This document shows positions 1 through 64,000 of a stretch of DNA of 64,000 nucleotides, in pieces. The position numbers were made by a program, and so were the translations under genes. Below the pieces are notes generated by a model. It worked only from the letters and a program-made list of their open reading frames with translations, did not search any database and was not told the DNA's origin. Origin of the DNA: Chiloscyllium plagiosum. Lineage: Eukaryota. Numbering within the stretch: position 1 is the stretch's first letter; every line of letters starts with the position of its first letter. Location: positions 65,665,932-65,729,931 of the forward strand of contig NC_057722.1 of assembly GCF_004010195.1 (NCBI RefSeq), read 5' to 3'.

Positions 1-672
1 GCCCTGACACTTTGTTTTCTGTGTTCAATTACATTCATTGGGGAACCTTCAGTTTGGTCTTGTATGCTCTGCCACGTAGCGTTTGGTATTAGTTTTGTTC
101 TTTCTATTTCTTGTGTATTGAGTAAAACAATTGTTGTGGTGATGGCGTTCAAAGCAACATTTCCCAGCAATAATATGATGAAGTGGTTTGGACCAAGACA
201 ACAACGGCTGATGGTTTACATCCTCACACTGGTACAATGTGCAATATGCACTGCCTGGTTAATTGTATTTCCACCTTATCCATTGAAAAACACTAGTCAC
301 TCTAATGAGATAATCGAGTTTGAATGTAATATAGGATCTTCATTAGCCTTTTGTTGTGTACTCGGTTATATTGGATTTCTGTCCTGCGTGTGTTTTGTGG
401 TAGCTTTTCTCGTTCGAAAACTTCCAGATAACTTCAATGAAGCGAAACACATAACATTTAGCATGCTTATCTTTTGTGCAGTTTGGATAACTTTCATTCC
501 AGCTTACATAAGTTCGCCAGGGAAATATGCTGTGGCAGTTGAAGTGTTTGCTATTTTAGCTTCTAGTTTTGGTCTACTTATTTGCATTTTTGCTCCAAAA
601 TGTTATATTATTCTGTTGAAGAAAGAAAACAATACAAAAAGGAACATGATGGGCTCAGTGGCTTCTAAATAA
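1..672 (+). CDS. V2R/OlfC-type class C GPCR, gene A, terminal exon (7TM domain), 5' part outside the window
   Basis: Open frame from base 1 ([25 protein letters not shown]...) to TAA at 670-672. Contains the 7tm_3 motifs [29 protein letters not shown] and FAPKCYIIL. Confidence 0.95.
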
Positions 673-3402
673 TGATTTGAAAACATTCCTAAATAAGGCA
701 TGGATATTTTAGTGGGTAACTATTTTGTCGTGAAGCGCAATTCCATGAGAACCGAATGTCTTACCAGCACCCACTTTACACAATCGATCGTAGCCGCAAT
801 GACCAGCAAGAAGTGTAATTTTGTAGTTGGGCTATGTCTATTTAATATGGATCAAAGTCTTTTAGTTCCTTCACCACACTTAATTTCTTCATTGCACCGA
901 GTTTCGAGGTGAAATAAGTTTCGTCAATAAAAAAAAACCCTTATGAAACTTGGTCTATTCAAGTGAGCAAAATAGATTAATCACATAATCTCACAAAACC
1001 AATTAAGAAAACAAAATCATTGTGCTCATTTAACACTGAGGGGCTCGGTCGCGGGAAGCTGTGGTGATGTGGGAATACGGAGCGTTTGGAATCTTGGAGT
1101 TTACCATTTTAGTGGCACAATGTAAAAGTAGATATTCCTGCTGTTTTAGAATTCGTTTTATATTCATCTCCCAAGGGAGGATACAAATAACCTGCTAACT
1201 TATTTCCTAATGGTGACATCTCTGCAATACATAATCACTAACCAGCAGGCTCTGTATACTTATTTAATTGATATGTATGATATGTCTTAGCTGAAATTTG
1301 TTGCGTATATTCTAACTGTGATGCTGTAATTCACCGATATGTTATAAGTTTGGCATTTCGAAGTTGAAAAGTCATTCATGTAATGGAATGCAGCCTATAA
1401 CACACTGCACGCATCGAGTTCTGCATCGATTGAAGCCATTAGAGATTTGGAGTTTGCACATTCTCCCTGTAGCTGCGTGGGTTTCCTCCAGATGTTTCAG
1501 TTTCCTCTCACAGACCAAAGATGTGCAGGTTAGATGGATTGACCGTGCAAAATTGTACCATAGTGTACAGGGATCTGTCGTCAAGGTGGATTAGCCATGC
1601 AAAAAGGCATGATTACGTGGACCTGGATCTGGGTTTGGATCTGGATGGGATGCTCTTTGGTGGGTCGATGTGGAATCGATGGACCACATGGTCTCTTCAG
1701 CTCTGTAGGGATTCGAAAAGAAAATTACAAATTGGTGTCTCAACACATTTATCTTTTATTCGTATGCATTAGCTACAAAAAAAGTCCATGGATTTGAATT
1801 CTTTTCTTTCTAAATAATGGTGACAGAATTGTTAGCGTTGATTGTGGCCAAAAATGTAGAAACCAATATTAAACACAGATGACTAAATATCTGTTCAGTA
1901 ATTGAATCTTTCATGGAGTGATTGTAGACGCATTTTTGGAAGTCTTACTTGTCAGTCTTATTCAGTTCCTTTGAACTGAATTCTGTGTGTGGGAGGAGTC
2001 AACAAGCCTAGATGACATATTTGTCGACTTTTCTTAAAATATCAAGACCTTAGGGGAGGTTTCCAGGAGGAGAGTGCAACCATCTTTGGAAGATTGCCAA
2101 TCCTGGGATGGAGACATGGCATCTCAGGGACTGAGATATGTGATGGTGGTGTTTGTGCGAGGTCGCATCAGCATCGAAATAAATTTACCTCTTCGCAGTC
2201 AATAACCAGACTTTAGCTGTGAGGTTTCTCGGCAGCAGAGGTAACTATGAATCCCGTTTTTGTACATAAGTCAAAATGTTCTTCATTGTTATTCGATTGA
2301 AGTATACCATGTAGCGGAGTTTTATCACATTTTTGCAGTACATCCGCAAACCAATGTCTCGGGAACGGGGGACGGTTGTGTTCTGTCTGGACTTGGTACC
2401 AGCTCTCATGGCTACTGTAGTCCCATACTGGCCAAAAATGGTGAACTGTAGAAATTAGTTAAGATTTCCACCTCTTGGATTAAGCTGTGTTTGGTCATGG
2501 GCAGCCTTAAGAAGCCGAAATATAATTGAAGCCATGGATAAACTATCCGTTGGCTAGAGCTACACTTAGCACAAAGTTCTTGGAGGCAAAGCATAGCACC
2601 ACTAAGTCCCGCAGAGCACCGATCACAGTCCAACAATGGTCAGCCACTTTAGCAATGAAATCCATCCATCAGAAGACCAGAAATGCAATGATCACACAGT
2701 GTTCGGTCCCTTTTGGAAGCACACAGAAAATCGAGCAGTTTGCGCCCATATGCAGATTGTTTTCAGGCCTGGAATGACCGGGGCATTGGTTTAAGGTAAA
2801 GAGTAGAGGGTTTAGAGGAAACATGAGAAAACAATCCTGTTCATCCAGAAGGTGGGGGGAGTCTTGAATTCACTATCTGTTGGGGTGGTTGTGGCAAAAA
2901 CCGTGCTAGTATGGAAGAAGTATTTAGATATGCCGCTATGAAGCCAAGGCATATAAAGCTATGAGCCAAGTGCTGGAAAAGACGATTACATTATTTCTTT
3001 CTGGTTTTTCACTGGTACGAGTGAGATGTCCTGAATGGACTTTTTCTGTGCTGCTTATGTCTCTGTGTCTAATGCCATGTACTTACTAGAAAGTAAGAGC
3101 ATGCTAAAAATCAGGAATAGCGTCAGGGCGTAATTCACTTCTGGACTCCCGATACCCCTTTTGCCATCAACAAGGCGCAAGTCAGAAATGTGACGGAGTT
3201 TGTACCACTTCTCTGGATGATTGCTGCTCCAAACATACTCGTGAAGCTTGATACCATCCACGACAAAGCAGCCGACTTGGTTTTCATCTTGTCCCCAAAC
3301 ATTTATTCCCTCCTGAACGAATGCACAGAAGCACAAGATATGATGCTAAAATTCACCAAGGCTGCTCCAATCGCACCTTCCAAACCCACGACAAGTATCA
3401 TC

Positions 3403-3973
3403 TATGACCATGCTGTTCCTTGAATATGTTTAGGTTGTTCTTATTTTTTTTTTCCCCTGAAGCGTTGTAAAGACCCTGTGTTTATCTACTTGAAGGATAT
3501 TTGAAGTTAAAAAAAAACTTATGCAATAAAAGATGAGTGGCCAATATTCCCAGCTCGGCTTGGTTTGGTTTGGTTTTAGCTAGCAGTCAGTGGTGAAGTT
3601 ATTAGACCCAAAGAAGCAGGTCCATGCTGATCCTCCCTCTCTCTGACACCTCTCAAGTCAGAATCTGTGTTTGATTTTACCTTTTTTTTGCCAAGGGGTG
3701 TTTGCGGGCATTGTTGCATGAATTTGGAAGAGAACAATATTAGGATAGTCTGTTGGGTTTTCGGATAGGTTAAATTATTCTGTTCTGTTCTCTTCTGTTT
3801 GTGTTTCATTAGGCAATATTTCAAATAAATTCTGTGTTGATAAACCTAAGTGGTTGGGCCAGCTGCATCACTCCTGAAATATCCATTTCATACTTGCTTA
3901 AAAACAACTAGCAAAGGTAGGGTCCGACTTACTTTCTTGAAAGTTTTGAGGATTTCTGGCCTGGTCCAGAACA
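3403..3973 (+). mobile_element. Solo LTR (probably Gypsy-type)
   Basis: TA(TG)...CA ends, 4-bp TSD CATC (3399-3402 and 3974-3977), internal AATAAA. Its 3' end is the reverse complement of the element starting at 56394. Splits a LINE fragment. Confidence 0.7.
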
Positions 3974-4775
3974 CATCTAGAAGGACAAGGGCAGCAGGTA
4001 CACGGAAACATCACCTCCTGCAATTTCCTTACGAATTCACTCAGCATTCAGACGTGGAAATATACTGCCGTTCATTCAGTTGCTTGGTTAAAATCATTAA
4101 ACTTTCTCCCTGACAGCATTGTAGGGTTTTCTAAACTAAAATAGAACATGCTAGAAGACAGTTCAACGCCAACCTCTGAAGGAAAACTAGACATTAGCAA
4201 AAATTGCTGACCCTATCAATTTTGTCATATATCATTTTAGACATTTTTAAAATTTAAAATTTAAGAGCATCTGCATTGCTGCAGCGTGCACTGGGCTGAT
4301 GTGCTGTTTCTTAAGATTGCGGTTCGGTTCATGAGGTCTTTTAGCCGAAGATTCTTTCTTGATTTCTCATTCACTGCTGAATCTATGTGATAGATAAGAG
4401 TGATGCTAAAGCATTTTATGTGATACATGTCTAACATTATATATGTTTCTGTGCCTGTGGGAGTCTGACAATTAATATTATTAGAAGATTGGTGTCTGCA
4501 TCCGTTGGTTTATTCACTCACGATGGCATTATCAAACAGTTCACCCACACACCACTGCATAGCATCCTGTTTCAATTGCATTCCTCTTTTTAGGGGTCAG
4601 AATAGCCATGCGTCACAGAGCAGAATCACCTCCTCTCCAGTTCCCTGTAATTAGAGACGTAGACAATATCAAGCATCCCTCAGATAATGTGAACATTACG
4701 TCAGCCTGTGTCAGTTTCCATAACAAGCACTGCACTTCCTTGTTAGCTTGTAAGGGCCATTCAGATTTTGTAATG

Positions 4776-7700
4776 ATTTGGAGATGCCGGTGTTGGACTG
4801 GGGTGCACAAAGTTAAAAATCACACAACACCAGGTTATAGTCCAACAGGTTTAATTGGAAGTACAAGCTTTTGGAGCACTGCTCCTTTATCAGGTGGTTG
4901 TCGAGTACACCATTGTAAAATACAGAATTTATAGCAAAAGTTTACAGTATGATGCAACTGAAATTGTACATTGAAAAATACCTTGATTGTTTGTTAAGTC
5001 TCTCATCTGTTAGAATGACCCTGTTAGTTTTACTTCTTTCATATGTAAATCACAAATTAAAAAAAATACATTCTCAACTGAACTTTAACAATTGGTGTCA
5101 GCCGAGATAATGTATTGAAGGTGTTAGCACCCCTGTGTTCTGCTGTCTGTGCCATAATGTTTAGGCTGATTCTAATCCAAAAAATGAATTAACAGAATCT
5201 TACATGGATTCATGCAATTTTTGAGCAAAGTGTAATGTAACTCTGTAAGTACAAATTCACCCCACAAAGTTACATGTGTTTGTGTGCATGTGTGTGTGTT
5301 TGGGGGGGGGGGGGGGGGGGTGGTGGTGGTTGTGGTTGTGAATGCCTGTGACAGAATGCATATGTGTGTGTGCCTGAGTGTAAAGGGGTATAAGTTGGTG
5401 AGAGGGTACACGTGGGAGTGTGGTACTGTGAGTGTCTGTAGGAGTGCCTGTGTGTGTGTGTGTGTTTGGGAGTGTCTGTGTGTGTGTGTGTATAGTGTAA
5501 TGGGATCACCTGTAACGTGACATGAACCCAAGATCTCAGATGAGGCCATCTCCGTGGGTACCGAAATTAGCTATCAGCCTCTGCTCAGCCACGTTTCGCT
5601 GCTGCATGTCCCGAAGTCCGCCTTGAAGCATGGTCACCCAAAGGTCCGAGGCCAAATGTCCCAGACCGCTGAAGTGTTCTCTAACTGGGAGGGAACACTC
5701 CTGTCTGTTGATTGTTATGCCCATTCATCCATTGCCATGGCCTGTGCTCCGTTTCACCAATGTACCATGCCCCAGGACATTCTTGCCTGCTGCGTATGAG
5801 ATAGACAATGTTGGCTGAGTCGCATGAGTACCTGCCACGTACATGGTGGGAAGTGTCCCCATGCATAATGGTGGTATCCATGTCCACACTCTAACACGTC
5901 TTGCAGTGTCTACAGTGGCAGCATTGTATGGAGTTGTCCTGAAAGCTTGGCAGTGTTTGAGGTTTGGTGATTGTTTAAAAGCAAGGAGTGGAGATGTGGG
6001 GAAGGTCTTGACGAGGTTCTCATCCTCATTGATAATATTTGCAGGTTGTGAAGAACATGGCATAGTTTTTTAGCTCCTGGGAAGTACTGGCCATGAAGGG
6101 TACCCTGTCAGTTGCAGCACGTGTCTGTCTCCTGAGGAGACCATTATGGTTCCTTGTTGTGGTTCATTGGAACCGGCAGTCGATGAGTTGAGCATTGTAT
6201 CCCATTCTCATGAAGGCATCCTTGAATACTTCCAGGTGCCCATCACGTTCCTCCTCATCTGAACAGATCCTGTGTATGCATAGGGCTTGTCCTTAGGGGA
6301 TGGCTGTTTTAATATGTTTTGAGTGGAAACTGGAGAAGTGTAGCATTGTAAGGTTATCCGTGGGTTTGCAGTAGAGTGAGGTGCTGAGGTGTCCATCCTT
6401 GATGGAGATGCATGTGTCCAAGAATGAGACAGACAGTCGAGAGTAGGCCATGGTGAGTTTGATGGTGGGATGAAACTTGTTGATATCACTATGTAGTTTT
6501 ATCAGTGACTCCTCACCATGGGTCCAGAGGAAGAAAATGTTGTCAATATACCTGATGTATAGTGTTGGTTGGAGGTCCTACGTAGAGAAGAAGTCTTGTT
6601 CAAACATGTGCATGAAAATGTTTGCCTATTGGGTGCAAATTTTGGCCTCATGACTGTTCCATGTGTCTGGATGAAGAACTGGTTGTCAAAAGTAAGACAT
6701 TGTGCTCGCGGATAAAGCAAATGAGTTGTAGGACGATGCTCGGAGATTGGCAGTTGTTGGTGTTGAGTACTGAGGCTGTTGGCATGATGCTGTCATCATG
6801 GCGGATGCTGGTGTAGAGTGCTGAAACGTCCATTGTGATGAGGAATGTTCCCAGTTTGACTGGTGCATGTGTCTGAGTTTCTGTAAGAAATCTGTAGTGT
6901 CGCGACAGAAGCTGGGGATCTCCTGTACATTGGGTTTCAAGATGCCTTTGACATAGTGAGAGTGGTTCTCACACAGAGTCCTATTGCCTGATATGATGGG
7001 ACGTCCTGGTGTGTTGGCTTTGTGTATCTTCAGAAGTCACCTATGCAAGAAGTATGTGGGATGAGGGCGCATAGGGAACACTGAAGGACTGGATCCAAAG
7101 TCCTGATCAATGTGTTTAGTTCACAGGCATGCTCTTTGGTCGGATCAACCGGTACTTGTTTGTAATGTTCCTGATTGTTCAGTTGTTGGTACAATTCCTT
7201 GCAGTAATCCTTTCTATTCTGAATGATGATGGCTCTTCCTTTATCTGCTGGTTTGATGACAATGTTGAGAGCATGGATGGCATTGTATTGTGATTGGGTG
7301 ATGTTCTGCTCTACCTTATGGTACAGCTGATGAATCTGGCATTTATATACTTCCTGATGATTTGAGCATACATGTCAAGCCCAGGGCAGTGGCCCTCCGA
7401 TGGCGTCCAAGTTGATGCTTCCTGTGAGCGCTTCTCTATGAATCCCTGCGATGACTGTTCTGGTTCATTGGTACACTAATTGGGATCACTGCTGGCATCT
7501 TGAAAGAATTCCCGGAGTCTCATTTGTCTGATGAATTCCACTGTGACTGCTGCAAGAACCATGGGGTCCATTTTGGTGGTGGGGGAGAAATTAAGACCTC
7601 TGCTCAGGACTTCAATCTCTTCCGGTTGAAGGGTGTGGTCTGATAAGTTGACAATTGACTAGCCAACAGTGATAACGTTATTCACTGTGGTTCCAGGGTG

Positions 7701-8630
7701 GGCTTCTCTACTACTGGAGAAAATGTCAAGTTTCTTCAGTTTTTTGTTCTTGCTGTGCATGTACATGGTGTAGTTTTGTCACCTTGTCTGTTTGGCAATA
7801 TCACATAATTGTACTGCTGTATCCTGAGTGCAGGTTGAGAGTGTGGATTCTATCTGAATTTCAAGGTTGTGGAGTCTGCTATAGAGTTGATGCATGAGAT
7901 GATTGAGGAGTTTGAGAAAGGTGTGGTGGCTACGTTTCTGCATAGTCTGTGTTGTAGGTCGACTTGAGCAGGTTCATGATCGGTAAACCTACAGACACAC
8001 ACACTCCCACACTCACACATGTACCCTCTCCCAGACTTATACCCCTTTACACTCACACATGCATATATACACTCTATCACAGGTACTCACAACAACAATC
8101 AATCCTCACCCCACACCCTGCCCCCTCCCCCCACAACCCCACATGCACCAATACAAATCTAAGTTTTTGAGATGAATTTGTACTTGCAGCATTACATTAT
8201 ATTTTGCTCAAAAACTGCATGAATCCATGTAAGTTTCTGTTAATTCATTTTTTAGATTGGTATCAGTCTAAACATTATGGCACAGACAGCATCATACAGT
8301 GGTGCTAACACCTTCAATACATTATCTGGGCTGACACCAATTGTTAAAGTTCATTTGAGAATGTAACTTTTTTAAAAAAAATTGTGATTTACATATGAAA
8401 GAACTGAAACTAACATGGCCAGTCTAACAGATGAGAGACGTAATAAACAATCAAGGTACTTTTCAATGTATAGTTTCAGTTACATCACACTGTAAACTTT
8501 TGGCATAAATTCTATGCCTTACAATGGTGAACTCGACAACCACCTGATGACAGAGCAGTGCTCCAAAAGCTAGTGCTTCCAATTAAACCTGTTGGACTAA
8601 ATCCTGGTATTGCGTGATTTTTAACTTCCT
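4776..8630 (-). mobile_element. Penelope-like retroelement (decayed RT plus GIY-YIG endonuclease) with inverted pseudo-LTRs
   Basis: Minus-strand motifs: KPADKGRAIII (about 7220-7255), MDVSALYTSI, QTHGTVM, RYIDNIF (about 6535-6555), and GIY-YIG-like NIVYLIR...WYIGET. Inverted repeats at about 4810-5442 and 7987-8627. Flanking direct repeat ATTTTGTAATG at 4765-4775 and 8631-8641. Confidence 0.9.
5275..5492. repeat. (GT)n-rich low-complexity tract with a G run, inside the PLE pLTR
   Basis: Seen directly; mirrored as (CA)n at about 7990-8150. Confidence 0.9.
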
Positions 8631-10981
8631 ATTTTGTAATGCAGCCTCAATTATGTCAGACATTCGAGGGCCTCCTGGCGCAATGGCTATACATCTGTGT
8701 TTGAATCTGTCTGATCCATGTGTTTCCCACATGGATACCCATGATATGATTGTGTTTTATGAACTGTAGGAACGGGAGCTTGTTATAATTAATAATAGCC
8801 ACATTTACAGATCAAAGCATGTAATTGAATTGCTTTGATATTCAATCCAAGCTCGACAACTATCCGATGGCTACTAACCTCCGTCGTCAACTCTATCAAA
8901 CCTTTTTAGCCTGCTCCTATAGTCTTTGTTGCATTGCCATTTGAAAGAGGACCTTCAGAGTGATATTCTTATTACTGGTCTAGACATTGGAAAATACGAC
9001 ACGAAATTTAGGAACTTACAGTCGTTCAGAGTTACAATGATAAAATTACGTAATCATATAATTTTACAGCACAAATGAAGGCCATTCCACCCATCATGCT
9101 TATAGTGACTCCCAGAAGACATATCTCGCTTGTCTCACTATCCAGTTCTATGTCTGTAACGCTCCAAATTCATCACTTCCAAACAATTTGTCCAGTTTTC
9201 CAAGAATCTGCCTTCTCCACTGTCTCAGACAGTGCATTCCAACTCCCAGTAACTCTCCAAGGAAAGATGTTTCTCCGCATCACACTCCTAAACGTCTTGC
9301 TAAATATCTTGAATTTGTGCCCCTTTGTTTTTTCATTTGTTCTAGGGATGTGGGAATTCCTGGCCAACATTTGTTGCCAATCCCCAATTCCTTGTGCATG
9401 GAATGTACTTCCTACATCGTCTCAGAGGACAGGTATGAACCATTTTGCTGTGGTTTTGAAGTTGCATGCAGGCCATAAAGTGTAAAGATGGTAGATTTCC
9501 TTCCCTAAAGGACATGACTGAAAAAACCGAGTACTTTTTATGATCAACAATGATTTAAAAGAAACGATTACAGTAGCTTTTATTTCCAGATTTCTTTTTC
9601 TGTTTAATTTCACCATCTGATGTGATGAAATTTGAACCCAACAGGTCAGACCATCAGCCTGACTTTTAAGCTCCGTTGAAGAGAAAAGTGTGAGTATGAT
9701 TGTTCAATATGTTAATTCCAATTTAAGATTACTTTTTCAGAGTTGGAGAAACATTTGTATTGTATTAAATATTAAAGAGGAGAGTTTGACAGCTCACAAG
9801 GTTTTACTTGGTCATCCATTTTATAGCTCTGGTCTAAGTGTTAAATGTTTTGTTTCACCTTGAAATTTCTGTGGACATTCTGCATTATTACATTCACTTC
9901 GAGAAGCATCTGGTAAAATGACAAGACTAATTACTTTTTTTCTGTAACCGTGTACTATTTTGTTTTGTGGTGAATAGCTGATTGTGGTGTTGGATACCAA
10001 TATACTTAATGCCAGGAGATCACTGCAGTAATCTCATAAGCTAGCTTCCTAGACCCAATCATATTCACCTACTTTATCATTGACCACTCTTTTATTAGAA
10101 GTTAGGAAGTGGAGGGTGCTCTAATGATCACAGCACCATCCACAACTCGGCAGATACTGGAACACCTCAAGTTAAAAAGCAAGACCAGGACAACATGAAG
10201 AGTTAGGCTGATAACTAGCAGTTAACAATGGGCACTTGTCGAAGACAATAGCTGTCTCCATCAAGAAATAATCCAAAGAGTTCTTTTTGATAGTTAATGA
10301 TTTGCAGAATCTATCCTCCACAGTACATCGCCTGACGCATACCATTGATCAGAAACCAAAAAGAGACAGACATGTTAGCTATGTGACCGCATATGTAGGT
10401 CAGAGGCTTGTAATTCTGTACTAACTCGCCTCTGTGCAACAACTGTCTACTATCGACAAGTCACAAATTGGGAGTGTAATGTCATATTCTCCACTTGCCT
10501 GGATGACTGTAGTTTCAAGAACACTTAAACGTCTTGACTCTTCCCAGGATAAAACAGCTTGCTTGAACTCAATTGATAAGAATAGAGCAACATTTGTGTA
10601 TATTTTCTGGCAATTTACTATTTGCAACCTGGAAGAGAGTTGTAGTGAATGAGAGTGGGTTAAAAACAGCAAAGGTTACAGTTCTGTTCGGTTCTGTAGC
10701 AATAACAGGTTAGCAGTGAACTTTTGTTGACTTATAGAGACTGACTAAAAGCAGAAAGGATGAGAAATGTAGTCAGCAGGATTTCATTCCGGGTACGGAC
10801 ATTCTAAATTATTTTTCATCTACCACTCGGACCTGACCATCGATCAGCAACCTACTTGATTGACACCATACCATCAGTTTCAACATGCACTCCCTTAACC
10901 ACTGATGTCCACGAGCAATAGAGAACACCCTCTTCAAGGTGTACAGTAGCACCACTCCTCCTCTGCAGAATCTGATACTCT

Positions 10982-11269
10982 ATTAGATTACTTACAGTGC
11001 GGAAATAGGCCATTCGGCCCAAGTAGTCCACACAGACCTTCCGAAGAGTAACCCACCCAGACCCATTCCCACTAACTAATGCACCTAACTCTCCGGGCAA
11101 ATTAGCATGATCAATTCACCTAACCTGCACATCTTTGGGTTGTGGGAGGAAACCCACGCAGACACGGGGAGAATGTGCAGACTCCACACAAACTCCAAGG
11201 CTGGAATCGAACCCAGGTCCCCAGCACTATGAGTGCAGTAGTGCTAACCACTGAGCCACCGTGCCGCCC
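10982..11269 (-). mobile_element. V-SINE (HE1-like)
   Basis: Same head, V domain and tail as the 42369 copy. Confidence 0.85.
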
Positions 11270-12349
11270 TTTACAGCTTAACGGGACAAAGACAACAGAT
11301 GCTTGTAAAATACCAGGCCCACAAGTTTCGTTGCAACAGTGCTGATTGGCTGACCAATTCTGATTGACTGACGCATTTTCACCATAATAGAAATTATGAT
11401 GGGCAATTTGAACAAGGCGCAAGGCTTAAATACATTTTATTTTCATGTATACATTGTATATAGTTAAGTAAAGCTTTTAGCAATCAGAAATAAGCACCTT
11501 CAGTGGCTGTTTTGGTACATTAAAGTGTGCCTATCTCTGAACCAGAAAACGTGAGTTCAACTCCCATCCAATCGCTAATAACATCTCTGAGCAGGATTAC
11601 TAGAAAATATTTAAGTGAGCACTTTATCAACTCAACCATAACGATCTTAAACTCGTCAAGATTATTCAGCAATTGCTGCCTAATAACCAAATCACATCTT
11701 ATAGTGGTCATTGCGTACTCACATTAAAATATAATAATTATTTCAGGGCTGAAGGCTGAACCCTGTCAGTGAAACATTACACTCACAAAGCCACTGCATA
11801 GTAGCAGCATTAAACAGCTTGATTAACCTGCCGTGCAATTGGTTGAGATAATTTGTTCATGTAAATAATTTGAAATAGACCGGACAGTCTTCAAATCTCG
11901 AATTTGGCACATGTTCGAGCTTGTCTTTGTACAAGGAACAATGATTTGACCCGAATTAACAATGCCTCACAGAAGATGAGGACAGCTTAAGGGAGATGAA
12001 GATGCTGTTGTCGTTCCTAGCAATTGTGTTGCACTTCTTGTTTTGTGGTCCTGAATCCCACTGGTGAATACACTTCAAATTTTCAACTGAAAAACCACTT
12101 CAGAGATCTTAAGATACATTGACCTGCAAATGTTTGGACTTTGGGAGGAAACTAGAGCACCCACAGGAAACAGATGCAGACACGGGGAAAATGTGCAAAC
12201 TCCACAAAGGCAGTCGCCTGAGGTTGGAATCGATCCCAGGTCCCTGACAGCAGTGCTAACCACACTGCGCCTCAACTGGATTGAAGGTACACAGATGCCT
12301 ATGTTTGCAATTATTTTCTTCATGAGTCTCATGTTGACTAAACTGGTAA

Positions 12350-12460
12350 GGTGTGTTCCTTAGGGACTAGCCAAGTAATTTATTGATATTCAACAGAGAT
12401 TGAAATTGATTAAGCACTCATTGATTAAGCACACAAAAATAGCGACTTCTTTTTATAAAA
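12350..12460 (+). promoter_or_regulatory. Putative proximal promoter of gene B
   Basis: TATAAAA at 12454-12460, about 55 bp before the ATG. The block TTCCTTAGGGACTAGCCAAGTAATTTATTGATATTCAACAGAGATTGAAAT is strongly conserved with 62768-62820 upstream of gene E. Confidence 0.6.
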
Positions 12461-12513
12461 AGTCAGTCAACCATCCTACTGTCAGCCGAGGACAATTTCT
12501 TGTCCTATCGATA

Positions 12514-12728
12514 ATGCATTATTGGTTCCTTTTAGTGCTGAATTCAGCCGCCGCCCTGACATTGTCCAGTAATGAGCAGGTTTGCAAACGTTGGGGTAAG
12601 TTTGATTTACTGGGCTTGTCGAAGAATGGAGATATCACGTTGGGTGGAATTTTTGGGATGCGTTCTTACCACGTAGAGCAGCGACACCTCTCATTCAGCA
12701 TTCACCCGGAGCCGGCAAAATGCCTCAG
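12514..12728 (+). CDS. V2R/OlfC gene B exon 1 (signal peptide and start of the Venus flytrap domain)
   Basis: ATG at 12514 gives MHYWFLLVLNSAAALTLSS...GDITLGGIFG...AKCL. Phase-2 donor AG|GTTGGT at 12729. Length 215 bp, the same as gene E exon 1. TATA box upstream. Confidence 0.88.
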
Positions 12729-13052
12729 GTTGGTGAGTTTGTTTAATAAAATGGAAAACATCTGTCCTCATGTTGCTTCCCATGTTTACATGATCACAGT
12801 CTGAATTACTTTGTGAATTTCAAGTAAAAGAAAATTGTCAACTTTATTTTGCGACTTGCCCCAAAGTGTGTAATAACCAATCAGGTACTTTTGCAATTCA
12901 GTTAATGTAATGGTAGCAATACAGCCATCACTGTCAGTACCGCCAGCTCCCACAATTAGTCTTGTGATCAAAACTCATGAACCTGTTTTAGCATTTTGGA
13001 ATGAGAGACAATTGTGAGAGCTCTCCTGCTGTTTTTCGAAGGCTTTCATTTT

Positions 13053-13395
13053 GGCAGCACGATGACTTAGTGGTTAGCACTGCTGCCTCACAGCACTAGG
13101 GACCTGGGTTCGAATCCAACCTTGGATGACTGTGTGGAGTTTGCATATTCTCCCTGTGGTTATGTGGGTTTCATTCGAGTGCTCCGATTTCCTCCCATAG
13201 TCCAGAGATATGTAGGTTAGGTGAATTGGCCATGCTCAATTCCCTTTAGTGTTCAGGGATGCTTAGATTAGGTGCATTAGCGAGGGGTAAGTGTAGAGTA
13301 ATGGGGTAGGGAAATGGATTTGGAGAGATACTCTTCAGAGGGTTGGTGTGGACTTGTTGGGATGAAGAGCCTGTTTCCCCAGTGTATGGAATCCA
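13053..13395 (+). mobile_element. V-SINE (HE1-like)
   Basis: A and B boxes (AGTGGTTAGC, GGGTTCGAATCC) and the V domain. Confidence 0.85.
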
Positions 13396-13884
13396 TGATT
13401 CTGCTAGAGGGATGATCTGGAATCCCATTAACATCTTATTTAAAAGTTAGCACATTGGCAGATCTTTGGTTAATGTCCATTAAGGTTTTCTGCTCAAGAC
13501 TCTTCTTTGGAACTTAGGTCCACCAATTCCCCATATATAGACAGTTATGTTACCACTGAAAAATAATTACGCAGTGGTCTGGTCGGATATAATGATTATC
13601 GTGTTATTTTAAAATCTTGAAGTTTTATGAAGTCTGGGACATACTGCATGCATAGTTTTCTACTCTGGTTGAAAACAATAGAGATTAGATGTTGTTGTTT
13701 CAACACGTGTATCCATTATTCGTGCACATGAGCAAAATATGTCTGTGGATATAATGTCTTTTCTTTCCAAATAAAAGCAAGATATGTGTTGGTGTTCATT
13801 GTGGGCAAAATTACAGAAAGCATTACACAGTCCGAAATTAATGCTGTCTGTCGTTGATCTGGAATTTTCTCTGTCAACAGGAGT

Positions 13885-14523
13885 ATAGAGTCATAGAGTC
13901 GTAGAGATGTATAGCACGGAAACAGACCCGTCGGTCCAACCCGTCCATGCCGACCAGTTATCCCAACTCAATCTAGTCCCACCTGCCAGCACCCTGCCCA
14001 TATTCCTCCAAACCTTTCCTATTCATATACCCATACAAATGTCTTTTAAATGTTGCAGTTGTGCCAGCCTCACCATTTCCTCTGGCAACTCATTCCATTA
14101 ACGTACCACCGTCTGTGTGAAAAGGTTGCCCCTTAGGTCTCTTTTATATCTTTCCCCTCTCACCTTAAACCTTTGCCCTCTAGTTCTGGACTTCCCCAAC
14201 CCAGGGAAAATACTTTTTCTATTTATCCTATCCATGCCCCTCACAATTTTATAAACCTCTATAAGGTCACCCTTCAGCCTCTGACGCTCCAGGGAAAACA
14301 GCCCCAGCCTGTTCAGCCTTCCTGTAGCTCAAATTCTCCAGCCCTGGCAACATCCTTGTAAATCTTTTCTGAACCCTTTCAAGTTTCACAACATCTTTCC
14401 GATAGGAAGGAGGCCAGAATTGCACGCAATATTCCAACAGTGGCCTAACCAATGTCCTGTACAACCGCAACATGACCTCCCAACTCCTGTACTCAATACT
14501 CTGACCGATAAAGGAAAGCATAC
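13885..14523 (-). mobile_element. CR1 LINE 3' end
   Basis: LYRTLVRPLLEYCVQFWPPSYRKD, with a (CTATGACT)n-type tail at the left edge. Confidence 0.9.
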
Positions 14524-15439
14524 CTAATCATTTTTTTGCTCACCAAAAGGATTGTTGTCTCCACCCATTGCTTTACTCACTCGCTATGGCATCAATAAAC
14601 AGTTGATCCTCGACCCTACTGCCACGCATCTGGGTTTTGCTGCCTCCTCTTCGAGTTTACGACAGCTCTGGATTACACACCAGCAGTCATACATGGTATC
14701 ATTCATCTCTGATATGCCCTCAATACGATATTAGCCAATGCCAGTTTCCATGACCAGCTTTACACTTTCATGCCTGTTTCAAGGAGCCATTCATTCTTGG
14801 TAATGCAGTGCTCAATTCTGACTGACGTGGCCCTCCTGGTGCAGCTGCTTTCGATCCCATTCAGGACATTTTTGTCAGAATGAGTCTAATTAATGAGTTT
14901 CTAACATGAATACTCGTGATGTGATTGCCATTTATGAAGTATTGGATATGAACTTATTATAATCAATACTACTAAGATTGATAGTTCAAATCAGGGAACT
15001 AAATTATTTGTGACATTCATTCCAGGTTCAGTAACTATCCAATAGCTGCTGACCTCCTCAATCAACTTGATTCATAACTTTTTTTCCTGGCCTGCTCATC
15101 TTTTCCTTAATACAGACAATTCTCTCCCATTGCATTGCAGTCTGAACGAGGACTTCCAGAGTGTTAAAATTAAACATTTGTAATACCCCTCCTCTGACTT
15201 TAACCATTTTTGCTCAGTTTCCCCGGCTAGGTGTCACTGCCAACGACACCTTTTTGCGCAAACCACAGGGTAGTTGTTGAAGTCCCTTTAACATACTTCA
15301 TGTGTCTTTGCACTCCCGCCTCATCCTCCGACCCGCACACATTTCTAGTCAGCTTTAGTTATGTCTGCTGCTAATTAGCTTCAGAAATTTGATTCTGCAG
15401 ATATGCTTCACCCAATTAAAAACTTTTTTCATTGGAGTG

Positions 15440-15830
15440 TGGGCCGCTGAGAGGTGACCTTTTAGAAGTTTATAAAATAATGAGGGATAAAGAAAACGTT
15501 AATGGTCGTTGGCTTTTCCTTCGGGTGAGGTATTTCAAGATTAGGGGGCACATTTTTAAGGTGAGAGGAGAAAGATTTTAAAAACGACATACCGGGCATC
15601 TTTTGCACACTGAGCATGGTGATCATGTGTGATGGATATCCTTAGGAAATGTGTGATGTGGGCACAATTACAACATTTGTAAGACATTTGGATAAGTACA
15701 TTCGAATAAGAAAGGTTTGGAGTAATAAGGAACAGGAGCAGGCAGGTGGGACTAATGTAGTTTGGGATTATATTCGGCATGGACTTGTTGGACTGAAGGT
15801 TTTGTTTTTGTGTTCTATGTCTTGACTTTA
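15440..15830 (+). mobile_element. CR1 LINE 3' end (decayed)
   Basis: GCTGAGAGGTGACCTTTTAGAAGTTTATAAAATAATGAG (LRGDL.EVYKIM) followed by the 3' UTR. Confidence 0.75.
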
Positions 15831-17859
15831 TACTGAATTTCATTGTTAGAATTTACTCTCTTTAGGAGAAGTTCAGACATAGAAGCCAGGAGGCTATACT
15901 CAAGCTTCATTAAAACTAATCAGGTCTCACTTAGAATGCCACCAAGACTGTCAATATTATTGACAAAAAAATAATGAGAGATTGCGATCATTTCTGTTCC
16001 ATAACTTCTGGAATTCACCTATGCCTAGTTAATCATGGAAGATCAGAAGTTAATGTCAGGGATTACACGGTTCCCGACATTTGGCATTGATTCCCGACTT
16101 TCCCATCCACTCACAATCAAGTAGAATTTGCTTAACTGACAAAAACCTTTTATTTTTCACTATTTGACTCTTTGAGAAAAAAAATTGCAAATATTTGTGA
16201 TTTGTTGAATAATGTGTAACAGTACTTCTGATTTACACTACTTTGATAATGAATGCTGCAATAAACTCTGAAAAACTGAACTTGTATATGCCACATATCA
16301 AATTTTACCAAATGACAAAGTTATGTTTTTGTGAAGGAACATTTGTAAAGTAATTTCCCTCTTGATTTTATATTTTATACTTCAATCTCACATGCGTTTC
16401 TAAATCATTTGTTTTGACCTTGATCAAGTTTCAATTTCTAGTTAAAACAAATAAATATGTTTTAGTTTTATGCTTGCTGTCAGCGAACATGCTACAATGT
16501 GGTTGACCAATGATCTTGCTTGATTATATCTCTATTGTTTGACAACTAGTGATCCCAATGCCTTGGCAACAGTTTCAAGCTGACGTTTGGAAGAGGAAAT
16601 TCCATGCGACAAAGGTCACCATAAATTTGTGGAGCTCGATATCTGGCACATCCATAGTTACAATGGGATGAATGGCTTTCATTACAGCTGCCATTTCATG
16701 GCTCTAGTAAATGATCATGCAAGAAAGACTCAATTGGTTTTCTGGTTTTTATGCTGTTAGCTGTGACTCAGAAGTTTGTGAGTTTGCATTCCAATCCAGA
16801 TTATTGAACCCTTATTTGAAACTGCTATTTCAGTGCATTATATTTCCCATTTGTCCAATGAAATGCAATTGTTTCACCAATTAAAGTAAAGGATCTTATT
16901 GTAGCATTTGAAAAAATATGTAGGTGGGACAATGCAGTAGGAGGCGGTATTGATCACCACAAGAGCAACTCTTAGCAACAGGAACTATCTACTCGCACAG
17001 CATCAGCTCATGCCACTGGCCTTTGTTTCATTGATCTCACTGAAGACTTCCCGCTTTCCAGTTAAGTGCCTAAATAGCACTAAACATTATGGGTCTTCTC
17101 TAAATCATGCATGCGATACGAAAAGCTGCGGGGCCTTCCTCAAAGCTAATATAGGATAACATCCACTCAAGGTCTCACCAAGCCGACCTTGTACTCGCCC
17201 CGTCAGGGTGTTTTGCAAGTTCCCAGGGGCAAGAGTATACACAAAAGTTATTGATGGACCGCACATCAGAAGTGCAAAATCCACACAGATATGACCTCCT
17301 CCGCTCATCCACCTCACCTTTCCCCTCTGATTTGCTGCTGACTTTGCTGCTGTTTCCTCACTAGCTCCACATCCCCACCATCAGTCACCTTTATTTGGAC
17401 CCATGTTGATCCTGGGTCTGTGGTCAGTGTAATACTTGCATCAACCACTCACTGTTGGAAGTGCTTCAATGAAGAATATACCATCTCCATCTGTTTCACG
17501 TAGGATCCATAGGAAGGAGGACCCTCTTTCTCACTCCTCCTTGATCATGGGAAAGATTAATTTGCTAATTGACTGCAAGTTGACATGCATTCTTTCCCAG
17601 AAGGAACCAATCTTTACCATCTGTCGAACAGACCATTACCTCCATTAAATGTCACCTTAAGTGTGAGGAACCATCTTGCCATGCTGACAAAATAGCAATT
17701 CAATAAAGTATATTATTCTTGCTTTCAATGTAGTCTGCTGTTCTATTTAATGCATTGGCCAGTGTTGTTTTAATTTACTTATTTGCTTGCTCTTTGCACG
17801 TATGGTTTTTAGAAACTTGAGTTATACTTTTGCTTCTGGCCTATTTCTAATTAAGACAA

Positions 17860-19600
17860 TATGTCACAGGAACAGAAGTAGGCCACGCGGCCATTGATTC
17901 TGCTTCTCCATTCAATTAGGTCATGCCTGATTTTATAATCTCAATTACATTTTCTTCCCTTTCCTCCAAAATACTTGATTCCTCATTGATTAAATAACTG
18001 TTTTTTCTCTGTCCTGACTGTAATGATTGACTGAGCATCAACAGTCACCTATGGGAACCTCTGAGAATAAATGTTTCCTCTTCTCTGTCTTAACTATCTG
18101 GCCCCATATTCAGAAAATTGTTGTTCTGGTCCTAGACACTTCCACAATGGGAAGCAACCTTATTGCTGCTTTTCTGTGAAAACCCCTAAAAGTCTTGGAT
18201 ATTTCAATAATTTTTGTTCTCATACATTTGTATTCCAGTGAGTACAGTGCCAATCCACTCAATCTCTACTCATAAGACAACTCCTCCATACCTGATACTG
18301 GCAAATGAATGTTCTCTGCACTGCCTCCAAAACTAGTTTATGATTCCTTAGATAAGGGTCCAATATTCCATTTCCTTCTGTAGTACCCATTGAACTTGCA
18401 CATTAGCTTTTTAAGATTCATGATTAAGGACTCCCATATCCCTCTGTTATGCAGATTTCTGTCGTCTTTCGCCATTGAAATCATGTTAAACTTCTGAATA
18501 TTTCCTGCTAAAATGCACAACCTTACATTTTCACACATTATTCCATATGCCATTTTTTTTGCACACTCACTTAACCTGTCAGTATCCTTCTGCAGACTCC
18601 TTGTCTTATCCTCACCTCCTGCCTTTCCCACTATGTTTGCGTCATCCACAAACGTAGCTTTAGTATGTCACTCTGCAGGCCCAACTCATGAATATATTGC
18701 AAATAATCATCATCATGGTACTGACAACACTGCCACACCATTAGTTGTAGGCTGACATCATGAAAATACCCACTTCAAAGTTTGTGCGAAGATTTGTAGC
18801 TCGGGTGCTCGTTGTTGTGGTTCTGTTTGCCGAGCTGGGAATTTCTGGTGCAGACGTTTCGTCCCCTGTCTAGGTGACACCCTCAGTGCTTGGGAGCCTC
18901 CTGTGAAGTGCTTCTATGACCTTTCCTCTGGCATTTGTAGTGGTTTGAATTTGCCTTCCGGTTGTCAGTTCCAGCTGTCCGCTGCAGTGGTCGGTATATA
19001 GGGTCTAGGTCAATGTGCTTATTGATTGAATCTGTCGATGAGTGCCAAGCCTCTAGGAATTCCCTGGCTGTTCTCTGTTTGGCTTGGCCTATAATAGTAG
19101 TGTTGTCCCAGTCGAACCCTATATACCGACCACTGCAGCGGACAGCGGGAACTGACAACCGGAAGCGGCAGATTCAAACCACTACAAATGCCAGAGGAAA
19201 GATCACAGAAGCGCTTCACAGGAGGCTCCCAAGCACCGAGGATGTCACCTAGACAGGGGACGAAACGTCTGCACCAGGAATTCCCAGCTCGGCGAACAGA
19301 ACGACAACAAAATACCCACTTGTCTGAACTCTCTGTCTTTTATTAGTTATCCATTCCTCTATCAATGCCTTTATACTATCCCCAACAACATGGGCTCTTG
19401 TCCTATTAAGCAGTCTAAAGTAGAATCTCTCATCAAACACCTTCCCAAAATCCAAATGTATTATATTGACTGCTTCCCCTTTATCAATCATTCTTGTTAT
19501 CTCCACAAAGAATTGTACTAAATTTATCTGGCATGAATGCACTTCAGGAAGCTATATTGACTCTGCTTGATCATATTATGCATTTCTGAATGCACTGATA
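17860..19600 (-). mobile_element. Old CR1 LINE fragment, interrupted by the PLE at 18776
   Basis: Decayed RT: SCQINLVQFFVEIT...IHLDFGKVFD and FVDDANIVG. Confidence 0.75.
18776..19308 (-). mobile_element. 5'-truncated fold-back PLE (GIY-YIG C-terminus plus inverted pLTR)
   Basis: Minus strand reads FDWDNTTIIGQAKQRTAREFLEAWHS...INKHIDLDPIY. Arms about 18811-19003 and 19117-19308 are inverted. 13-bp TSD AAAATACCCACTT at 18763-18775 and 19309-19321. Inserted into a CR1 fragment. Confidence 0.88.
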
Positions 19601-20589
19601 TTGTGATTCTTGGATTAAATATTTGAGAATATAACAAAATTTGGTTTTTTGTGTTCACAGTCACTTGCAGATACAACCATAGAATTATAGAATCATACAG
19701 CTATAGAATTTTACAGTACAAAAGGAGGCCATTTGATTCATCATGCTTTTGCTGACTCCCAACAGAGCTAGCCAGCTATTCACTTTCTCCAGTCCTATCT
19801 CCATAGCCCACTGAATTCACCACTTTCAAGTGTATATCCAGCTCTCCTGGAATCTGCCTCCTCCATTCTTACAGGCAGCACATTCCAAATTCTAACAAAT
19901 CATGGAGTAAAGAAGTTTCTCCTCGTCACAGTTCTAGCTCTCATGCTGACAATATTAATACTGTGTCACTTTTTTGTTTTCTTTTGTTCTTGAGTATAAG
20001 CAGCAGTTGGTGCAAATCTCTAATTCTGTGTGAGCTAAATATACTAGCCATTCTATCTCAAAGGGCATGCATAAACCACATTGTTGTGGGTGTGGAGATG
20101 CATGTTGGCTATGCAGGATAAGGATAGTAGATTTCCTTCCCTAAAGGGTATTCCTGAAACAGCTGATTGTTTATGACGACCAGTGATGGTTTGATAGTCA
20201 CCATGACATTGGATTTTAATTCCAGATTTTTAAAAACAAATAAGTTTAACATTTAAAGCTATTACCTCAGAACATTACCTGGCTTCTAAGCTGCAAATAA
20301 GTAGAAAACTGTGAGAGTGATTGTGCAATATGTTAATTTCAATTTAAGAATGTGTTTCTCAAGTTGAGGAATTTTTGTCGGGTCATCAAAAATGAGTCTT
20401 CATCCAGCTCCTTAACCACTCTGCCCTGACCATAGATCAGCAGCCTGCCTGATTGGCACCCACCCAACACTTTCCACATGCACTTGGTTCACTCTTAATA
20501 TACAGGCACAACAGAGAACACTATTAACGAGATGCACCATAGCACTCTTTTGGCGCCGGCAAAATGCTTCAGGTTGGTGGGTACTATAA

Positions 20590-20700
20590 GATGTCGAGAG
20601 TGTGGTGCTGGGAAAGCACAGCAGGTCAGGCAGCATCCGAGGAGCAAGCGAATCAACGATTCGAGCTAAAGCCCTTCCTCAGTACTGAGGTCATTCCTTC
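20590..20700. mobile_element. One arm of the palindromic PLE-derived family seen at 31768 and 52940
   Basis: GTGGTGCTGGGAAAGCACAGCAGGTCAGGCAGCATCCGAGGAGC...AAAGCCCTTCCTCAG matches those left arms. Confidence 0.72.
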
Positions 20701-21059
20701 ATCCTCACTTATAAGATACTCCATTTGCGAATGAGAGATGTTTATCGGTTAAGGCGTTGTGAGAGCTCTCTTCCTTTTCTTCGAAATACTTCCCTCGGAC
20801 CTAAGGATGATCGTCGGGGATCCCTTTCATGTTTTCTTTGAAATCGTACACATAGTCAGGTCTTTGCTTAATATAAATTAAGATTTTGTGCTCAAGTCTC
20901 TGCGTTAGGATACGGATTCATCAAGTTTCAGCTTTGATTCAACGGTTGTACCACCAAATTATCGCAAATCATAGCTACGCTGTGGTCCTCTCTGATATAA
21001 TTGTATCATTGCTTTCCCTGTGTTTTTTTTTAAATCTTGTTTCTCCGCCTTCTCTGCAG

Positions 21060-21351
21060 CTTTCGGCTCAGGCCTTTCCGTTTTGCACTGGCGATGATTT
21101 TTGCAATCGAGGAAATAAACAATGACACAGCTCTGCTTCCCGGGGTCACTCTGGGATACCGCATATACGATTCTTGCAATTTGCTACAGTTATCGTTAAA
21201 AGCAGCTATGGATTTTCTAAACAGTCCAGAGGCAAACACATCCTCTGATAACTGTAAAAAGTCCTCCACTGTTTCTGCGATTGTTGCTGATGCTGGATCT
21301 ACAAAATCTTTAGCAATAGCACCTTCCATTGGTACCTTCAGAATCCCTATG
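21060..21351 (+). CDS. V2R/OlfC gene B exon 2
   Basis: Acceptor tctctgcag|, donor ATG|gtaaga, 292 bp. Encodes FRFALAMIFAIEEINNDTALLPGVTLGYRIYDSC...FRIPM. Confidence 0.93.
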
Positions 21352-22574
21352 GTAAGAAATGGCGTTTAACAAATCGGTTTGCAGAGTAAACAAATGTGAG
21401 TTAACTGTATATAATTTGATGTTCTGTGCGTCATATACTCCATTTCTACAAAATTCGTAACTCTTTTTGATGATCCAAACCAGACCAGAATCTTTATTTA
21501 TATTGCATTCAGGATGGTCAGACCATCCAGAAAAAATGCTGTTGTTCTGCTTAGCTTAAGTTTTCTAACCAGGTTATTATTTTTCTTCGAAGATGTTGCT
21601 TCAAAAGTCTCATTTCAGAAAACAGGTGATGAAAGGAAGCAAGTTATGATAATAGAACTTTTCAAAAATGATTACAAAAAAACTGGCAAATTCAGTTCGT
21701 TTTTATTCTTTCACGAGATGTGGGCAGTGCTGACAAAATCAATATTTGATTCCCTCCCCAGTAGCCCTGGAGATGAATCGCTTCCTTGATCACCTGCAAC
21801 CGACGTTAAGGGTGAAATATGCACAAAGTCTGTCCAGCAGCAAACGGCACCATCAATCGAATACTGAACTACAGAAAGCAAACATTACGTTATACACAGA
21901 AATAAGTCTAATTTAAACAATAAAGTGTCTCAGCATTGGCTTGCTGAGGGATGCGTAATTCATGTCTGAGACACAGTGAGCTCAATGTTGCTTCCAGAAG
22001 CCAGGTGAAATTTTTCAAAGCTGTAATTCATAACCTTGAATTATATTTTAAGAGAAGTATAATGCTGAACACGTTGCTAAAGATTTAAGGTGCTGGATGA
22101 AGAGGTATTTTAAGTTTGGGTGATGGTGTAAGAAAAATCATTTACAATTAGTCACATATCCAACACCTTTTCCTTTCCATCCATTGACTTCAATGGGAAG
22201 GGACAAATGGCGAGATCGACTATGAACTCTCAATACCATGTTGTGCAAAGTTTGATTTATCCCCAAGTAACCTGTAGAAGCAGAGAGAAGCAGAATGTTC
22301 GACAATGTTCTTCATGTTGAACTGTGAGAACCGGATATTATGCGTGGTTGCAGCTAGGACAGAGTGAATCAAGAAAGCGCATTGCTTGGGTTGAACACTT
22401 AGAGCAAATATATGAAGTTATTTAGTAAGTTTTTTATGCCTTAAAATGGACAGCTCCTGAAAGTAAGAAACGAGTTGGAATCTTTGCTCTTCTCAGCCGA
22501 TATCCACGCGCTGAGATCATGAATAACCACATGTTGCGTTCAAAATGCAAATGTTTCCACTTTACTTTTAACAG

Positions 22575-23408
22575 GTTAGCTACTTTTCCACCTGTGCGTG
22601 CCTGAGCAATAGAAAGGAATATCCGTCATTTTTTCGAACAATACCAAGTGATTACTATCAGGCTAGAGCATTAGCCCAGTTGGTGAAACATTTTGGATGG
22701 ACCTGGATTGGGACAGTTAAGGGCGACGATGACTATGGAAACTTTGGAATGCAAGCATTTGAAGAGGCCGTTCAACAGTTAGGTGTTTGTATAGCTTTTT
22801 CCGAGTCGTTTCATAAAACATACACTCGCGAGAAGTTACTGAAAACAGTTAACACCATCAAATTATCTTCTACAAAAGTTGTCGTTGCTTTTGTGGGAGT
22901 ATCAAGTATGGGTGTCCTTCTAAAAGAAATGATTGAACAAAATGTCAGCGGTATACAATGGATCGGAAGTGAATCATGGGTTTCCATGTCTCTTCTTCCT
23001 CCGGAGGAAAGTAAAAAGATTGCTTCTGGGGCAATTGGAATTGCAATTCGCAAAGTCGGTATACCAGGGTTGAGGGAGTTCTTGATGAAAGTTCATCCAT
23101 CTTTGTATCCAGGGAACATCTTGGTGAAAAAGTTTTGGGAAAGTTGTTTCGGCTGCACTCTAAGTGCTGGGAATACATTAGATTCTCGAAAACCTGGATC
23201 AGAACTTAAGGAATGCACAGGACAAGAAAATTTACAGAATGTCCAAAATGAATTTACTGATGTGTCGCAGTACAGAGTGACTTACAAGGTGTACAAAGCA
23301 ACTTATGCGATAGCTCATGCACTTCATAATATGGCGTCATGTAAAACTGGGTCAGGGCCTTTCTCCAATGGGAGTTGTGCAAATATTTCAAATTTTCAAC
23401 CATGGCAG
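22575..23408 (+). CDS. V2R/OlfC gene B exon 3
   Basis: Acceptor ttttaacag|, donor CAG|gtgagg, 834 bp open. Encodes [46 protein letters not shown] and [12 protein letters not shown]. Confidence 0.95.
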
Positions 23409-23522
23409 GTGAGGAACATTTAAACTTATTTGATGACTGCATTTACATACCAATGTGGTCGAATTCACGGTTGTTTATTTACAAACAATGTAAACATGCT
23501 CTATGTTTTCCTTTATTTGAAG

Positions 23523-23750
23523 TTATTATATTACATGAGAACTGTGAAGTTCGTAACTAAGATGGGAGAAAAGGTTTATTTTGATGAAAACGGAGACCCT
23601 GTCGCAACATATGATATTGTAAACTGGCAACCAAATGCCCTCGGTAACATTGACATTGTAAATGTTGGACGCTATGATGGAGCAGCTCGTTCTGGAGAAG
23701 AATTTTCGATAATAGAAGAGGCAATTGTTTGGAGTGGTGGTCAGAAGTCG
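23523..23750 (+). CDS. V2R/OlfC gene B exon 4
   Basis: Acceptor tttgaag|, donor |gtaaga, 228 bp. Encodes LLYYMRTVKF...FDENGDPVATYDIVNWQ...IVWSGGQKS. Confidence 0.93.
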
Positions 23751-25194
23751 GTAAGATTGATGTAGAACTGTCTCTTTTAAAGCACGGTTGGATTTCTTAA
23801 TTTCAATTTCGGTACTCTGAAATGAAAAAAAAGAAATGATGTTTACAACAAATAAGTGGCCCAACCACAACTGCCCATTTCCTGACTCTGAGTAAAATTG
23901 CAATACATCAGCCATTTTAAAATGGAAAAATTCTGCTCACCGATTCGAAGATCACTTAGTTGGATCAACCCAGAATATACGATCTGAGACATGTTTCATT
24001 TTCCCCCACTTCAACAACAGATTACGTTTAGCCATAAATGATACATTTAACATGACAAGAAAGTAAGGGACTGCTGCTTAAGAACTAGAATTATAAATAT
24101 CATTATATTTTAAATGTCACTTAATGAACAAATGGATGCGTAAAAAAGTATAAAAACTAAGCATACCAAAACGTCAGTGCATAGGTTTTAAAAAATCATC
24201 AGAGAACAATGGATCCATTAATTTGATGTCAAGGGGCATTATAGTTTATATCAATTTTGGTCACAAAAGCATTTGTGCTACCCAGGTGCCAAACAATGAC
24301 TATCGTCAACGAATGGGGTTCTACTAATTTCCACGTTATATTCAGCAGCATCAGAGTCACTTATACCCCTCTATCAATATATCGGGAGATACCTGAGATA
24401 CCTGAGAAACTGAATTGGACTAGCCATGTAAGTTCTATAACTGTAAGAGCAGTTCAGACGCCAGGATACCTGCAGCAGATAACTCGCCTCTGGACTTCCC
24501 AAAACCTAACCACAGACAGGGGGCAGGACTGTGACGAAATACTCCCACTCACCTGAAAGTGTACTCATACGTTCCTACATGCGTGCAAATTCAGCAACTC
24601 TCAAGCAGCTTGACACCATCCAAGAAAAAGCAGCTCACTTGATTGTCACTGCAACCCAAACATTCTTTTCCCCTACAAGCAATACTCAGTTGGAGCATCT
24701 GCAAAATACAGTGCCGAAATTAAACAATGTGCTTTAGAATGCACAATCCAATCCCTCGACCACTTCCACCTAAATGAACATTGGGACGCCACCATCTGCA
24801 TGTTCCCCTGCCAGCCGCTCCCCATCCTGACTTGGAAATATGTCATTTCCTTCAGTTCCTCTGGGTCAATCAAAATGCTGTAACTTACTCGCTTGTGACA
24901 TTGTGGGCATGACTTCAGCAAACAGAATGTGACAGTTCAAGATGGCAACACAAAGACAACTGGGGTGGGCAATAAACTCTGGCCTGGCCTGCAATGCCCA
25001 CATCGCATGAATGAATTAACAAAATGATTTTTACTTATGAATCTCATTTTCATTTTAGACAGTATTCAGTATCACTACAAAATACATTTGATTTTATTTA
25101 CTACATTAGCAATTTCCTTTTTAAATGATAGATGAAACTAGTTGAAGAACACATCATGGATGCTATAATGTGAATCTGGATTGACTATAAATAA

Positions 25195-25630
25195 AACATA
25201 GAAAACTACAGCACAGAACAGGCCCTTTGGCCCACGCTGTTGTGCCAAGATTTAATCCTAATATAAAATATAGTAACTTAACCTATGCACCCCTCAACTC
25301 ACTGCTATGCATTTGCATGTCCAGCAGTCGCTTAAATGTCCCCAATGACTCTGCTTCCACCACCACAGCTGGCAACGCATTCCATGCATTCACAATTATC
25401 TGCGTAAAGAACCTACCTCTGACGTCTCCTTTATACCCTCCTCCTAATATCTTCAAACTATGACTTCTCGTACCAGTCAATCCTGCCCTGGGGAAAAGTC
25501 TCTGGCTATTGACTCTATCTATTCCTCTCATTATTTTGTACACCTCTATCAGGTCTCCTCTCTTCCTCCTTCTCTCCAGAGAGAAAAGTCCGAGCCTATT
25601 CAACCTTTCTTCGTAAGGCAAGGCCTCCAG
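25195..25630 (-). mobile_element. CR1 LINE 3' end in gene B intron 4
   Basis: YEERLNRLGLFSLERRRKRGDLIEVYKIMRG. Confidence 0.9.
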
Positions 25631-25844
25631 GCAATGTTCCGCTTCTGCCAATGCAAGTCTATCCCCAGCACTTTTACAGCAGCTTTAAGCTGGACATCAT
25701 GAGGTCACAAACTGTCAGGTTATTTTAAAAAAGGATGGCACGAATGAATGTAACACAAATACCTATTCCCCTGTAAATCAGACTGAATGATATGCATTTG
25801 CTATTTGAAATTACTAGCACCATTGCATTTATCTTCCTAATCAG

Positions 25845-25968
25845 GTTCCTAAAGCTGTTTGTTCTCAAAGTTGCCATCATGGAACAAGGAAAGCAGGAAG
25901 AAAAGGACAACCCATTTGTTGTTTTGATTGCATTCAATGTGCACAGGGTGAAATTAGTAACACAACTG
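25845..25968 (+). CDS. V2R/OlfC gene B exon 5 (cysteine-rich domain)
   Basis: 124-bp exon with aatcag| and |gtaaga. Encodes VPKAVCSQSCHHGTRKAGRKGQPICCFDCIQCAQGEISNTT. Not shown in this frame by the ORF track. Confidence 0.93.
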
Positions 25969-26084
25969 GTAAGAAAGCATCATTGTCTGTACCAAAAGTG
26001 TGTCTGTACAAATTTCATGCCAGCATTGCAACAGGGGTGCTAACATTTATCCTTTAATGACCAAATCTTCTGTTGCTTTTTCAG

Positions 26085-27016
26085 ATTCCGTTCATTGCAT
26101 AAAATGTCCATTGGAATTCAAATCTAATGAACGACGGGATCAATGCATTCCAAAGGATATTGAGTTTCTTTCCTTTTTTGAGACATTGGGAATCATTCTG
26201 GTGACACTGGCGCTGTTTGGAGCCTGCACCGCTGTTGGTGTGTGTGCAATATTCTATGTGTACAGATGTACTCCGATTGTTAAAGCTAATAACTCTGAGT
26301 TAAGTTTCCTTCTTCTTTTTGCCCTGACACTTTGTTTTCTGTGTTCAATTACATTCATTGGGGAACCTTCAGTTTGGTCTTGTATGCTCTGCCACGTAGC
26401 GTTTGGTATTAGTTTTGTTCTTTGCATTTCTTGTGTATTGAGTAAAACAATCGTTGTGGTGATGGCGTTCAAAGCAACGCTGCCTGGCAATAATATGATG
26501 AAGTGGTTTGGACCAAGACAGCAACGGCTGGTGGTTTACATCCTCACACTGGTGCAATGTGCAATATGTACTACCTGGCTAATTGTATTTCCACCTTATC
26601 CATTGAAAAACACTAGTCACTCTAATGAGATAATCGTGTTTGAATGCAACGTAGGGTCTTCTTTAGCCTTCTACAGTGTACTCGGTTATATTGGATTTCT
26701 CTCCTGCGTGTGTTTTGTGGTAGCTTTTCTCGCTCGAAAACTTCCAGATAACTTCAATGAAGCGAAACACATAACGTTTAGCATGCTTATCTTTTGTGCA
26801 GTTTGGATAACTTTCATTCCAGCTTACATAAGTTCGCCAGGGAAATATGCTGTGGCGGTTGAAGTGTTTGCTATTTTGGCTTCCAGCTTTGGTCTACTAA
26901 TTTGCATTTTTGTTCCAAAATGTTATATTATTCTGTTGAAGAAAGAAAACAACACAAAAAGTTGCATAATGGGCTCAGTGTTTTCCAAAAAAAGCTTTGA
27001 AAATGTTCATAAATGA
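26085..27016 (+). CDS. V2R/OlfC gene B exon 6 (7TM)
   Basis: Acceptor tttttcag|, then DSVHCIKCP...[13 protein letters not shown]...NFNEAK to TGA at 27014-27016. The six exons total 2625 nt, i.e. 874 aa plus stop. Confidence 0.95.
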
Positions 27017-28189
27017 GGCCCGGATATTTTAGTAGCTAATTATTTTGCCGTAAAGGTAGTGAATGGAAATTCCATGCAGTGAACTGGAAAGCCGAATGTT
27101 ACCAGGTACACATTTTACACAATGGAATGAAACCACAATATCCAGTAGGTTGGGTCAATCATTTTGACTATTTTTATACTTCTCCCCCATTTTTCATTTA
27201 ATCAGATTTGAAAATCGTGTGTGATCTATATTTATTTAAATATGGATCATTGTCACTTTTAGTTTCCTCAACCTGCCTTGAATTTCTTCATCGCGTGGAG
27301 TTTAGATTTGAAACTTACTTTATCTATCAACAGAAAATCAGTTTCGAAACTTGGCCTATTCAAGTGTGCAAAATAGATTACTCACATCATTGTAGCAAAA
27401 CGCGTTAATAAAAATGCTGCCACTGTGCAATGTTGATGTTGAGGGTTGTCACTGGCGGGACGGTTGGGTGATGGTGGTGGTGGGAAGAGGAAAGGCTTTG
27501 GAATCTTTGAGTTTACTATGTTGGCGGTAATGCGGAAAAGTGAATATTCTGCTTGTTTCAGAGTTAGTTTTCGATTCGTATTCCAAAGGAGCTCACAAAT
27601 AATTTGTTTCACGCGTTCTTAATGTATGGTTAATATGCACTCGCTAACCAGTAGCCTTTTTATGCTTATTAAATCAATACGAACCACGTGTTTTGCCGAA
27701 ACATGTTTGTGTACTTTCTCACTGAGATGTTGTAATTCACTGCTGTAACTTCCTTATCTACCTTTCAGTATTTTGCAAATGTTTTGTTGTTCCTTTACTA
27801 AATGGCAGTTCACAGAATTAAAGGTTTGTCTCACAGAACAGGCTGGCTGTAGGTCTACACCCTAAGGAGTACAGTTAAGCCTCTGATTGACCACCGACTT
27901 CTTAAGTATGATTTGGGATGGTGAAGTACTGATGGACTTGTCAATGGTGTCCACATGTCATAAATTAATAAAAAAAATCCAAAGACTGTTGCAATTGTAT
28001 CATTGTGTTTCCAATTAATCATGGAATATCACATTGCAGGGGAAGACTATTTGGATGATTGCACCATGTCAGTCCTTTTTAGATAACTTCCATGCTTTTT
28101 TCTGATAATAATGACATTTTCTCCATTTCAAGTCCTTATGCAAATCTATTCTGAATTTCATTATTGACACTGCTTCCACTAGCACTTCA

Positions 28190-28312
28190 GACTTCACCTG
28201 ACGAAGGAGCAACGCTCCAGTAGCTTGTGATTTTGAATAAACCTGTTGAACTTTACCTCGTATTGTATGACTTTTGAATTTGTCCACCCCAGTCCAACAT
28301 CGGCTTTCCACA
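28190..28312 (+). mobile_element. Decayed PLE pLTR end
   Basis: Reverse-complement similarity to 4776-4890. CTGACGA-A-GGAGC-AAC-GCTCC is present but the GAAA is lost. Confidence 0.7.
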
Positions 28313-28350
28313 TTAAGGCTTAAAGATTCACTCAACTCTAAGATAAATAT

Positions 28351-28628
28351 TAGATTAGATTAGATTAGATTTTAGCGTGAAACAGGCCCTTCGGCCCAAC
28401 AAGTCCACACCGACCCGCCGAAGNNNNNNNNNNNNNNNNNNNNNNNNNNNNNNNNNNNNNNNNNNNNNNNNNNNNNNNNNNNNNNNNNNNNNNNNNNNNN
28501 NNNNNNNNNNNNNNNNNNNNNNNNNNGGGGAGAACGTGCAAACTCCACACAGTCAGTCGCCTGAGGCGGGAATTGAACCTCTCAGGCGCTGTGAGGCAGC
28601 AGTGCTAACCACTGTGCCACCGTGCCGC
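28351..28628 (-). mobile_element. V-SINE spanning an assembly gap
   Basis: Tail left of the N run, head to its right. ATAAATATT repeated at 28343-28351 and 28653-28661. Confidence 0.8.
28424..28526. other. Assembly gap
   Basis: Run of 103 N. Confidence 1.
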
Positions 28629-29956
28629 TCACAAAGTAAGTAATCTAATCTAATAAATATTCTCTAGTCTCTCCATTTTTGTATTGTGCAAGTCAGCATT
28701 CCATTTGAAATATAATGTGTAGAGCATGCTTAGTTCCAGAGTTGCTTTGTGGAGAACTTTAATTCTGCTCAGTAAAAGTGGAATGGTTTATAATATCTTT
28801 TTTGATAGTTCATAGATTACTGAATAGGCATTCAAAGCAAAAATTCATGAATGGAATGCCAGTAAATATGGGAAAGATAGAGATGTAAAACTTCATTTTT
28901 ATGAGAAGCAATTACTATACTGTCAGGTCCATATCTACACAACACATGCTGGGACACAGTCAGAAGTCAAAAATAGTTGAAAGACTGTGCTGTTCATATA
29001 ATCTTTAGAGTGTGCAAGCCGGCCTTTTGGCTCATTGGATCCACACCAACCTTCCAAACAGCATCAAACCCAGACCTACACCCCTGATTCTACCCATCGA
29101 ACACTACATTTCCGATGGCTAAGCCTGCACATCCCTGGCCACAGTTTGACAATTCAGCGTGGCCGATCTACCTAGCTTGCACATCGTTGAACTGTGGGAC
29201 AAAACTGGAGCACCTGGAGAAAACCCATGCAAACACAGGGAGAGTGTGAAAACTCCATATAGACAGTCTCCCGAGGCAGGACAGCTGTATGTATCCCCAG
29301 AAAAGAGCAGCCATTGAGGCAGTCCATGTTGCAGCAACATATGGCATGGAGTTGGAAGGATGGATCATCAAAAATTAAGAATTGTAATCCCTTGTGAGCT
29401 TTCATTAGAACCTATGATCCACCATGTCATTGATGTATGTGGACAGTTATGAGAAATCCATGGGATCTATCGGGATTACAATACATGTTTGCTGTGTGAT
29501 ATGGTGTGTTTCTTTAATCACTTGTGGGACGTAAATGTTGTTGTCTGGTCGGCAATTACTGCCCATCCCTAGTTGTTATTTTGAAGTTGGTGTTCAGCTG
29601 TTTTCCTGAACCAGCAGACTGTGTGCTGTACGTGGTTGCATAATGTCATTAGAGAAGGAATTCCAGCATTTGATCACAGCAAAGATGGAGCTTCATCAAA
29701 TTGTAGTTCTGTTTTTTTTAATGCATTTTACATGCTTTAGAGATTATACTAGCATTCTTGTACAGTACAGTCCCACTGGCTCGTCAAAGCTGCGGCTTTC
29801 TGGTCTTTGAGTTCCTAGAACTTCTGTCTCATTGAAAAATATAAACATTGCTGATCTCTGAACAGTTCATGGCATAGTTTGATGGCCTCATAGTAGAAAT
29901 AATGTGGTGATCGTGGCTGATGCCATAACATAAAATTGCTCGTCTGATAAGGGATC

Positions 29957-30197
29957 AGGCGACTGACTGTGTGGAGCTTGCATGTTCTCCCCGTGTCTGC
30001 GTGGGTTTCCTCCGGGTGCTCCGGTTTCCTCCCACAGTCCAAAGATGTGCAGGCCAGGTGAATTGGCCATGCTAAATTGCCCGTAGTGTTAGGTAAGGGG
30101 TAACTGTAGGGGTATGGGTGGGTTGCGCTTCGGCGGGTCGGTATGGACTTGTTGGGCCAAAGGGCCTGTTTCCACACTGTAATGTAATCTAATCTAA
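29957..30197 (+). mobile_element. 5'-truncated V-SINE
   Basis: V domain and (TAATC)n tail, no tRNA-like head. Confidence 0.85.
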
Positions 30198-31164
30198 TAA
30201 CAAATCCCATTCCAGAATTTGCCAGCACAGTAATTGGCCATAACTAAGGATTCCCATAACCTCAGTGATTCTACAGGTGACACTCTATTGGACAAAATTC
30301 AACGTTTTGTAATTTAGTTTACATTATTCTCTTCTCTTCAATTCTATTGCAATGTGGGCATGATTGACATGGCCATTTGAGGCTGATCTCAAGGTTGTGG
30401 GAAACTATTTGCTTCAATCACCTATCTACTTAGTACTGTGTTGAAGGTGTTGCAGGATTTTGATTCATTAACAGTGAAGGAGTTTATTGAGATACGTACT
30501 GCTGTCATATATCAGGACCCTACATGTGTCCTGATTGGTGTACATTCAGATAACTAGCTGGGAATGTTGAAATTATTAGAATTAAGTCTGCACTCTCTGA
30601 GTTCTTCCAAAAATATCTCCAAAGCACACCTCAGTGTTGGATACGTCAGCCTATTCTATTATACTTACCTGAATACCTAACCTGGCTTTGTCCCATCTTC
30701 AATCCAGGCCAATGGCTAATTGTGGAGCTCAACCCATTATAACTTCATGGCACTCACAAACCCCAAACTACATATTCACCTCCCTGTTGCCCTCATATCC
30801 CTGTATCCAATGCCAAAAATCCCATTCTCAGGGTTACGCTTTCCAAATTCAACAGCCCAACTGTCAAACACCCTTCCACCCAACTCCACTTCATGACTTG
30901 GCTATCTAACCCTGCGGCCCAAGTGCAATTTATGAATATATACAGCAAAGAACACAGCATACCTCCTTTCTCCTGTCAGCAATCTTGCATGTATACTGTC
31001 ACCGTCACTTAATCCAATTTTTAAATGTAGTACGTTATCAAAAGACGGAAGCACATGATACGGAATATTTACCTCAGCACCTTCCAAATCGTCATTTTTT
31101 TGGCAGCATTTGTTATTCATGCACAAAATACCCTGTAAAGTGTCCTTTTCATCCCTTAAAAAAC

Positions 31165-31650
31165 CTTAGAGCGAGTAACAAACACTACATTGGACAAACA
31201 GGCAGAAAACTAGCCACCAGGATACATGAACACCAATTAGCCACAAAAAGACATGAGCCTCTCTCACTAGTATGGTCACATATGGATGAGGAAGGACATT
31301 AGTTCGACTGGGACCATCCATCCATCCTTGGACAAGCCAAACAAAGACAGGCACTAGAATTCCTAGAAGCATGGCATTGCAACCAGAACTCTATCAACAA
31401 ACACACCGAGTTAGACCCCACTTACTGCCCCCCCCTGAGAAAAGGAACAGGAAGTGACTTCACCACAGGAAATAACATCACCACAGAAAAGACATCACCA
31501 ACCCAAAGAAACCCAAATATAAAAATAGAAAGCAGGAATTTTCAGCATTGCTCCCCTGAGGCTCACTGAAGATGTTACCTAATAGGGTAACGAAACATCT
31601 GGAAATGAATCTTCGAGCTCAGCCAGCAAACCTACATCCAAAACCCGAGA
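31165..31650 (+). mobile_element. PLE 3' fragment (GIY-YIG endonuclease) with a hammerhead-like motif
   Basis: KHYIGQTGRKLATRIHEHQLA...FDWD...LEFLEAWH, followed by CTGAAGA-T-GTTACC-loop-GGTAAC-GAAACATC at 31566-31599. Confidence 0.85.
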
Positions 31651-31767
31651 GCGAATTGAGTTTGATAAAGATTTTGATGATAACTTCACAATCAAATAAC
31701 TAACTTAAAGCAGTCAACAGAATCTATTTTCAATTAACCCACATTGGCTGTCATTTAGATTAGACTC

Positions 31768-32338
31768 TGGATCAGTGGTGCTGGAAGAGCACAGCAATTC
31801 AGGCAGCATCCGACGTGCAGCAAAATCGACGTTTCGGGCAAAAGCCCTTCATTCCTGATGAAGGGCTTTTGCCCGAAACGTTGATTTTGCTGCTCGTCGG
31901 ATGCTGCCTGAATAGACAATAGACAATCGATCCACTGTCCTCTGGGGCAGAGCATTCCACACAGCCACCACTCTCTGGGTGAAGAGGTTTCTCCTGAGCT
32001 CTGTCCTAAATGGTCTACCCTGTATTTTTAAGCTGTGTCCTCTGGTTCGGCACTCACCCATCAGTGGAAATATGTTTCCTACTGCCAGAGTGTCCAATCC
32101 TTTCATAATCTTATATGTCTCAATCAGATCCCCTCTCAATCTTCGAAACTCAAGGGTATACAAGCCCAGTCGCTTCAGTCTTTCAGTGTAAGGTAATCCT
32201 GCCATTCCAGGCATTGACCTCGTGAACCTACGCTGCACTCCCTCAATAGCCAGAATGTCTTTTCTCAAATTGCTGTGCTCTTCCAGCACCACTGATCCAG
32301 AATCTGGTTTCCAGCATCTGCAGTCATTGTTTTTACCT
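31768..32338. mobile_element. Palindromic PLE-derived mini-element interrupted by a CR1 fragment
   Basis: Hairpin centred near 31852. The right arm is split by a CR1 insert (about 31914-32267). 15-bp TSD ATTTAGATTAGACTC at 31753-31767 and 32339-32353. Confidence 0.82.
31914..32267 (-). mobile_element. CR1 3' fragment nested in a PLE hairpin
   Basis: KDILAIEGVQRRFTR...LRGDLIETYKIMKG, with an (ATTGTCT)n tail. Confidence 0.88.
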
Positions 32339-32568
32339 ATTTAGATTAGACTCCCTACAATGCAGAAACGGGCCATTCGGCACCAGTCCACACGGACTCT
32401 CTGAAGATTAATCCACCCCATTACCCTCCGGGGCACCTGGAGAAAACCCATGCAGACACGGGGAGAATGTGCAGACTCCACACAGGCAGTCGCCCGAAGC
32501 TGGAATTGAACCTCGGACCCTGGTGCTGTGAGGCAGCAGTGCTAACCACTGAGCCACCATGCCGCCCC
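32339..32568 (-). mobile_element. V-SINE with an internal deletion
   Basis: Head ends GCCGCCCC at 32568. Its tail is the target site of the 31768 PLE hairpin. Confidence 0.8.
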
Positions 32569-33108
32569 ACTAGTTCAAATTGTTCCAAATATCAACTAAT
32601 TTTAGATCATTTTCTGTAAATTCCTGTTAGCAACGATTTTCTGATGACAGGCCTGAAATTATCCGGTTTACCCTCTAACGTGTTTCTAACGGATGTATAA
32701 CATGTGAAATAGTGTGGTCGCCTGCCAGTGCTCCCGAATCACCCGGCGTTGTAAAATTATGAGCTGGACCTTTGCTTACTTTCACAATGTAGAAGTGCTG
32801 ACAACCTTTGCTCTGCGTTCTTATCCTCTGCATTTTAAGCTATTCCATTTCTATTGTGTTTCCTCATTTGCAGAAACGGATCTAGTAACACAATTGTACT
32901 CAACTGCTTACAAAGGCTCCTCGCTAAGTTGTCTTCCGTTTTCACCTAAACTCTAAACTGATCGCGTAGTGTTCATGGCAACTTGTGAAGATGAACACCA
33001 TGCAAACTTTTAGTTGATTCTTTCATGATTGTGTTACCTGATCACTGCGTTGTTGCTTGAAACACAGTACAATTGCTCTTGGTAAGACACGCGATTGAAT
33101 TTCAAAAT

Positions 33109-33217
33109 GATTTGGAGATGCCGGTGTTGGACTGGGGTGTACAAAATCACACAACACCAGGTTATAGTTCAACAGGTTTAATTGAAAGCACAAGCTTTCA
33201 TTCATCAGGTAGTTGTG
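33109..33217 (-). mobile_element. Short PLE pLTR fragment (same family as 4776-8630)
   Basis: Matches 4776-4895 with internal deletions. 12-bp TSD GAATTTCAAAAT at 33097-33108 and 33218-33229. Confidence 0.8.
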
Positions 33218-34050
33218 GAATTTCAAAATAATTGTTTGGAATATATCAATTTGAGCTGATATAAAGCAGCATAAAGAACTGCGTGGCGATCTCAGACAAA
33301 CAGAAATTGCTAGAGACTCAGCATGTATGGAGAGATAAAGCAGCGTTAAGTTTCGACTCCAGTAACTTCTTCTTCAGTTTTGAAGAAATTGCTGAAGTCG
33401 AAACGTTAATTAACTTTTATCTGTAGAGATAATGACAGACCTGTTGAGTTTGTCCAATACACTCTGTTTCAACTTGTGCTCATATTTCTGCACCAAGATA
33501 TTGAAATTATACGTGAAATTCGTATACGTGATTCCTCACAACAATCCTTCAAGCCGACCTTTTATTGAGAAAGGGCATGTCACTTTATAAGGATTTTAAC
33601 AATCTTAGCAGGTCCCATTGCACGTTATGACCAATGAAGTGTTTTTTTTGGCATGCAGTTGCTGTTACAATATACGAAAATATTTAATCCGTTAACTGCT
33701 ACATCCCAGATAATAAAGTTCTCCCTCTTCTTTTCCGCATTAAGTACAGAATGGTGCAGAGGGTTTCGTCTATGCAGTCTGAGGCGGCTATCGGAAAATT
33801 CTATTAAAGTAGCTCCACAGCCCAGCATTAGTCTACACCCCACGGTCATGTTTGTTTCCCTTCTCAATACATCACGAATTACCACTGAATAAGGTCCCAG
33901 CGATCTCCTTGTATCTCTCGAGCTTTAGATATGCCAAGACTTGCCCGTGTGATAATTCCTTTGTGGGTTTTGAGGCAGTTGTGAGACATTTCCTTCACGC
34001 GCAATCAATTCTAACTGAAAGAAATGGAAAAGCGGTGAGATGATACTGTG

Positions 34051-34056
34051 TATAAA
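34051..34056 (+). promoter_or_regulatory. TATA box of gene C
   Basis: TATAAA about 50 bp upstream of the ATG, similar spacing to genes B and E. Confidence 0.5.
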
Positions 34057-34103
34057 GGCACTTGCTGGGAATTTACAATCACGGTGACTCTTGCTGATAA
34101 AGG

Positions 34104-34309
34104 ATGGTTTTGCTTTGGGCGTTGTTCACCCTGCTAACACCTGTATGGGCAGGCTATCAGCCAGTCTGCAAACAGTGGGAGAAATTCGACTTGCTCAGTT
34201 TATTCAAGGCTGGAGACATTGTTTTGGGCGGAATTTTCAGCCTGCACTCCAACGTAGAATATCGGAAAGTATCATTTGCAAGGCAGCCCGAGGCGGTAGA
34301 ATGTAAAAC
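34104..34309 (+). CDS. V2R/OlfC gene C exon 1
   Basis: MVLLWALFTLLTPVWAG (signal peptide)...GDIVLGGIFSLH...VECK. Phase-2 donor AC|gttagt. TATAAA at 34051-34056. Confidence 0.92.
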
Positions 34310-34658
34310 GTTAGTTGAATTTTGCAATGAACAAAATCTCTTTTAAAATTCTGCGATTTTATGTTTTGTCTGGTGGGTGCATCATTGAGCCTGTTTGTAT
34401 ATCGAATGATATCTCAAATTGTAGCGAAAGGTAAAAGTCCTTCAGTTGCCACGACCATTATCCAAATATGGGTTCAAAGTGTTGAAAGAGAAGTTGGTCG
34501 TGCGCCTGCATTGTTGTTGCTTTTTTAACTTTTACATTGACAACTTTACAAGAACTGTAGATCTCAATTAATCGTACACCCGATCTCTCTAAATCGCGTA
34601 ATTCGTCAAATACCAATGTGATTTCTTTCCCGTTCTGCCATCATTGTATTTTTTGTAG

Positions 34659-34941
34659 GTTTGATTTCAGAGAATTTCGCTTTGTGCAGGCGATGTTGTT
34701 CGCAATTGAAGAAATAAACAGGAACCCCACTCTGCTCCCGAACCTTACACTGGGTTACCAGATTTATGATTCGTGTGGCATGCCGTCCTTGTCTATTAAA
34801 GCAGCCTTAGAGATGCTGGATGGGCGAAGGGACGCTGTTTCAGAGGATAACTGTAGGAACGTAAATGCTATTGTTGGTGATTCAGGATCCTCACAGTCCG
34901 CCGCAGTTTCAAGGCTACTAAGCCCTTTTAGAATTCCCATG
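34659..34941 (+). CDS. V2R/OlfC gene C exon 2
   Basis: Acceptor ttttgtag|, donor ATG|gtaagt. Encodes [39 protein letters not shown]...[10 protein letters not shown]. Confidence 0.94.
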
Positions 34942-35534
34942 GTAAGTGAACTACATCGAGTACTACGACAGCGCAACTTCGGGAAGTTCCTACAACATAG
35001 GATCATGAAGTTTTATTTTACTTAGAGAAAGATATCTTTCGGTTCCTCGTGTCCACGCCCGTGATCAAACACCCATCTATTCCCATCCCATTTCCCAACT
35101 TGTCTCCTTGTATGGAATGACGTAAAAAAAGGTTCATTTAAATGGTTTTAAAATGTCTCAAGGGTTCACCCCTCACCCTTTTCGGCAGTGGGTTTTTGAT
35201 ACCAGAAAATAAAATCCTCAATTTCCTGTTCCTTACCTTAAAACAGTGACTCCTGGTTAATGTGCCCTCTACTAAGAGTAAAAGTTTCTCCCTAGCTATA
35301 CTTCCTGTACCCCTCAGAGCTATGTACAGCTCCATCAGGTCCCCCCTCAGCCTTGTCCGCCCATGGAAAACAACCTATCCAATCTAGTCTCTCTTCATTA
35401 CTGTATCACTCCTGCACAATCACCCTTCTGATGAGTGTCGATTGCTCAATCTCTAATGCGATTGCATCCTTGTTATTTTATGGTTTATAAATGCTTCAGC
35501 AGCCGTGTGTCATTAAGCACAGCTCGATCATAAC

Positions 35535-35577
35535 TTTCACTGCAGTCAAGGTTTTCTATACCTTGACTGCAGTGAAA
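35535..35577. repeat. Perfect 18-bp inverted repeat with a 7-nt loop
   Basis: TTTCACTGCAGTCAAGGT-tttctat-ACCTTGACTGCAGTGAAA. Confidence 0.9.
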
Positions 35578-36004
35578 TTGATTGAATTGACGAAGCTTTA
35601 ATCTCATTCGAAATTCACTAAAATCAACCCAGAGAATAGTGAAAACGAGAAACAAAAGGTGACTAGATCACAGAATGGAATGGGAATTTATCATTTCCAT
35701 TTCATTCACTGATTTGCAATCGTTGTGGTACATCACACAAAATGAACATATATTTTAATCATTATTCATAATCATCAACTATTGACATTCTTCCAGTTAT
35801 TTGAAATTGATGCGTTTTTGAATAAGCAAGAAGGATTAAATATTTCTGGTCTAGAAATATTTTATTGATCAAATGTCTCATTAAGATTGTATCATGAAGG
35901 CTTGCAACAGGGCGCTTTGGCTCTCACTATCAAATATGCAAAAACAATTACTTCCAAATATTGTTTGTGCTATTTTGTTCTCGTGCCCAGTTGATATTGC
36001 GAAG

Positions 36005-36206
36005 ATTTGGAGATACCGTGTTGGACTGGAGTGTACAAAGTTAAACATTACACAACACCAGGTTATAGGCCATCAGGTTTAATTGGAAGCACTAGCTTTC
36101 GGAGCGCTGCTCCTTCATCAGGTGGTTGTGGAGCAGCGCTCCGAAAGTTAGTGCTTCCAATCAAACCTGTTGGACAATAACCTGGTGTTGTGTAATTTTT
36201 AACTTT
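36005..36206 (-). mobile_element. Palindromic PLE mini-element (family of 4776-8630)
   Basis: 77-bp inverted arms at 36037-36113 and 36130-36206. TSD TTGATATTG(C/T)GAAG at 35991-36004 and 36205-36218. Confidence 0.85.
36090..36124 (-). ncRNA. Minimal type I hammerhead ribozyme-like motif
   Basis: Reverse complement reads CAC-CTGATGA-A-GGAGC AGC GCTCC-GAAA-GC-TA^-GTG, with palindromic AGCT as stem III. Confidence 0.62.
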
Positions 36207-36479
36207 GATATTGTGAAGTGTCTCATTGTGTATTTGCAGTTTACTATTCACTGTTAATGTCTTGGTCACCTTTCATCTTTCTCCTCAGTGTCAACAAATT
36301 TTGTCTGAGATTTTGTGGAATTGCTGCGATTATGTCCTGCATTCTTATGATTACTGTCCATGTTGATAGCTCAACATCACACACACGCGCCACCAACTTA
36401 TTTGATTTTCTGAAGGTCAAGTTATGCAGTACATGTACAATCCAGGTGGTCGTTATCAGGATGAATGACCTATCCCGTT

Positions 36480-37195
36480 GCTTGAGCCTTAATCGTGTTG
36501 TAAACGGACTGATTTCTGGGATAGCAAGACTCAAATATGAGGCGAGACTGGATTGGCTAAGAATACGTTTATTGGTCAGAGTATTGAGTATACGAGATGG
36601 GAGGCCATGTTGCGGCTGTACAGGATATTGGTTAGGCCACTTTGGGAATACTGCACACAATTCTGTTCTTCCCCCTTTCGGAAGGATGGTGTGAAACTTG
36701 AAAGGGCTCAGAAAAGATTTACAAGGATGTTGCCAGGGTTGGAGGATTTGAGCTATAGGGAGAGGCTGAATAGGCTGTGGCTGTTTTCTTTGGAGCGTAG
36801 GAGGCTGAGTGGTGACCTTATAGAGGTTTATAAAATCATGAGGGGCATGGATAAGATAAATAGACAAAGTCTTTTCCCTGGGTGGGGCATTCGAAAACTA
36901 GAGAGCATAGGTTTTGGGTGAGAGGGGAAAGATTTAAAAGGGATCTAAGGGGCAACTTCTTCACACAGAAGGTGGTGCGTGGGGGAGAATGAGCTGCCAG
37001 AGGAAGTGGTGGAAGCTGGTACAATTGCAATATTTAAAAGGCATCTGGATGGGCATATGAAGAGGAAGAATTTAGAGGATATGGGCCAAGTGCTAGCAAA
37101 TGGGACTAGATTAGGTAGGAATATCTGGTCATCATGCATGAGTTGGACCGAAGGGTCTGTTTCCATGCTGTAAATCTCTATGGCTCCATGACTCT
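36480..37195 (+). mobile_element. CR1 LINE 3' end in gene C intron 2
   Basis: LYRILVRPLWEYC...LSGDLIEVYKIMRG followed by the 3' UTR. Confidence 0.88.
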
Positions 37196-37864
37196 CTCTC
37201 ATTATAATTTCAGAGTATTGGTGGATATCGCTGAATCCTGTAAAATTCTAACATGACTAGGCAGTGTAAATGCAGGCAGGATGTTTGCAATGACTGCAGA
37301 GTTCAGAATCATGGCTGAGACAGGTTAGGTAATCGTATTGAATGGTGGAGTCAGCTCAAATTATGTACTTTTACGCCTATTTTCGATGTTTCTAAATTAC
37401 ATCTTCACTGTTATATTCAAATGTCAAAATGTTCCAACTCTTGACAATCATTTAAGAGCAGGGACACTTTGAGGATAAGCCCACATAGGAAGGACTAATA
37501 ATAACTTGGATATTTGTCTTCATGAACATGTGAACACACCCAGCATTTGCTCCTTGATTGTGATTTCAATCAGTCTTTTACTGTGACACCATGTCAGATT
37601 CATTGAAACCTGTTGTCATCCAATATTCTTCATCTCTCATTTTCTAGTGTGAGTGTTGAGTAATATTTTTGGCCCAGATTCCTTGTCCTGGCTGTCATAG
37701 CAGCTGAAATCAATGAAGGAAGCACTCAGGGATAAGTTGGCTACAGCTACCCCTTATATTTGATACCTGAGATAGAGGAACAGACCAAAAGATTTGATGA
37801 CTAACTCATCAGAAGGCCTATCTTTTTGTTTTGCAATTTTTAAAACAATTCTGATTTCCAACAG

Positions 37865-38692
37865 GTCAGTTATTTTTCAACCTGTGGTTGTTTGAGCAAC
37901 AAAAATGAACATCCATCATTTTTCAGAACAATACCTAGTGATTACTTTCAGGCGAAAGCATTGGCTCAACTAGTGAAACATTTTGGATGGAATTGGATTG
38001 GAACAATCAAGAGTGACAATGACTATGGTAACTTTGGGATGCAAGCGTTCACAGAAGCTGTCCAGCAGTTGGGAGTTTGCATTGCCTTTTCTGAGTCCTT
38101 CTATAGAACATATCCCAGAGACAAGCTACTCAAAATCGTCAGAGTGATGAAGGAAGCAAACACAAAAGTTATTGTGGCCTTTGTTGCTGAAGGTGATATG
38201 GAAATTTTGCTAAAGGAGATTGCAAGACAAAACATCAGAGGCATTCAATGGATCGGAAGCGAAGCTTGGATTTCCACATCAATCCTTCCCTTGGAAGAAA
38301 GTCGAACGTTTCTTACTGGAGCATTAGGAATTTCAATTCCTCAATCAAATATTCCCGGTTTTAAGGCATTTCTGCATCAAGCACACCCTTCTGCAAATCC
38401 AGGAAATAGTTTACTCAAAGAATTTTGGGAAACAACCTTCAATTGTCGTCTAAACTCAGCAGAGAATCAAAATAATGGAACAGAAGAAACTTCTGAATGT
38501 ACAGGTAGAGAGAATTTGCAAACAATTAAAAATATCTACACGGACGCATCTCAGTTGAGAGTTACATATAACGTGTACAAGGCAACATATGCTATAGCGC
38601 ATGCTCTGCACCATATGCTCGGATGTGACACTGTGGGAAAAGCGTTCTGGAATAACACATGTGACAATCCGTCCGATTTTCAATCACAACAG
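37865..38692 (+). CDS. V2R/OlfC gene C exon 3
   Basis: Acceptor ccaacag|, donor CAG|gtagtg, 828 bp open. Encodes [31 protein letters not shown] and WIGSEAW. Confidence 0.95.
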
Positions 38693-38811
38693 GTAGTGAA
38701 ACTACATTATAGTTGAAAAAGAATCTAATGGTTTTCCAATTATATTTATGTTAAGTTAGAAAATAAAAGTGACAGTGCCGTTCATGCTACGTCATTTGCT
38801 TTCTCTTAAAG

Positions 38812-39036
38812 CTTTTGCAGTATTTGAAAACGGTCAATTTCACCACTAAGACTGGAGAAATTGTGCGCTTCAACGAAAATGGGGATCCAGTTGCAAAGTA
38901 CGACATTGTCAATTGGCAAAGTGATGGAAATGGCACTGATGTAGTAACAGTCGGATATTATGACGGATCTGCTTCTCTAGGCGAAGAATTCACCATTAAC
39001 AAAGAAGCGATTGTTTGGAGTGAAGGGCGAAGAAAG
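38812..39036 (+). CDS. V2R/OlfC gene C exon 4
   Basis: Acceptor ctcttaaag|, donor AAG|gtagtc, 225 bp. Encodes LLQYLKTVNF...FNENGDPVAKYDIVNWQ. Confidence 0.9.
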
Positions 39037-39888
39037 GTAGTCGAAAATGTATTGCGTTAATATCTTCCTTTCAGATATTTCAGACCTGATAAACTAGTTC
39101 TCAATAAATTACTATTGATGAATAGAATAGAATAGAATGCCCTTTCTTTACGAGGCAAGCATGTCCAGGCAAATGCAATTCCTTGTCCAATTAATCCTCA
39201 CGAATACCGTTTTTGCAATGGCAATTCTGTGTTAAACGGCCAGAATTTAAATAAACCAATAGAAATTCCTTTGAGGAACAGGAATTAAAATGTTTCTGCT
39301 AGTAATGCGGAACCATGAAACCCCAATCTTGTGAAATTTTTAAATACCTCTATGGTTGTTTGCAAACTTAAATTCAGTTAATTAAGCAAATTGAGAATGA
39401 AATGTCTTTTTTTTTTATTTAAAAAAGTCAAACCGATTCCATATCACTCTGTTGGGGTGGAAACATAGTGCCTGCCCTGACTCCAGATCCACAGCAATGT
39501 GTTTGAGTCATAATTACTCTGTGAAGTGGCCTAGCTAACCTTTCAGTTGCCAGTCGTAACATCGCAAAGATGCACTCTGCCTTTGTCAGCAATGCCTACA
39601 CCCTGCGAATGAATAAATACTAAGAAAATATGTAAATTCACACAAGAATCTTGCCAGTATAGGTCAAATAAAAAGCAAAATACAGTGGATGTTGATAAAC
39701 CGAAATAAACCCAGGAAGTGCTGGAAAAACTCAACAGACCTGGCATCATCTCCGGAGAGAGAGAAAAAAATGAGTTGATATGAGTCTTCTTCAGAAGAAA
39801 CATTAACTCTTGTTTCCATAGAATCTGCTAGACCTATACTGCCAGGTTTATCCAAACATTCCTTTATTTGTTTCTGATTGAGGGCATC

Positions 39889-40252
39889 TGGTATATTCCT
39901 TACGTGGTCCACTAGTATAATCATCAAACTGTATGTTCCCAAACATCTTTTTGGTTAATACTCCACAAATCTAAATCAAACTTTGATCCAACAAACATTG
40001 ATAGCATTTTATTTGGTCCTTGGTTATATTGGATTTTTGTCTTGTGTTTGTTTTGTGGTTGCCTTCTTAGCCCGTAGATTGCCAAATAATTTCAATGAAG
40101 CTAAGTTTATTACTTTTAGCATGCTTATATTCTGTGCAGTTTGGTATATTCCTTACGTGGTCCACTAGTATAATCATCAAACTGTATGTTCCCAAACATC
40201 TTTTTGGTTAATACTCCACAAATCTAAATCAAACTTTGATCCAACAAACATT
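39889..40252 (+). repeat. 111-bp direct repeats enclosing a 146-bp copy of gene C exon 6
   Basis: 39889-39999 equals 40142-40252, and 39999-40144 equals 41331-41476, both with no mismatch by eye. Confidence 0.93.
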
Positions 40253-40507
40253 TAAGTCTTTTGTGACATTAGCCTGTGCTTGTCATCTCTTGACCAAGTT
40301 TTCGATCTTGCAAAACTCTAAACACTATTCTTAAAGACATCTGACAGGCACATGAATAGGAATGGTTTAGTGGCATATGGGCAAAATGCTGACAAACGGG
40401 AATAGATTTATATAGAATATCTGGTGGGCATGGATGAGTTGGGCCAAACAGTCTGTTTGCGTCCTGTGTATCTCTATGACTCTATGATGTAATCTCATTT
40501 ACATAAG

Positions 40508-40631
40508 GTACCACAGGCAATTTGCTCTGAAAGTTGTACAGCTGGAACAAGGAAAGCCGCTAGAAAAGGGCAATCTATTTGCTGCTTTGATTGTGTGGAA
40601 TGTGCTGAAGGTGAGATCAGTAATGTTACAG
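40508..40631 (+). CDS. V2R/OlfC gene C exon 5 (cysteine-rich domain)
   Basis: 124 bp with cataag| and |gtatgt. Encodes [41 protein letters not shown]. Confidence 0.92.
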
Positions 40632-40754
40632 GTATGTAGGCATATATATACACATGTATACTATTATTCGCAATTCATGTATAACCTCTTTATATTATTT
40701 TTTATATCTCGAAGAACCATTATTTCATGTACTTTAATTTTTTTTTAAAATTAG

Positions 40755-41656
40755 ATTCAATAACGTGCCTAAAATGTCCTTGGGATTATTGGCCAAATGA
40801 ACAGCGAAACCAATGCATACCGAAGATGATTGAATTTCTCTCCTTTGAAGAGATCATGGGGATTGTTTTAGTGACACTGGCATTACTTGGAACTGGCTTC
40901 ACTGTGTCTGTAACCGTAATTTTCTGTGTTCATATCAACACTCCCATTGTTAAAGCCAACAATGCAGAATTAAGTTTTCTGCTTCTTTTTGCTTTAGTGC
41001 TGTGCTTTCTCTGCTCAATAACATTCATTGGAAAACCTTCAAACTGGTCTTGCATGTTACGTCACACCGTGTTTAGTATTACTTTTGTGCTCTGCGTTTC
41101 TTGTGTTTTGGGCAAAACCTTGGTTGTAATGATGGCCTTTAATACAACCCTTCCTAATAATAACATGATGAAGTGGTTTGGGCCAGTACAACAACGTCTG
41201 GCCATTTTCATCCTCACATTTATACAATGTCTAATATGCATGGTCTGGCTAATTACATCACCACCCTATCCACTGAAAAATGTGAATTATTTTAAAAATA
41301 TTATTATTTTAGAATGTGATGTTGGGTCTGTGATAGCATTTTATTTGGTCCTTGGTTATATTGGATTTTTGTCTTGTGTTTGTTTTGTGGTTGCCTTCTT
41401 AGCCCGTAGATTGCCAAATAATTTCAATGAAGCTAAGTTTATTACTTTTAGCATGCTTATATTCTGTGCAGTTTGGATAACATTCATTCCTGCTTATCTG
41501 AGTTCCCCTGGCAAATACATGGTGGCTGTAGAAGTGTTTGCCATTCTGGCATCCAGCTTTGGTCTACTTGTCTGCATTTTTGTTCCTAAATGTTATATTA
41601 TCCTACTACAACCAGAGAAGAATACAAAGAAACATTTGATCCGCAATGTCACTTGA
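40755..41656 (+). CDS. V2R/OlfC gene C exon 6 (7TM)
   Basis: Acceptor aaattag|, then [21 protein letters not shown] to TGA. The six exons total 2568 nt, i.e. 855 aa plus stop. Confidence 0.95.
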
Positions 41657-42368
41657 AATAAAAGATACTTCTCATTTTTCCTCCACCATTCAGCTGTGTA
41701 ACAGTTTCTCCATTTTAGCAGAAAAATTGCAGAGTTAAAATGATTATGGTATCTCATTTCATGTCATTTGTTTATATTTGAAATATTATAGATTATTAGC
41801 ATAGGATTTAAGAGCAGGATTAGGACACTTGACTTTTTTTTAGCATTTTCCATCATTGAGCAATGATCAGCCTGTAATTGTAACCATGTTTTCATATTTG
41901 TTCTTCCCTCCCATAAATTTTCCCAGAAGAACTGGCTGAGATGTTTAAAATGATGAAAAGGAGGTGAATGCATGTTCAGAGGTAAACAATTTCCTCCAGT
42001 GGCAACATCAAGGATTGGGCATAACCTAAAAATTAGGACAAAGATACTCAGGTATTCAGGCTGGAGACATTTTTTCACTCATGAACTGGGAGAAATCTGG
42101 AAATTCCTCATCAAAAATGTGTTCATACTGATTGTGAAAGTTGCAACTGATCAATTTTGTGAGGTCACATCGACAAGGCAAATACTTGACTAAAGATAGA
42201 GATGAGTAATAGTCTAATTTAATCAGAGACAGTATCTGTGGGGTGAATGACCTAATCCTGCTCTTGTGTTATTCTGTGAATTATTTCAATTTTAAACTTT
42301 GGATTGCACAAAATATAATTTCATTTTCTTTGGCTTTCTTTGAAAATTATGTGCGTATAGAATCTGAA

Positions 42369-42684
42369 TAGATTAGATTAGATTACTTACATTGTGGAAA
42401 CAGGCCCTTCGGCCCAACAAGTCCACACCAACCCGCTGAAGCATAACCTACCATTCCCGTACATTTACCCCTTTACCTAACACTACGGGCAATTTAGCAT
42501 GGTCAATTCACCTGACGTGCACATCTTTGGACTGTGGGAGGAAACCGGAGCACCCGGAGGAAACCCACGCAGACACGGGGAGAATGTGCAAACTCCACAC
42601 AGTCAGTCGCCTGAGTCGGGAATTGAACTCGGGTCTCTGGTGCTGTGAGGCAGCAGTGCTAACCACTGCGCCACCGTGCCGCCC
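42369..42684 (-). mobile_element. Full-length tRNA-derived V-SINE (HE1-like)
   Basis: Minus strand: A box TGGCGCAGTGG, B box GAGTTCAATTCC, V domain GTGTGGAGTTTGCACATTCTCCCCGTGTCTGCGTGGGTTTCC, (TAATC)n tail. Confidence 0.9.
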
Positions 42685-43389
42685 ACCATGGTGGCACTCA
42701 ATAAGCATTCAAAAAGTCCCAAATTATTAGTCTCATAAAAATGTGAATATCTATTACCTGACTTGACCAGTCTTTCAGCATTGCATTGATTAGCTTTTGT
42801 GCTGTCACAGATCCAACATTCATAAGAATATATTTGTGAAAAATCAAATTCTAACATGTTGTATCTGTAGATTATTGGAGGATGTTACTTTACAAATGTT
42901 TCATGTGCTGGAATCAAATTTCTTTATTACTGTGACATTAATTTGTTTGCAATTGAATTACACTTTCAGAATGCCTCTCTTCTCCATCTGTGAAAAAGTG
43001 GGACTGGTTTGTTAAAGTACAATGTAGCTCATGATTGATCAATAAAATGCACCCCATGCTCCACATTTTACACTTCTTTAATTTCCATGGGTTAATTTAC
43101 CTTTTTTATAATTATAACCTTTAATCTTTTTCAGTATTTACTTCTCTCATAGTTATACACCGATAAGGATAGACATAAGAAAAATGAGAATGTTTGATCA
43201 TTATTATGGCTGTTTTTATGTGTAATATGAAATTATAGAGAAGGATTAAAAATGTAATTAATGGACATGAAACAGAACAAATCGTAAAAAATTAATATGG
43301 ATCCATAGAAAAATAGGAAATAGGAAATAAATTGAGAAAATGCCATGTGCAGATCTGGTTAACTAGGATGTTTCAACTGTTTCTTTGCC

Positions 43390-43700
43390 ATGGTGGCTCA
43401 GTGGTTGCTATCTCATAGCGCCGGGGACTCATGTTTGATTTCACCCTCAGAAGATCATCTGAGTGGAGTGTGCACATTCTCCCCATCTCTGTGTTGGTTT
43501 CTGCCCATAGTCCAAGGGTGTGCAGCTTGGGTGGATTGACCATGCTAAATTGCCTATAGTGTCCAAGGATGCGTAGGTTAGGTGGGTTAGGAATGGGAAA
43601 TATGAGGTTACATGTTATGGGTAAGGGGTTGTGATTCTCTTTGGAGGGTCAGTGTTGATTGGATGGGCCAAATGACATGCTTGCACACTGTGGGGATTCC
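43390..43700 (+). mobile_element. Decayed V-SINE (further decayed copies at about 1440-1712 +, 12120-12272 -, 29010-29280 - and 62545-62686 -)
   Basis: Degenerate head and V domain. Confidence 0.75.
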
Positions 43701-44289
43701 ATAAGGAATGTGACACATCTTGTCAATTGATTGATTATAGTCTTACCAGTGGATACTTCTGCTCTCTCTCTTAAAGAGAGATGACATGTTGTGATTTAAC
43801 CTGAGAGCCACCATACCTCAAGCGAGCGAAGAAGTTAGGAAGGAAAGTCCATCATGGTAACCTCAGCCAATGATCGAAATTGAACCCATAATATTGGCAG
43901 CAAACTGCTTTGCAAACCAACTGTTTAGCCAAATGAGCTGAACTAACCATATTTTATCAATAAGACCATTAAATGGACTGAACGTGAGGGACAATTAAAC
44001 TGTCACATGAGATTTGATCACATTGTTGCCTAAAAGATCAAGAAATGGTTGAATTTGTTCCTCTGGCATCAGCCATTAAAAACAGTCAGAGAAATTAAAA
44101 ACATATCTGCACCCCTTCACTCTGTGAACATGGAACAAAGCCTGTCTGAAACATTGAGCTGAGGAAACCTTTGATTCCCTGCTCCATCTTTCCATGAATT
44201 CTCCTTCCACCAATGAGACTTTTTTTCCAACAACAGGCCAATAGATTCTAGCTGTCAGCACTCCCTTTCATTGCATCTCATTGTATCAA

Positions 44290-46250
44290 AGAGATGTACA
44301 GCACGGACACAGACCATTTGGTCCAACTCGTCCATGCTGACCAGATATTCTAACCTAATCTAATCCCACTTGCTAACGCTTGACCCATATCCCTCTAAAC
44401 ACTTCCTATTCATATACCAATCTAGATGCCATTTGTTGTAATTGTCCCAGCCTCCACCACTTCCTCTGGCAGCTCATTCCATACACACACCACCCTCTGT
44501 GTGAAAAAGTTTCCTTATTAGGTCCTTTTTAAATTATTCCGCTCTTACCCAAAACCTGTGCCCTCTAGCTCTGGACCCTACCCCCAACCCCAAGGAAAAG
44601 ACCATGACTATTTATCCTGCCCATCATGATTTGATAAACCTTTACAAGGTCATGACGCAGCATCTAACCCTCCAGGGAAAACAGCCCCAGTTTATTCAAC
44701 CTTTCACTCAAATCCTCCAAACCTCACAACATTCTTGTAAATCTTTTCTGAACCCTTTCAAGTTTCACAATTCCTTCCGAAAGGAGGAAGAGCAGAATTG
44801 CGTGCAATATTCCAAAAGTGGCCTAACCAATGTACTGCACAGCTGCAACATGACTTCCCAACTCCTGTACTCAATACTCTCACCAATAAAGGAAAGCATA
44901 TAAACGCCTTCTTCACTATCCTATCTACCTGCGACTCCACTTTCAATGAACTTTGAACCTGAACTCCAAGGTCTCTTTGTTCAACAACACTCCCCAGGAC
45001 CTTCCCATTCAGTGAATAAGTCCTGCTCTGATTTGCTTTTCCAAAATGCAACATGTCATATTTATCTAAATTGAACTCCATCTGCCACTCCTCAGTCCAT
45101 TGGACCATCTGATCAAGATCCCATTGTACTCTGAGGTAACCTTCTTCGCTGTCCAGTACACCTCTAATTTTGGTGTCACCTGCAAATTTAGTAACTATAC
45201 TTCCTTTGTTCACATCCAAATCATTTATATAAATGATGAAAAGCAGTGGCTCCAGCACCGATCCTTGTGGCACACAGGCTTCCAGTCTGAAAAGCAATCA
45301 TCCAACACCACCCTCTGTCTTTTACCTTCAAGCCAGTTCTGTATCCAACTGGCTTGTTCTCCTTGTATTCCATGAGATCTAACCTTGCTAACTAGTCTAC
45401 TCATGAAGAATCTTGTTGAATGCCATACTGAATCCATATAGATCACGGCCACCAATCTGCCCTCATCAATCTTCTTTGTTACTTCTTCAAAAAGCTCAAT
45501 CAATTTTGTGAGACATGATTTCCTAGGCACAAAGCCATGTTCACTATCCCTAATCAGTCCTTGCTTTCCAAATATATGTAAATCCTACCCCTCAGTATTT
45601 CCTCCAATAACTTGCCCACTAACAATGTTAGGCTCACCGATCTATAGTTCCCTAGCTTTTCCTTATCACCTTTCTTAAGTATAGCACCACGTTAGCCAAC
45701 CTCCAGTCTTCTGGCACCTCACCTAAGATTATTGATGATACAAATATATCAGCAAGAGGCCCAGCAATCACTCCCCTAGCTTCCCACAGAGTTCTAGGGT
45801 ACAGCTGATCAGATTCTGGGGATTTTCCATGTTTATGCTTTTCAAGACATCCAGGACCTCCTCCTCTGTAATATGGACATTTTGCAAGCTGTCACTATCT
45901 ATTTCCCCACATTATACATCTTCCAAGTTCATCTCCACAGTAAACACTGATGAAAAATACGTATTTCATATCTCCCCCAAATCCTGCGGCTCCACATATA
46001 GGCTGCCTTGCTGATCTTTGAGGGGGCTTATTCTATCCTGAGTTACCCTTTTGTCCTTAACATATTCATAAAATCCCTTTGGATTCTCCTTAACCCCATT
46101 TGCCAAAGCTATCTCATGTCCCCTTTTTACCCTCCTGATTTCCCTCTTAAGTATACTCCTACTTCTTTTATACACTTCGAAGGATTCACTTGATCTCTGC
46201 TGTCTATACCTTTTACATGCTTCCTTCTGTATCTTAAGCAGAACCTCATC
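44290..46250 (-). mobile_element. CR1-clade LINE, about 2 kb of the 3' end
   Basis: RT motifs [26 protein letters not shown] and SCLTKLIELFEEVT, with frameshifts. Confidence 0.9.
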
Positions 46251-46799
46251 TGTTGGAGGACCTGTGAATTGTTCAGCTTCTTTGCTCAGTTCCCTCTACC
46301 ATGATTCCCACCCGCTGCTGGAGATGCCAATACACAGTTCCCTGCTTAAAACTTGCCATCCTGCCAATTACACATAGCACATGCTGACTGTGTTCTAAAC
46401 AGTTGAATAATTAACAAATTAATTTGTGCCATGACAGAATTTTTCAGTTCATATTCATGGCAGCATTCACTTTTTTCATTGCTGGTTGACCTATTTGCCT
46501 CTGCACCATTGACTGAACTTCTGACTTCAAGCAAGTCCCCTTCCTTTGTGAACTGTTTTATGAGGCTAATCCTCCCAGCAATTTGTCCAATAATGGAGGT
46601 GTGGCAACTTATGTTCTGCTGCTTGCTGACTTTAGATTTCAGGATCTCAAATATGCTGTATGTTATTCTAACCCTTGGTTTGGAAGAAATAGCATGCAGC
46701 AAGGTGAGTCCTATTAGCCTTGTGATAATTCAATGTCTTTGTTCTCAGCCCTCTTAGACAATCTCTATACTCTTAGACACCATCTTAAATGCCTAGATT

Positions 46800-47460
46800 A
46801 GCCTCATGTGAAACTTGGCTGTTCACTTATTGAACTGGTTATCCCCAGCAGAAGGCAGAGTGAACATAAAGAGATGGTCCACAGAAAGTTTGGATCTTAT
46901 CCAATGATGAATTGATATGGAGAATAGCCCATGGATTAGTGTGGGGTGCTAATATAAGAATTTGCCATTTCTAAAGGTTCTCAGGCCAGTTTTGTTGACT
47001 TGATGAGGTAAGATGTGTAGATGATTATGCATAGTACAGATAAATCATTTGCACTGTCTATTAACATGTGGAGAGTAAAATATGGAGCAGCTCTTGTCAA
47101 TGCCATAGAACTTGCAATGCTCCTGTAGAATCTTGCTCTCAAAGTTATGTTCCAGATTACTGTGAATCTGACATGGAACATCAAAGTCGGCAAACTAATC
47201 ACACATTAACATTTTGGCTATAGTTTAGTCATGAGTGGGAATGGCCTTTGTTAACCTGAAGATTTCCATGCATATGAGAATATATTTGATGACCAGGGAT
47301 ACAATGCTGGGATTATGCCACCTCCCTACTTTGGCTAAAGTACACTTGTGACAATTGTGCCAGTATTCATCAATATCATTAGCCACTCCAGCACTGTGAC
47401 ACTGCTGTCTGCTTAGGGTAGTCATCTTGTCTGTGGCTTGGTGTTCAGCTTATTCATGAA
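46800..47460 (-). mobile_element. Decayed Ty3/Gypsy integrase fragment
   Basis: Minus-strand HQATDKMTTLSRQQC...DIDEYWHNCHKCTLAK resembles the HHCC zinc-binding domain, and FDVPCQIHSNLEHNFESKILQEHCKFYGIDKS resembles the rve core (FGVP.RIHSDQGRNFES). Many stops. Confidence 0.7.
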
Positions 47461-49269
47461 CTGTAAATAACATGAAGCTGTTGTGAAGGATGAGTTATAT
47501 TTGTTCATCATCACCATCGTGAGCATTTCTTATTTCACGGTCATAGTGATCAGGACGTTAATTGCTCAAAACTATAGGCAATGCAACGTGCGACTGATAA
47601 CCAATAGCTCAGTTTAGCAATGCTGGAGAATGTCTGATCACTGTGAAGCAGACACTTGGATGAAGGAAGAGACATCAATCATCTTGGAAAACATGGAAAA
47701 ACTCAGTTGTTTGCATCTCTGCTCGTGTGTCAGTTAGGCACAAATAATTCAACCTTGTCTAAGTTTCATGCTCACTCTGGTGCAAGACTCAATCCCAACA
47801 TATAAAATGGAGCCACTTTTAGATTAGATTAGATTAGATTCCCTACAGTGTGGAAACAGGCCTCTTCTTGAAGGAACCTTTATGAGACTGCACCCTCACC
47901 TCCCAACACCACGGCCACCTCACACCATCATGACCACCAATCTAGCTTTAAATGGGTGGCCTAACTAGTTTATGACTGGTGAGAATGGCAGACTGTTGAA
48001 CCGGATGTGTTTTCTGACCCTCACTGTTTCTGTTATATGATCCTTTAGTATTCATTCTCATGTTGATTTCAAGTAAGGATCCAGAAGGATGATTTGATTG
48101 AAGAACTTCATCAGCTCCGGGGACATGGGAACAAGATATTCTCCTTTGCCTGCTGGTTCACAAAACCTCTACTGTTATTATGGCAGTCTATTGCAGCCTT
48201 CAGAGACCCTTGTCAGTCACCTCAAAGATTCACTGCAGACTTCTTTGAAGGTTTGTACATTATCCCAGTGTAGCCCAACAGATCTTCTTACTTGAATTGA
48301 GGCCTCTCCGCTAGGCCAATTATGTGTCCTCAATCAAATCTTCATCAGTGTTTCTGGCCTTCTCATGAATCCATCCACCTTCCTATTCATTGGCAAGTAG
48401 AATATCTGACCAGAGGTAATGCTCGTTCTTTCATAATGCCAAAGGAATGCACATGATGAACAGCTGCATACGTTTGGTCTGAAAACCAAATTCCGTTCAC
48501 CAGTATCCGAGTCATCAAGGATCCTGCAGCAGCTTAATCCGTCCTCATGGAAATTGCCTGTTCTAACTGTTTCAACATCTGTCATTTTTAGTCAGATATC
48601 TTACAACCTTCCCTATTAGGATTTGATGCGAATACTGTGGAACCATGCTGACTACACCATAAATTTCTCATGAGATTTGATCACATGGAAGAATCAAAGA
48701 TCATGAGGCAGAATTCTCTATTCCACTGCAAAATTAAGGATGAACAATGAACTAGTTATAATATTTGCCTGGAGAAAAGTGGTGGGTTTTTTTGGAATTA
48801 GGAATTATTTTCCATATGCTTCATCTTCCCACTCATTCTCTTTTTACCGAAGGCACCATTTTGCACAGAATGAATTCATTTGATTGCACCAGCTGTCCTC
48901 CCTCACGACTGGCACTTGGTGGTGAAGAACCTGGTCAGCTGCTCAGCTCCCTGCTCAGTACACATTATTACTATCATCTGCTGCTGCTGGAGCTTCCATT
49001 ACAAAAATATCAAGGACTGCTATCAGATTTTTCACTTGCCATTTATACATCTAAATGCAAGCAAGCTCTTACACAGCATTATTCGAATGCCAATCTATGA
49101 ATACAGTCCTTCCAAATGGCGATAGTGGTGATCTAATCCTGTTTCCTCACCTTAGTAGATTTATGGTGTACACAAGATAATCCATTTGAGAAAATCATGT
49201 ACTCCTCATGGAAGGACAAAGAGAGAATATTACAAGTTTGGTCATCATATCTACTTGACTGTCAGTCAA

Positions 49270-50365
49270 CGGCAATTGTGTTGTGTGGCACTATCAGCGT
49301 ACTAAATAGGACAGACTTGAGACAGATCTAGCAACTCAAGACTGGGCCATCACCAGCAGCAGAATTGTACTCCATCACAATCTGTAACCTCACACCCTGG
49401 CATATCTACCACGCAAACATTACCATCAAGCAGGGGATCAACCCTGGTTCAATGGAGACTGCCAGACGGCATGCCAGGAGCAGCACCAGGCGTACCTGAA
49501 AATGAGGTGAAGCCACCAAACAGGACTACTTGCATGTCAAATAATATATGCAGCCAATGATAGATAGAACTAAGTGATCCCATGACCAACAGATCAGATT
49601 TAAGCTCTGCAGTCCTGCCACATCCAGTGGTGTATGTTGGTGGGCGACTAATCAACTCAGTGGAAGACAGGTCTCTACAAATATCCCCATCCTCAATGAT
49701 GAAAGAGCCCAGAATATCAGTGCAAAAGAGAAGACTAAGCATTTGCAGCAATTTTCAGCCAGAAGTGCCAAGTGAATGATCCAATTCGGCCTCCTCCAGT
49801 GTCCCCAGTATTACAGATACCAGTCTTCAGCCAATTCGATTCACTCCACATGATATCAAGAAATGGTTGAAGGCACTGGATACTGAAAAGACTATGGGCC
49901 CTGACAACACTCAAGAAGCTTGACACAATCCAGGACAAAGCAGTCTGCTTGATTAGCACTGCATCCACAGGTATGCACTCCCTTCGCCACTGATGCTCTG
50001 TAGCAGCAGTGTGTACTATCTACAAGATGCACTGCATAAGTTCACCAAAGAGCCTCAGTCAGCATTCTCCAAACCCACGACCACTTCCATCTAGACAAGG
50101 GCAGCAGATATATGGGAACATCATCACTTTCAAGTTCCCTCCCAAGCCACTCGCCATCCTGACTTGGAAATATATTGGCGTTCCTTCACTGTTGCTGGAT
50201 CAAAATCCTGGAATTCCCTCCCTAATAGCATTATGGATTCACCCAGGGCAAGTGAGCTGCAGCTGTTCAAGAAGGCAGATCACCACCATCTTCTCAACAC
50301 CAACGAGGGATAGGCAATAAATGTTGACCAGCCAGTGACTCCCATATTCCACAAAATGAATAAAT
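49270..50365 (+). mobile_element. Older CR1/L2-clade LINE fragments (related copies near 3190, 10000, 24270, 51850 and 58620)
   Basis: Recurrent motif TTGACAC(A/C)ATCCAGGACAAAGCAG and a shared 3' region (CCTGACTTGGAAATATATT, GGCAATAAATG). Confidence 0.65.
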
Positions 50366-52939
50366 AAAAAATAGGTAGTTGGTCAGCTTGTCAGGAATCA
50401 TATCAATACAAACTGACACCAAGTTCATAAGACATTTCCACCTCACATGAGCTAGCAGCCATAAATTTGGTGCAGCAGTTAAAGTAATGACATATACGAA
50501 AGCACAATGGACAGTAATTACACTGCGCTGCCACAATACTGGCAATCCCTAGTGTCAATCAAAAATTAACAATTTATTATAATGTAGCAACTTCATTGTA
50601 CAGATATGATGTGAGTCGATATGTGGTGATAAAAAAGTTTGTCTATGTCGTGTTTATCCTGAAGATCAGGAGTCCATAGGACTTAATTCCTCTCTGTCAA
50701 TTGTTGTAGGATTAGATGAGCATTTTGTGATGATATTTTGCATATGTTGTTCTGCACCCTAGAGAGTTCATTTTGCTCATCAACAGTAGAGATAAATAAC
50801 TTCATTGTACATGATAGTATGTTAAGAAGGAATCCTGATCAACTGCCAACCTGTCTCAATTCGCTGGGTTAAATCAACAACATGCTGATGCACATCAGAT
50901 TGCCACTCCTGCCAATATTCCGGGGAAGGATATTTCTCCAACGGGAGTTGTGCAACTGGTTCCAATTTTCACCCATGGCAGGTGGGGAATGTTTATCATG
51001 GCTTGATGACTACATTTACATATATATCAAATGTGGTGTAATTTACAGTTAAATACTTGCAATTAATGTAAGAGTATTCACATTTTTTCTTACATTTTTT
51101 CTTTAATTTAAAGGTTCTATATTACATGTGAACATTGAATAGTGTAACCAAGATCAGTGAAAAGGTTTATTTTGATGAAAATGTTGACTCTATTGCAACA
51201 CATGACATTGTGAACTGGCAACCAAATGTCCTCAGTGCTATTGATATTGTAAATATTGGCCAGTATTATGGATCAGCTCATTCTAGTGAACAACTTTCAA
51301 TAACAGAAGAGCAATTGTTTGGAGTGAGGTTTGTGGACAACTGTGTTCTTCTTTTTCTCTGCCTGATTTTTAATTTCACTTTCCCTTCTCTGAAATGCAA
51401 AAGCAAACTAGTGGTTGTATCAAATAGGCGCGCCTCTCGCTCCTGGCCATTTCGTGATGTTGAGTAAAATGTCAACCCATCAGGCATATTTAAATGGGAA
51501 AAAAATTGCTCACCAATTCTAAGATAGATTAGAATATAAGATTGACCTAGAATGTAAGATTTAAAAAAAAATGTTTTATTTGCATACAATTCAAGAGCAG
51601 AATGGCTTTATTCATAATTGACATAGTTAAAAATGACAAGAAAATACAGCATAGTTTAACAATAAGAGTTACAAATGCATTAAAATCTTAAATGAATGAA
51701 CAAATTAATGTATGAACAAAGACATAAAAATGTGTGCATACTGAAAAGCACTTGAATACATTTGATTGAAATAAAAGTTCAGAGAGCAATGGATCCATTA
51801 GTTTGATGTTAAGTGTACATCATGGCTTGTGTTCATCATGCTTACAAACACATTTGTCTCAAAGAAGTGCCAAACAATAACTATCTCCAACAAGAGAGGA
51901 TGTAACCATCTCCCCTTGACATTCAATGGTATCAGCATCATTGAATTCCCTCTTAAGCATTACTATTGACCACAAATTAAACTGGAATAGGCATATATGT
52001 ATGCTGGCTACAAGAGCAGGTTACAGGCTGGGAAGCCTGTAGCAAGTAACTCACCTCTGGACCAGGATCAAGCTATCACCTACACGGCACAGCCAGGACT
52101 GCAATATAATATTCCTGCATGTCTAGATGGGTGCAGATCCAACAACTCTCAAGAGGCTTAACACCATACAAGAAAAACCAATCCAATTGATTGGCATAAC
52201 ATTCACAAACACTTCTTTCCTCTACCACAGATGCTCAGAAGTAGCATCTGCAAGATATACCGAAGAAATTCAATTATGGTCCTTAGACAGCACCTTCCAA
52301 AACCATGCCAACTTCTATCTGAAACAGCACTGGTAGCAAATACATGGGAGTACTACCACCTGCCCATTCTCCTGACAGCCACTCACCATCCTGTCTTGGA
52401 AATATATTGCAGTTGCTTCAGCATGGCCGGGTCAATAAAAATGATATTATGGATCTACCTGCAGCAAATGCATAGCAACATTTCAAGAATGCAGCTCAAA
52501 GGTAACTGGGGTGGAAAATAAATGCTGTCATCAATGGCAGAGGGAAAAAGTGTTTGTGAATGCTATGCCAATAAATTGGGTTGGTTTTCCTTGTATGGTG
52601 TCAAGCAACACCCACATCATGTGAATGAATGTTGAAATATTCTGAAACTGTTTTCATTTTAGCTATGGAACGGTATCCCTGCAAAGGAAGTTCATAAATG
52701 AGGAGCAGATAGAACGTTATTACTTTGCCATAATGATAGTGAATGACAATTTCATTTGCAGAGCCATAAATCCCAGTTTTTCTTTTAACCAATATCTATT
52801 TTCTACAGCAGACAAAATCACAATGACCAGCAGTAACAGGACTTTTGAACTTGGGTGGATAACTTGGATAATTTTATACATGTCCCTGATTTTCATTTAT
52901 TCAGATGACAAAATTGTGCATGACTTGTATTATTTAATG

Positions 52940-53161
52940 AGGAGAAAGTGAGGTCTGCAGATGCTGGAGATCAGAGCTGGAAATGTGTTGCTGGAAAAGC
53001 ACAGAATGTCAGTCAGCATCCAGGGAACAGGAGAATCGACGTTTCGGGCATAAGCCCTTCTTCAGGAATCCTGAAGAAGGGCTTATGCCTGAAACGTCGA
53101 TTCTCCTGTTCCCTGGATGCTGCCTGACCTGCTGCGCTTTTCCAGCAACACATTTCCAGCT
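52940..53161. mobile_element. Palindromic PLE-derived mini-element inside pseudogene D
   Basis: 93-bp inverted arms at 52975-53067 and 53069-53161. 15-bp TSD TTGTATTATTTAATG at 52925-52939 and 53162-53176. Confidence 0.88.
53066..53103 (+). ncRNA. Minimal type I hammerhead ribozyme-like motif
   Basis: GAATC (stem I) - CTGAAGA - A - GGGC TTAT GCCT (stem II) - GAAA - CG - TC^ - GATTC (stem I). GUC cleavage triplet; self-complementary ACGT in place of stem III. Confidence 0.65.
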
Positions 53162-53980
53162 TTGTATTATTTAATGGACAACCTATTTGCTGTTTTGATT
53201 ACATACAATGTGCACAAGATGAAATTAGTAATAGAAAAGGTAAGCAACACCATTGCTAAAGGAATTGTTGCTTAAACTTGATGTGTGCATTGCACTGTTC
53301 AGATTTCTCCTCCAAGGCCAAACCAACAATGGATCCTGGTTTACACCCTTATGCTGGTACAATGTGCAATATGTACTGCCTGGTTAATTGCATTTCCACC
53401 TTATCCTTTGAAAAACACTAGTCACTTTAATAATACAATCATGTTTGAATGCAATGTAAGATCTTCATTTGCCTGCTGTTGTGTATTCAGATGTATTGGA
53501 TTTCTGTCCTGCGTGTGTTTTGTGGTAGCTGTTCTCGGTTGACATCTTCCAGACAACTTCAATGAAGTTAAACACTAATGTTTATCATGCTTATTTTTGG
53601 CACACTTTGGATAAATTTTATATGAGCGTATATATATATCCACCACAGAAATATGCCACGCTGGTTGAAATATTTGCTATTTTGACCTCCAGCTGTGGTC
53701 TGCTTATTTACATTTTTGCTCGAAAATATTGTATCATTCTGATGAAGAAAGCAAACAACCCAAAGAGGAGCAGGATGGGTTCAGTGGTTTCCAAAAAATA
53801 ACCTTTGAAAACATTCACAAATAAGGTCCAGATATGTTAAGAGATAATTATTTTGTCATAAAAATAATGAATGGCAATTCCACATGGAACACCTAAAGCC
53901 AAAACTTTCGCCAGCATCCATTTTACACAATTATACAAAGTCACAAAGATCAGCAGGAAGAGGAATTTTTAAGTTGGGCT

Positions 53981-54616
53981 TGTTATGGACTCAGCCAGAC
54001 CACTCAAAACATTCTTAAGCAGGCAGCCCAGACCATAGCCTTGCAATTTGTTTCAGTAAGTGTGCAGTGAAAATTACCTGGAGTAACTTAGCTAGGTTGA
54101 CTACCAGATTTTTAAACAGACAAAAATTTATTCACAAAACTACAGAATGAAGCACAAAGAACAGAATAAATAATATTTACAGAACTCAGTTTATCCAAAC
54201 TGGACGTAATTATGCTGTTCTGAATGTAGGTAACAGTCCTAATAAACAACCCCTTAAACACAGAGCAAAAAAAATGAAACAAAGGATTACGGGTTGAAGT
54301 TAGAAGGGCAGAAGAAGAGAGAGTTTAGCAGCCTGTTTCCACACAGCTCCACGGCTAACCTCCTAACTTAACTTCAGTTTCCAGGACTGGCCACTCCCCT
54401 TTCATGATACATGTCATTTCTAAACATAAAAGCTTTGGCCAAAAATCTCATCTGTTTACATATAAACAAAAGGGTCTCTCAATACCCTTTTATCTCTGTA
54501 CCAAGCCAGTTGATTTGGAGCCCAGCCTGCTTACGACCGCTCTGAAGAAAACCAAAGTCACACTATCTTTGAGAAAAGGAACAGCTTTTCAGAAAAAAAG
54601 GACCAGCTTTGTAACA
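53981..54616 (-). mobile_element. Solo LTR (probably Gypsy-type)
   Basis: TGTTA...TAACA inverted termini, 4-bp TSD GGCT. Absent from the paralogous 3' flanks of genes A and B. Confidence 0.8.
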
Positions 54617-56393
54617 GGCTGATATTTTGGACTATTTTATACAACTCCCCCTGATTTCCATTTAATCAGATTGAAAATAGTGTCTGAATAAACATGGATC
54701 AAAGTCCATGTTTTCTCACTGTGTCTTGAATTCCACCATTGTGTTTCGATTTGAAACTTGTCTTTTTGAATAAAAAAAAATCAGTTCTGAAACTTGGCCT
54801 ACTCATGTGTGCAAAATAAATTATTCATATCGATTTCACAAAACACGTAAACAAAAATGCTATCACTGTGCTAATTTGACATTGGTGGGGGGGTCAATGG
54901 TGGGAAGTTGAGGTGACACTAAATGGAATAAAGAGCTTTTCTTTGAATCCACTATTTAGTGACATGATGGAAAAGTGGATAATCAACCTATTTCAGAATC
55001 AGTTTTATTATCATCTCCTGAGAAAGGATACAAATAATTTGCTTATTCATTCGTAATGGTGACATCTGTGCAACAAGTATTTGCTAATCAGCAAGCCCTG
55101 CATGCTTATTTAATTCTTAGGAAACCTATGTGTTAGATAAAATATGTTGTGTATCTTCTTGCTCAGAGCTGTAATTCACCAAAATGTTGTAGCTTGGACA
55201 TTTCGAAGACTTAATTTACCAAGTCATTCCAGAAATGTTGTACTTGATGAGACTATCACATACTGCGTGCATAGACTTCTCCGTTGATTGAAATCAAGAT
55301 AACAACTTGGTGTTTCAACAATTTATCCATTATTCATGCAATTAGCCACAATATGTCCATGGATATGAATCATTTTCTTTCTAAATAAATGTGACAGAAG
55401 TGTTGGTGTCCATCGTAGGCAACATTGCAGAAGCCATTATTAAACATAAGATGATTAAATAATTACTGAGGAATAAAATATTTCGTGAAGTGAATGGGGG
55501 TGCTTGATTTGGAAGTATTACTACTTATCTGTTTTACTCACTTCCTTTGAATTGAATTATGACTGTCGGTGGGCTGTTGTTGCATCTGTTTTTGATTTTG
55601 TCTGCTCCACGAGTTTCCCACATGAAGATGTGAATATGTTTGCCATTTATGAACTACAAGGATGTGACCTTGTTATAATTAATAGTAGTCAAATTGAAGA
55701 TCAAATTAGGCAATTGAATTGCTTGTTACATTCAGTCCAGGTTTGGCAACTATCCTATGGCTACTGACTTCCGTGGTCAACCCCATCCAAACCTTCTTTC
55801 TGGCCTGCTCCTCTTGTCCATTATAAAGATAAATATCTCTGTAACATTGTTGTTTGCAGGAGGATACCCAGAGTGATATTGTGATTACTGGGTTAGATAT
55901 TGGAAAACATAAAATAAAATTTGATAAATTGAATTTGCAGTCAGTCAGAGTTACAATAGTAAAATTACAGAATCATAGAATTTTAAAGGACAGAGGATGC
56001 CCATTCCTCCTATTATGTCTGTACTGACTCCCAGAATTCGAGCCAGCTAGTCCCATTCTCTTGTTCTCTCTATAACACTTGAAATTCATCACTTTTAAAT
56101 ACATATGTCTAGTATTATTGAAATTTGACTCCTCCATTCTCCCAGGCATTGCTTTCCAAATCCTAACAACTTTCTGAGGAAAGACATTTCTCCTCATTGC
56201 ACTGCTAATTAATGTGCTTATAATCTTGAAATTGTGACCCCTTCTTAATTCATTTGCTTTCGGGATGTGAACATCACTGGCCAGCATTTGCTGCCAATCC
56301 TTAATGCCCTGTGAGTGGAATACACTTGTGACACCATCTGGGAGGACTGGTATGAATCACGTTGCTGTGGATCTGCAGTTGTTTTTACACCAT

Positions 56394-56965
56394 TATTATG
56401 GACCAGGCCAGGACCCTGCAAAACATTTCAAGAAAGTAGCCTAGGCCCTGACTTTGCTGGCTGTTTTAGGCAAGTGTAATGTGGATAGTCCAGGAGAGAT
56501 GCAGCTTGTTGAACCACTTAGTTTTAAACAAAACAATTTATTTACAAGGTTACCGAATGAAACACAAACAAAAGAGAACAGAATACCAAATAACTTAATA
56601 TATCTGAACTTAATGATACTGTTCCAAATACTTGCAACAAACACCCCATGGTACAAAAGGGTCTGACAGGAGGGCTGCCAGAGAGAGAGGAGGATCAGCC
56701 TGCTTCTTTGGAGTCCAGTAGCTTTTTCAACCGACTGACTGCCAAAGCCAAATAAAACCAGAGCAAAGCTTAGCTGGGAGAACTGGCCACTCCTCTTTCA
56801 TTTCACAAATTATCTTTTTAGAAACTTCAAAGCCTCTTGTCGGAGGCAGTATCTGTTAGCTATAATCAAATTGCCCCCAAAACACTTCAACTGTGGCCTT
56901 TAGGACTCTGTATCTTTTATGGCCTCACTGGAGAAAAAAAAACTAAGGACAAACCAGTCTCACAT
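56394..56965 (-). mobile_element. LTR remnant related to 3403-3973 and 53981-54616
   Basis: Starts TATTATGGACCAGGCCAG and shares GGCCACTCC(C/T)CTTTCAT with the 53981 element. Right boundary uncertain. Confidence 0.62.
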
Positions 56966-56974
56966 GGGGAATCT

Positions 56975-57190
56975 TGTCAAACTTCAGTAAGGCATTCAAC
57001 AAGGTTCCCCATGGGAAACTGGTTAGCAAGGTTAGATCTCATGGAACACAGGGAGAACTAGCCATTTGGATAAAGAACTGCCTCGAAGGAAGAACACAGA
57101 GGATGGTGGTGGAGGGTAGTTTTGCAGACTGGAGGCCTGTGACCAGTGGAGTGCAGCAAGGATCAGTGCTGGGTCCTCTACTTTTCATCT
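56975..57190 (+). mobile_element. CR1 RT fragment
   Basis: FSKAFNKVPHGKLVSK...VTSGVQQGSVLGPLLF. Confidence 0.85.
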
Positions 57191-57399
57191 AGGTTCACTC
57201 ACACTGTTATAAATTGAGAGGACCAACTACTGTTTAAGGGTTTTACACCTGTAATTCTAGTCCCTTTAAATAAACATGGATTTTATCTTTAATTGTAATA
57301 ATCTTGGGAGTGTTCTCCTGTTTATCAAATGCAGGTTGTCTAATCTTTTATTCACAAAGATTCAATCCTCAAAATATTGATCGAAAAGACCTTTTTTTT

Positions 57400-58615
57400 C
57401 TGAACTCTTTCAAGATTCAAAGCATCCTTCCGATAGGAAGGAGACCAGAATTGCATGCAATATTCCAAAAGTGGCCTAACCAATGTCCTGTACAGCTGCA
57501 ACATTACCTCCCAACTCCTATACTCAGTGCTCTGACCAATGAAGAAAAACATACCAAATGCCTTCTTCACTATCCTATCTATATGTGACTCTACTTTCAA
57601 GGAACTATGAACCTGCAGTCCAAGATCTCTTTGTTCAAGAACACTCCCTAGGATCTTACCATTAATTGTATACGGCCTGCCTTGATTTGCTTTTCCAAAA
57701 TGCAACACCTCGCATTTATCTAAACTAACCTCCATCTGCCACTCCTCAGCCCATTGGGCCATCTGATCAAGATCTCTTGTACTCTAAGGTAATCTTTTTT
57801 GCTGTTTACTCCACCTCCAATTTTGGTGTCATCTGCAAACTTACTAACCATACCTCCAATATTCACATCCAAATCATTTATATAAATGATGAAAAGAAGT
57901 GGACCCAGCATCGATCCTTTTGGCACTCCACTGGTCACAGGCCTCCAGTCAGAAAAGTAACCCTCCACCACTACCCTCTGTCTTCTACCTTTGAGCCAGT
58001 TGTGTATCCAAATGGCTAGTTCTCACTGTATTCCATGAGATCTAACCTTGCCAACTAGTCTCCATGGAGCACCTTGTCGAACCCGTTACTGAAGTCCATA
58101 TAGATCAAATCCACCACTCTGCCCTCTTCAATCCACTTTGTTACTTCTTCAAAAAAACTTGATTAAGTTCATGAGACATGATTTCCCATGCACAAAGCCA
58201 TGCTGACTATCCCTAATCAGTTCTTGCCTTTCCAAATACATTTAAATTCTGTACCTCAGTATTTCCTCCAACAACTTGCCCACAACCAATGTCAGGCTCA
58301 TCGGTGTATATTTCCATGAGTTTTCTTTACCACCTTTCTTAATTAGTGGCATCACATTAACCAACCTCCAGTCTTCTGGCACCTCAACTGTGACTATTGA
58401 TGATACAAATATCTCAGCGAGGGGCTCAACAATCACTTCTCTAGCTTCCCACAGAGTTCTAGGATGCACCTGATCAGGTCCCAGGGATTTATCCACTCAT
58501 GCTTTTCAAGACATCCAGCACTTCCTCCTCTGTAATGTGAACATTCTTCAAGGGGTCACCATCTATTTCCCCACATTCTTTACCTTCCATGTTCTTCTCC
58601 ACCGTAAACACGGAT
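57400..58615 (-). mobile_element. CR1-clade LINE fragment
   Basis: [23 protein letters not shown]...SKFADDTK and LYRTLVRPLLEYC. Confidence 0.9.
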
Positions 58616-59674
58616 GCAAAATACTCAATTATCTCAATGCCAGGAGATCAGTGAAGAAATCTCACAGTATAGTGTCCTAGGCCCAGTCATCTTCACCTAT
58701 TTTAACATTGTTCATCCATCCATCAGAAATCCCGAAGGGGGACTGTTCTCTGATGAGTATACAATGCACAGCAGGATTCACAACCCGTCAGACACTGAAA
58801 CACCTCAAATTGAAATGCAGAACGACCTGGATTACTTGAAGACTTGGGTTCATAAGTCGCAAGTAACATTGATGTCACATAAGTCCAAGAAAACAGCCTT
58901 GTCCATCAAGAAATAATCCAATCAGTTCCCTTTGTCAGTCAATGATTTTAAAATTGCTGAGTCTACCCTCCACAATCAATCGTCTGACACCTGCACATCA
59001 GTAACATGACCATGCGAGCAGGTCAGAGGCTTCCAATTCTGTTGCAAATAATTCACCTCCTCTGGGTAACAGTTGTTTACAAGTCATGAATGAGGAGTGT
59101 AGTGTCATATTCTCCACTTGTGTGTATGATTCCAACTCCAGGAACACTGAAACATTTTGATACTATCCAGGAGAAAACAGCTTCTTTGAAATTAGTTGAT
59201 AAGAATAAAGCTGGAACCACTTTAGGATATTTGCTGGGAGCTAAGGTTGCTATTCTCAAGCTGGAGCAGAGTTACAATGATATGTAATGGGTTGGAAAAC
59301 GCTGCAGATTTCAGCCCTTTTTGTTTTTGAAGCAACAATACTTTGGTTAACAACTAAATGTTGCTAACTTTTGTAGGGACTGAGTAAGAGCAGGAAGGAT
59401 GATAAATGCCATCAAAAATATTTTAGTCTATGTAGAGACATCCCAAATGATGTCTCACCCATTACCTTAACCACATGGCCCTAACCATAGATCAGCAGCC
59501 CAACTGATTGACACCCCACCACATTCAGAATGAACTAGTTTTACAACTGGTGCACAAGAGCAAGAGAACACCATCTACAAGATGCACAGTAGCACCATTG
59601 CTCCTTTGACAGTATCTGATAATCTCTCCAATTTATAAGAGCAAAAACAGCAAATGCATGGAAGCGCCAATGGT

Positions 59675-59977
59675 GGGCGGCATGGTGGCACAATGGTTAG
59701 CACTGCTGCCTCACAGCGCCAGAGACCCGGGTTCAATTCCCACCTCAGGCGACTGACTGTGTGTAGTTTGCACATTCTCCCCGTGCCTGCATGGGTTCGT
59801 CCGGGTGCTCCGGTTTCCTCCCACAGTCCAAAAATGTGCAGGTTAGGTGAATTGGCCATGCTAAATTGCCTGTAGTGTTAGGTGAAGAGGTAAATGTAGG
59901 GGAGTGGGTCTGGGCGTGTTGCATGTTGGTGTGGATTTGTTGGGCCGAAGGGCCTGTTTCCACACTGTAAGTAATCC
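59675..59977 (+). mobile_element. Full-length V-SINE (HE1-like)
   Basis: GGGCGGCATGGTGGCACAATGGTTAGCACTGC...GGGTTCAATTCC followed by the V domain. Confidence 0.9.
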
Positions 59978-60023
59978 AACAGCCACCAATTTCCTTTCAA
60001 GTACTTGAGGTCAAAGCTCTAGT

Positions 60024-60096
60024 CATCCCAGATGGGACTTGAACCCACAATTCCTGTTTTACAAGATCAATACCTTATCCAGTAGGCCACTGCGGC
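60024..60096 (-). pseudogene. tRNA-Arg(CCT)-derived pseudogene
   Basis: Reverse complement GCCGCAGTGGCCTACTGGATAAGGTATTGATCTTGTAAAACAGGAATTGTGGGTTCAAGTCCCATCTGGGATG is 73 nt and colinear with vertebrate tRNA-Arg(CCT) as I recall it (about 12 substitutions). Anticodon stem broken; the anticodon position reads TGT. Confidence 0.75.
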
Positions 60097-60289
60097 CATG
60101 CCAAACCAAACAGTCACTGTCAAACCCGTGCCTGAGCCTCCCCACAGAGGTCTGCTTGGCACTGGGTTAGTTTCCTTTCAACAGTGCTGATTGGTTGGCC
60201 AATCAATTCTGATTAACTGATGCACTGTTGCCGTAGTGGGAACCATGGATTGGCAATATCTTTCAAATAAATCCTGATGAATCTATCCC

Positions 60290-61838
60290 AACAGTCACTG
60301 CGTCAGAGGTCAGATCAGTTTTCCTTCATGTGAATCCAAGGAAAGTGATGGGACCAGACAGAGTACCAGGCCGCACTCAAAGGATGCGCAGATCAACTGG
60401 CAGAGGTCTTTTTGGACATCTTCAACTTCTCCCTGCAGCAGGCCACTGTTCCTGCCTGTTTCAAGAGGGCCAACATCATCCCTGTGCCTAAGAAGGCTCA
60501 TGTAGCATATCTCAATGACTACCGCCCAGTGGCCCTAACTTTGGTGGTCTTGAAGTGCTTTGAAAGGCTGGTCCAGCCTCACCACTACTCTTGACCCACT
60601 CCAATGTGCCTCTTGGACCAACAGATCCACGTCAGATGCCATATCACTTGCCCTTCACTCCTCCCTAGAGCATTCTGACACCAAGAATAGCTACGTAAGA
60701 TTCCTACTCATTGACTACAGTTCAGTCTTCAACACTATTATCCCCTTGAGATTGATTTCTAAAATTAGTGATCTTGGACTAAGCACCACTCTTTGCAATT
60801 AGATCTTCAGTTTCCTGGCCTACAGGCCACAATCAGTGAAGATTGGAGACAATCCTTACTAACACTCAACAATGGAGTCCCTTAGGTGTATGTACTCAGC
60901 CCCTGACTGTACTCACTGTATACTCATGACTGCATCACCAAATACCAGACTAATGCCATTTACAAGTTTGCTGATGACACCGCCATAGTCGATCAAATCT
61001 CAGATGATGATGAAACAAGCTACAGATGGGACCTGGAAAAATGGTGCACTGAGAACAACCTAGCTCTCAATGCCAGCAAAACCAAGGAACTCAGTATTGA
61101 CTTTCGGTGGGATATTACTTATGCCCCCCCCCCCCCACACACACACACACATGCACACGCACACACATTAACAGCACAGAGGTGGAACAAGTGCAGGGTA
61201 TCAAGCTCCTGGAAGTCATCATCCACAATAAGCTTTCTTGGACTCTTCATGTGGATGCACTGGTTACAAAGGCCCAACACCATCTCTTCTTACTCAGGCA
61301 GCTGAGTAAGTTTGGCATGATGACAAATACCCTTGCCAACTTTTATAGGTGCGGCATCGAGAGCATTCTGTCTGGATGTATCACTGACTGGTATGGCAAC
61401 TGTACTATTCAAGATCGGAGATGGTTACAGAGAGTGGTGAATTTGGCCTGGACAATCACAAAGGCCAACCTCCCATCTATAGAATCCATCCACCAGGCCT
61501 GCTGTCAAGGAAAGGCCGCCAACATTCTTGAAGATCCATCCCACCCTGACAATGTTTTTCTACAACCTCTACCATTGGGGAGAAGGTACAGAAGTCTGAA
61601 CACACACACCAGCCAGTTTCAAAATAGTTTCTACCCTACTGTTATTAGAATAATGAATGGACTCACAAACTCTTTACATTTGCCTGTACCTGTGCTTTTA
61701 TTTTTGCCGCTGTTTACCTATTAGTTACTTCCCTATGCTACTTAACTCTGTGATCTGCCCATATTGCTCGCAAGACAAAACTTTTCACTGTGCCTCGGTA
61801 CACGTGACAAATTCAATTCAATTCAATTCAATTCAATT
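60290..61838 (+). mobile_element. Rex1/Babar-type non-LTR retrotransposon, 3' part
   Basis: [27 protein letters not shown]...[48 protein letters not shown]. (AATTC)n tail at about 61811-61838. Confidence 0.85.
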
Positions 61839-62764
61839 AGGCACCTGCTTGAATATATTTCTTTTGTATACAGCCCCCACACATCATCAAGTAAGTAGAA
61901 TTAGCACTTTTCAACGGCTCTTGTGACATACTGAAGTCTCCCTATCTCTGAGCCAGGAGTCCTGATTTCAAGTCCCATACTCTGTAATAACATCTCTGAA
62001 CAGGATGACTAGATAATATCTATGTGAGTTATTTATCCCCTCAACTAATGATCTTAAATTGGTCAAGATTGATCAGCAATTGCTGCCTAAAAAGCAAATC
62101 ACAGCTTACGCTGGTCATTGGGCACTGGCATTCAAAGATGATATATATTGCATCCAGTCGGCATGTCGGGCCTGCAGGCTGAACCCTGTGAGCGAAACAT
62201 ACAATTCACAAAGCCACTGCACAGTAGCAGCATTAAACAACTTGCTTAACCTGCCGTGCAGGTAGTTGAGATCTTTTGCGCTTCTAAGTAATTTGAAATA
62301 AGGCGGGCACTTTTGAAAAAATGATGGGCTTTGGCAGATTTAGGAATTTGTGTAATGAATGAACAATGATTTGACCCAATTTAACATTGTCTCGCGGAAT
62401 ACGAGGACAGCTAAATGGAGATAATTCTGGAAGCCAGCAAATACAAGTGCTCGATCTGTAGTTTTGCGGTCCTGAATCACACTGGAAAATCCACTTCACG
62501 TTTTCTACTGGAAGACCACTTCAGAGTACTGAGCATCCGTAGATCTGTACACCTTTGGACTGTGGGTGTAAACCCACGCAGACACGGGAAGAATGCGTTC
62601 AAAAAGTTGCCCAAAGTTGGAATCCAACCTTAGTCCTCTGTCGGTATGAAATAGCAGTGCTAACCACTGTGCCACAGCGGCGCCCCATTTGGATTGAAGG
62701 TGCGCAGGTGACTACATTTTCAATTATTTGATTTATGGTTCTCGTGCTGAGGAAAGTGATGGTG

Positions 62765-62872
62765 TATTTTCTTAAGGGACTAGCCAAGTAATTTGTTGAT
62801 GTTCAACAGAGATTGAAATCAATTGCGCACCCATTAAGGAGTTTTTCATGGAAAAAGCTAGAGCTTATAAAA
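62765..62872 (+). promoter_or_regulatory. Putative proximal promoter of gene E
   Basis: TATAAAA at 62866-62872 and the conserved block shared with the gene B promoter. Confidence 0.6.
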
Positions 62873-62918
62873 CAGTCACCCTACTGTAAGCCAAGGGCAA
62901 TTTCTTGCACTGTCAAAG

Positions 62919-63133
62919 ATGGATTATTGGTTCCTTTTAGTGGTGAATTCGGCTGTTGCCCTGGTATTGTCGAGTAAAGAGCGAGATTGCAAACATTGGG
63001 GTAGGTTTGATTTATTGGGCTTGTCGAAGGATGGAGATATCACGTTTGGTGGAATTTTTGACGTGCATTCTTACCAAGTTGAACATCAGCGCCTCTCATT
63101 CAGCCAACACCCGGAGACAGCAAAATGTCTCAG
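62919..63133 (+). CDS. V2R/OlfC gene E exon 1
   Basis: MDYWFLLVVNSAVALVLSS...GDITFGGIFDVHSY...AKCL. Donor AG|gttagt. 215 bp, paralogous to gene B exon 1. Confidence 0.92.
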
Positions 63134-63713
63134 GTTAGTGGGTGCCATTAGACCTTTCATTTTGTTTAGTAAAATGGAAATCGTCTGCCCTCATGCTGCT
63201 TCACATTCTGAATTAATTTGCGAATTTAAGACTTTTTAAAAAATCGTTAACTTTGTTGTTGTGGTCCATCTCAGAGTGCTTTATAACCAATCAGGTACGT
63301 TTGCAATTCAGTCAATGCTGTAAGATTGATAAAATTGCAATCAGTGCATGCACCGCAATCTGGCACAATCAGTCTTGTCGTCAAAAAAAATCTGTTTAGC
63401 ATTTTGGAATGTGGGATATTTATCGATGAAAGCATTGTGAAAGTTCTCCCGTTCTTTTTTGAAATGCGTCTATTGGATCTGAGAAGGAAGATTGGAGGTT
63501 CTCTTAACATTGTATTTGAAATTGGGCACAATCTTTGATTAACGTCAGCTCAGATTTTGTGCTCAATGTCTGCTTTGGAACATATGTCCAACAACTTCCA
63601 ATTTAGAGACAGTGGTGTTACTACTGAATTATAGCTAATCATAACTTTGTAATGGTTACCTGTTATCGTTGTTTTCTGTGTTTTTTAAAATCTTGTTTCT
63701 TTCCCTTCTGCAG

Positions 63714-64000
63714 CTTTCAATTCAGACCTTTCCGTTGGGCACTGGCGATGATTTTTGCAATCGAGGAAATAAATAACGATACAGCTCTACTTCCCGGTGT
63801 CACACTGGGATACCGCTTGTACGATTCTTGTAAGTTGACGCAATTATCGCTAAAAGCAGCTATGGCGTTTCTGAACAAACCCGAGGCAAACGAACCTTCT
63901 GTTAAGTGCAAAAACTCCTCCACTGTTTCTGCGATTGTTGCTGATTCTGGATCCACGAGGTCTTTAGCAATTGCACCTTCCATCGGTACCTTCAGAATCC
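63714..64000 (+). CDS. V2R/OlfC gene E exon 2 (truncated by the window end)
   Basis: Acceptor cttctgcag|, open frame SFQFRPFRWALAMIFAIEEINNDTALLPGVTLGYRLYDSC...ADSGSTRS...FRI. Confidence 0.93.

Follow-up and report, generated by a model that had tools for sequence, protein, structure and literature searches.

A three-part mosaic V2R gene in a shark receptor cluster, predicted to be spliced across a former intergenic spacer

Gene B, found in the 64,000-nucleotide stretch of Chiloscyllium plagiosum DNA considered here (the window; the features given below lie on its plus strand), is probably a three-part mosaic V2R gene, predicted to be spliced to yield a likely working receptor of 874 amino acids. 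The parts of B trace to two or more ancestral genes, as in a chimeric duplicate. Gene B combines this mosaic ancestry with two junctions present in three organisms, an open frame and purifying selection on exons 2-6 after junction 2. The promoter and exon 1 of one lineage, B1, are likely spliced across 8.3 kb onto exons 2-4 of another, a splice predicted from sequence.

Results

Gene B comprises six exons (12514-12728, 21060-21351, 22575-23408, 23523-23750, 25845-25968 and 26085-27016) that join with GT-AG ends into a reading frame of 874 codons with 0 stops, as originally predicted. The same prediction gave intron 1 as 580 bp in gene E, the comparison copy (exon 1, intron 1 and exon 2 at 62919-64000), and 8.3 kb in B, which proved correct; the intron of B measures 8,331 bp vs 344-910 bp in the 13 other mapped paralogues. 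It contains an acceptor-less copy of intron 1, then colinear intergenic spacer, then a second copy of intron 1, such that the claims that intron-1 sequence occurs twice here and that a former spacer now separates exons 1 and 2 both stand. The 7.2-kb intron 2 of paralogue P190 shows repeat insertions and a gap, with no spacer blocks among hits of at least 200 bp, and no tandem repeats were found in 11000-28420. As predicted, neighboring gene D (50922-53821) has decayed, being a 5'-truncated copy that begins inside exon 3 and carries 7 stops in three tblastn pieces; a tandem block duplication, A'-B-C / D-E-F, has its edge at D.

The B product contains Pfam domains PF01094, PF07562 and PF00003 above cut-off, with nine cysteines in residues 529-585 and seven hydrophobic segments in residues 601-841, and thus presents a ligand-binding domain, a nine-cysteine domain and seven transmembrane helices. 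In a tree of cluster paralogues, one without the outgroups CaSR, T1R and mGluR, B nests among these paralogues. Given the inferred first splice, B has the six stereotypical exons and complete coding sequence expected of V2R/OlfC genes under the six-exon rule (PMC2668830). Gene B is catalogued as an ordinary V2R, is named 'calcium-sensing receptor-like' in databases and appears as a validated olfactory receptor model in PMC10116579.

The 5' part of B begins with a putative B1 proximal promoter/5' UTR (12280-12513), where alignment with 13 paralogue upstream regions revealed family-conserved blocks and a TATAAA at 12454. B1 exon 1 (12514-12728) spans 71 codons, encodes a hydrophobic N-terminus and ends at the donor CAG/GTTGGT. 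It is of the 215-bp type, the short-intron lineage having 212 bp, and is the sole full exon 1 in 11000-21100. In a paralogue set that omits two of the 16 exon-1 matches (one degenerate copy and one weak, distant match), its nearest relatives are P50 (87%), P143 (86%) and A (86%), while a protein search with this exon returned nothing closer than 76%. Trees from exon 1 alone did not resolve the branching, and placement of the B1 5' region within the short lineage gave p-AU values of 0.07-0.09, so trees alone do not formally reject it. In run X11, a net 16 extra bases fall somewhere within 12300-13081.

The first intron copy, of the long type (12729-13619; SINE-like repeat at 13053-13393), follows gene E and stops ahead of the pyrimidine tract and AG, precisely as had been claimed. 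At junction 1 (13615-13625), where a 5-bp overlap, TCTTG, is possible, the sequence passes into a block normally found 3' of a last exon, in agreement with the predicted jump near 13620. The next segment, 13622-20545, derives from a 3' flank and an intergenic spacer of the kind lying upstream of P216/P166. The matching blocks, all on the same strand and in the normal order that had been reported, are 13639-13825 with 55258-55439 (75.5%, E 8e-29), 13684-13825 with 1724-1868, 14866-15089 with 8691-8913, 14895-15166 with 55611-55878, 19703-20349 with 9056-9728 and 20376-20545 with 59431-59595; in addition, 3.9 kb within 15954-20298 aligns at 73-76% with the spacer preceding P216. Repeat insertions lie at 13880-14530 and 15420-15830 and a 500-bp inverted repeat at 18812-19310.

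Junction 2, together with the remnant of a B2 exon 1 and its donor, occupies 20537-20572. The second jump had been placed at 20720; it sits instead at 20537-20552 (~20545) and lands in the last ~25-30 bp of an exon 1. This 3'-end remnant with donor (20541-20572) was detected by nhmmer at E 0.023 and is 90% identical to paralogue P242 over 42 bp. As such, of the earlier statement that neither promoter nor exon 1 lies between the jumps, the part concerning the promoter holds and the part concerning exon 1 is not fully accurate; in intron 1 of B, no family promoter and no full exon 1 were found. Past an inserted repeat of 125 bp (20593-20717) bordered by an 8-bp duplication, 20722-21346 corresponds to 63400-64000, the intron-1/exon-2 sequence of E.

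Could the two jumps be assembly mis-joins? The assembly is gapped, with 17 N runs in 464 kb, yet no gap falls within the gene, and both the junction-1 and the junction-2 fragments are single-copy in G000. Moreover, contigs from independent DNA runs of three organisms, lying 0.45%, 3.6% and 4.6% from the window, bridge the junctions: X5, X11 and X15 at junction 1, and X5 and X15 at junction 2, with bridging by X11 there deduced from a table. The jumps are accordingly real and, being shared by organisms up to 4.6% apart, old; mis-joining, to which next to no credence could be given, is refuted.

The second intron copy, B2 (20573-21059), is a complete intron of the short type with its acceptor intact, measuring 362 bp without the 125-bp insertion. 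It shares a ~260-bp 5' deletion with P242, P216 and P166 (clade 100/98), distant paralogues with a short-type intron 1, and on account of this common deletion B2 groups with these three to the exclusion of B1. An internal tandem duplication of one gene's upstream region and intron 1, with later loss of the second exon 1, would explain junction 1 by a single event; nonetheless, the two copies are ~72% alike and set apart by the lineage-defining deletion, and a sister relationship between them is rejected (p-AU 5e-6), such that this highly improbable account is also refuted.

Exons 2-4, encoding the ligand-binding domain, and introns 2-4 (21060-25844) likewise belong to the short-intron lineage (clade 100/99). 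Grouping of exons 2-4 with the long-intron genes is rejected (p-AU 3e-39), diagnostic sites in these exons number 15 of short type vs three of long type, and intron 4 groups with P216/P166 (98/97). That B is a chimera of two paralogue lineages, as originally predicted, is therefore upheld by the intron deletion and the trees.

Within the region comprising exon 5 (cysteine-rich domain) and exon 6 (7TM), at 25845-27016, the lineage changes again, with the switch back to the E/P50/P302 type falling between about 25833 and 26261 (analyses of exons 5-6 omit P166, P216 and P279 owing to gaps). Exon 6 and its flank group with E/P50/P323/P302/P279 (98/98), placement with the short lineage being rejected (p-AU 1e-64). 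The 3' flank (27017-27747) is of the E/P50/P302 type, with homology ending at 27747; 27017-50921 is colinear with the region after E, and the 3' end of B continues colinearly into E-F-like spacer. The claim that B1 lost exons 2-6 is hence not borne out by the trees, in which exon 6 and the adjoining 3' flank fall with E/P50/P302 and not with the source of exons 2-4. Other paralogues are also mosaic (intron 4 of P242, the flank of P216), so a B1-type 3' end is not unusual in itself.

The break at 27747 lies, in paralogue coordinates, about 60 bp short of the start of the intronic flank block. This proximity, without overlap and with a rough post-hoc chance of about 3%, would fit excision of the unit as a DNA circle that opened at its flank and was re-inserted in permuted order, a single event giving rise to both the 13622 and the 27747 junction and a history that fits a functional gene. 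The lineages of the two ends nevertheless differ. The block from 13622 resembles P242/D-type flanks (73-74%) more than those of E/P50/P302 type (65-68%), and a P242/P143-type motif is present from its very start; the flank that stops at 27747, by contrast, is of the E/P50/P302 type. A tree of the block starting at 13622 did not resolve its branching. A circular intermediate is considered quite unlikely.

The B protein is conserved between species even though exons 2-6 lost their promoter, which argues that the two parts are likely spliced into one receptor. From the frame, the splice sites and selection, we infer that both parts are joined in one transcript, and olfactory expression is likewise predicted. 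Splice-site matrices built from the cluster paralogues proved uninformative, ranking the true acceptor 1/449 with homologous sites and 58/449 without, while the retained donor scored as a recursive AG/GT site at 315/449. In X20, a run guessed to be RNA, depth over exons 2-6 was zero or near zero and no 12728-21060 joint is listed; as the tissue is unstated, this depth is no evidence either way. Class C receptors require a signal peptide. A chance in-frame ATG at 20532 opens a 13-codon frame without one.

Models of the gene disagree at this point. In the supplement of PMC10116579, B is represented by a complete model of six exons whose exon 1 joins exon 2 just as predicted here; in the Chiloscyllium punctatum model from the same source, which starts with junction-2 sequence, the first exon is the 41-bp remnant rather than B1 exon 1. 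Database protein P0036 omits exon 1. These models raise the possibility that exons 2-6 function with another first exon, be it the remnant read from the ATG at 20532 or an unrecognized upstream exon and promoter, with B1 exon 1 an orphan. The ATG is in frame, the donor is intact and the 41 bases are identical in C. punctatum, while constraint on B1 exon 1 is not demonstrated (omega 0.65, interval 0.25-1.4, exon 1 alone offering little power). Such a product would, however, lack the signal peptide and 58 N-terminal residues, and would arise from an intron without the family promoter and from an ATG that falls in a motif common to ordinary spacers. Zero differences in 41 bases are unremarkable at 3.6% divergence, and the published C. 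punctatum model is, according to PMC10116579, an Exonerate prediction and not RNA. Use of another first exon was accordingly judged unlikely.

Turning to selection, exons 2-6 are under purifying selection since their own promoter was lost. In comparing B with the C. punctatum model, about 34.5 synonymous and 22.5 non-synonymous changes were counted by eye over 560-670 synonymous and 1736-1846 non-synonymous sites, giving a dN/dS of 0.20-0.25. As both genes carry junction 2, exons 2-6 stayed constrained after promoter loss, in line with the prediction that the exons were kept open in a maintained gene. Over the 791 aa of its open frame, orthologue P0038 shows 22 differences vs 61 +/- 7 expected if neutral at 3.6%; the window lineage accounts for seven of these (11 including ambiguous changes) vs 31 +/- 5. 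At 2.5%, the P0038-B pair is the least diverged of five orthologue pairs with that assembly (others: 3.1, 3.1, 4.3 and 5.1%).

Several features would nonetheless suit two pseudogene fragments or a recently dead gene, kept open by chance or lag. A consensus-like competing donor, TTG/GTGAGT, follows 12732, 4 nt past the B1 donor and out of frame; it is present in B only (one of 14 genes) and its use would shift the frame. Intron 1 also holds seven AATAAA signals and an AG at junction 1, which could end the transcript early, with AATAAA density being similar in other introns (13 in 20.3 kb vs seven in 8.3 kb) and the signal at 13770 occurring in only some paralogue flanks. The terminal-branch omega of 0.2-0.35 is, alone, compatible with a short neutral phase. 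Finally, in organism C, a single contig joins 22240(+) to 27598(-) and 1 bp is lost at 26987, pointing to a probable inversion in B and loss of the gene. Against this stand the dN/dS between two species both carrying junction 2, the few changes on the window lineage and the improbability of the frame surviving under neutrality, calculated for half the cross-species distance as 0.05-0.9% at 0.06-0.1 frameshifts per substitution (0.09 measured); survival is below 1%, although the gene may have died very recently. A defunct gene is therefore considered very unlikely. No B model is listed between genes C and A in Hemiscyllium ocellatum, and this, together with the organism C contig, makes gene B seem dispensable; none of the zebra-shark and whale-shark proteins included in the tree proved to be a B orthologue.

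Discussion

The original prediction envisaged two intact neighbors, each losing a complementary half. This is not supported as stated, given the B1-type 3' end and the intronic spacer, which is of the donor-neighborhood type. More likely, a block derived from the short-intron lineage took the place of the central part of B1 or was inserted into it, and the position of exon 6 and the 3' flank on the B1 side points to a ligand-domain transplant rather than to two simple neighbors. We infer the following order of events. B would have begun as the block-duplicate twin of E. A short-intron-lineage unit (3' flank, spacer, promoter and exons 1-4) would have moved into the locus, its right end joining by homology within exon 5-6, and the B1 acceptor and exons 2-4/5 would have been lost at non-homologous junction 1, by one-sided replacement or later deletion. 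A second deletion, at junction 2, may then have eliminated the promoter of the incoming unit together with most of that unit's exon 1, leaving the B1 donor with a single intact downstream acceptor, that of exon 2, of matching phase. As a result, a B1 promoter, signal peptide and 7TM domain would carry the ligand-binding domain of another lineage. In its fullest form, this proposal, which has about an even chance of being right, holds that an olfactory receptor gene retained its promoter, its signal peptide and the 7TM exon and acquired a distant paralogue's ligand-binding exons in a natural transplant, that a whole spacer became an obligatory intron and that the orphaned exon 1 persisted, as an alternative first exon, up to the loss of the incoming promoter by deletion.

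In read-through or conjoined transcripts, intergenic DNA is removed as an intron and both parent genes stay complete. By contrast, neither part of B is complete alone, B1 being without an exon-2 acceptor and B2 without a promoter, such that the read-through form would be the sole product. Paralogue hybrids in tandem clusters, such as Lepore-type, opsin and FCGR2C hybrids, when homologous, keep normal gene anatomy. The exon 5-6 join of B is of this homologous kind, whereas its 5' join is a predicted splice over two non-homologous junctions and 7 kb of spacer; the homologous join and normal intron lengths of a Lepore-type hybrid are thus seen at exon 5-6 and not at junctions 1 and 2. The exon 5-6 join also resembles the HBB/HBD fusion globin of paenungulates, a tandem-cluster paralogue hybrid that became the working gene (PMC3449122). 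Sdic and Qtzl of Drosophila, too, are new genes derived from parts of adjacent duplicated genes with later deletions (PMC3449122 and PMC3395120). Those fuse unrelated genes, Sdic having built a new promoter and 5' exon, whereas B is assembled from paralogues, reuses the native promoter and splice sites and keeps spacer as intron.

Like V2R/OlfC genes of sharks (PMC10116579), B has six exons, the ANF_receptor, NCD3G and 7tm_3 domains and a place in a tandem cluster with many pseudogenes; unlike them, it has an intron 1 of 9-24 times the family length, built of spacer, and mosaic ancestry. The parts of the text and supplement of PMC10116579 covered do not describe B as chimeric, and in the literature covered, which left out most subscription journals, no account of the origin of B or of a spacer-to-intron fusion in a V2R cluster was found.

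The reach of these findings is limited, as they concern a single gene of a single shark lineage that a close relative has probably lost. The mosaic locus also explains why gene models disagree over exon 1. Birth-and-death models of chemoreceptor clusters count whole-gene duplications and losses; in B, two defective parts have apparently re-formed one selected gene by splicing, its promoter coming from one lineage and its ligand domain from another. Provided that it is spliced, B would offer a dated case in which intergenic DNA turned into an intron, and a clean natural test of whether promoter or coding region sets the expression pattern of a V2R. Should the proposed transplant be true, genes of this kind would go unnoticed in catalogues, listed as ordinary long-intron or 5'-truncated models.

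Genomic setting of gene B

The window sits among class C GPCR genes arranged as a tandem cluster, and a search with exon 1 yielded 16 matches, every one on the same contig (G000:C13). In the 400 kb examined around the window, 14 genes of the gene B subfamily were mapped exon by exon; the labels of paralogues outside the window (P50 to P323) give how far upstream they lie, in kb. The nearest named relatives are bamboo-shark and carpet-shark proteins. Pfam assigns gene B ANF_receptor, NCD3G and 7tm_3 domains. The six-exon criterion for V2R/OlfC receptors was taken from PMC2668830; in sharks, such repertoires are described as dynamic and nose-expressed (PMC10116579). Near -150 kb the cluster changes strand, and at least four further 5'-truncated remnants, retaining exons 5-6 or exon 6 alone, lie near -206, -154, -129 and -27 kb. 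Partial deletions are common within this cluster. Database protein models P0036, P0122, P0125 and P0130 span 783-791 aa, with P0036 beginning at an exon 2 Met and lacking the signal-peptide exon.

Anatomy of gene B

As predicted originally, the six exons of gene B form an open frame (874 codons, 0 stops), and its intron 1 is oversized, at 8,331 bp versus a range of 344-910 bp across all 13 paralogues. Blocks of intergenic spacer lie within this intron, ordered and on the same strand (E-values 3e-14 to 2e-55). The second jump, placed by the original prediction at about 20720, in fact occurs at 20537-20552, where the sequence enters the final 25-30 bp of an exon 1. The donor of this remnant follows 20572; next come a 125-bp repeat insertion, marked by an 8-bp target duplication, and a short intron that is complete. 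The claim that neither promoter nor exon 1 intervenes was thus right for full-length elements, as judged by profile, but overlooked the remnant. Beyond the latter, the promoter/exon 1 profile (13 paralogues) returned only SINE matches and two weak ones (E 6 and 9) across intron 1.

The intron contains an AG at junction 1 (about 13622) and seven AATAAA motifs. At 12732, 4 nt past the true donor, lies a second donor that resembles the familiar consensus and is found in 0 of 13 paralogues; its use would shift the frame. An 18-bp deletion follows it. A 500-bp inverted repeat, presumably Penelope-like, occupies 18812-19310 (83% self-identity; cluster copies elsewhere, 84-90%). In the spacer between genes A and B, an inverted pair of about 640 bp (4810-5442 and 7988-8627; 85% alike) flanks a decayed reverse-transcriptase-like stretch. 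The sole N run of the window (28424-28526; 103 bases) begins 1.4 kb beyond the gene B stop.

Two parental lineages

P242, P216 and P166, the short lineage, have in common an intron 1 deletion of about 260 bp and a 212-bp exon 1. The deletion is present in the intron of B2, the downstream part of gene B, and absent from that of B1, the promoter-bearing part, whose exon 1 measures 215 bp. In a tree of the common intron part, B2 groups with the short lineage (support 100/98), and a topology with B1 and B2 as sisters is rejected (p-AU 5e-6). Exons 2-4, analysed with their intron ends, join the short lineage too (100/99). The rejection of sisterhood, together with the lineage deletion, excludes internal duplication within one gene. 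Trees of the 5' region put B1 outside the short lineage; as they do not reject its inclusion (p-AU 0.07 and 0.09), this placement rests on the indels. That gene B is a chimera of two paralogue sources, as had been proposed, is supported.

Diagnostic sites changed type twice along gene B. The promoter and exon 1 have 1 short-type and 4 long-type sites; the short type prevails between exon 2 and intron 4 (15 versus 3), and the long type again between exon 5 and the 3' flank (1 versus 8). Exon 6 and the flank join gene E, P50, P323, P302 and P279 (98/98), placement with the short lineage being rejected (p-AU 1e-64), as is placement of intron 4 in the E group (p-AU 1e-66). Accordingly, the view that two neighbours lost complementary halves survives as to the two lineages, but not as to the 3' end, which is of the E group.

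Homologous mosaics are common in the cluster (intron 4 of P242 groups with P143, P116, P90 and A; the 3' flank of P216 with A). Gene B is set apart by its two non-homologous junctions.

Reality and age of the junctions

That the jumps might be mis-joins was addressed using contigs from DNA runs of three organisms, diverging from the window by 0.45% (X5), 3.6% (X11) and 4.6% (X15). Single contigs from each cross junction 1 (13419-13913, 13343-13909 and 13211-13898, respectively), and contigs of X5 (19822-20621) and X15 (19707-20626) cross junction 2, so that mis-joining can be dismissed. In X11, junction 2 is inferred from one contig spanning 20301 and 20485 and stopping 136 bases later. Each of the two junction fragments has a single copy in the window's assembly. 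X11 also carries a net 16 extra bases somewhere within 12300-13081.

One X15 contig connects 21561-22240 (+) with 27598-26900 (-), probably reflecting inversion of exons 3-6 in that organism, and lacks 1 bp at 26987 near the stop. Near the inversion ends, no inverted repeat exceeded 13 bp. In the portion of the PMC10116579 supplement considered, Hemiscyllium ocellatum has no gene B model in the interval from C to A.

Origin of the mosaic

DNA past gene B is colinear with that past E, through C and F, up to 50921, where D starts inside exon 3; the A-B and D-E spacers are likewise colinear. Given this colinearity and the exon 6/flank type, gene B most likely began as the twin of E in a block duplication. 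The duplicated blocks, A'-B-C and D-E-F, meet at 50921/50922 in D exon 3, with C and F being 79-86% alike in their best blocks. Later, a unit from the short lineage would most likely have entered the locus. Intronic 15954-20298 holds a 4-kb block absent from the A-B and D-E spacers and matches the spacer upstream of P216 (73-76% over 3.9 kb), which fits such receipt. The identical end state would result from replacement in one step or from an insertion with subsequent deletion.

Flank homology of gene B stops at 27747, about 60 bp short of where the intronic flank block starts in paralogue coordinates, as a DNA circle opened and re-inserted would leave; such an event is nevertheless unlikely to have made both features, since they look like different lineages.

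Sdic, Qtzl and paenungulate HBB/HBD are chimeric duplicates of neighbours, trimmed by deletions (PMC3449122; PMC3395120). Gene B is of this known kind. Lepore-type hybrids and read-through genes are further classes for comparison. No account of the origin of gene B was found in the literature searched.

Selection and predicted expression

P0038, from another assembly, is the gene B orthologue (100/100). Its frame is open across 791 residues, in which 22 differences occur versus 61 +/- 7 expected under neutrality at 3.6%. Among five orthologue pairs with that assembly, gene B is the least diverged, the most diverged being two broken in the window's species. An orthologue model from C. punctatum (supplement of PMC10116579) starts with the 41 bases of 20532-20572, and this species hence carries junction 2. 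Counted by eye, the window and C. punctatum differ by about 34.5 synonymous and 22.5 non-synonymous changes (dN/dS 0.20-0.25), a synonymous share of 61% versus the 23-28% predicted by neutrality. Terminal-branch estimates, which include pre-fusion time, are in line with this, at 0.2-0.35 for exons 2-4 and 0.08-0.25 for exons 5-6; for exon 1 itself, omega is 0.65 with an interval of 0.25-1.4. Without selection, the chance that the frame stays open over half the distance between the species is 0.05-0.9% (0.06-0.1 frameshifts per substitution), or 7-14% were indels ignored.

Class C receptors require a signal peptide. Selected exons with no promoter of their own must be transcribed from elsewhere, and B1 provides the sole full promoter and exon 1 in the 9.5 kb upstream of exons 2-6. 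The published models, both Exonerate predictions, disagree on the first exon, with that at the window's coordinates joining B1 exon 1 to exon 2 and that of C. punctatum using the remnant (PMC10116579). This disagreement counts against the splicing reading, as do the competing donor at 12732, the intronic AG and AATAAA motifs, the extra bases of X11, the probable inversion in X15 and the missing H. ocellatum model. Judging from sequence, gene B is a mosaic receptor gene that is real, old and selected, and its expression most likely proceeds via splicing over a former spacer.

Follow-up and report, generated by a model that had tools for sequence, protein, structure and literature searches.

The fold-back insert at 52940-53161 of the window, which is the whole 64,000-nucleotide stretch of Chiloscyllium plagiosum DNA analysed here, consists of two very short arms derived from a high-copy Penelope-like element (PLE) that appears to be Neptune-type. 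It was probably made in one event by twin priming and is likely a dead end. Its PLE identity and its de novo formation are almost certain. It is the short end of a continuous size series of high-copy PLE insertions, and the hammerhead that it carries would be inherited cargo, predicted not to fold in the insert.

Structure of the insert

The insert measures 222 bp and lies between target-site duplication (TSD) copies at 52925-52939 and 53162-53176, which are identical at 15/15 positions. The inverted arms, 52975-53067 and 53069-53161, pair at 88/93 positions around the central base 53068, while the extension at 52940-52974 (35 nt) is unpaired. The original prediction had given the same insert size, perfect 15-bp TSD, extension and 93-bp arms, which all agree with the re-measurement, and the letters of its hammerhead at 53066-53103 on the plus strand and of the mirror copy on the minus strand are also confirmed. 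The features are:

52925..52939, no strand: left target-site duplication (15 bp), matching the right copy
52940..52974, minus strand: PLE "tail" of 35 nt, the RNA between two inferred priming sites, with 11,711 exact 40-mer matches; element sequence runs past the tail in loci L002 and L108
52940..53070, minus strand: long (tailed) arm, sense on minus, inferred to match the element RNA over its first ~130 nt, with a non-native G ahead of it at 53070
53033..53070, minus strand: minimal type I hammerhead motif, predicted cleavage between 53038 and 53037, features matching the min-HHR in the available text of PMC4209133
53063..53073, no strand: head-to-head arm junction, readable as a 2-nt microhomology join, with 747 exact copies of the 33-mer centre
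53066..53103, plus strand: second hammerhead motif, with a junction-made stem I and C11.1 changed to U at 53090 (CpG decay)
53069..53161, plus strand: short (tail-less) arm, sense on plus; short arms stop 25-45 nt short of the tail end, mostly 33-38 nt
53162..53176, no strand: right target-site duplication (15 bp), matching the left copy

The arm mismatches are located at 53001/53135, 53005/53131, 53007/53129, 53013/53123 and 53046/53090, and none of these five is an ADAR-type A-to-G scar. Three transversions (C>A, G>T and G>T on the plus strand) are clustered within 9 nt at 53005-53013 of the long arm only.

The parent element

Exact k-mers were searched in 3.56 Gb of genome. Exact matches number 21,912 for a 39-mer of the arm and 11,711 for the 40-mer at 52940-52979, which covers the tail, with 0 for the reversed control of each. 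Both arms correspond to the element's terminal pLTR segment. Longer copies connect this arm to PLE proteins: at L054 the arm is continuous with a GIY-YIG domain (Pfam E 3.9e-5), and at L310 an RVT_1 domain (Pfam E 4e-9), a CX4CxxC linker and a GIY-YIG domain precede the same arm, with an N gap between the RT and the linker. The linker is found in L279, L282, L290, L291, L295, L300/L310 and L303. The parent is called Neptune-type because the available text of PMC8557442 describes a CX2-5CxxC linker between RT and GIY-YIG/EN in the Neptune clade; as Nematis has the same linker, a Nematis-type parent is a further possibility. A PDB sequence search with the element RT returned weak, unrelated matches only. 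The Penelope origin proposed in the original prediction is thus supported by longer copies, and its alternative of an extremely truncated inverted PLE insertion is supported as well.

Positions in the arm are numbered backward from the tail end, so that the arm starts at about -130. In longer copies the native upstream sequence is a pyrimidine-rich stretch that ends with TCATTC just before the hammerhead core. Element sequence continues past the tail in L002 and L108, therefore the tail end is internal to the element RNA. Reading by eye, L002:1250-1500 holds a partial tandem that keeps ~118 nt of element beyond the tail, and an ATG 37 nt past the tail end of L002 may be a candidate ORF start. 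At L041 and L059, also read by eye, single arms lie in or beside pieces of a second PLE-like family, which has a different GIY-YIG and is found upstream of the arm.

Tailed arms form a size series from ~45 to more than 640 nt, and 5 of 10 long loci (L303, L305, L306, L308 and L309) have the same tail-plus-short inverted layout around kb-size N gaps, which lie between the arms. Many long copies are bounded by N, no intact full-length copy was recovered among the loci examined, and this family appears to break the assembly.

Arms and pairs across the genome

The original prediction had proposed a genome-wide census of copies and fold-back points; among the loci sampled here the junctions vary from copy to copy. 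The tail census covers 90 loci, the first tail matches listed along contig 1. Nine of the 90 are bounded by N and 47 of the remaining 81 have an inverted partner. Since the other 34/81 tailed arms have no adjacent inverted partner, the joining of two cDNAs is not obligatory. The 5' ends of the 81 tailed arms are found at -127 to -136 (32 arms), at -111 to -126 (22), at -110 or shorter (21) and beyond -136 (6).

Head-to-head pairs were taken from loci L001-L310 with both arms at least 88% alike, no N and a gap of -25 to 45. The resulting 131 pairs, in which two loci are counted twice (L145 and L245), comprise 118 tail+short, 10 tail+other, 3 tail+tail and 0 short+short combinations, and short+short is also absent (0/55) among hammerhead-anchored pairs. 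A TSD of 10-20 bp, mostly 13-17 bp, is present in 117/131 pairs; the TSDs listed are 61% AT and show no microsatellite targeting. Single arms, tailed or tail-less, are also present with their own TSD.

Formation at each insertion

The arms of a pair share subfamily variants far above chance. Four variants are found in both arms or in one arm in 25/3, 23/1, 8/2 and 5/0 pairs, and the chance expectations for both arms are 8.1, 6.8, 0.9 and 0.3. For CpG decay the corresponding counts are 0/9, 0/6, 2/7 and 1/10. Variants are shared and CpG decay is not, therefore the arms derive from one template and were not homogenised later. A C-to-A change common to the closest BLAST copies was set aside as a selection effect, since among unselected pairs it stays under the 4% cut-off.

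A non-autonomous fold-back master, SINE- or MITE-like and mobilised as a unit, would account for the fixed outer ends and TSDs in 26 of the 27 closest BLAST copies and for one centre, the 33-mer of the window, having 747 exact genome copies. It is nevertheless very improbable. As many as 90 different 28-nt centres occur in 104 pairs that were not picked by similarity to the window, although some of these pairs entered the set through junction-side patterns; taken by themselves, the 46 tail-anchored pairs show 41 end-combinations. Against it stand also the CpG decay that is not common to both arms and a size series that is continuous up to kb. Copies with the window's centre are spread over several subfamilies, and 30 of them divide into 17 with the tail placed as in the window, 12 with it at the opposite end and 1 that is unclear; copies of a master would all carry the tail at one end, so this mix disfavours a master for this centre as well. 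A fixed internal structure inherited by the copies, as in SINE- or MITE-like elements, was not found. The other alternative of the original prediction, a non-autonomous ribozyme-bearing element, is not supported, since junctions differ from copy to copy, come back as mirror images and are common to several subfamilies. Now and then a single hairpin could still be mobilised again beside formation at each insertion.

Two probable priming sites on one RNA

Formation at each insertion probably involved twin priming on one RNA followed by end joining, a reading that combines the arm census with the in vitro work in the available text of PMC11167929. There, an anole PLE protein cleaves and extends both strands, uses two internal start sites that bound the tail, and needs no hammerhead cleavage for insertion. 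In the proposed series of steps, the element RNA would begin at an initiator-like site just before the hammerhead, and the endonuclease would nick the target strands with a stagger of ~15 bp. RT would then be primed by both target 3' ends on a single RNA, at two fixed internal sites separated by 35 nt, and both cDNAs would run off the capped RNA 5' end, with lengths of ~130 and ~95 nt. Repair would join the cDNA ends by microhomology, leaving a head-to-head hairpin with a one-sided tail.

The main alternative is self-priming, in which one cDNA or antisense transcript folds at its end, copies itself and stops 35 nt short, and central deletions later make the arms unequal. Self-priming on an antisense template has been proposed for PLEs, with junction palindromes as the published argument (PMC3846280, available text). 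Such a snap-back explains the shared subfamily variants equally well, and the 5' ends of both arms lie within 10 nt of each other in 74/118 pairs. It meets difficulty in 31/118 pairs, whose tail-less arm extends 5' of the tailed arm's end by more than 10 nt (the reverse is found in 13), with a largest overreach of 298 nt (L074). In these 31 pairs a simple copying of one arm from the other would require that the centre was deleted afterwards, and it is a point against twin priming that asymmetric arms are explicable by such deletions at the palindrome centre. A tail-less arm that stands alone with its own TSD (L160), filler bases at many junctions of the closest copies, and a fixed 35-nt offset that equals the gap between the two in vitro start sites (PMC11167929, available text) also speak against self-priming, which we regard as rather unlikely. 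The base after the tail end matches the RNA's next base in 56/104 arms; two bases after the CAG of the short arm match in 45/81, a weak figure as the exact end of the short arm is uncertain.

We lean, by a modest degree, towards the broader claim that these stumps are a genomic record of PLE twin priming in vivo, with two fixed internal sites on one RNA and run-off at a capped start beside the hammerhead. A literature search that took in few subscription papers and no supplements, Repbase or Dfam turned up no account of inverted PLE ends as a product of twin priming and no description of the PLE family of the insert.

The fold-back point

The fold-back point is fairly likely to be the capped RNA start. 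Arms that reach -129, -130 and -134 number 21,912, 16,875 and 8,395 (exact k-mer matches). At -131 the non-native base is G in 2,747 arms, A in 1,331 and T in 515, in DNA with a GC content of ~40%. Neither the partner arm nor a point change accounts for this base in 20/30 (G), 15/30 (A) and 27/30 (T) loci, which gives a corrected G:A:T ratio of ~1,830 : 670 : 460 or fewer, ~3 of the T cases still looking native. The G excess rests on 30 loci per base, and untemplated C addition could also yield it. The minus arm of the window has G at 53070, where the native base is C (L042). In other retroelements, G at the first non-native base is expected from copying of the cap, and the TCA(+1)TT at the fold-back point resembles an initiator.

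Two other sources of this pattern were discarded. A 3' splice site at the fold-back point has no AG, and 30 G-preceded loci have no common upstream exon; nor does the G excess stem from a native-G subfamily, as 0/30 loci continue natively.

The RNA-start step is drawn from the genomic arms because RNA reads showed no start: in single-cell poly(A) data coming from all copies, which test this only weakly, read ends form no pile on L054 or on the window. No RNA record was listed as carrying a match to the element's 3' end. The missing start in the reads agrees with a second account, in which twin priming takes place and the fold-back lies at a polymerase pause or an RNA break, at the hammerhead 5' edge or the pyrimidine tract. 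The 38% of arms that extend past the point and the scatter of ends over -127 to -136 agree with it too; as 3,887 arms with C at -131 fail to reach -134, the stop varies by several bases. Less compatible with a pause or break are the excess of G as first non-native base and the initiator-like context, and tandem or read-through templates would be expected to yield copies that extend beyond the point. A pause or break is accordingly possible and improbable, and the capped RNA start is preferred.

The hammerhead motifs

A degenerate core pattern has 3 matches in the window, which are located in both arms and in a relative at 31855, and 0 in 100 shuffles. The CUGANGA and GAAA core, the extra base after A9, the palindrome at 15.2-16.2 and the NUH triplet are present, and core, extra base and palindrome match the available text of PMC4209133, so that the minimal-hammerhead reading of the original prediction was right. 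An Rfam scan of 51000-55000 gave no hammerhead family at E <= 10; miRNA-hairpin and other weak Rfam matches in that region are far below gathering scores and were dismissed.

The minus motif has an intact stem II with G10.1-C11.1, a weak stem I with U.U and the palindromic ACGU. In the plus motif G10.1 faces U, as C11.1 is changed to U; the C is kept in 109/116 arms. The native stem I consists of 2 bp, U.U and then 1 bp, so a helix I of 4-5 bp is absent natively. The 5-bp stem I of the plus strand exists only through the junction, and its 5' strand is half inverted arm and half native. Whichever strand is transcribed, the antisense arm comes ahead of the motif in the transcript. The predicted pairing of stems I and II is 0.0 in both full transcripts and in a plus transcript stopped at 53103, while stem II forms, with predicted values of 0.97-1.0, only in the free arm. 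The original prediction had placed a complete core at the hairpin centre: the letters are there, and the completeness fails on a junction-made stem I, a decayed C11.1 and a pairing of 0.0. The hammerhead is thus predicted to be locked in the hairpin and inactive.

It is hardly to be expected that this locus yields a working ribozyme RNA, either as a monomer or as a dimer through ACGU. In favour of such activity are all the core letters on both strands and the isolated plus-strand 38-mer, which is predicted to fold with stems I and II at -9.4 kcal/mol, its predicted dimer including ACGU pairing. The absent pairing in context on both strands counts against it. Non-CpG divergence in 148 arms is 1.9% (19/990) in the core, possibly raised by nearness to junctions, 0.9% (7/756) in stem II and 1.1% (70/6,399) in neighbouring sequence, and across these arms neither core nor stem II has excess conservation. 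The original prediction had itself named such a lack of excess conservation as evidence against it, and this is what is found for post-insertion divergence.

Cleavage has no counterpart in the ends of the arms either. There are 267 arms that start at the cleavage site and follow a purine, with true ends in 18/30 (~160), and a control position has 349 arms with 14/30 true ends (~163). A second break point at the cleavage site was therefore not found, and with ~160 ends against ~163 in the control, cleaved RNA left no mark in the window's subfamily. In the available literature, published min-HHR monomers did not cleave (PMC4209133) and the anole PLE ribozyme required protein (PMC11167929), which also argue against a working ribozyme here.

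Comparison with known elements

The insertion unit of EN+ PLEs has a pLTR, an adjacent inverted 5'-truncated copy, a 30-40-bp tail and a TSD (PMC8557442, Fig. 2 legend), and Pen2a_Av is an example in the available text of PMC3846280. The insert shows this inverted 5'-truncated pLTR copy with the optional 30-40-nt tail. It and its family share with these units (as described in those sources) the head-to-head inverted pLTR, the tail at one end, the TSD, microhomology junctions and assembly trouble in long copies. They differ in that the insert has no ORF, both arms stop at the hammerhead front and the family has tens of thousands of copies. The TSDs of the family are mostly 13-17 bp, whereas those in the rotifer EN+ PLE examples of the available text are 8-10 bp.

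Dimeric PLE hammerheads are reportedly the subject of a 2017 RNA Biology paper. The PLE min-HHR in the available text of PMC4209133 resembles the motifs of the insert in the extra base between A9 and G10.1, the palindrome at 15.2-16.2 and a short helix I. The same source describes paired motifs, one on each strand and 100-700 bp apart, that probably stem from truncated PLEs, whereas the motifs of the insert abut at the junction, have a stem II of only 4 bp and are each preceded by their own antisense copy. The available part of PMC6155905 restates only the link between hammerheads and PLEs.

PAc, a Poseidon element of the green anole (PMC11167929), is similar in its two internal start sites that bound the tail and in the extension of both target strands, and belongs to a different clade. 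Inverted insertions or a run-off point are not derived in the available text of that source, and we infer the link here. Non-LTR retrozymes (PMC7229834; bioRxiv 10.64898/2026.07.22.740005; available text of both) are likewise short, non-coding and PLE-related, with a type I hammerhead and a long TSD. They are head-to-tail tandems with circular RNA, in contrast to the copy-variable head-to-head hairpin of the insert, which is a single unit between TSDs and has no head-to-tail tandem units that each carry a hammerhead. The inverted pLTR with tail and TSD, and the minimal hammerhead, are already published features.

Surrounding sequence

The window contains a second fold-back, of a related subfamily, at 31757-31911 and 32273-32337, which has the core CUGAUGA, a 15-bp TSD and the tail on the right, and which is split by a secondary insertion of ~360 bp at 31912-32272. 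An older single-arm remnant of a related subfamily, ~81% alike, is located at 20601-20682. The insert interrupts an open frame of ~100 codons (52646-52951 and 53177-53240) that continues beyond the TSD as far as a splice-donor-like site; this frame has no Pfam match and no RNA reads and is probably due to chance. The region 52127-52640 resembles a decayed LINE 3' end and has no Pfam match. No empty-site allele was seen: the X15 and X16 contigs run through each TSD into the insert, with none extending across it.

Implications

As a locus the insert is ordinary, one decayed copy of little weight among tens of thousands; as a ribozyme it is negative, and its value for understanding how PLEs integrate is moderate. 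A warning for searches of this kind is that hammerhead descriptors will report ribozymes as "complete" in such hairpins when the junction has made them. The PLE family of the insert is a large natural dataset on how PLEs make inverted ends and tails, and its rule of one arm of each kind, its shared variants and its G-marked stop point lead to specific predictions for the in vitro system and for CAGE data. If the proposed reading is true, twin priming with run-off would account for the inverted pLTR, the one-sided tail and the junction palindrome with no antisense template, and a "strong-stop" insertion would be the default product of an element that primes near the 5' end of its RNA.
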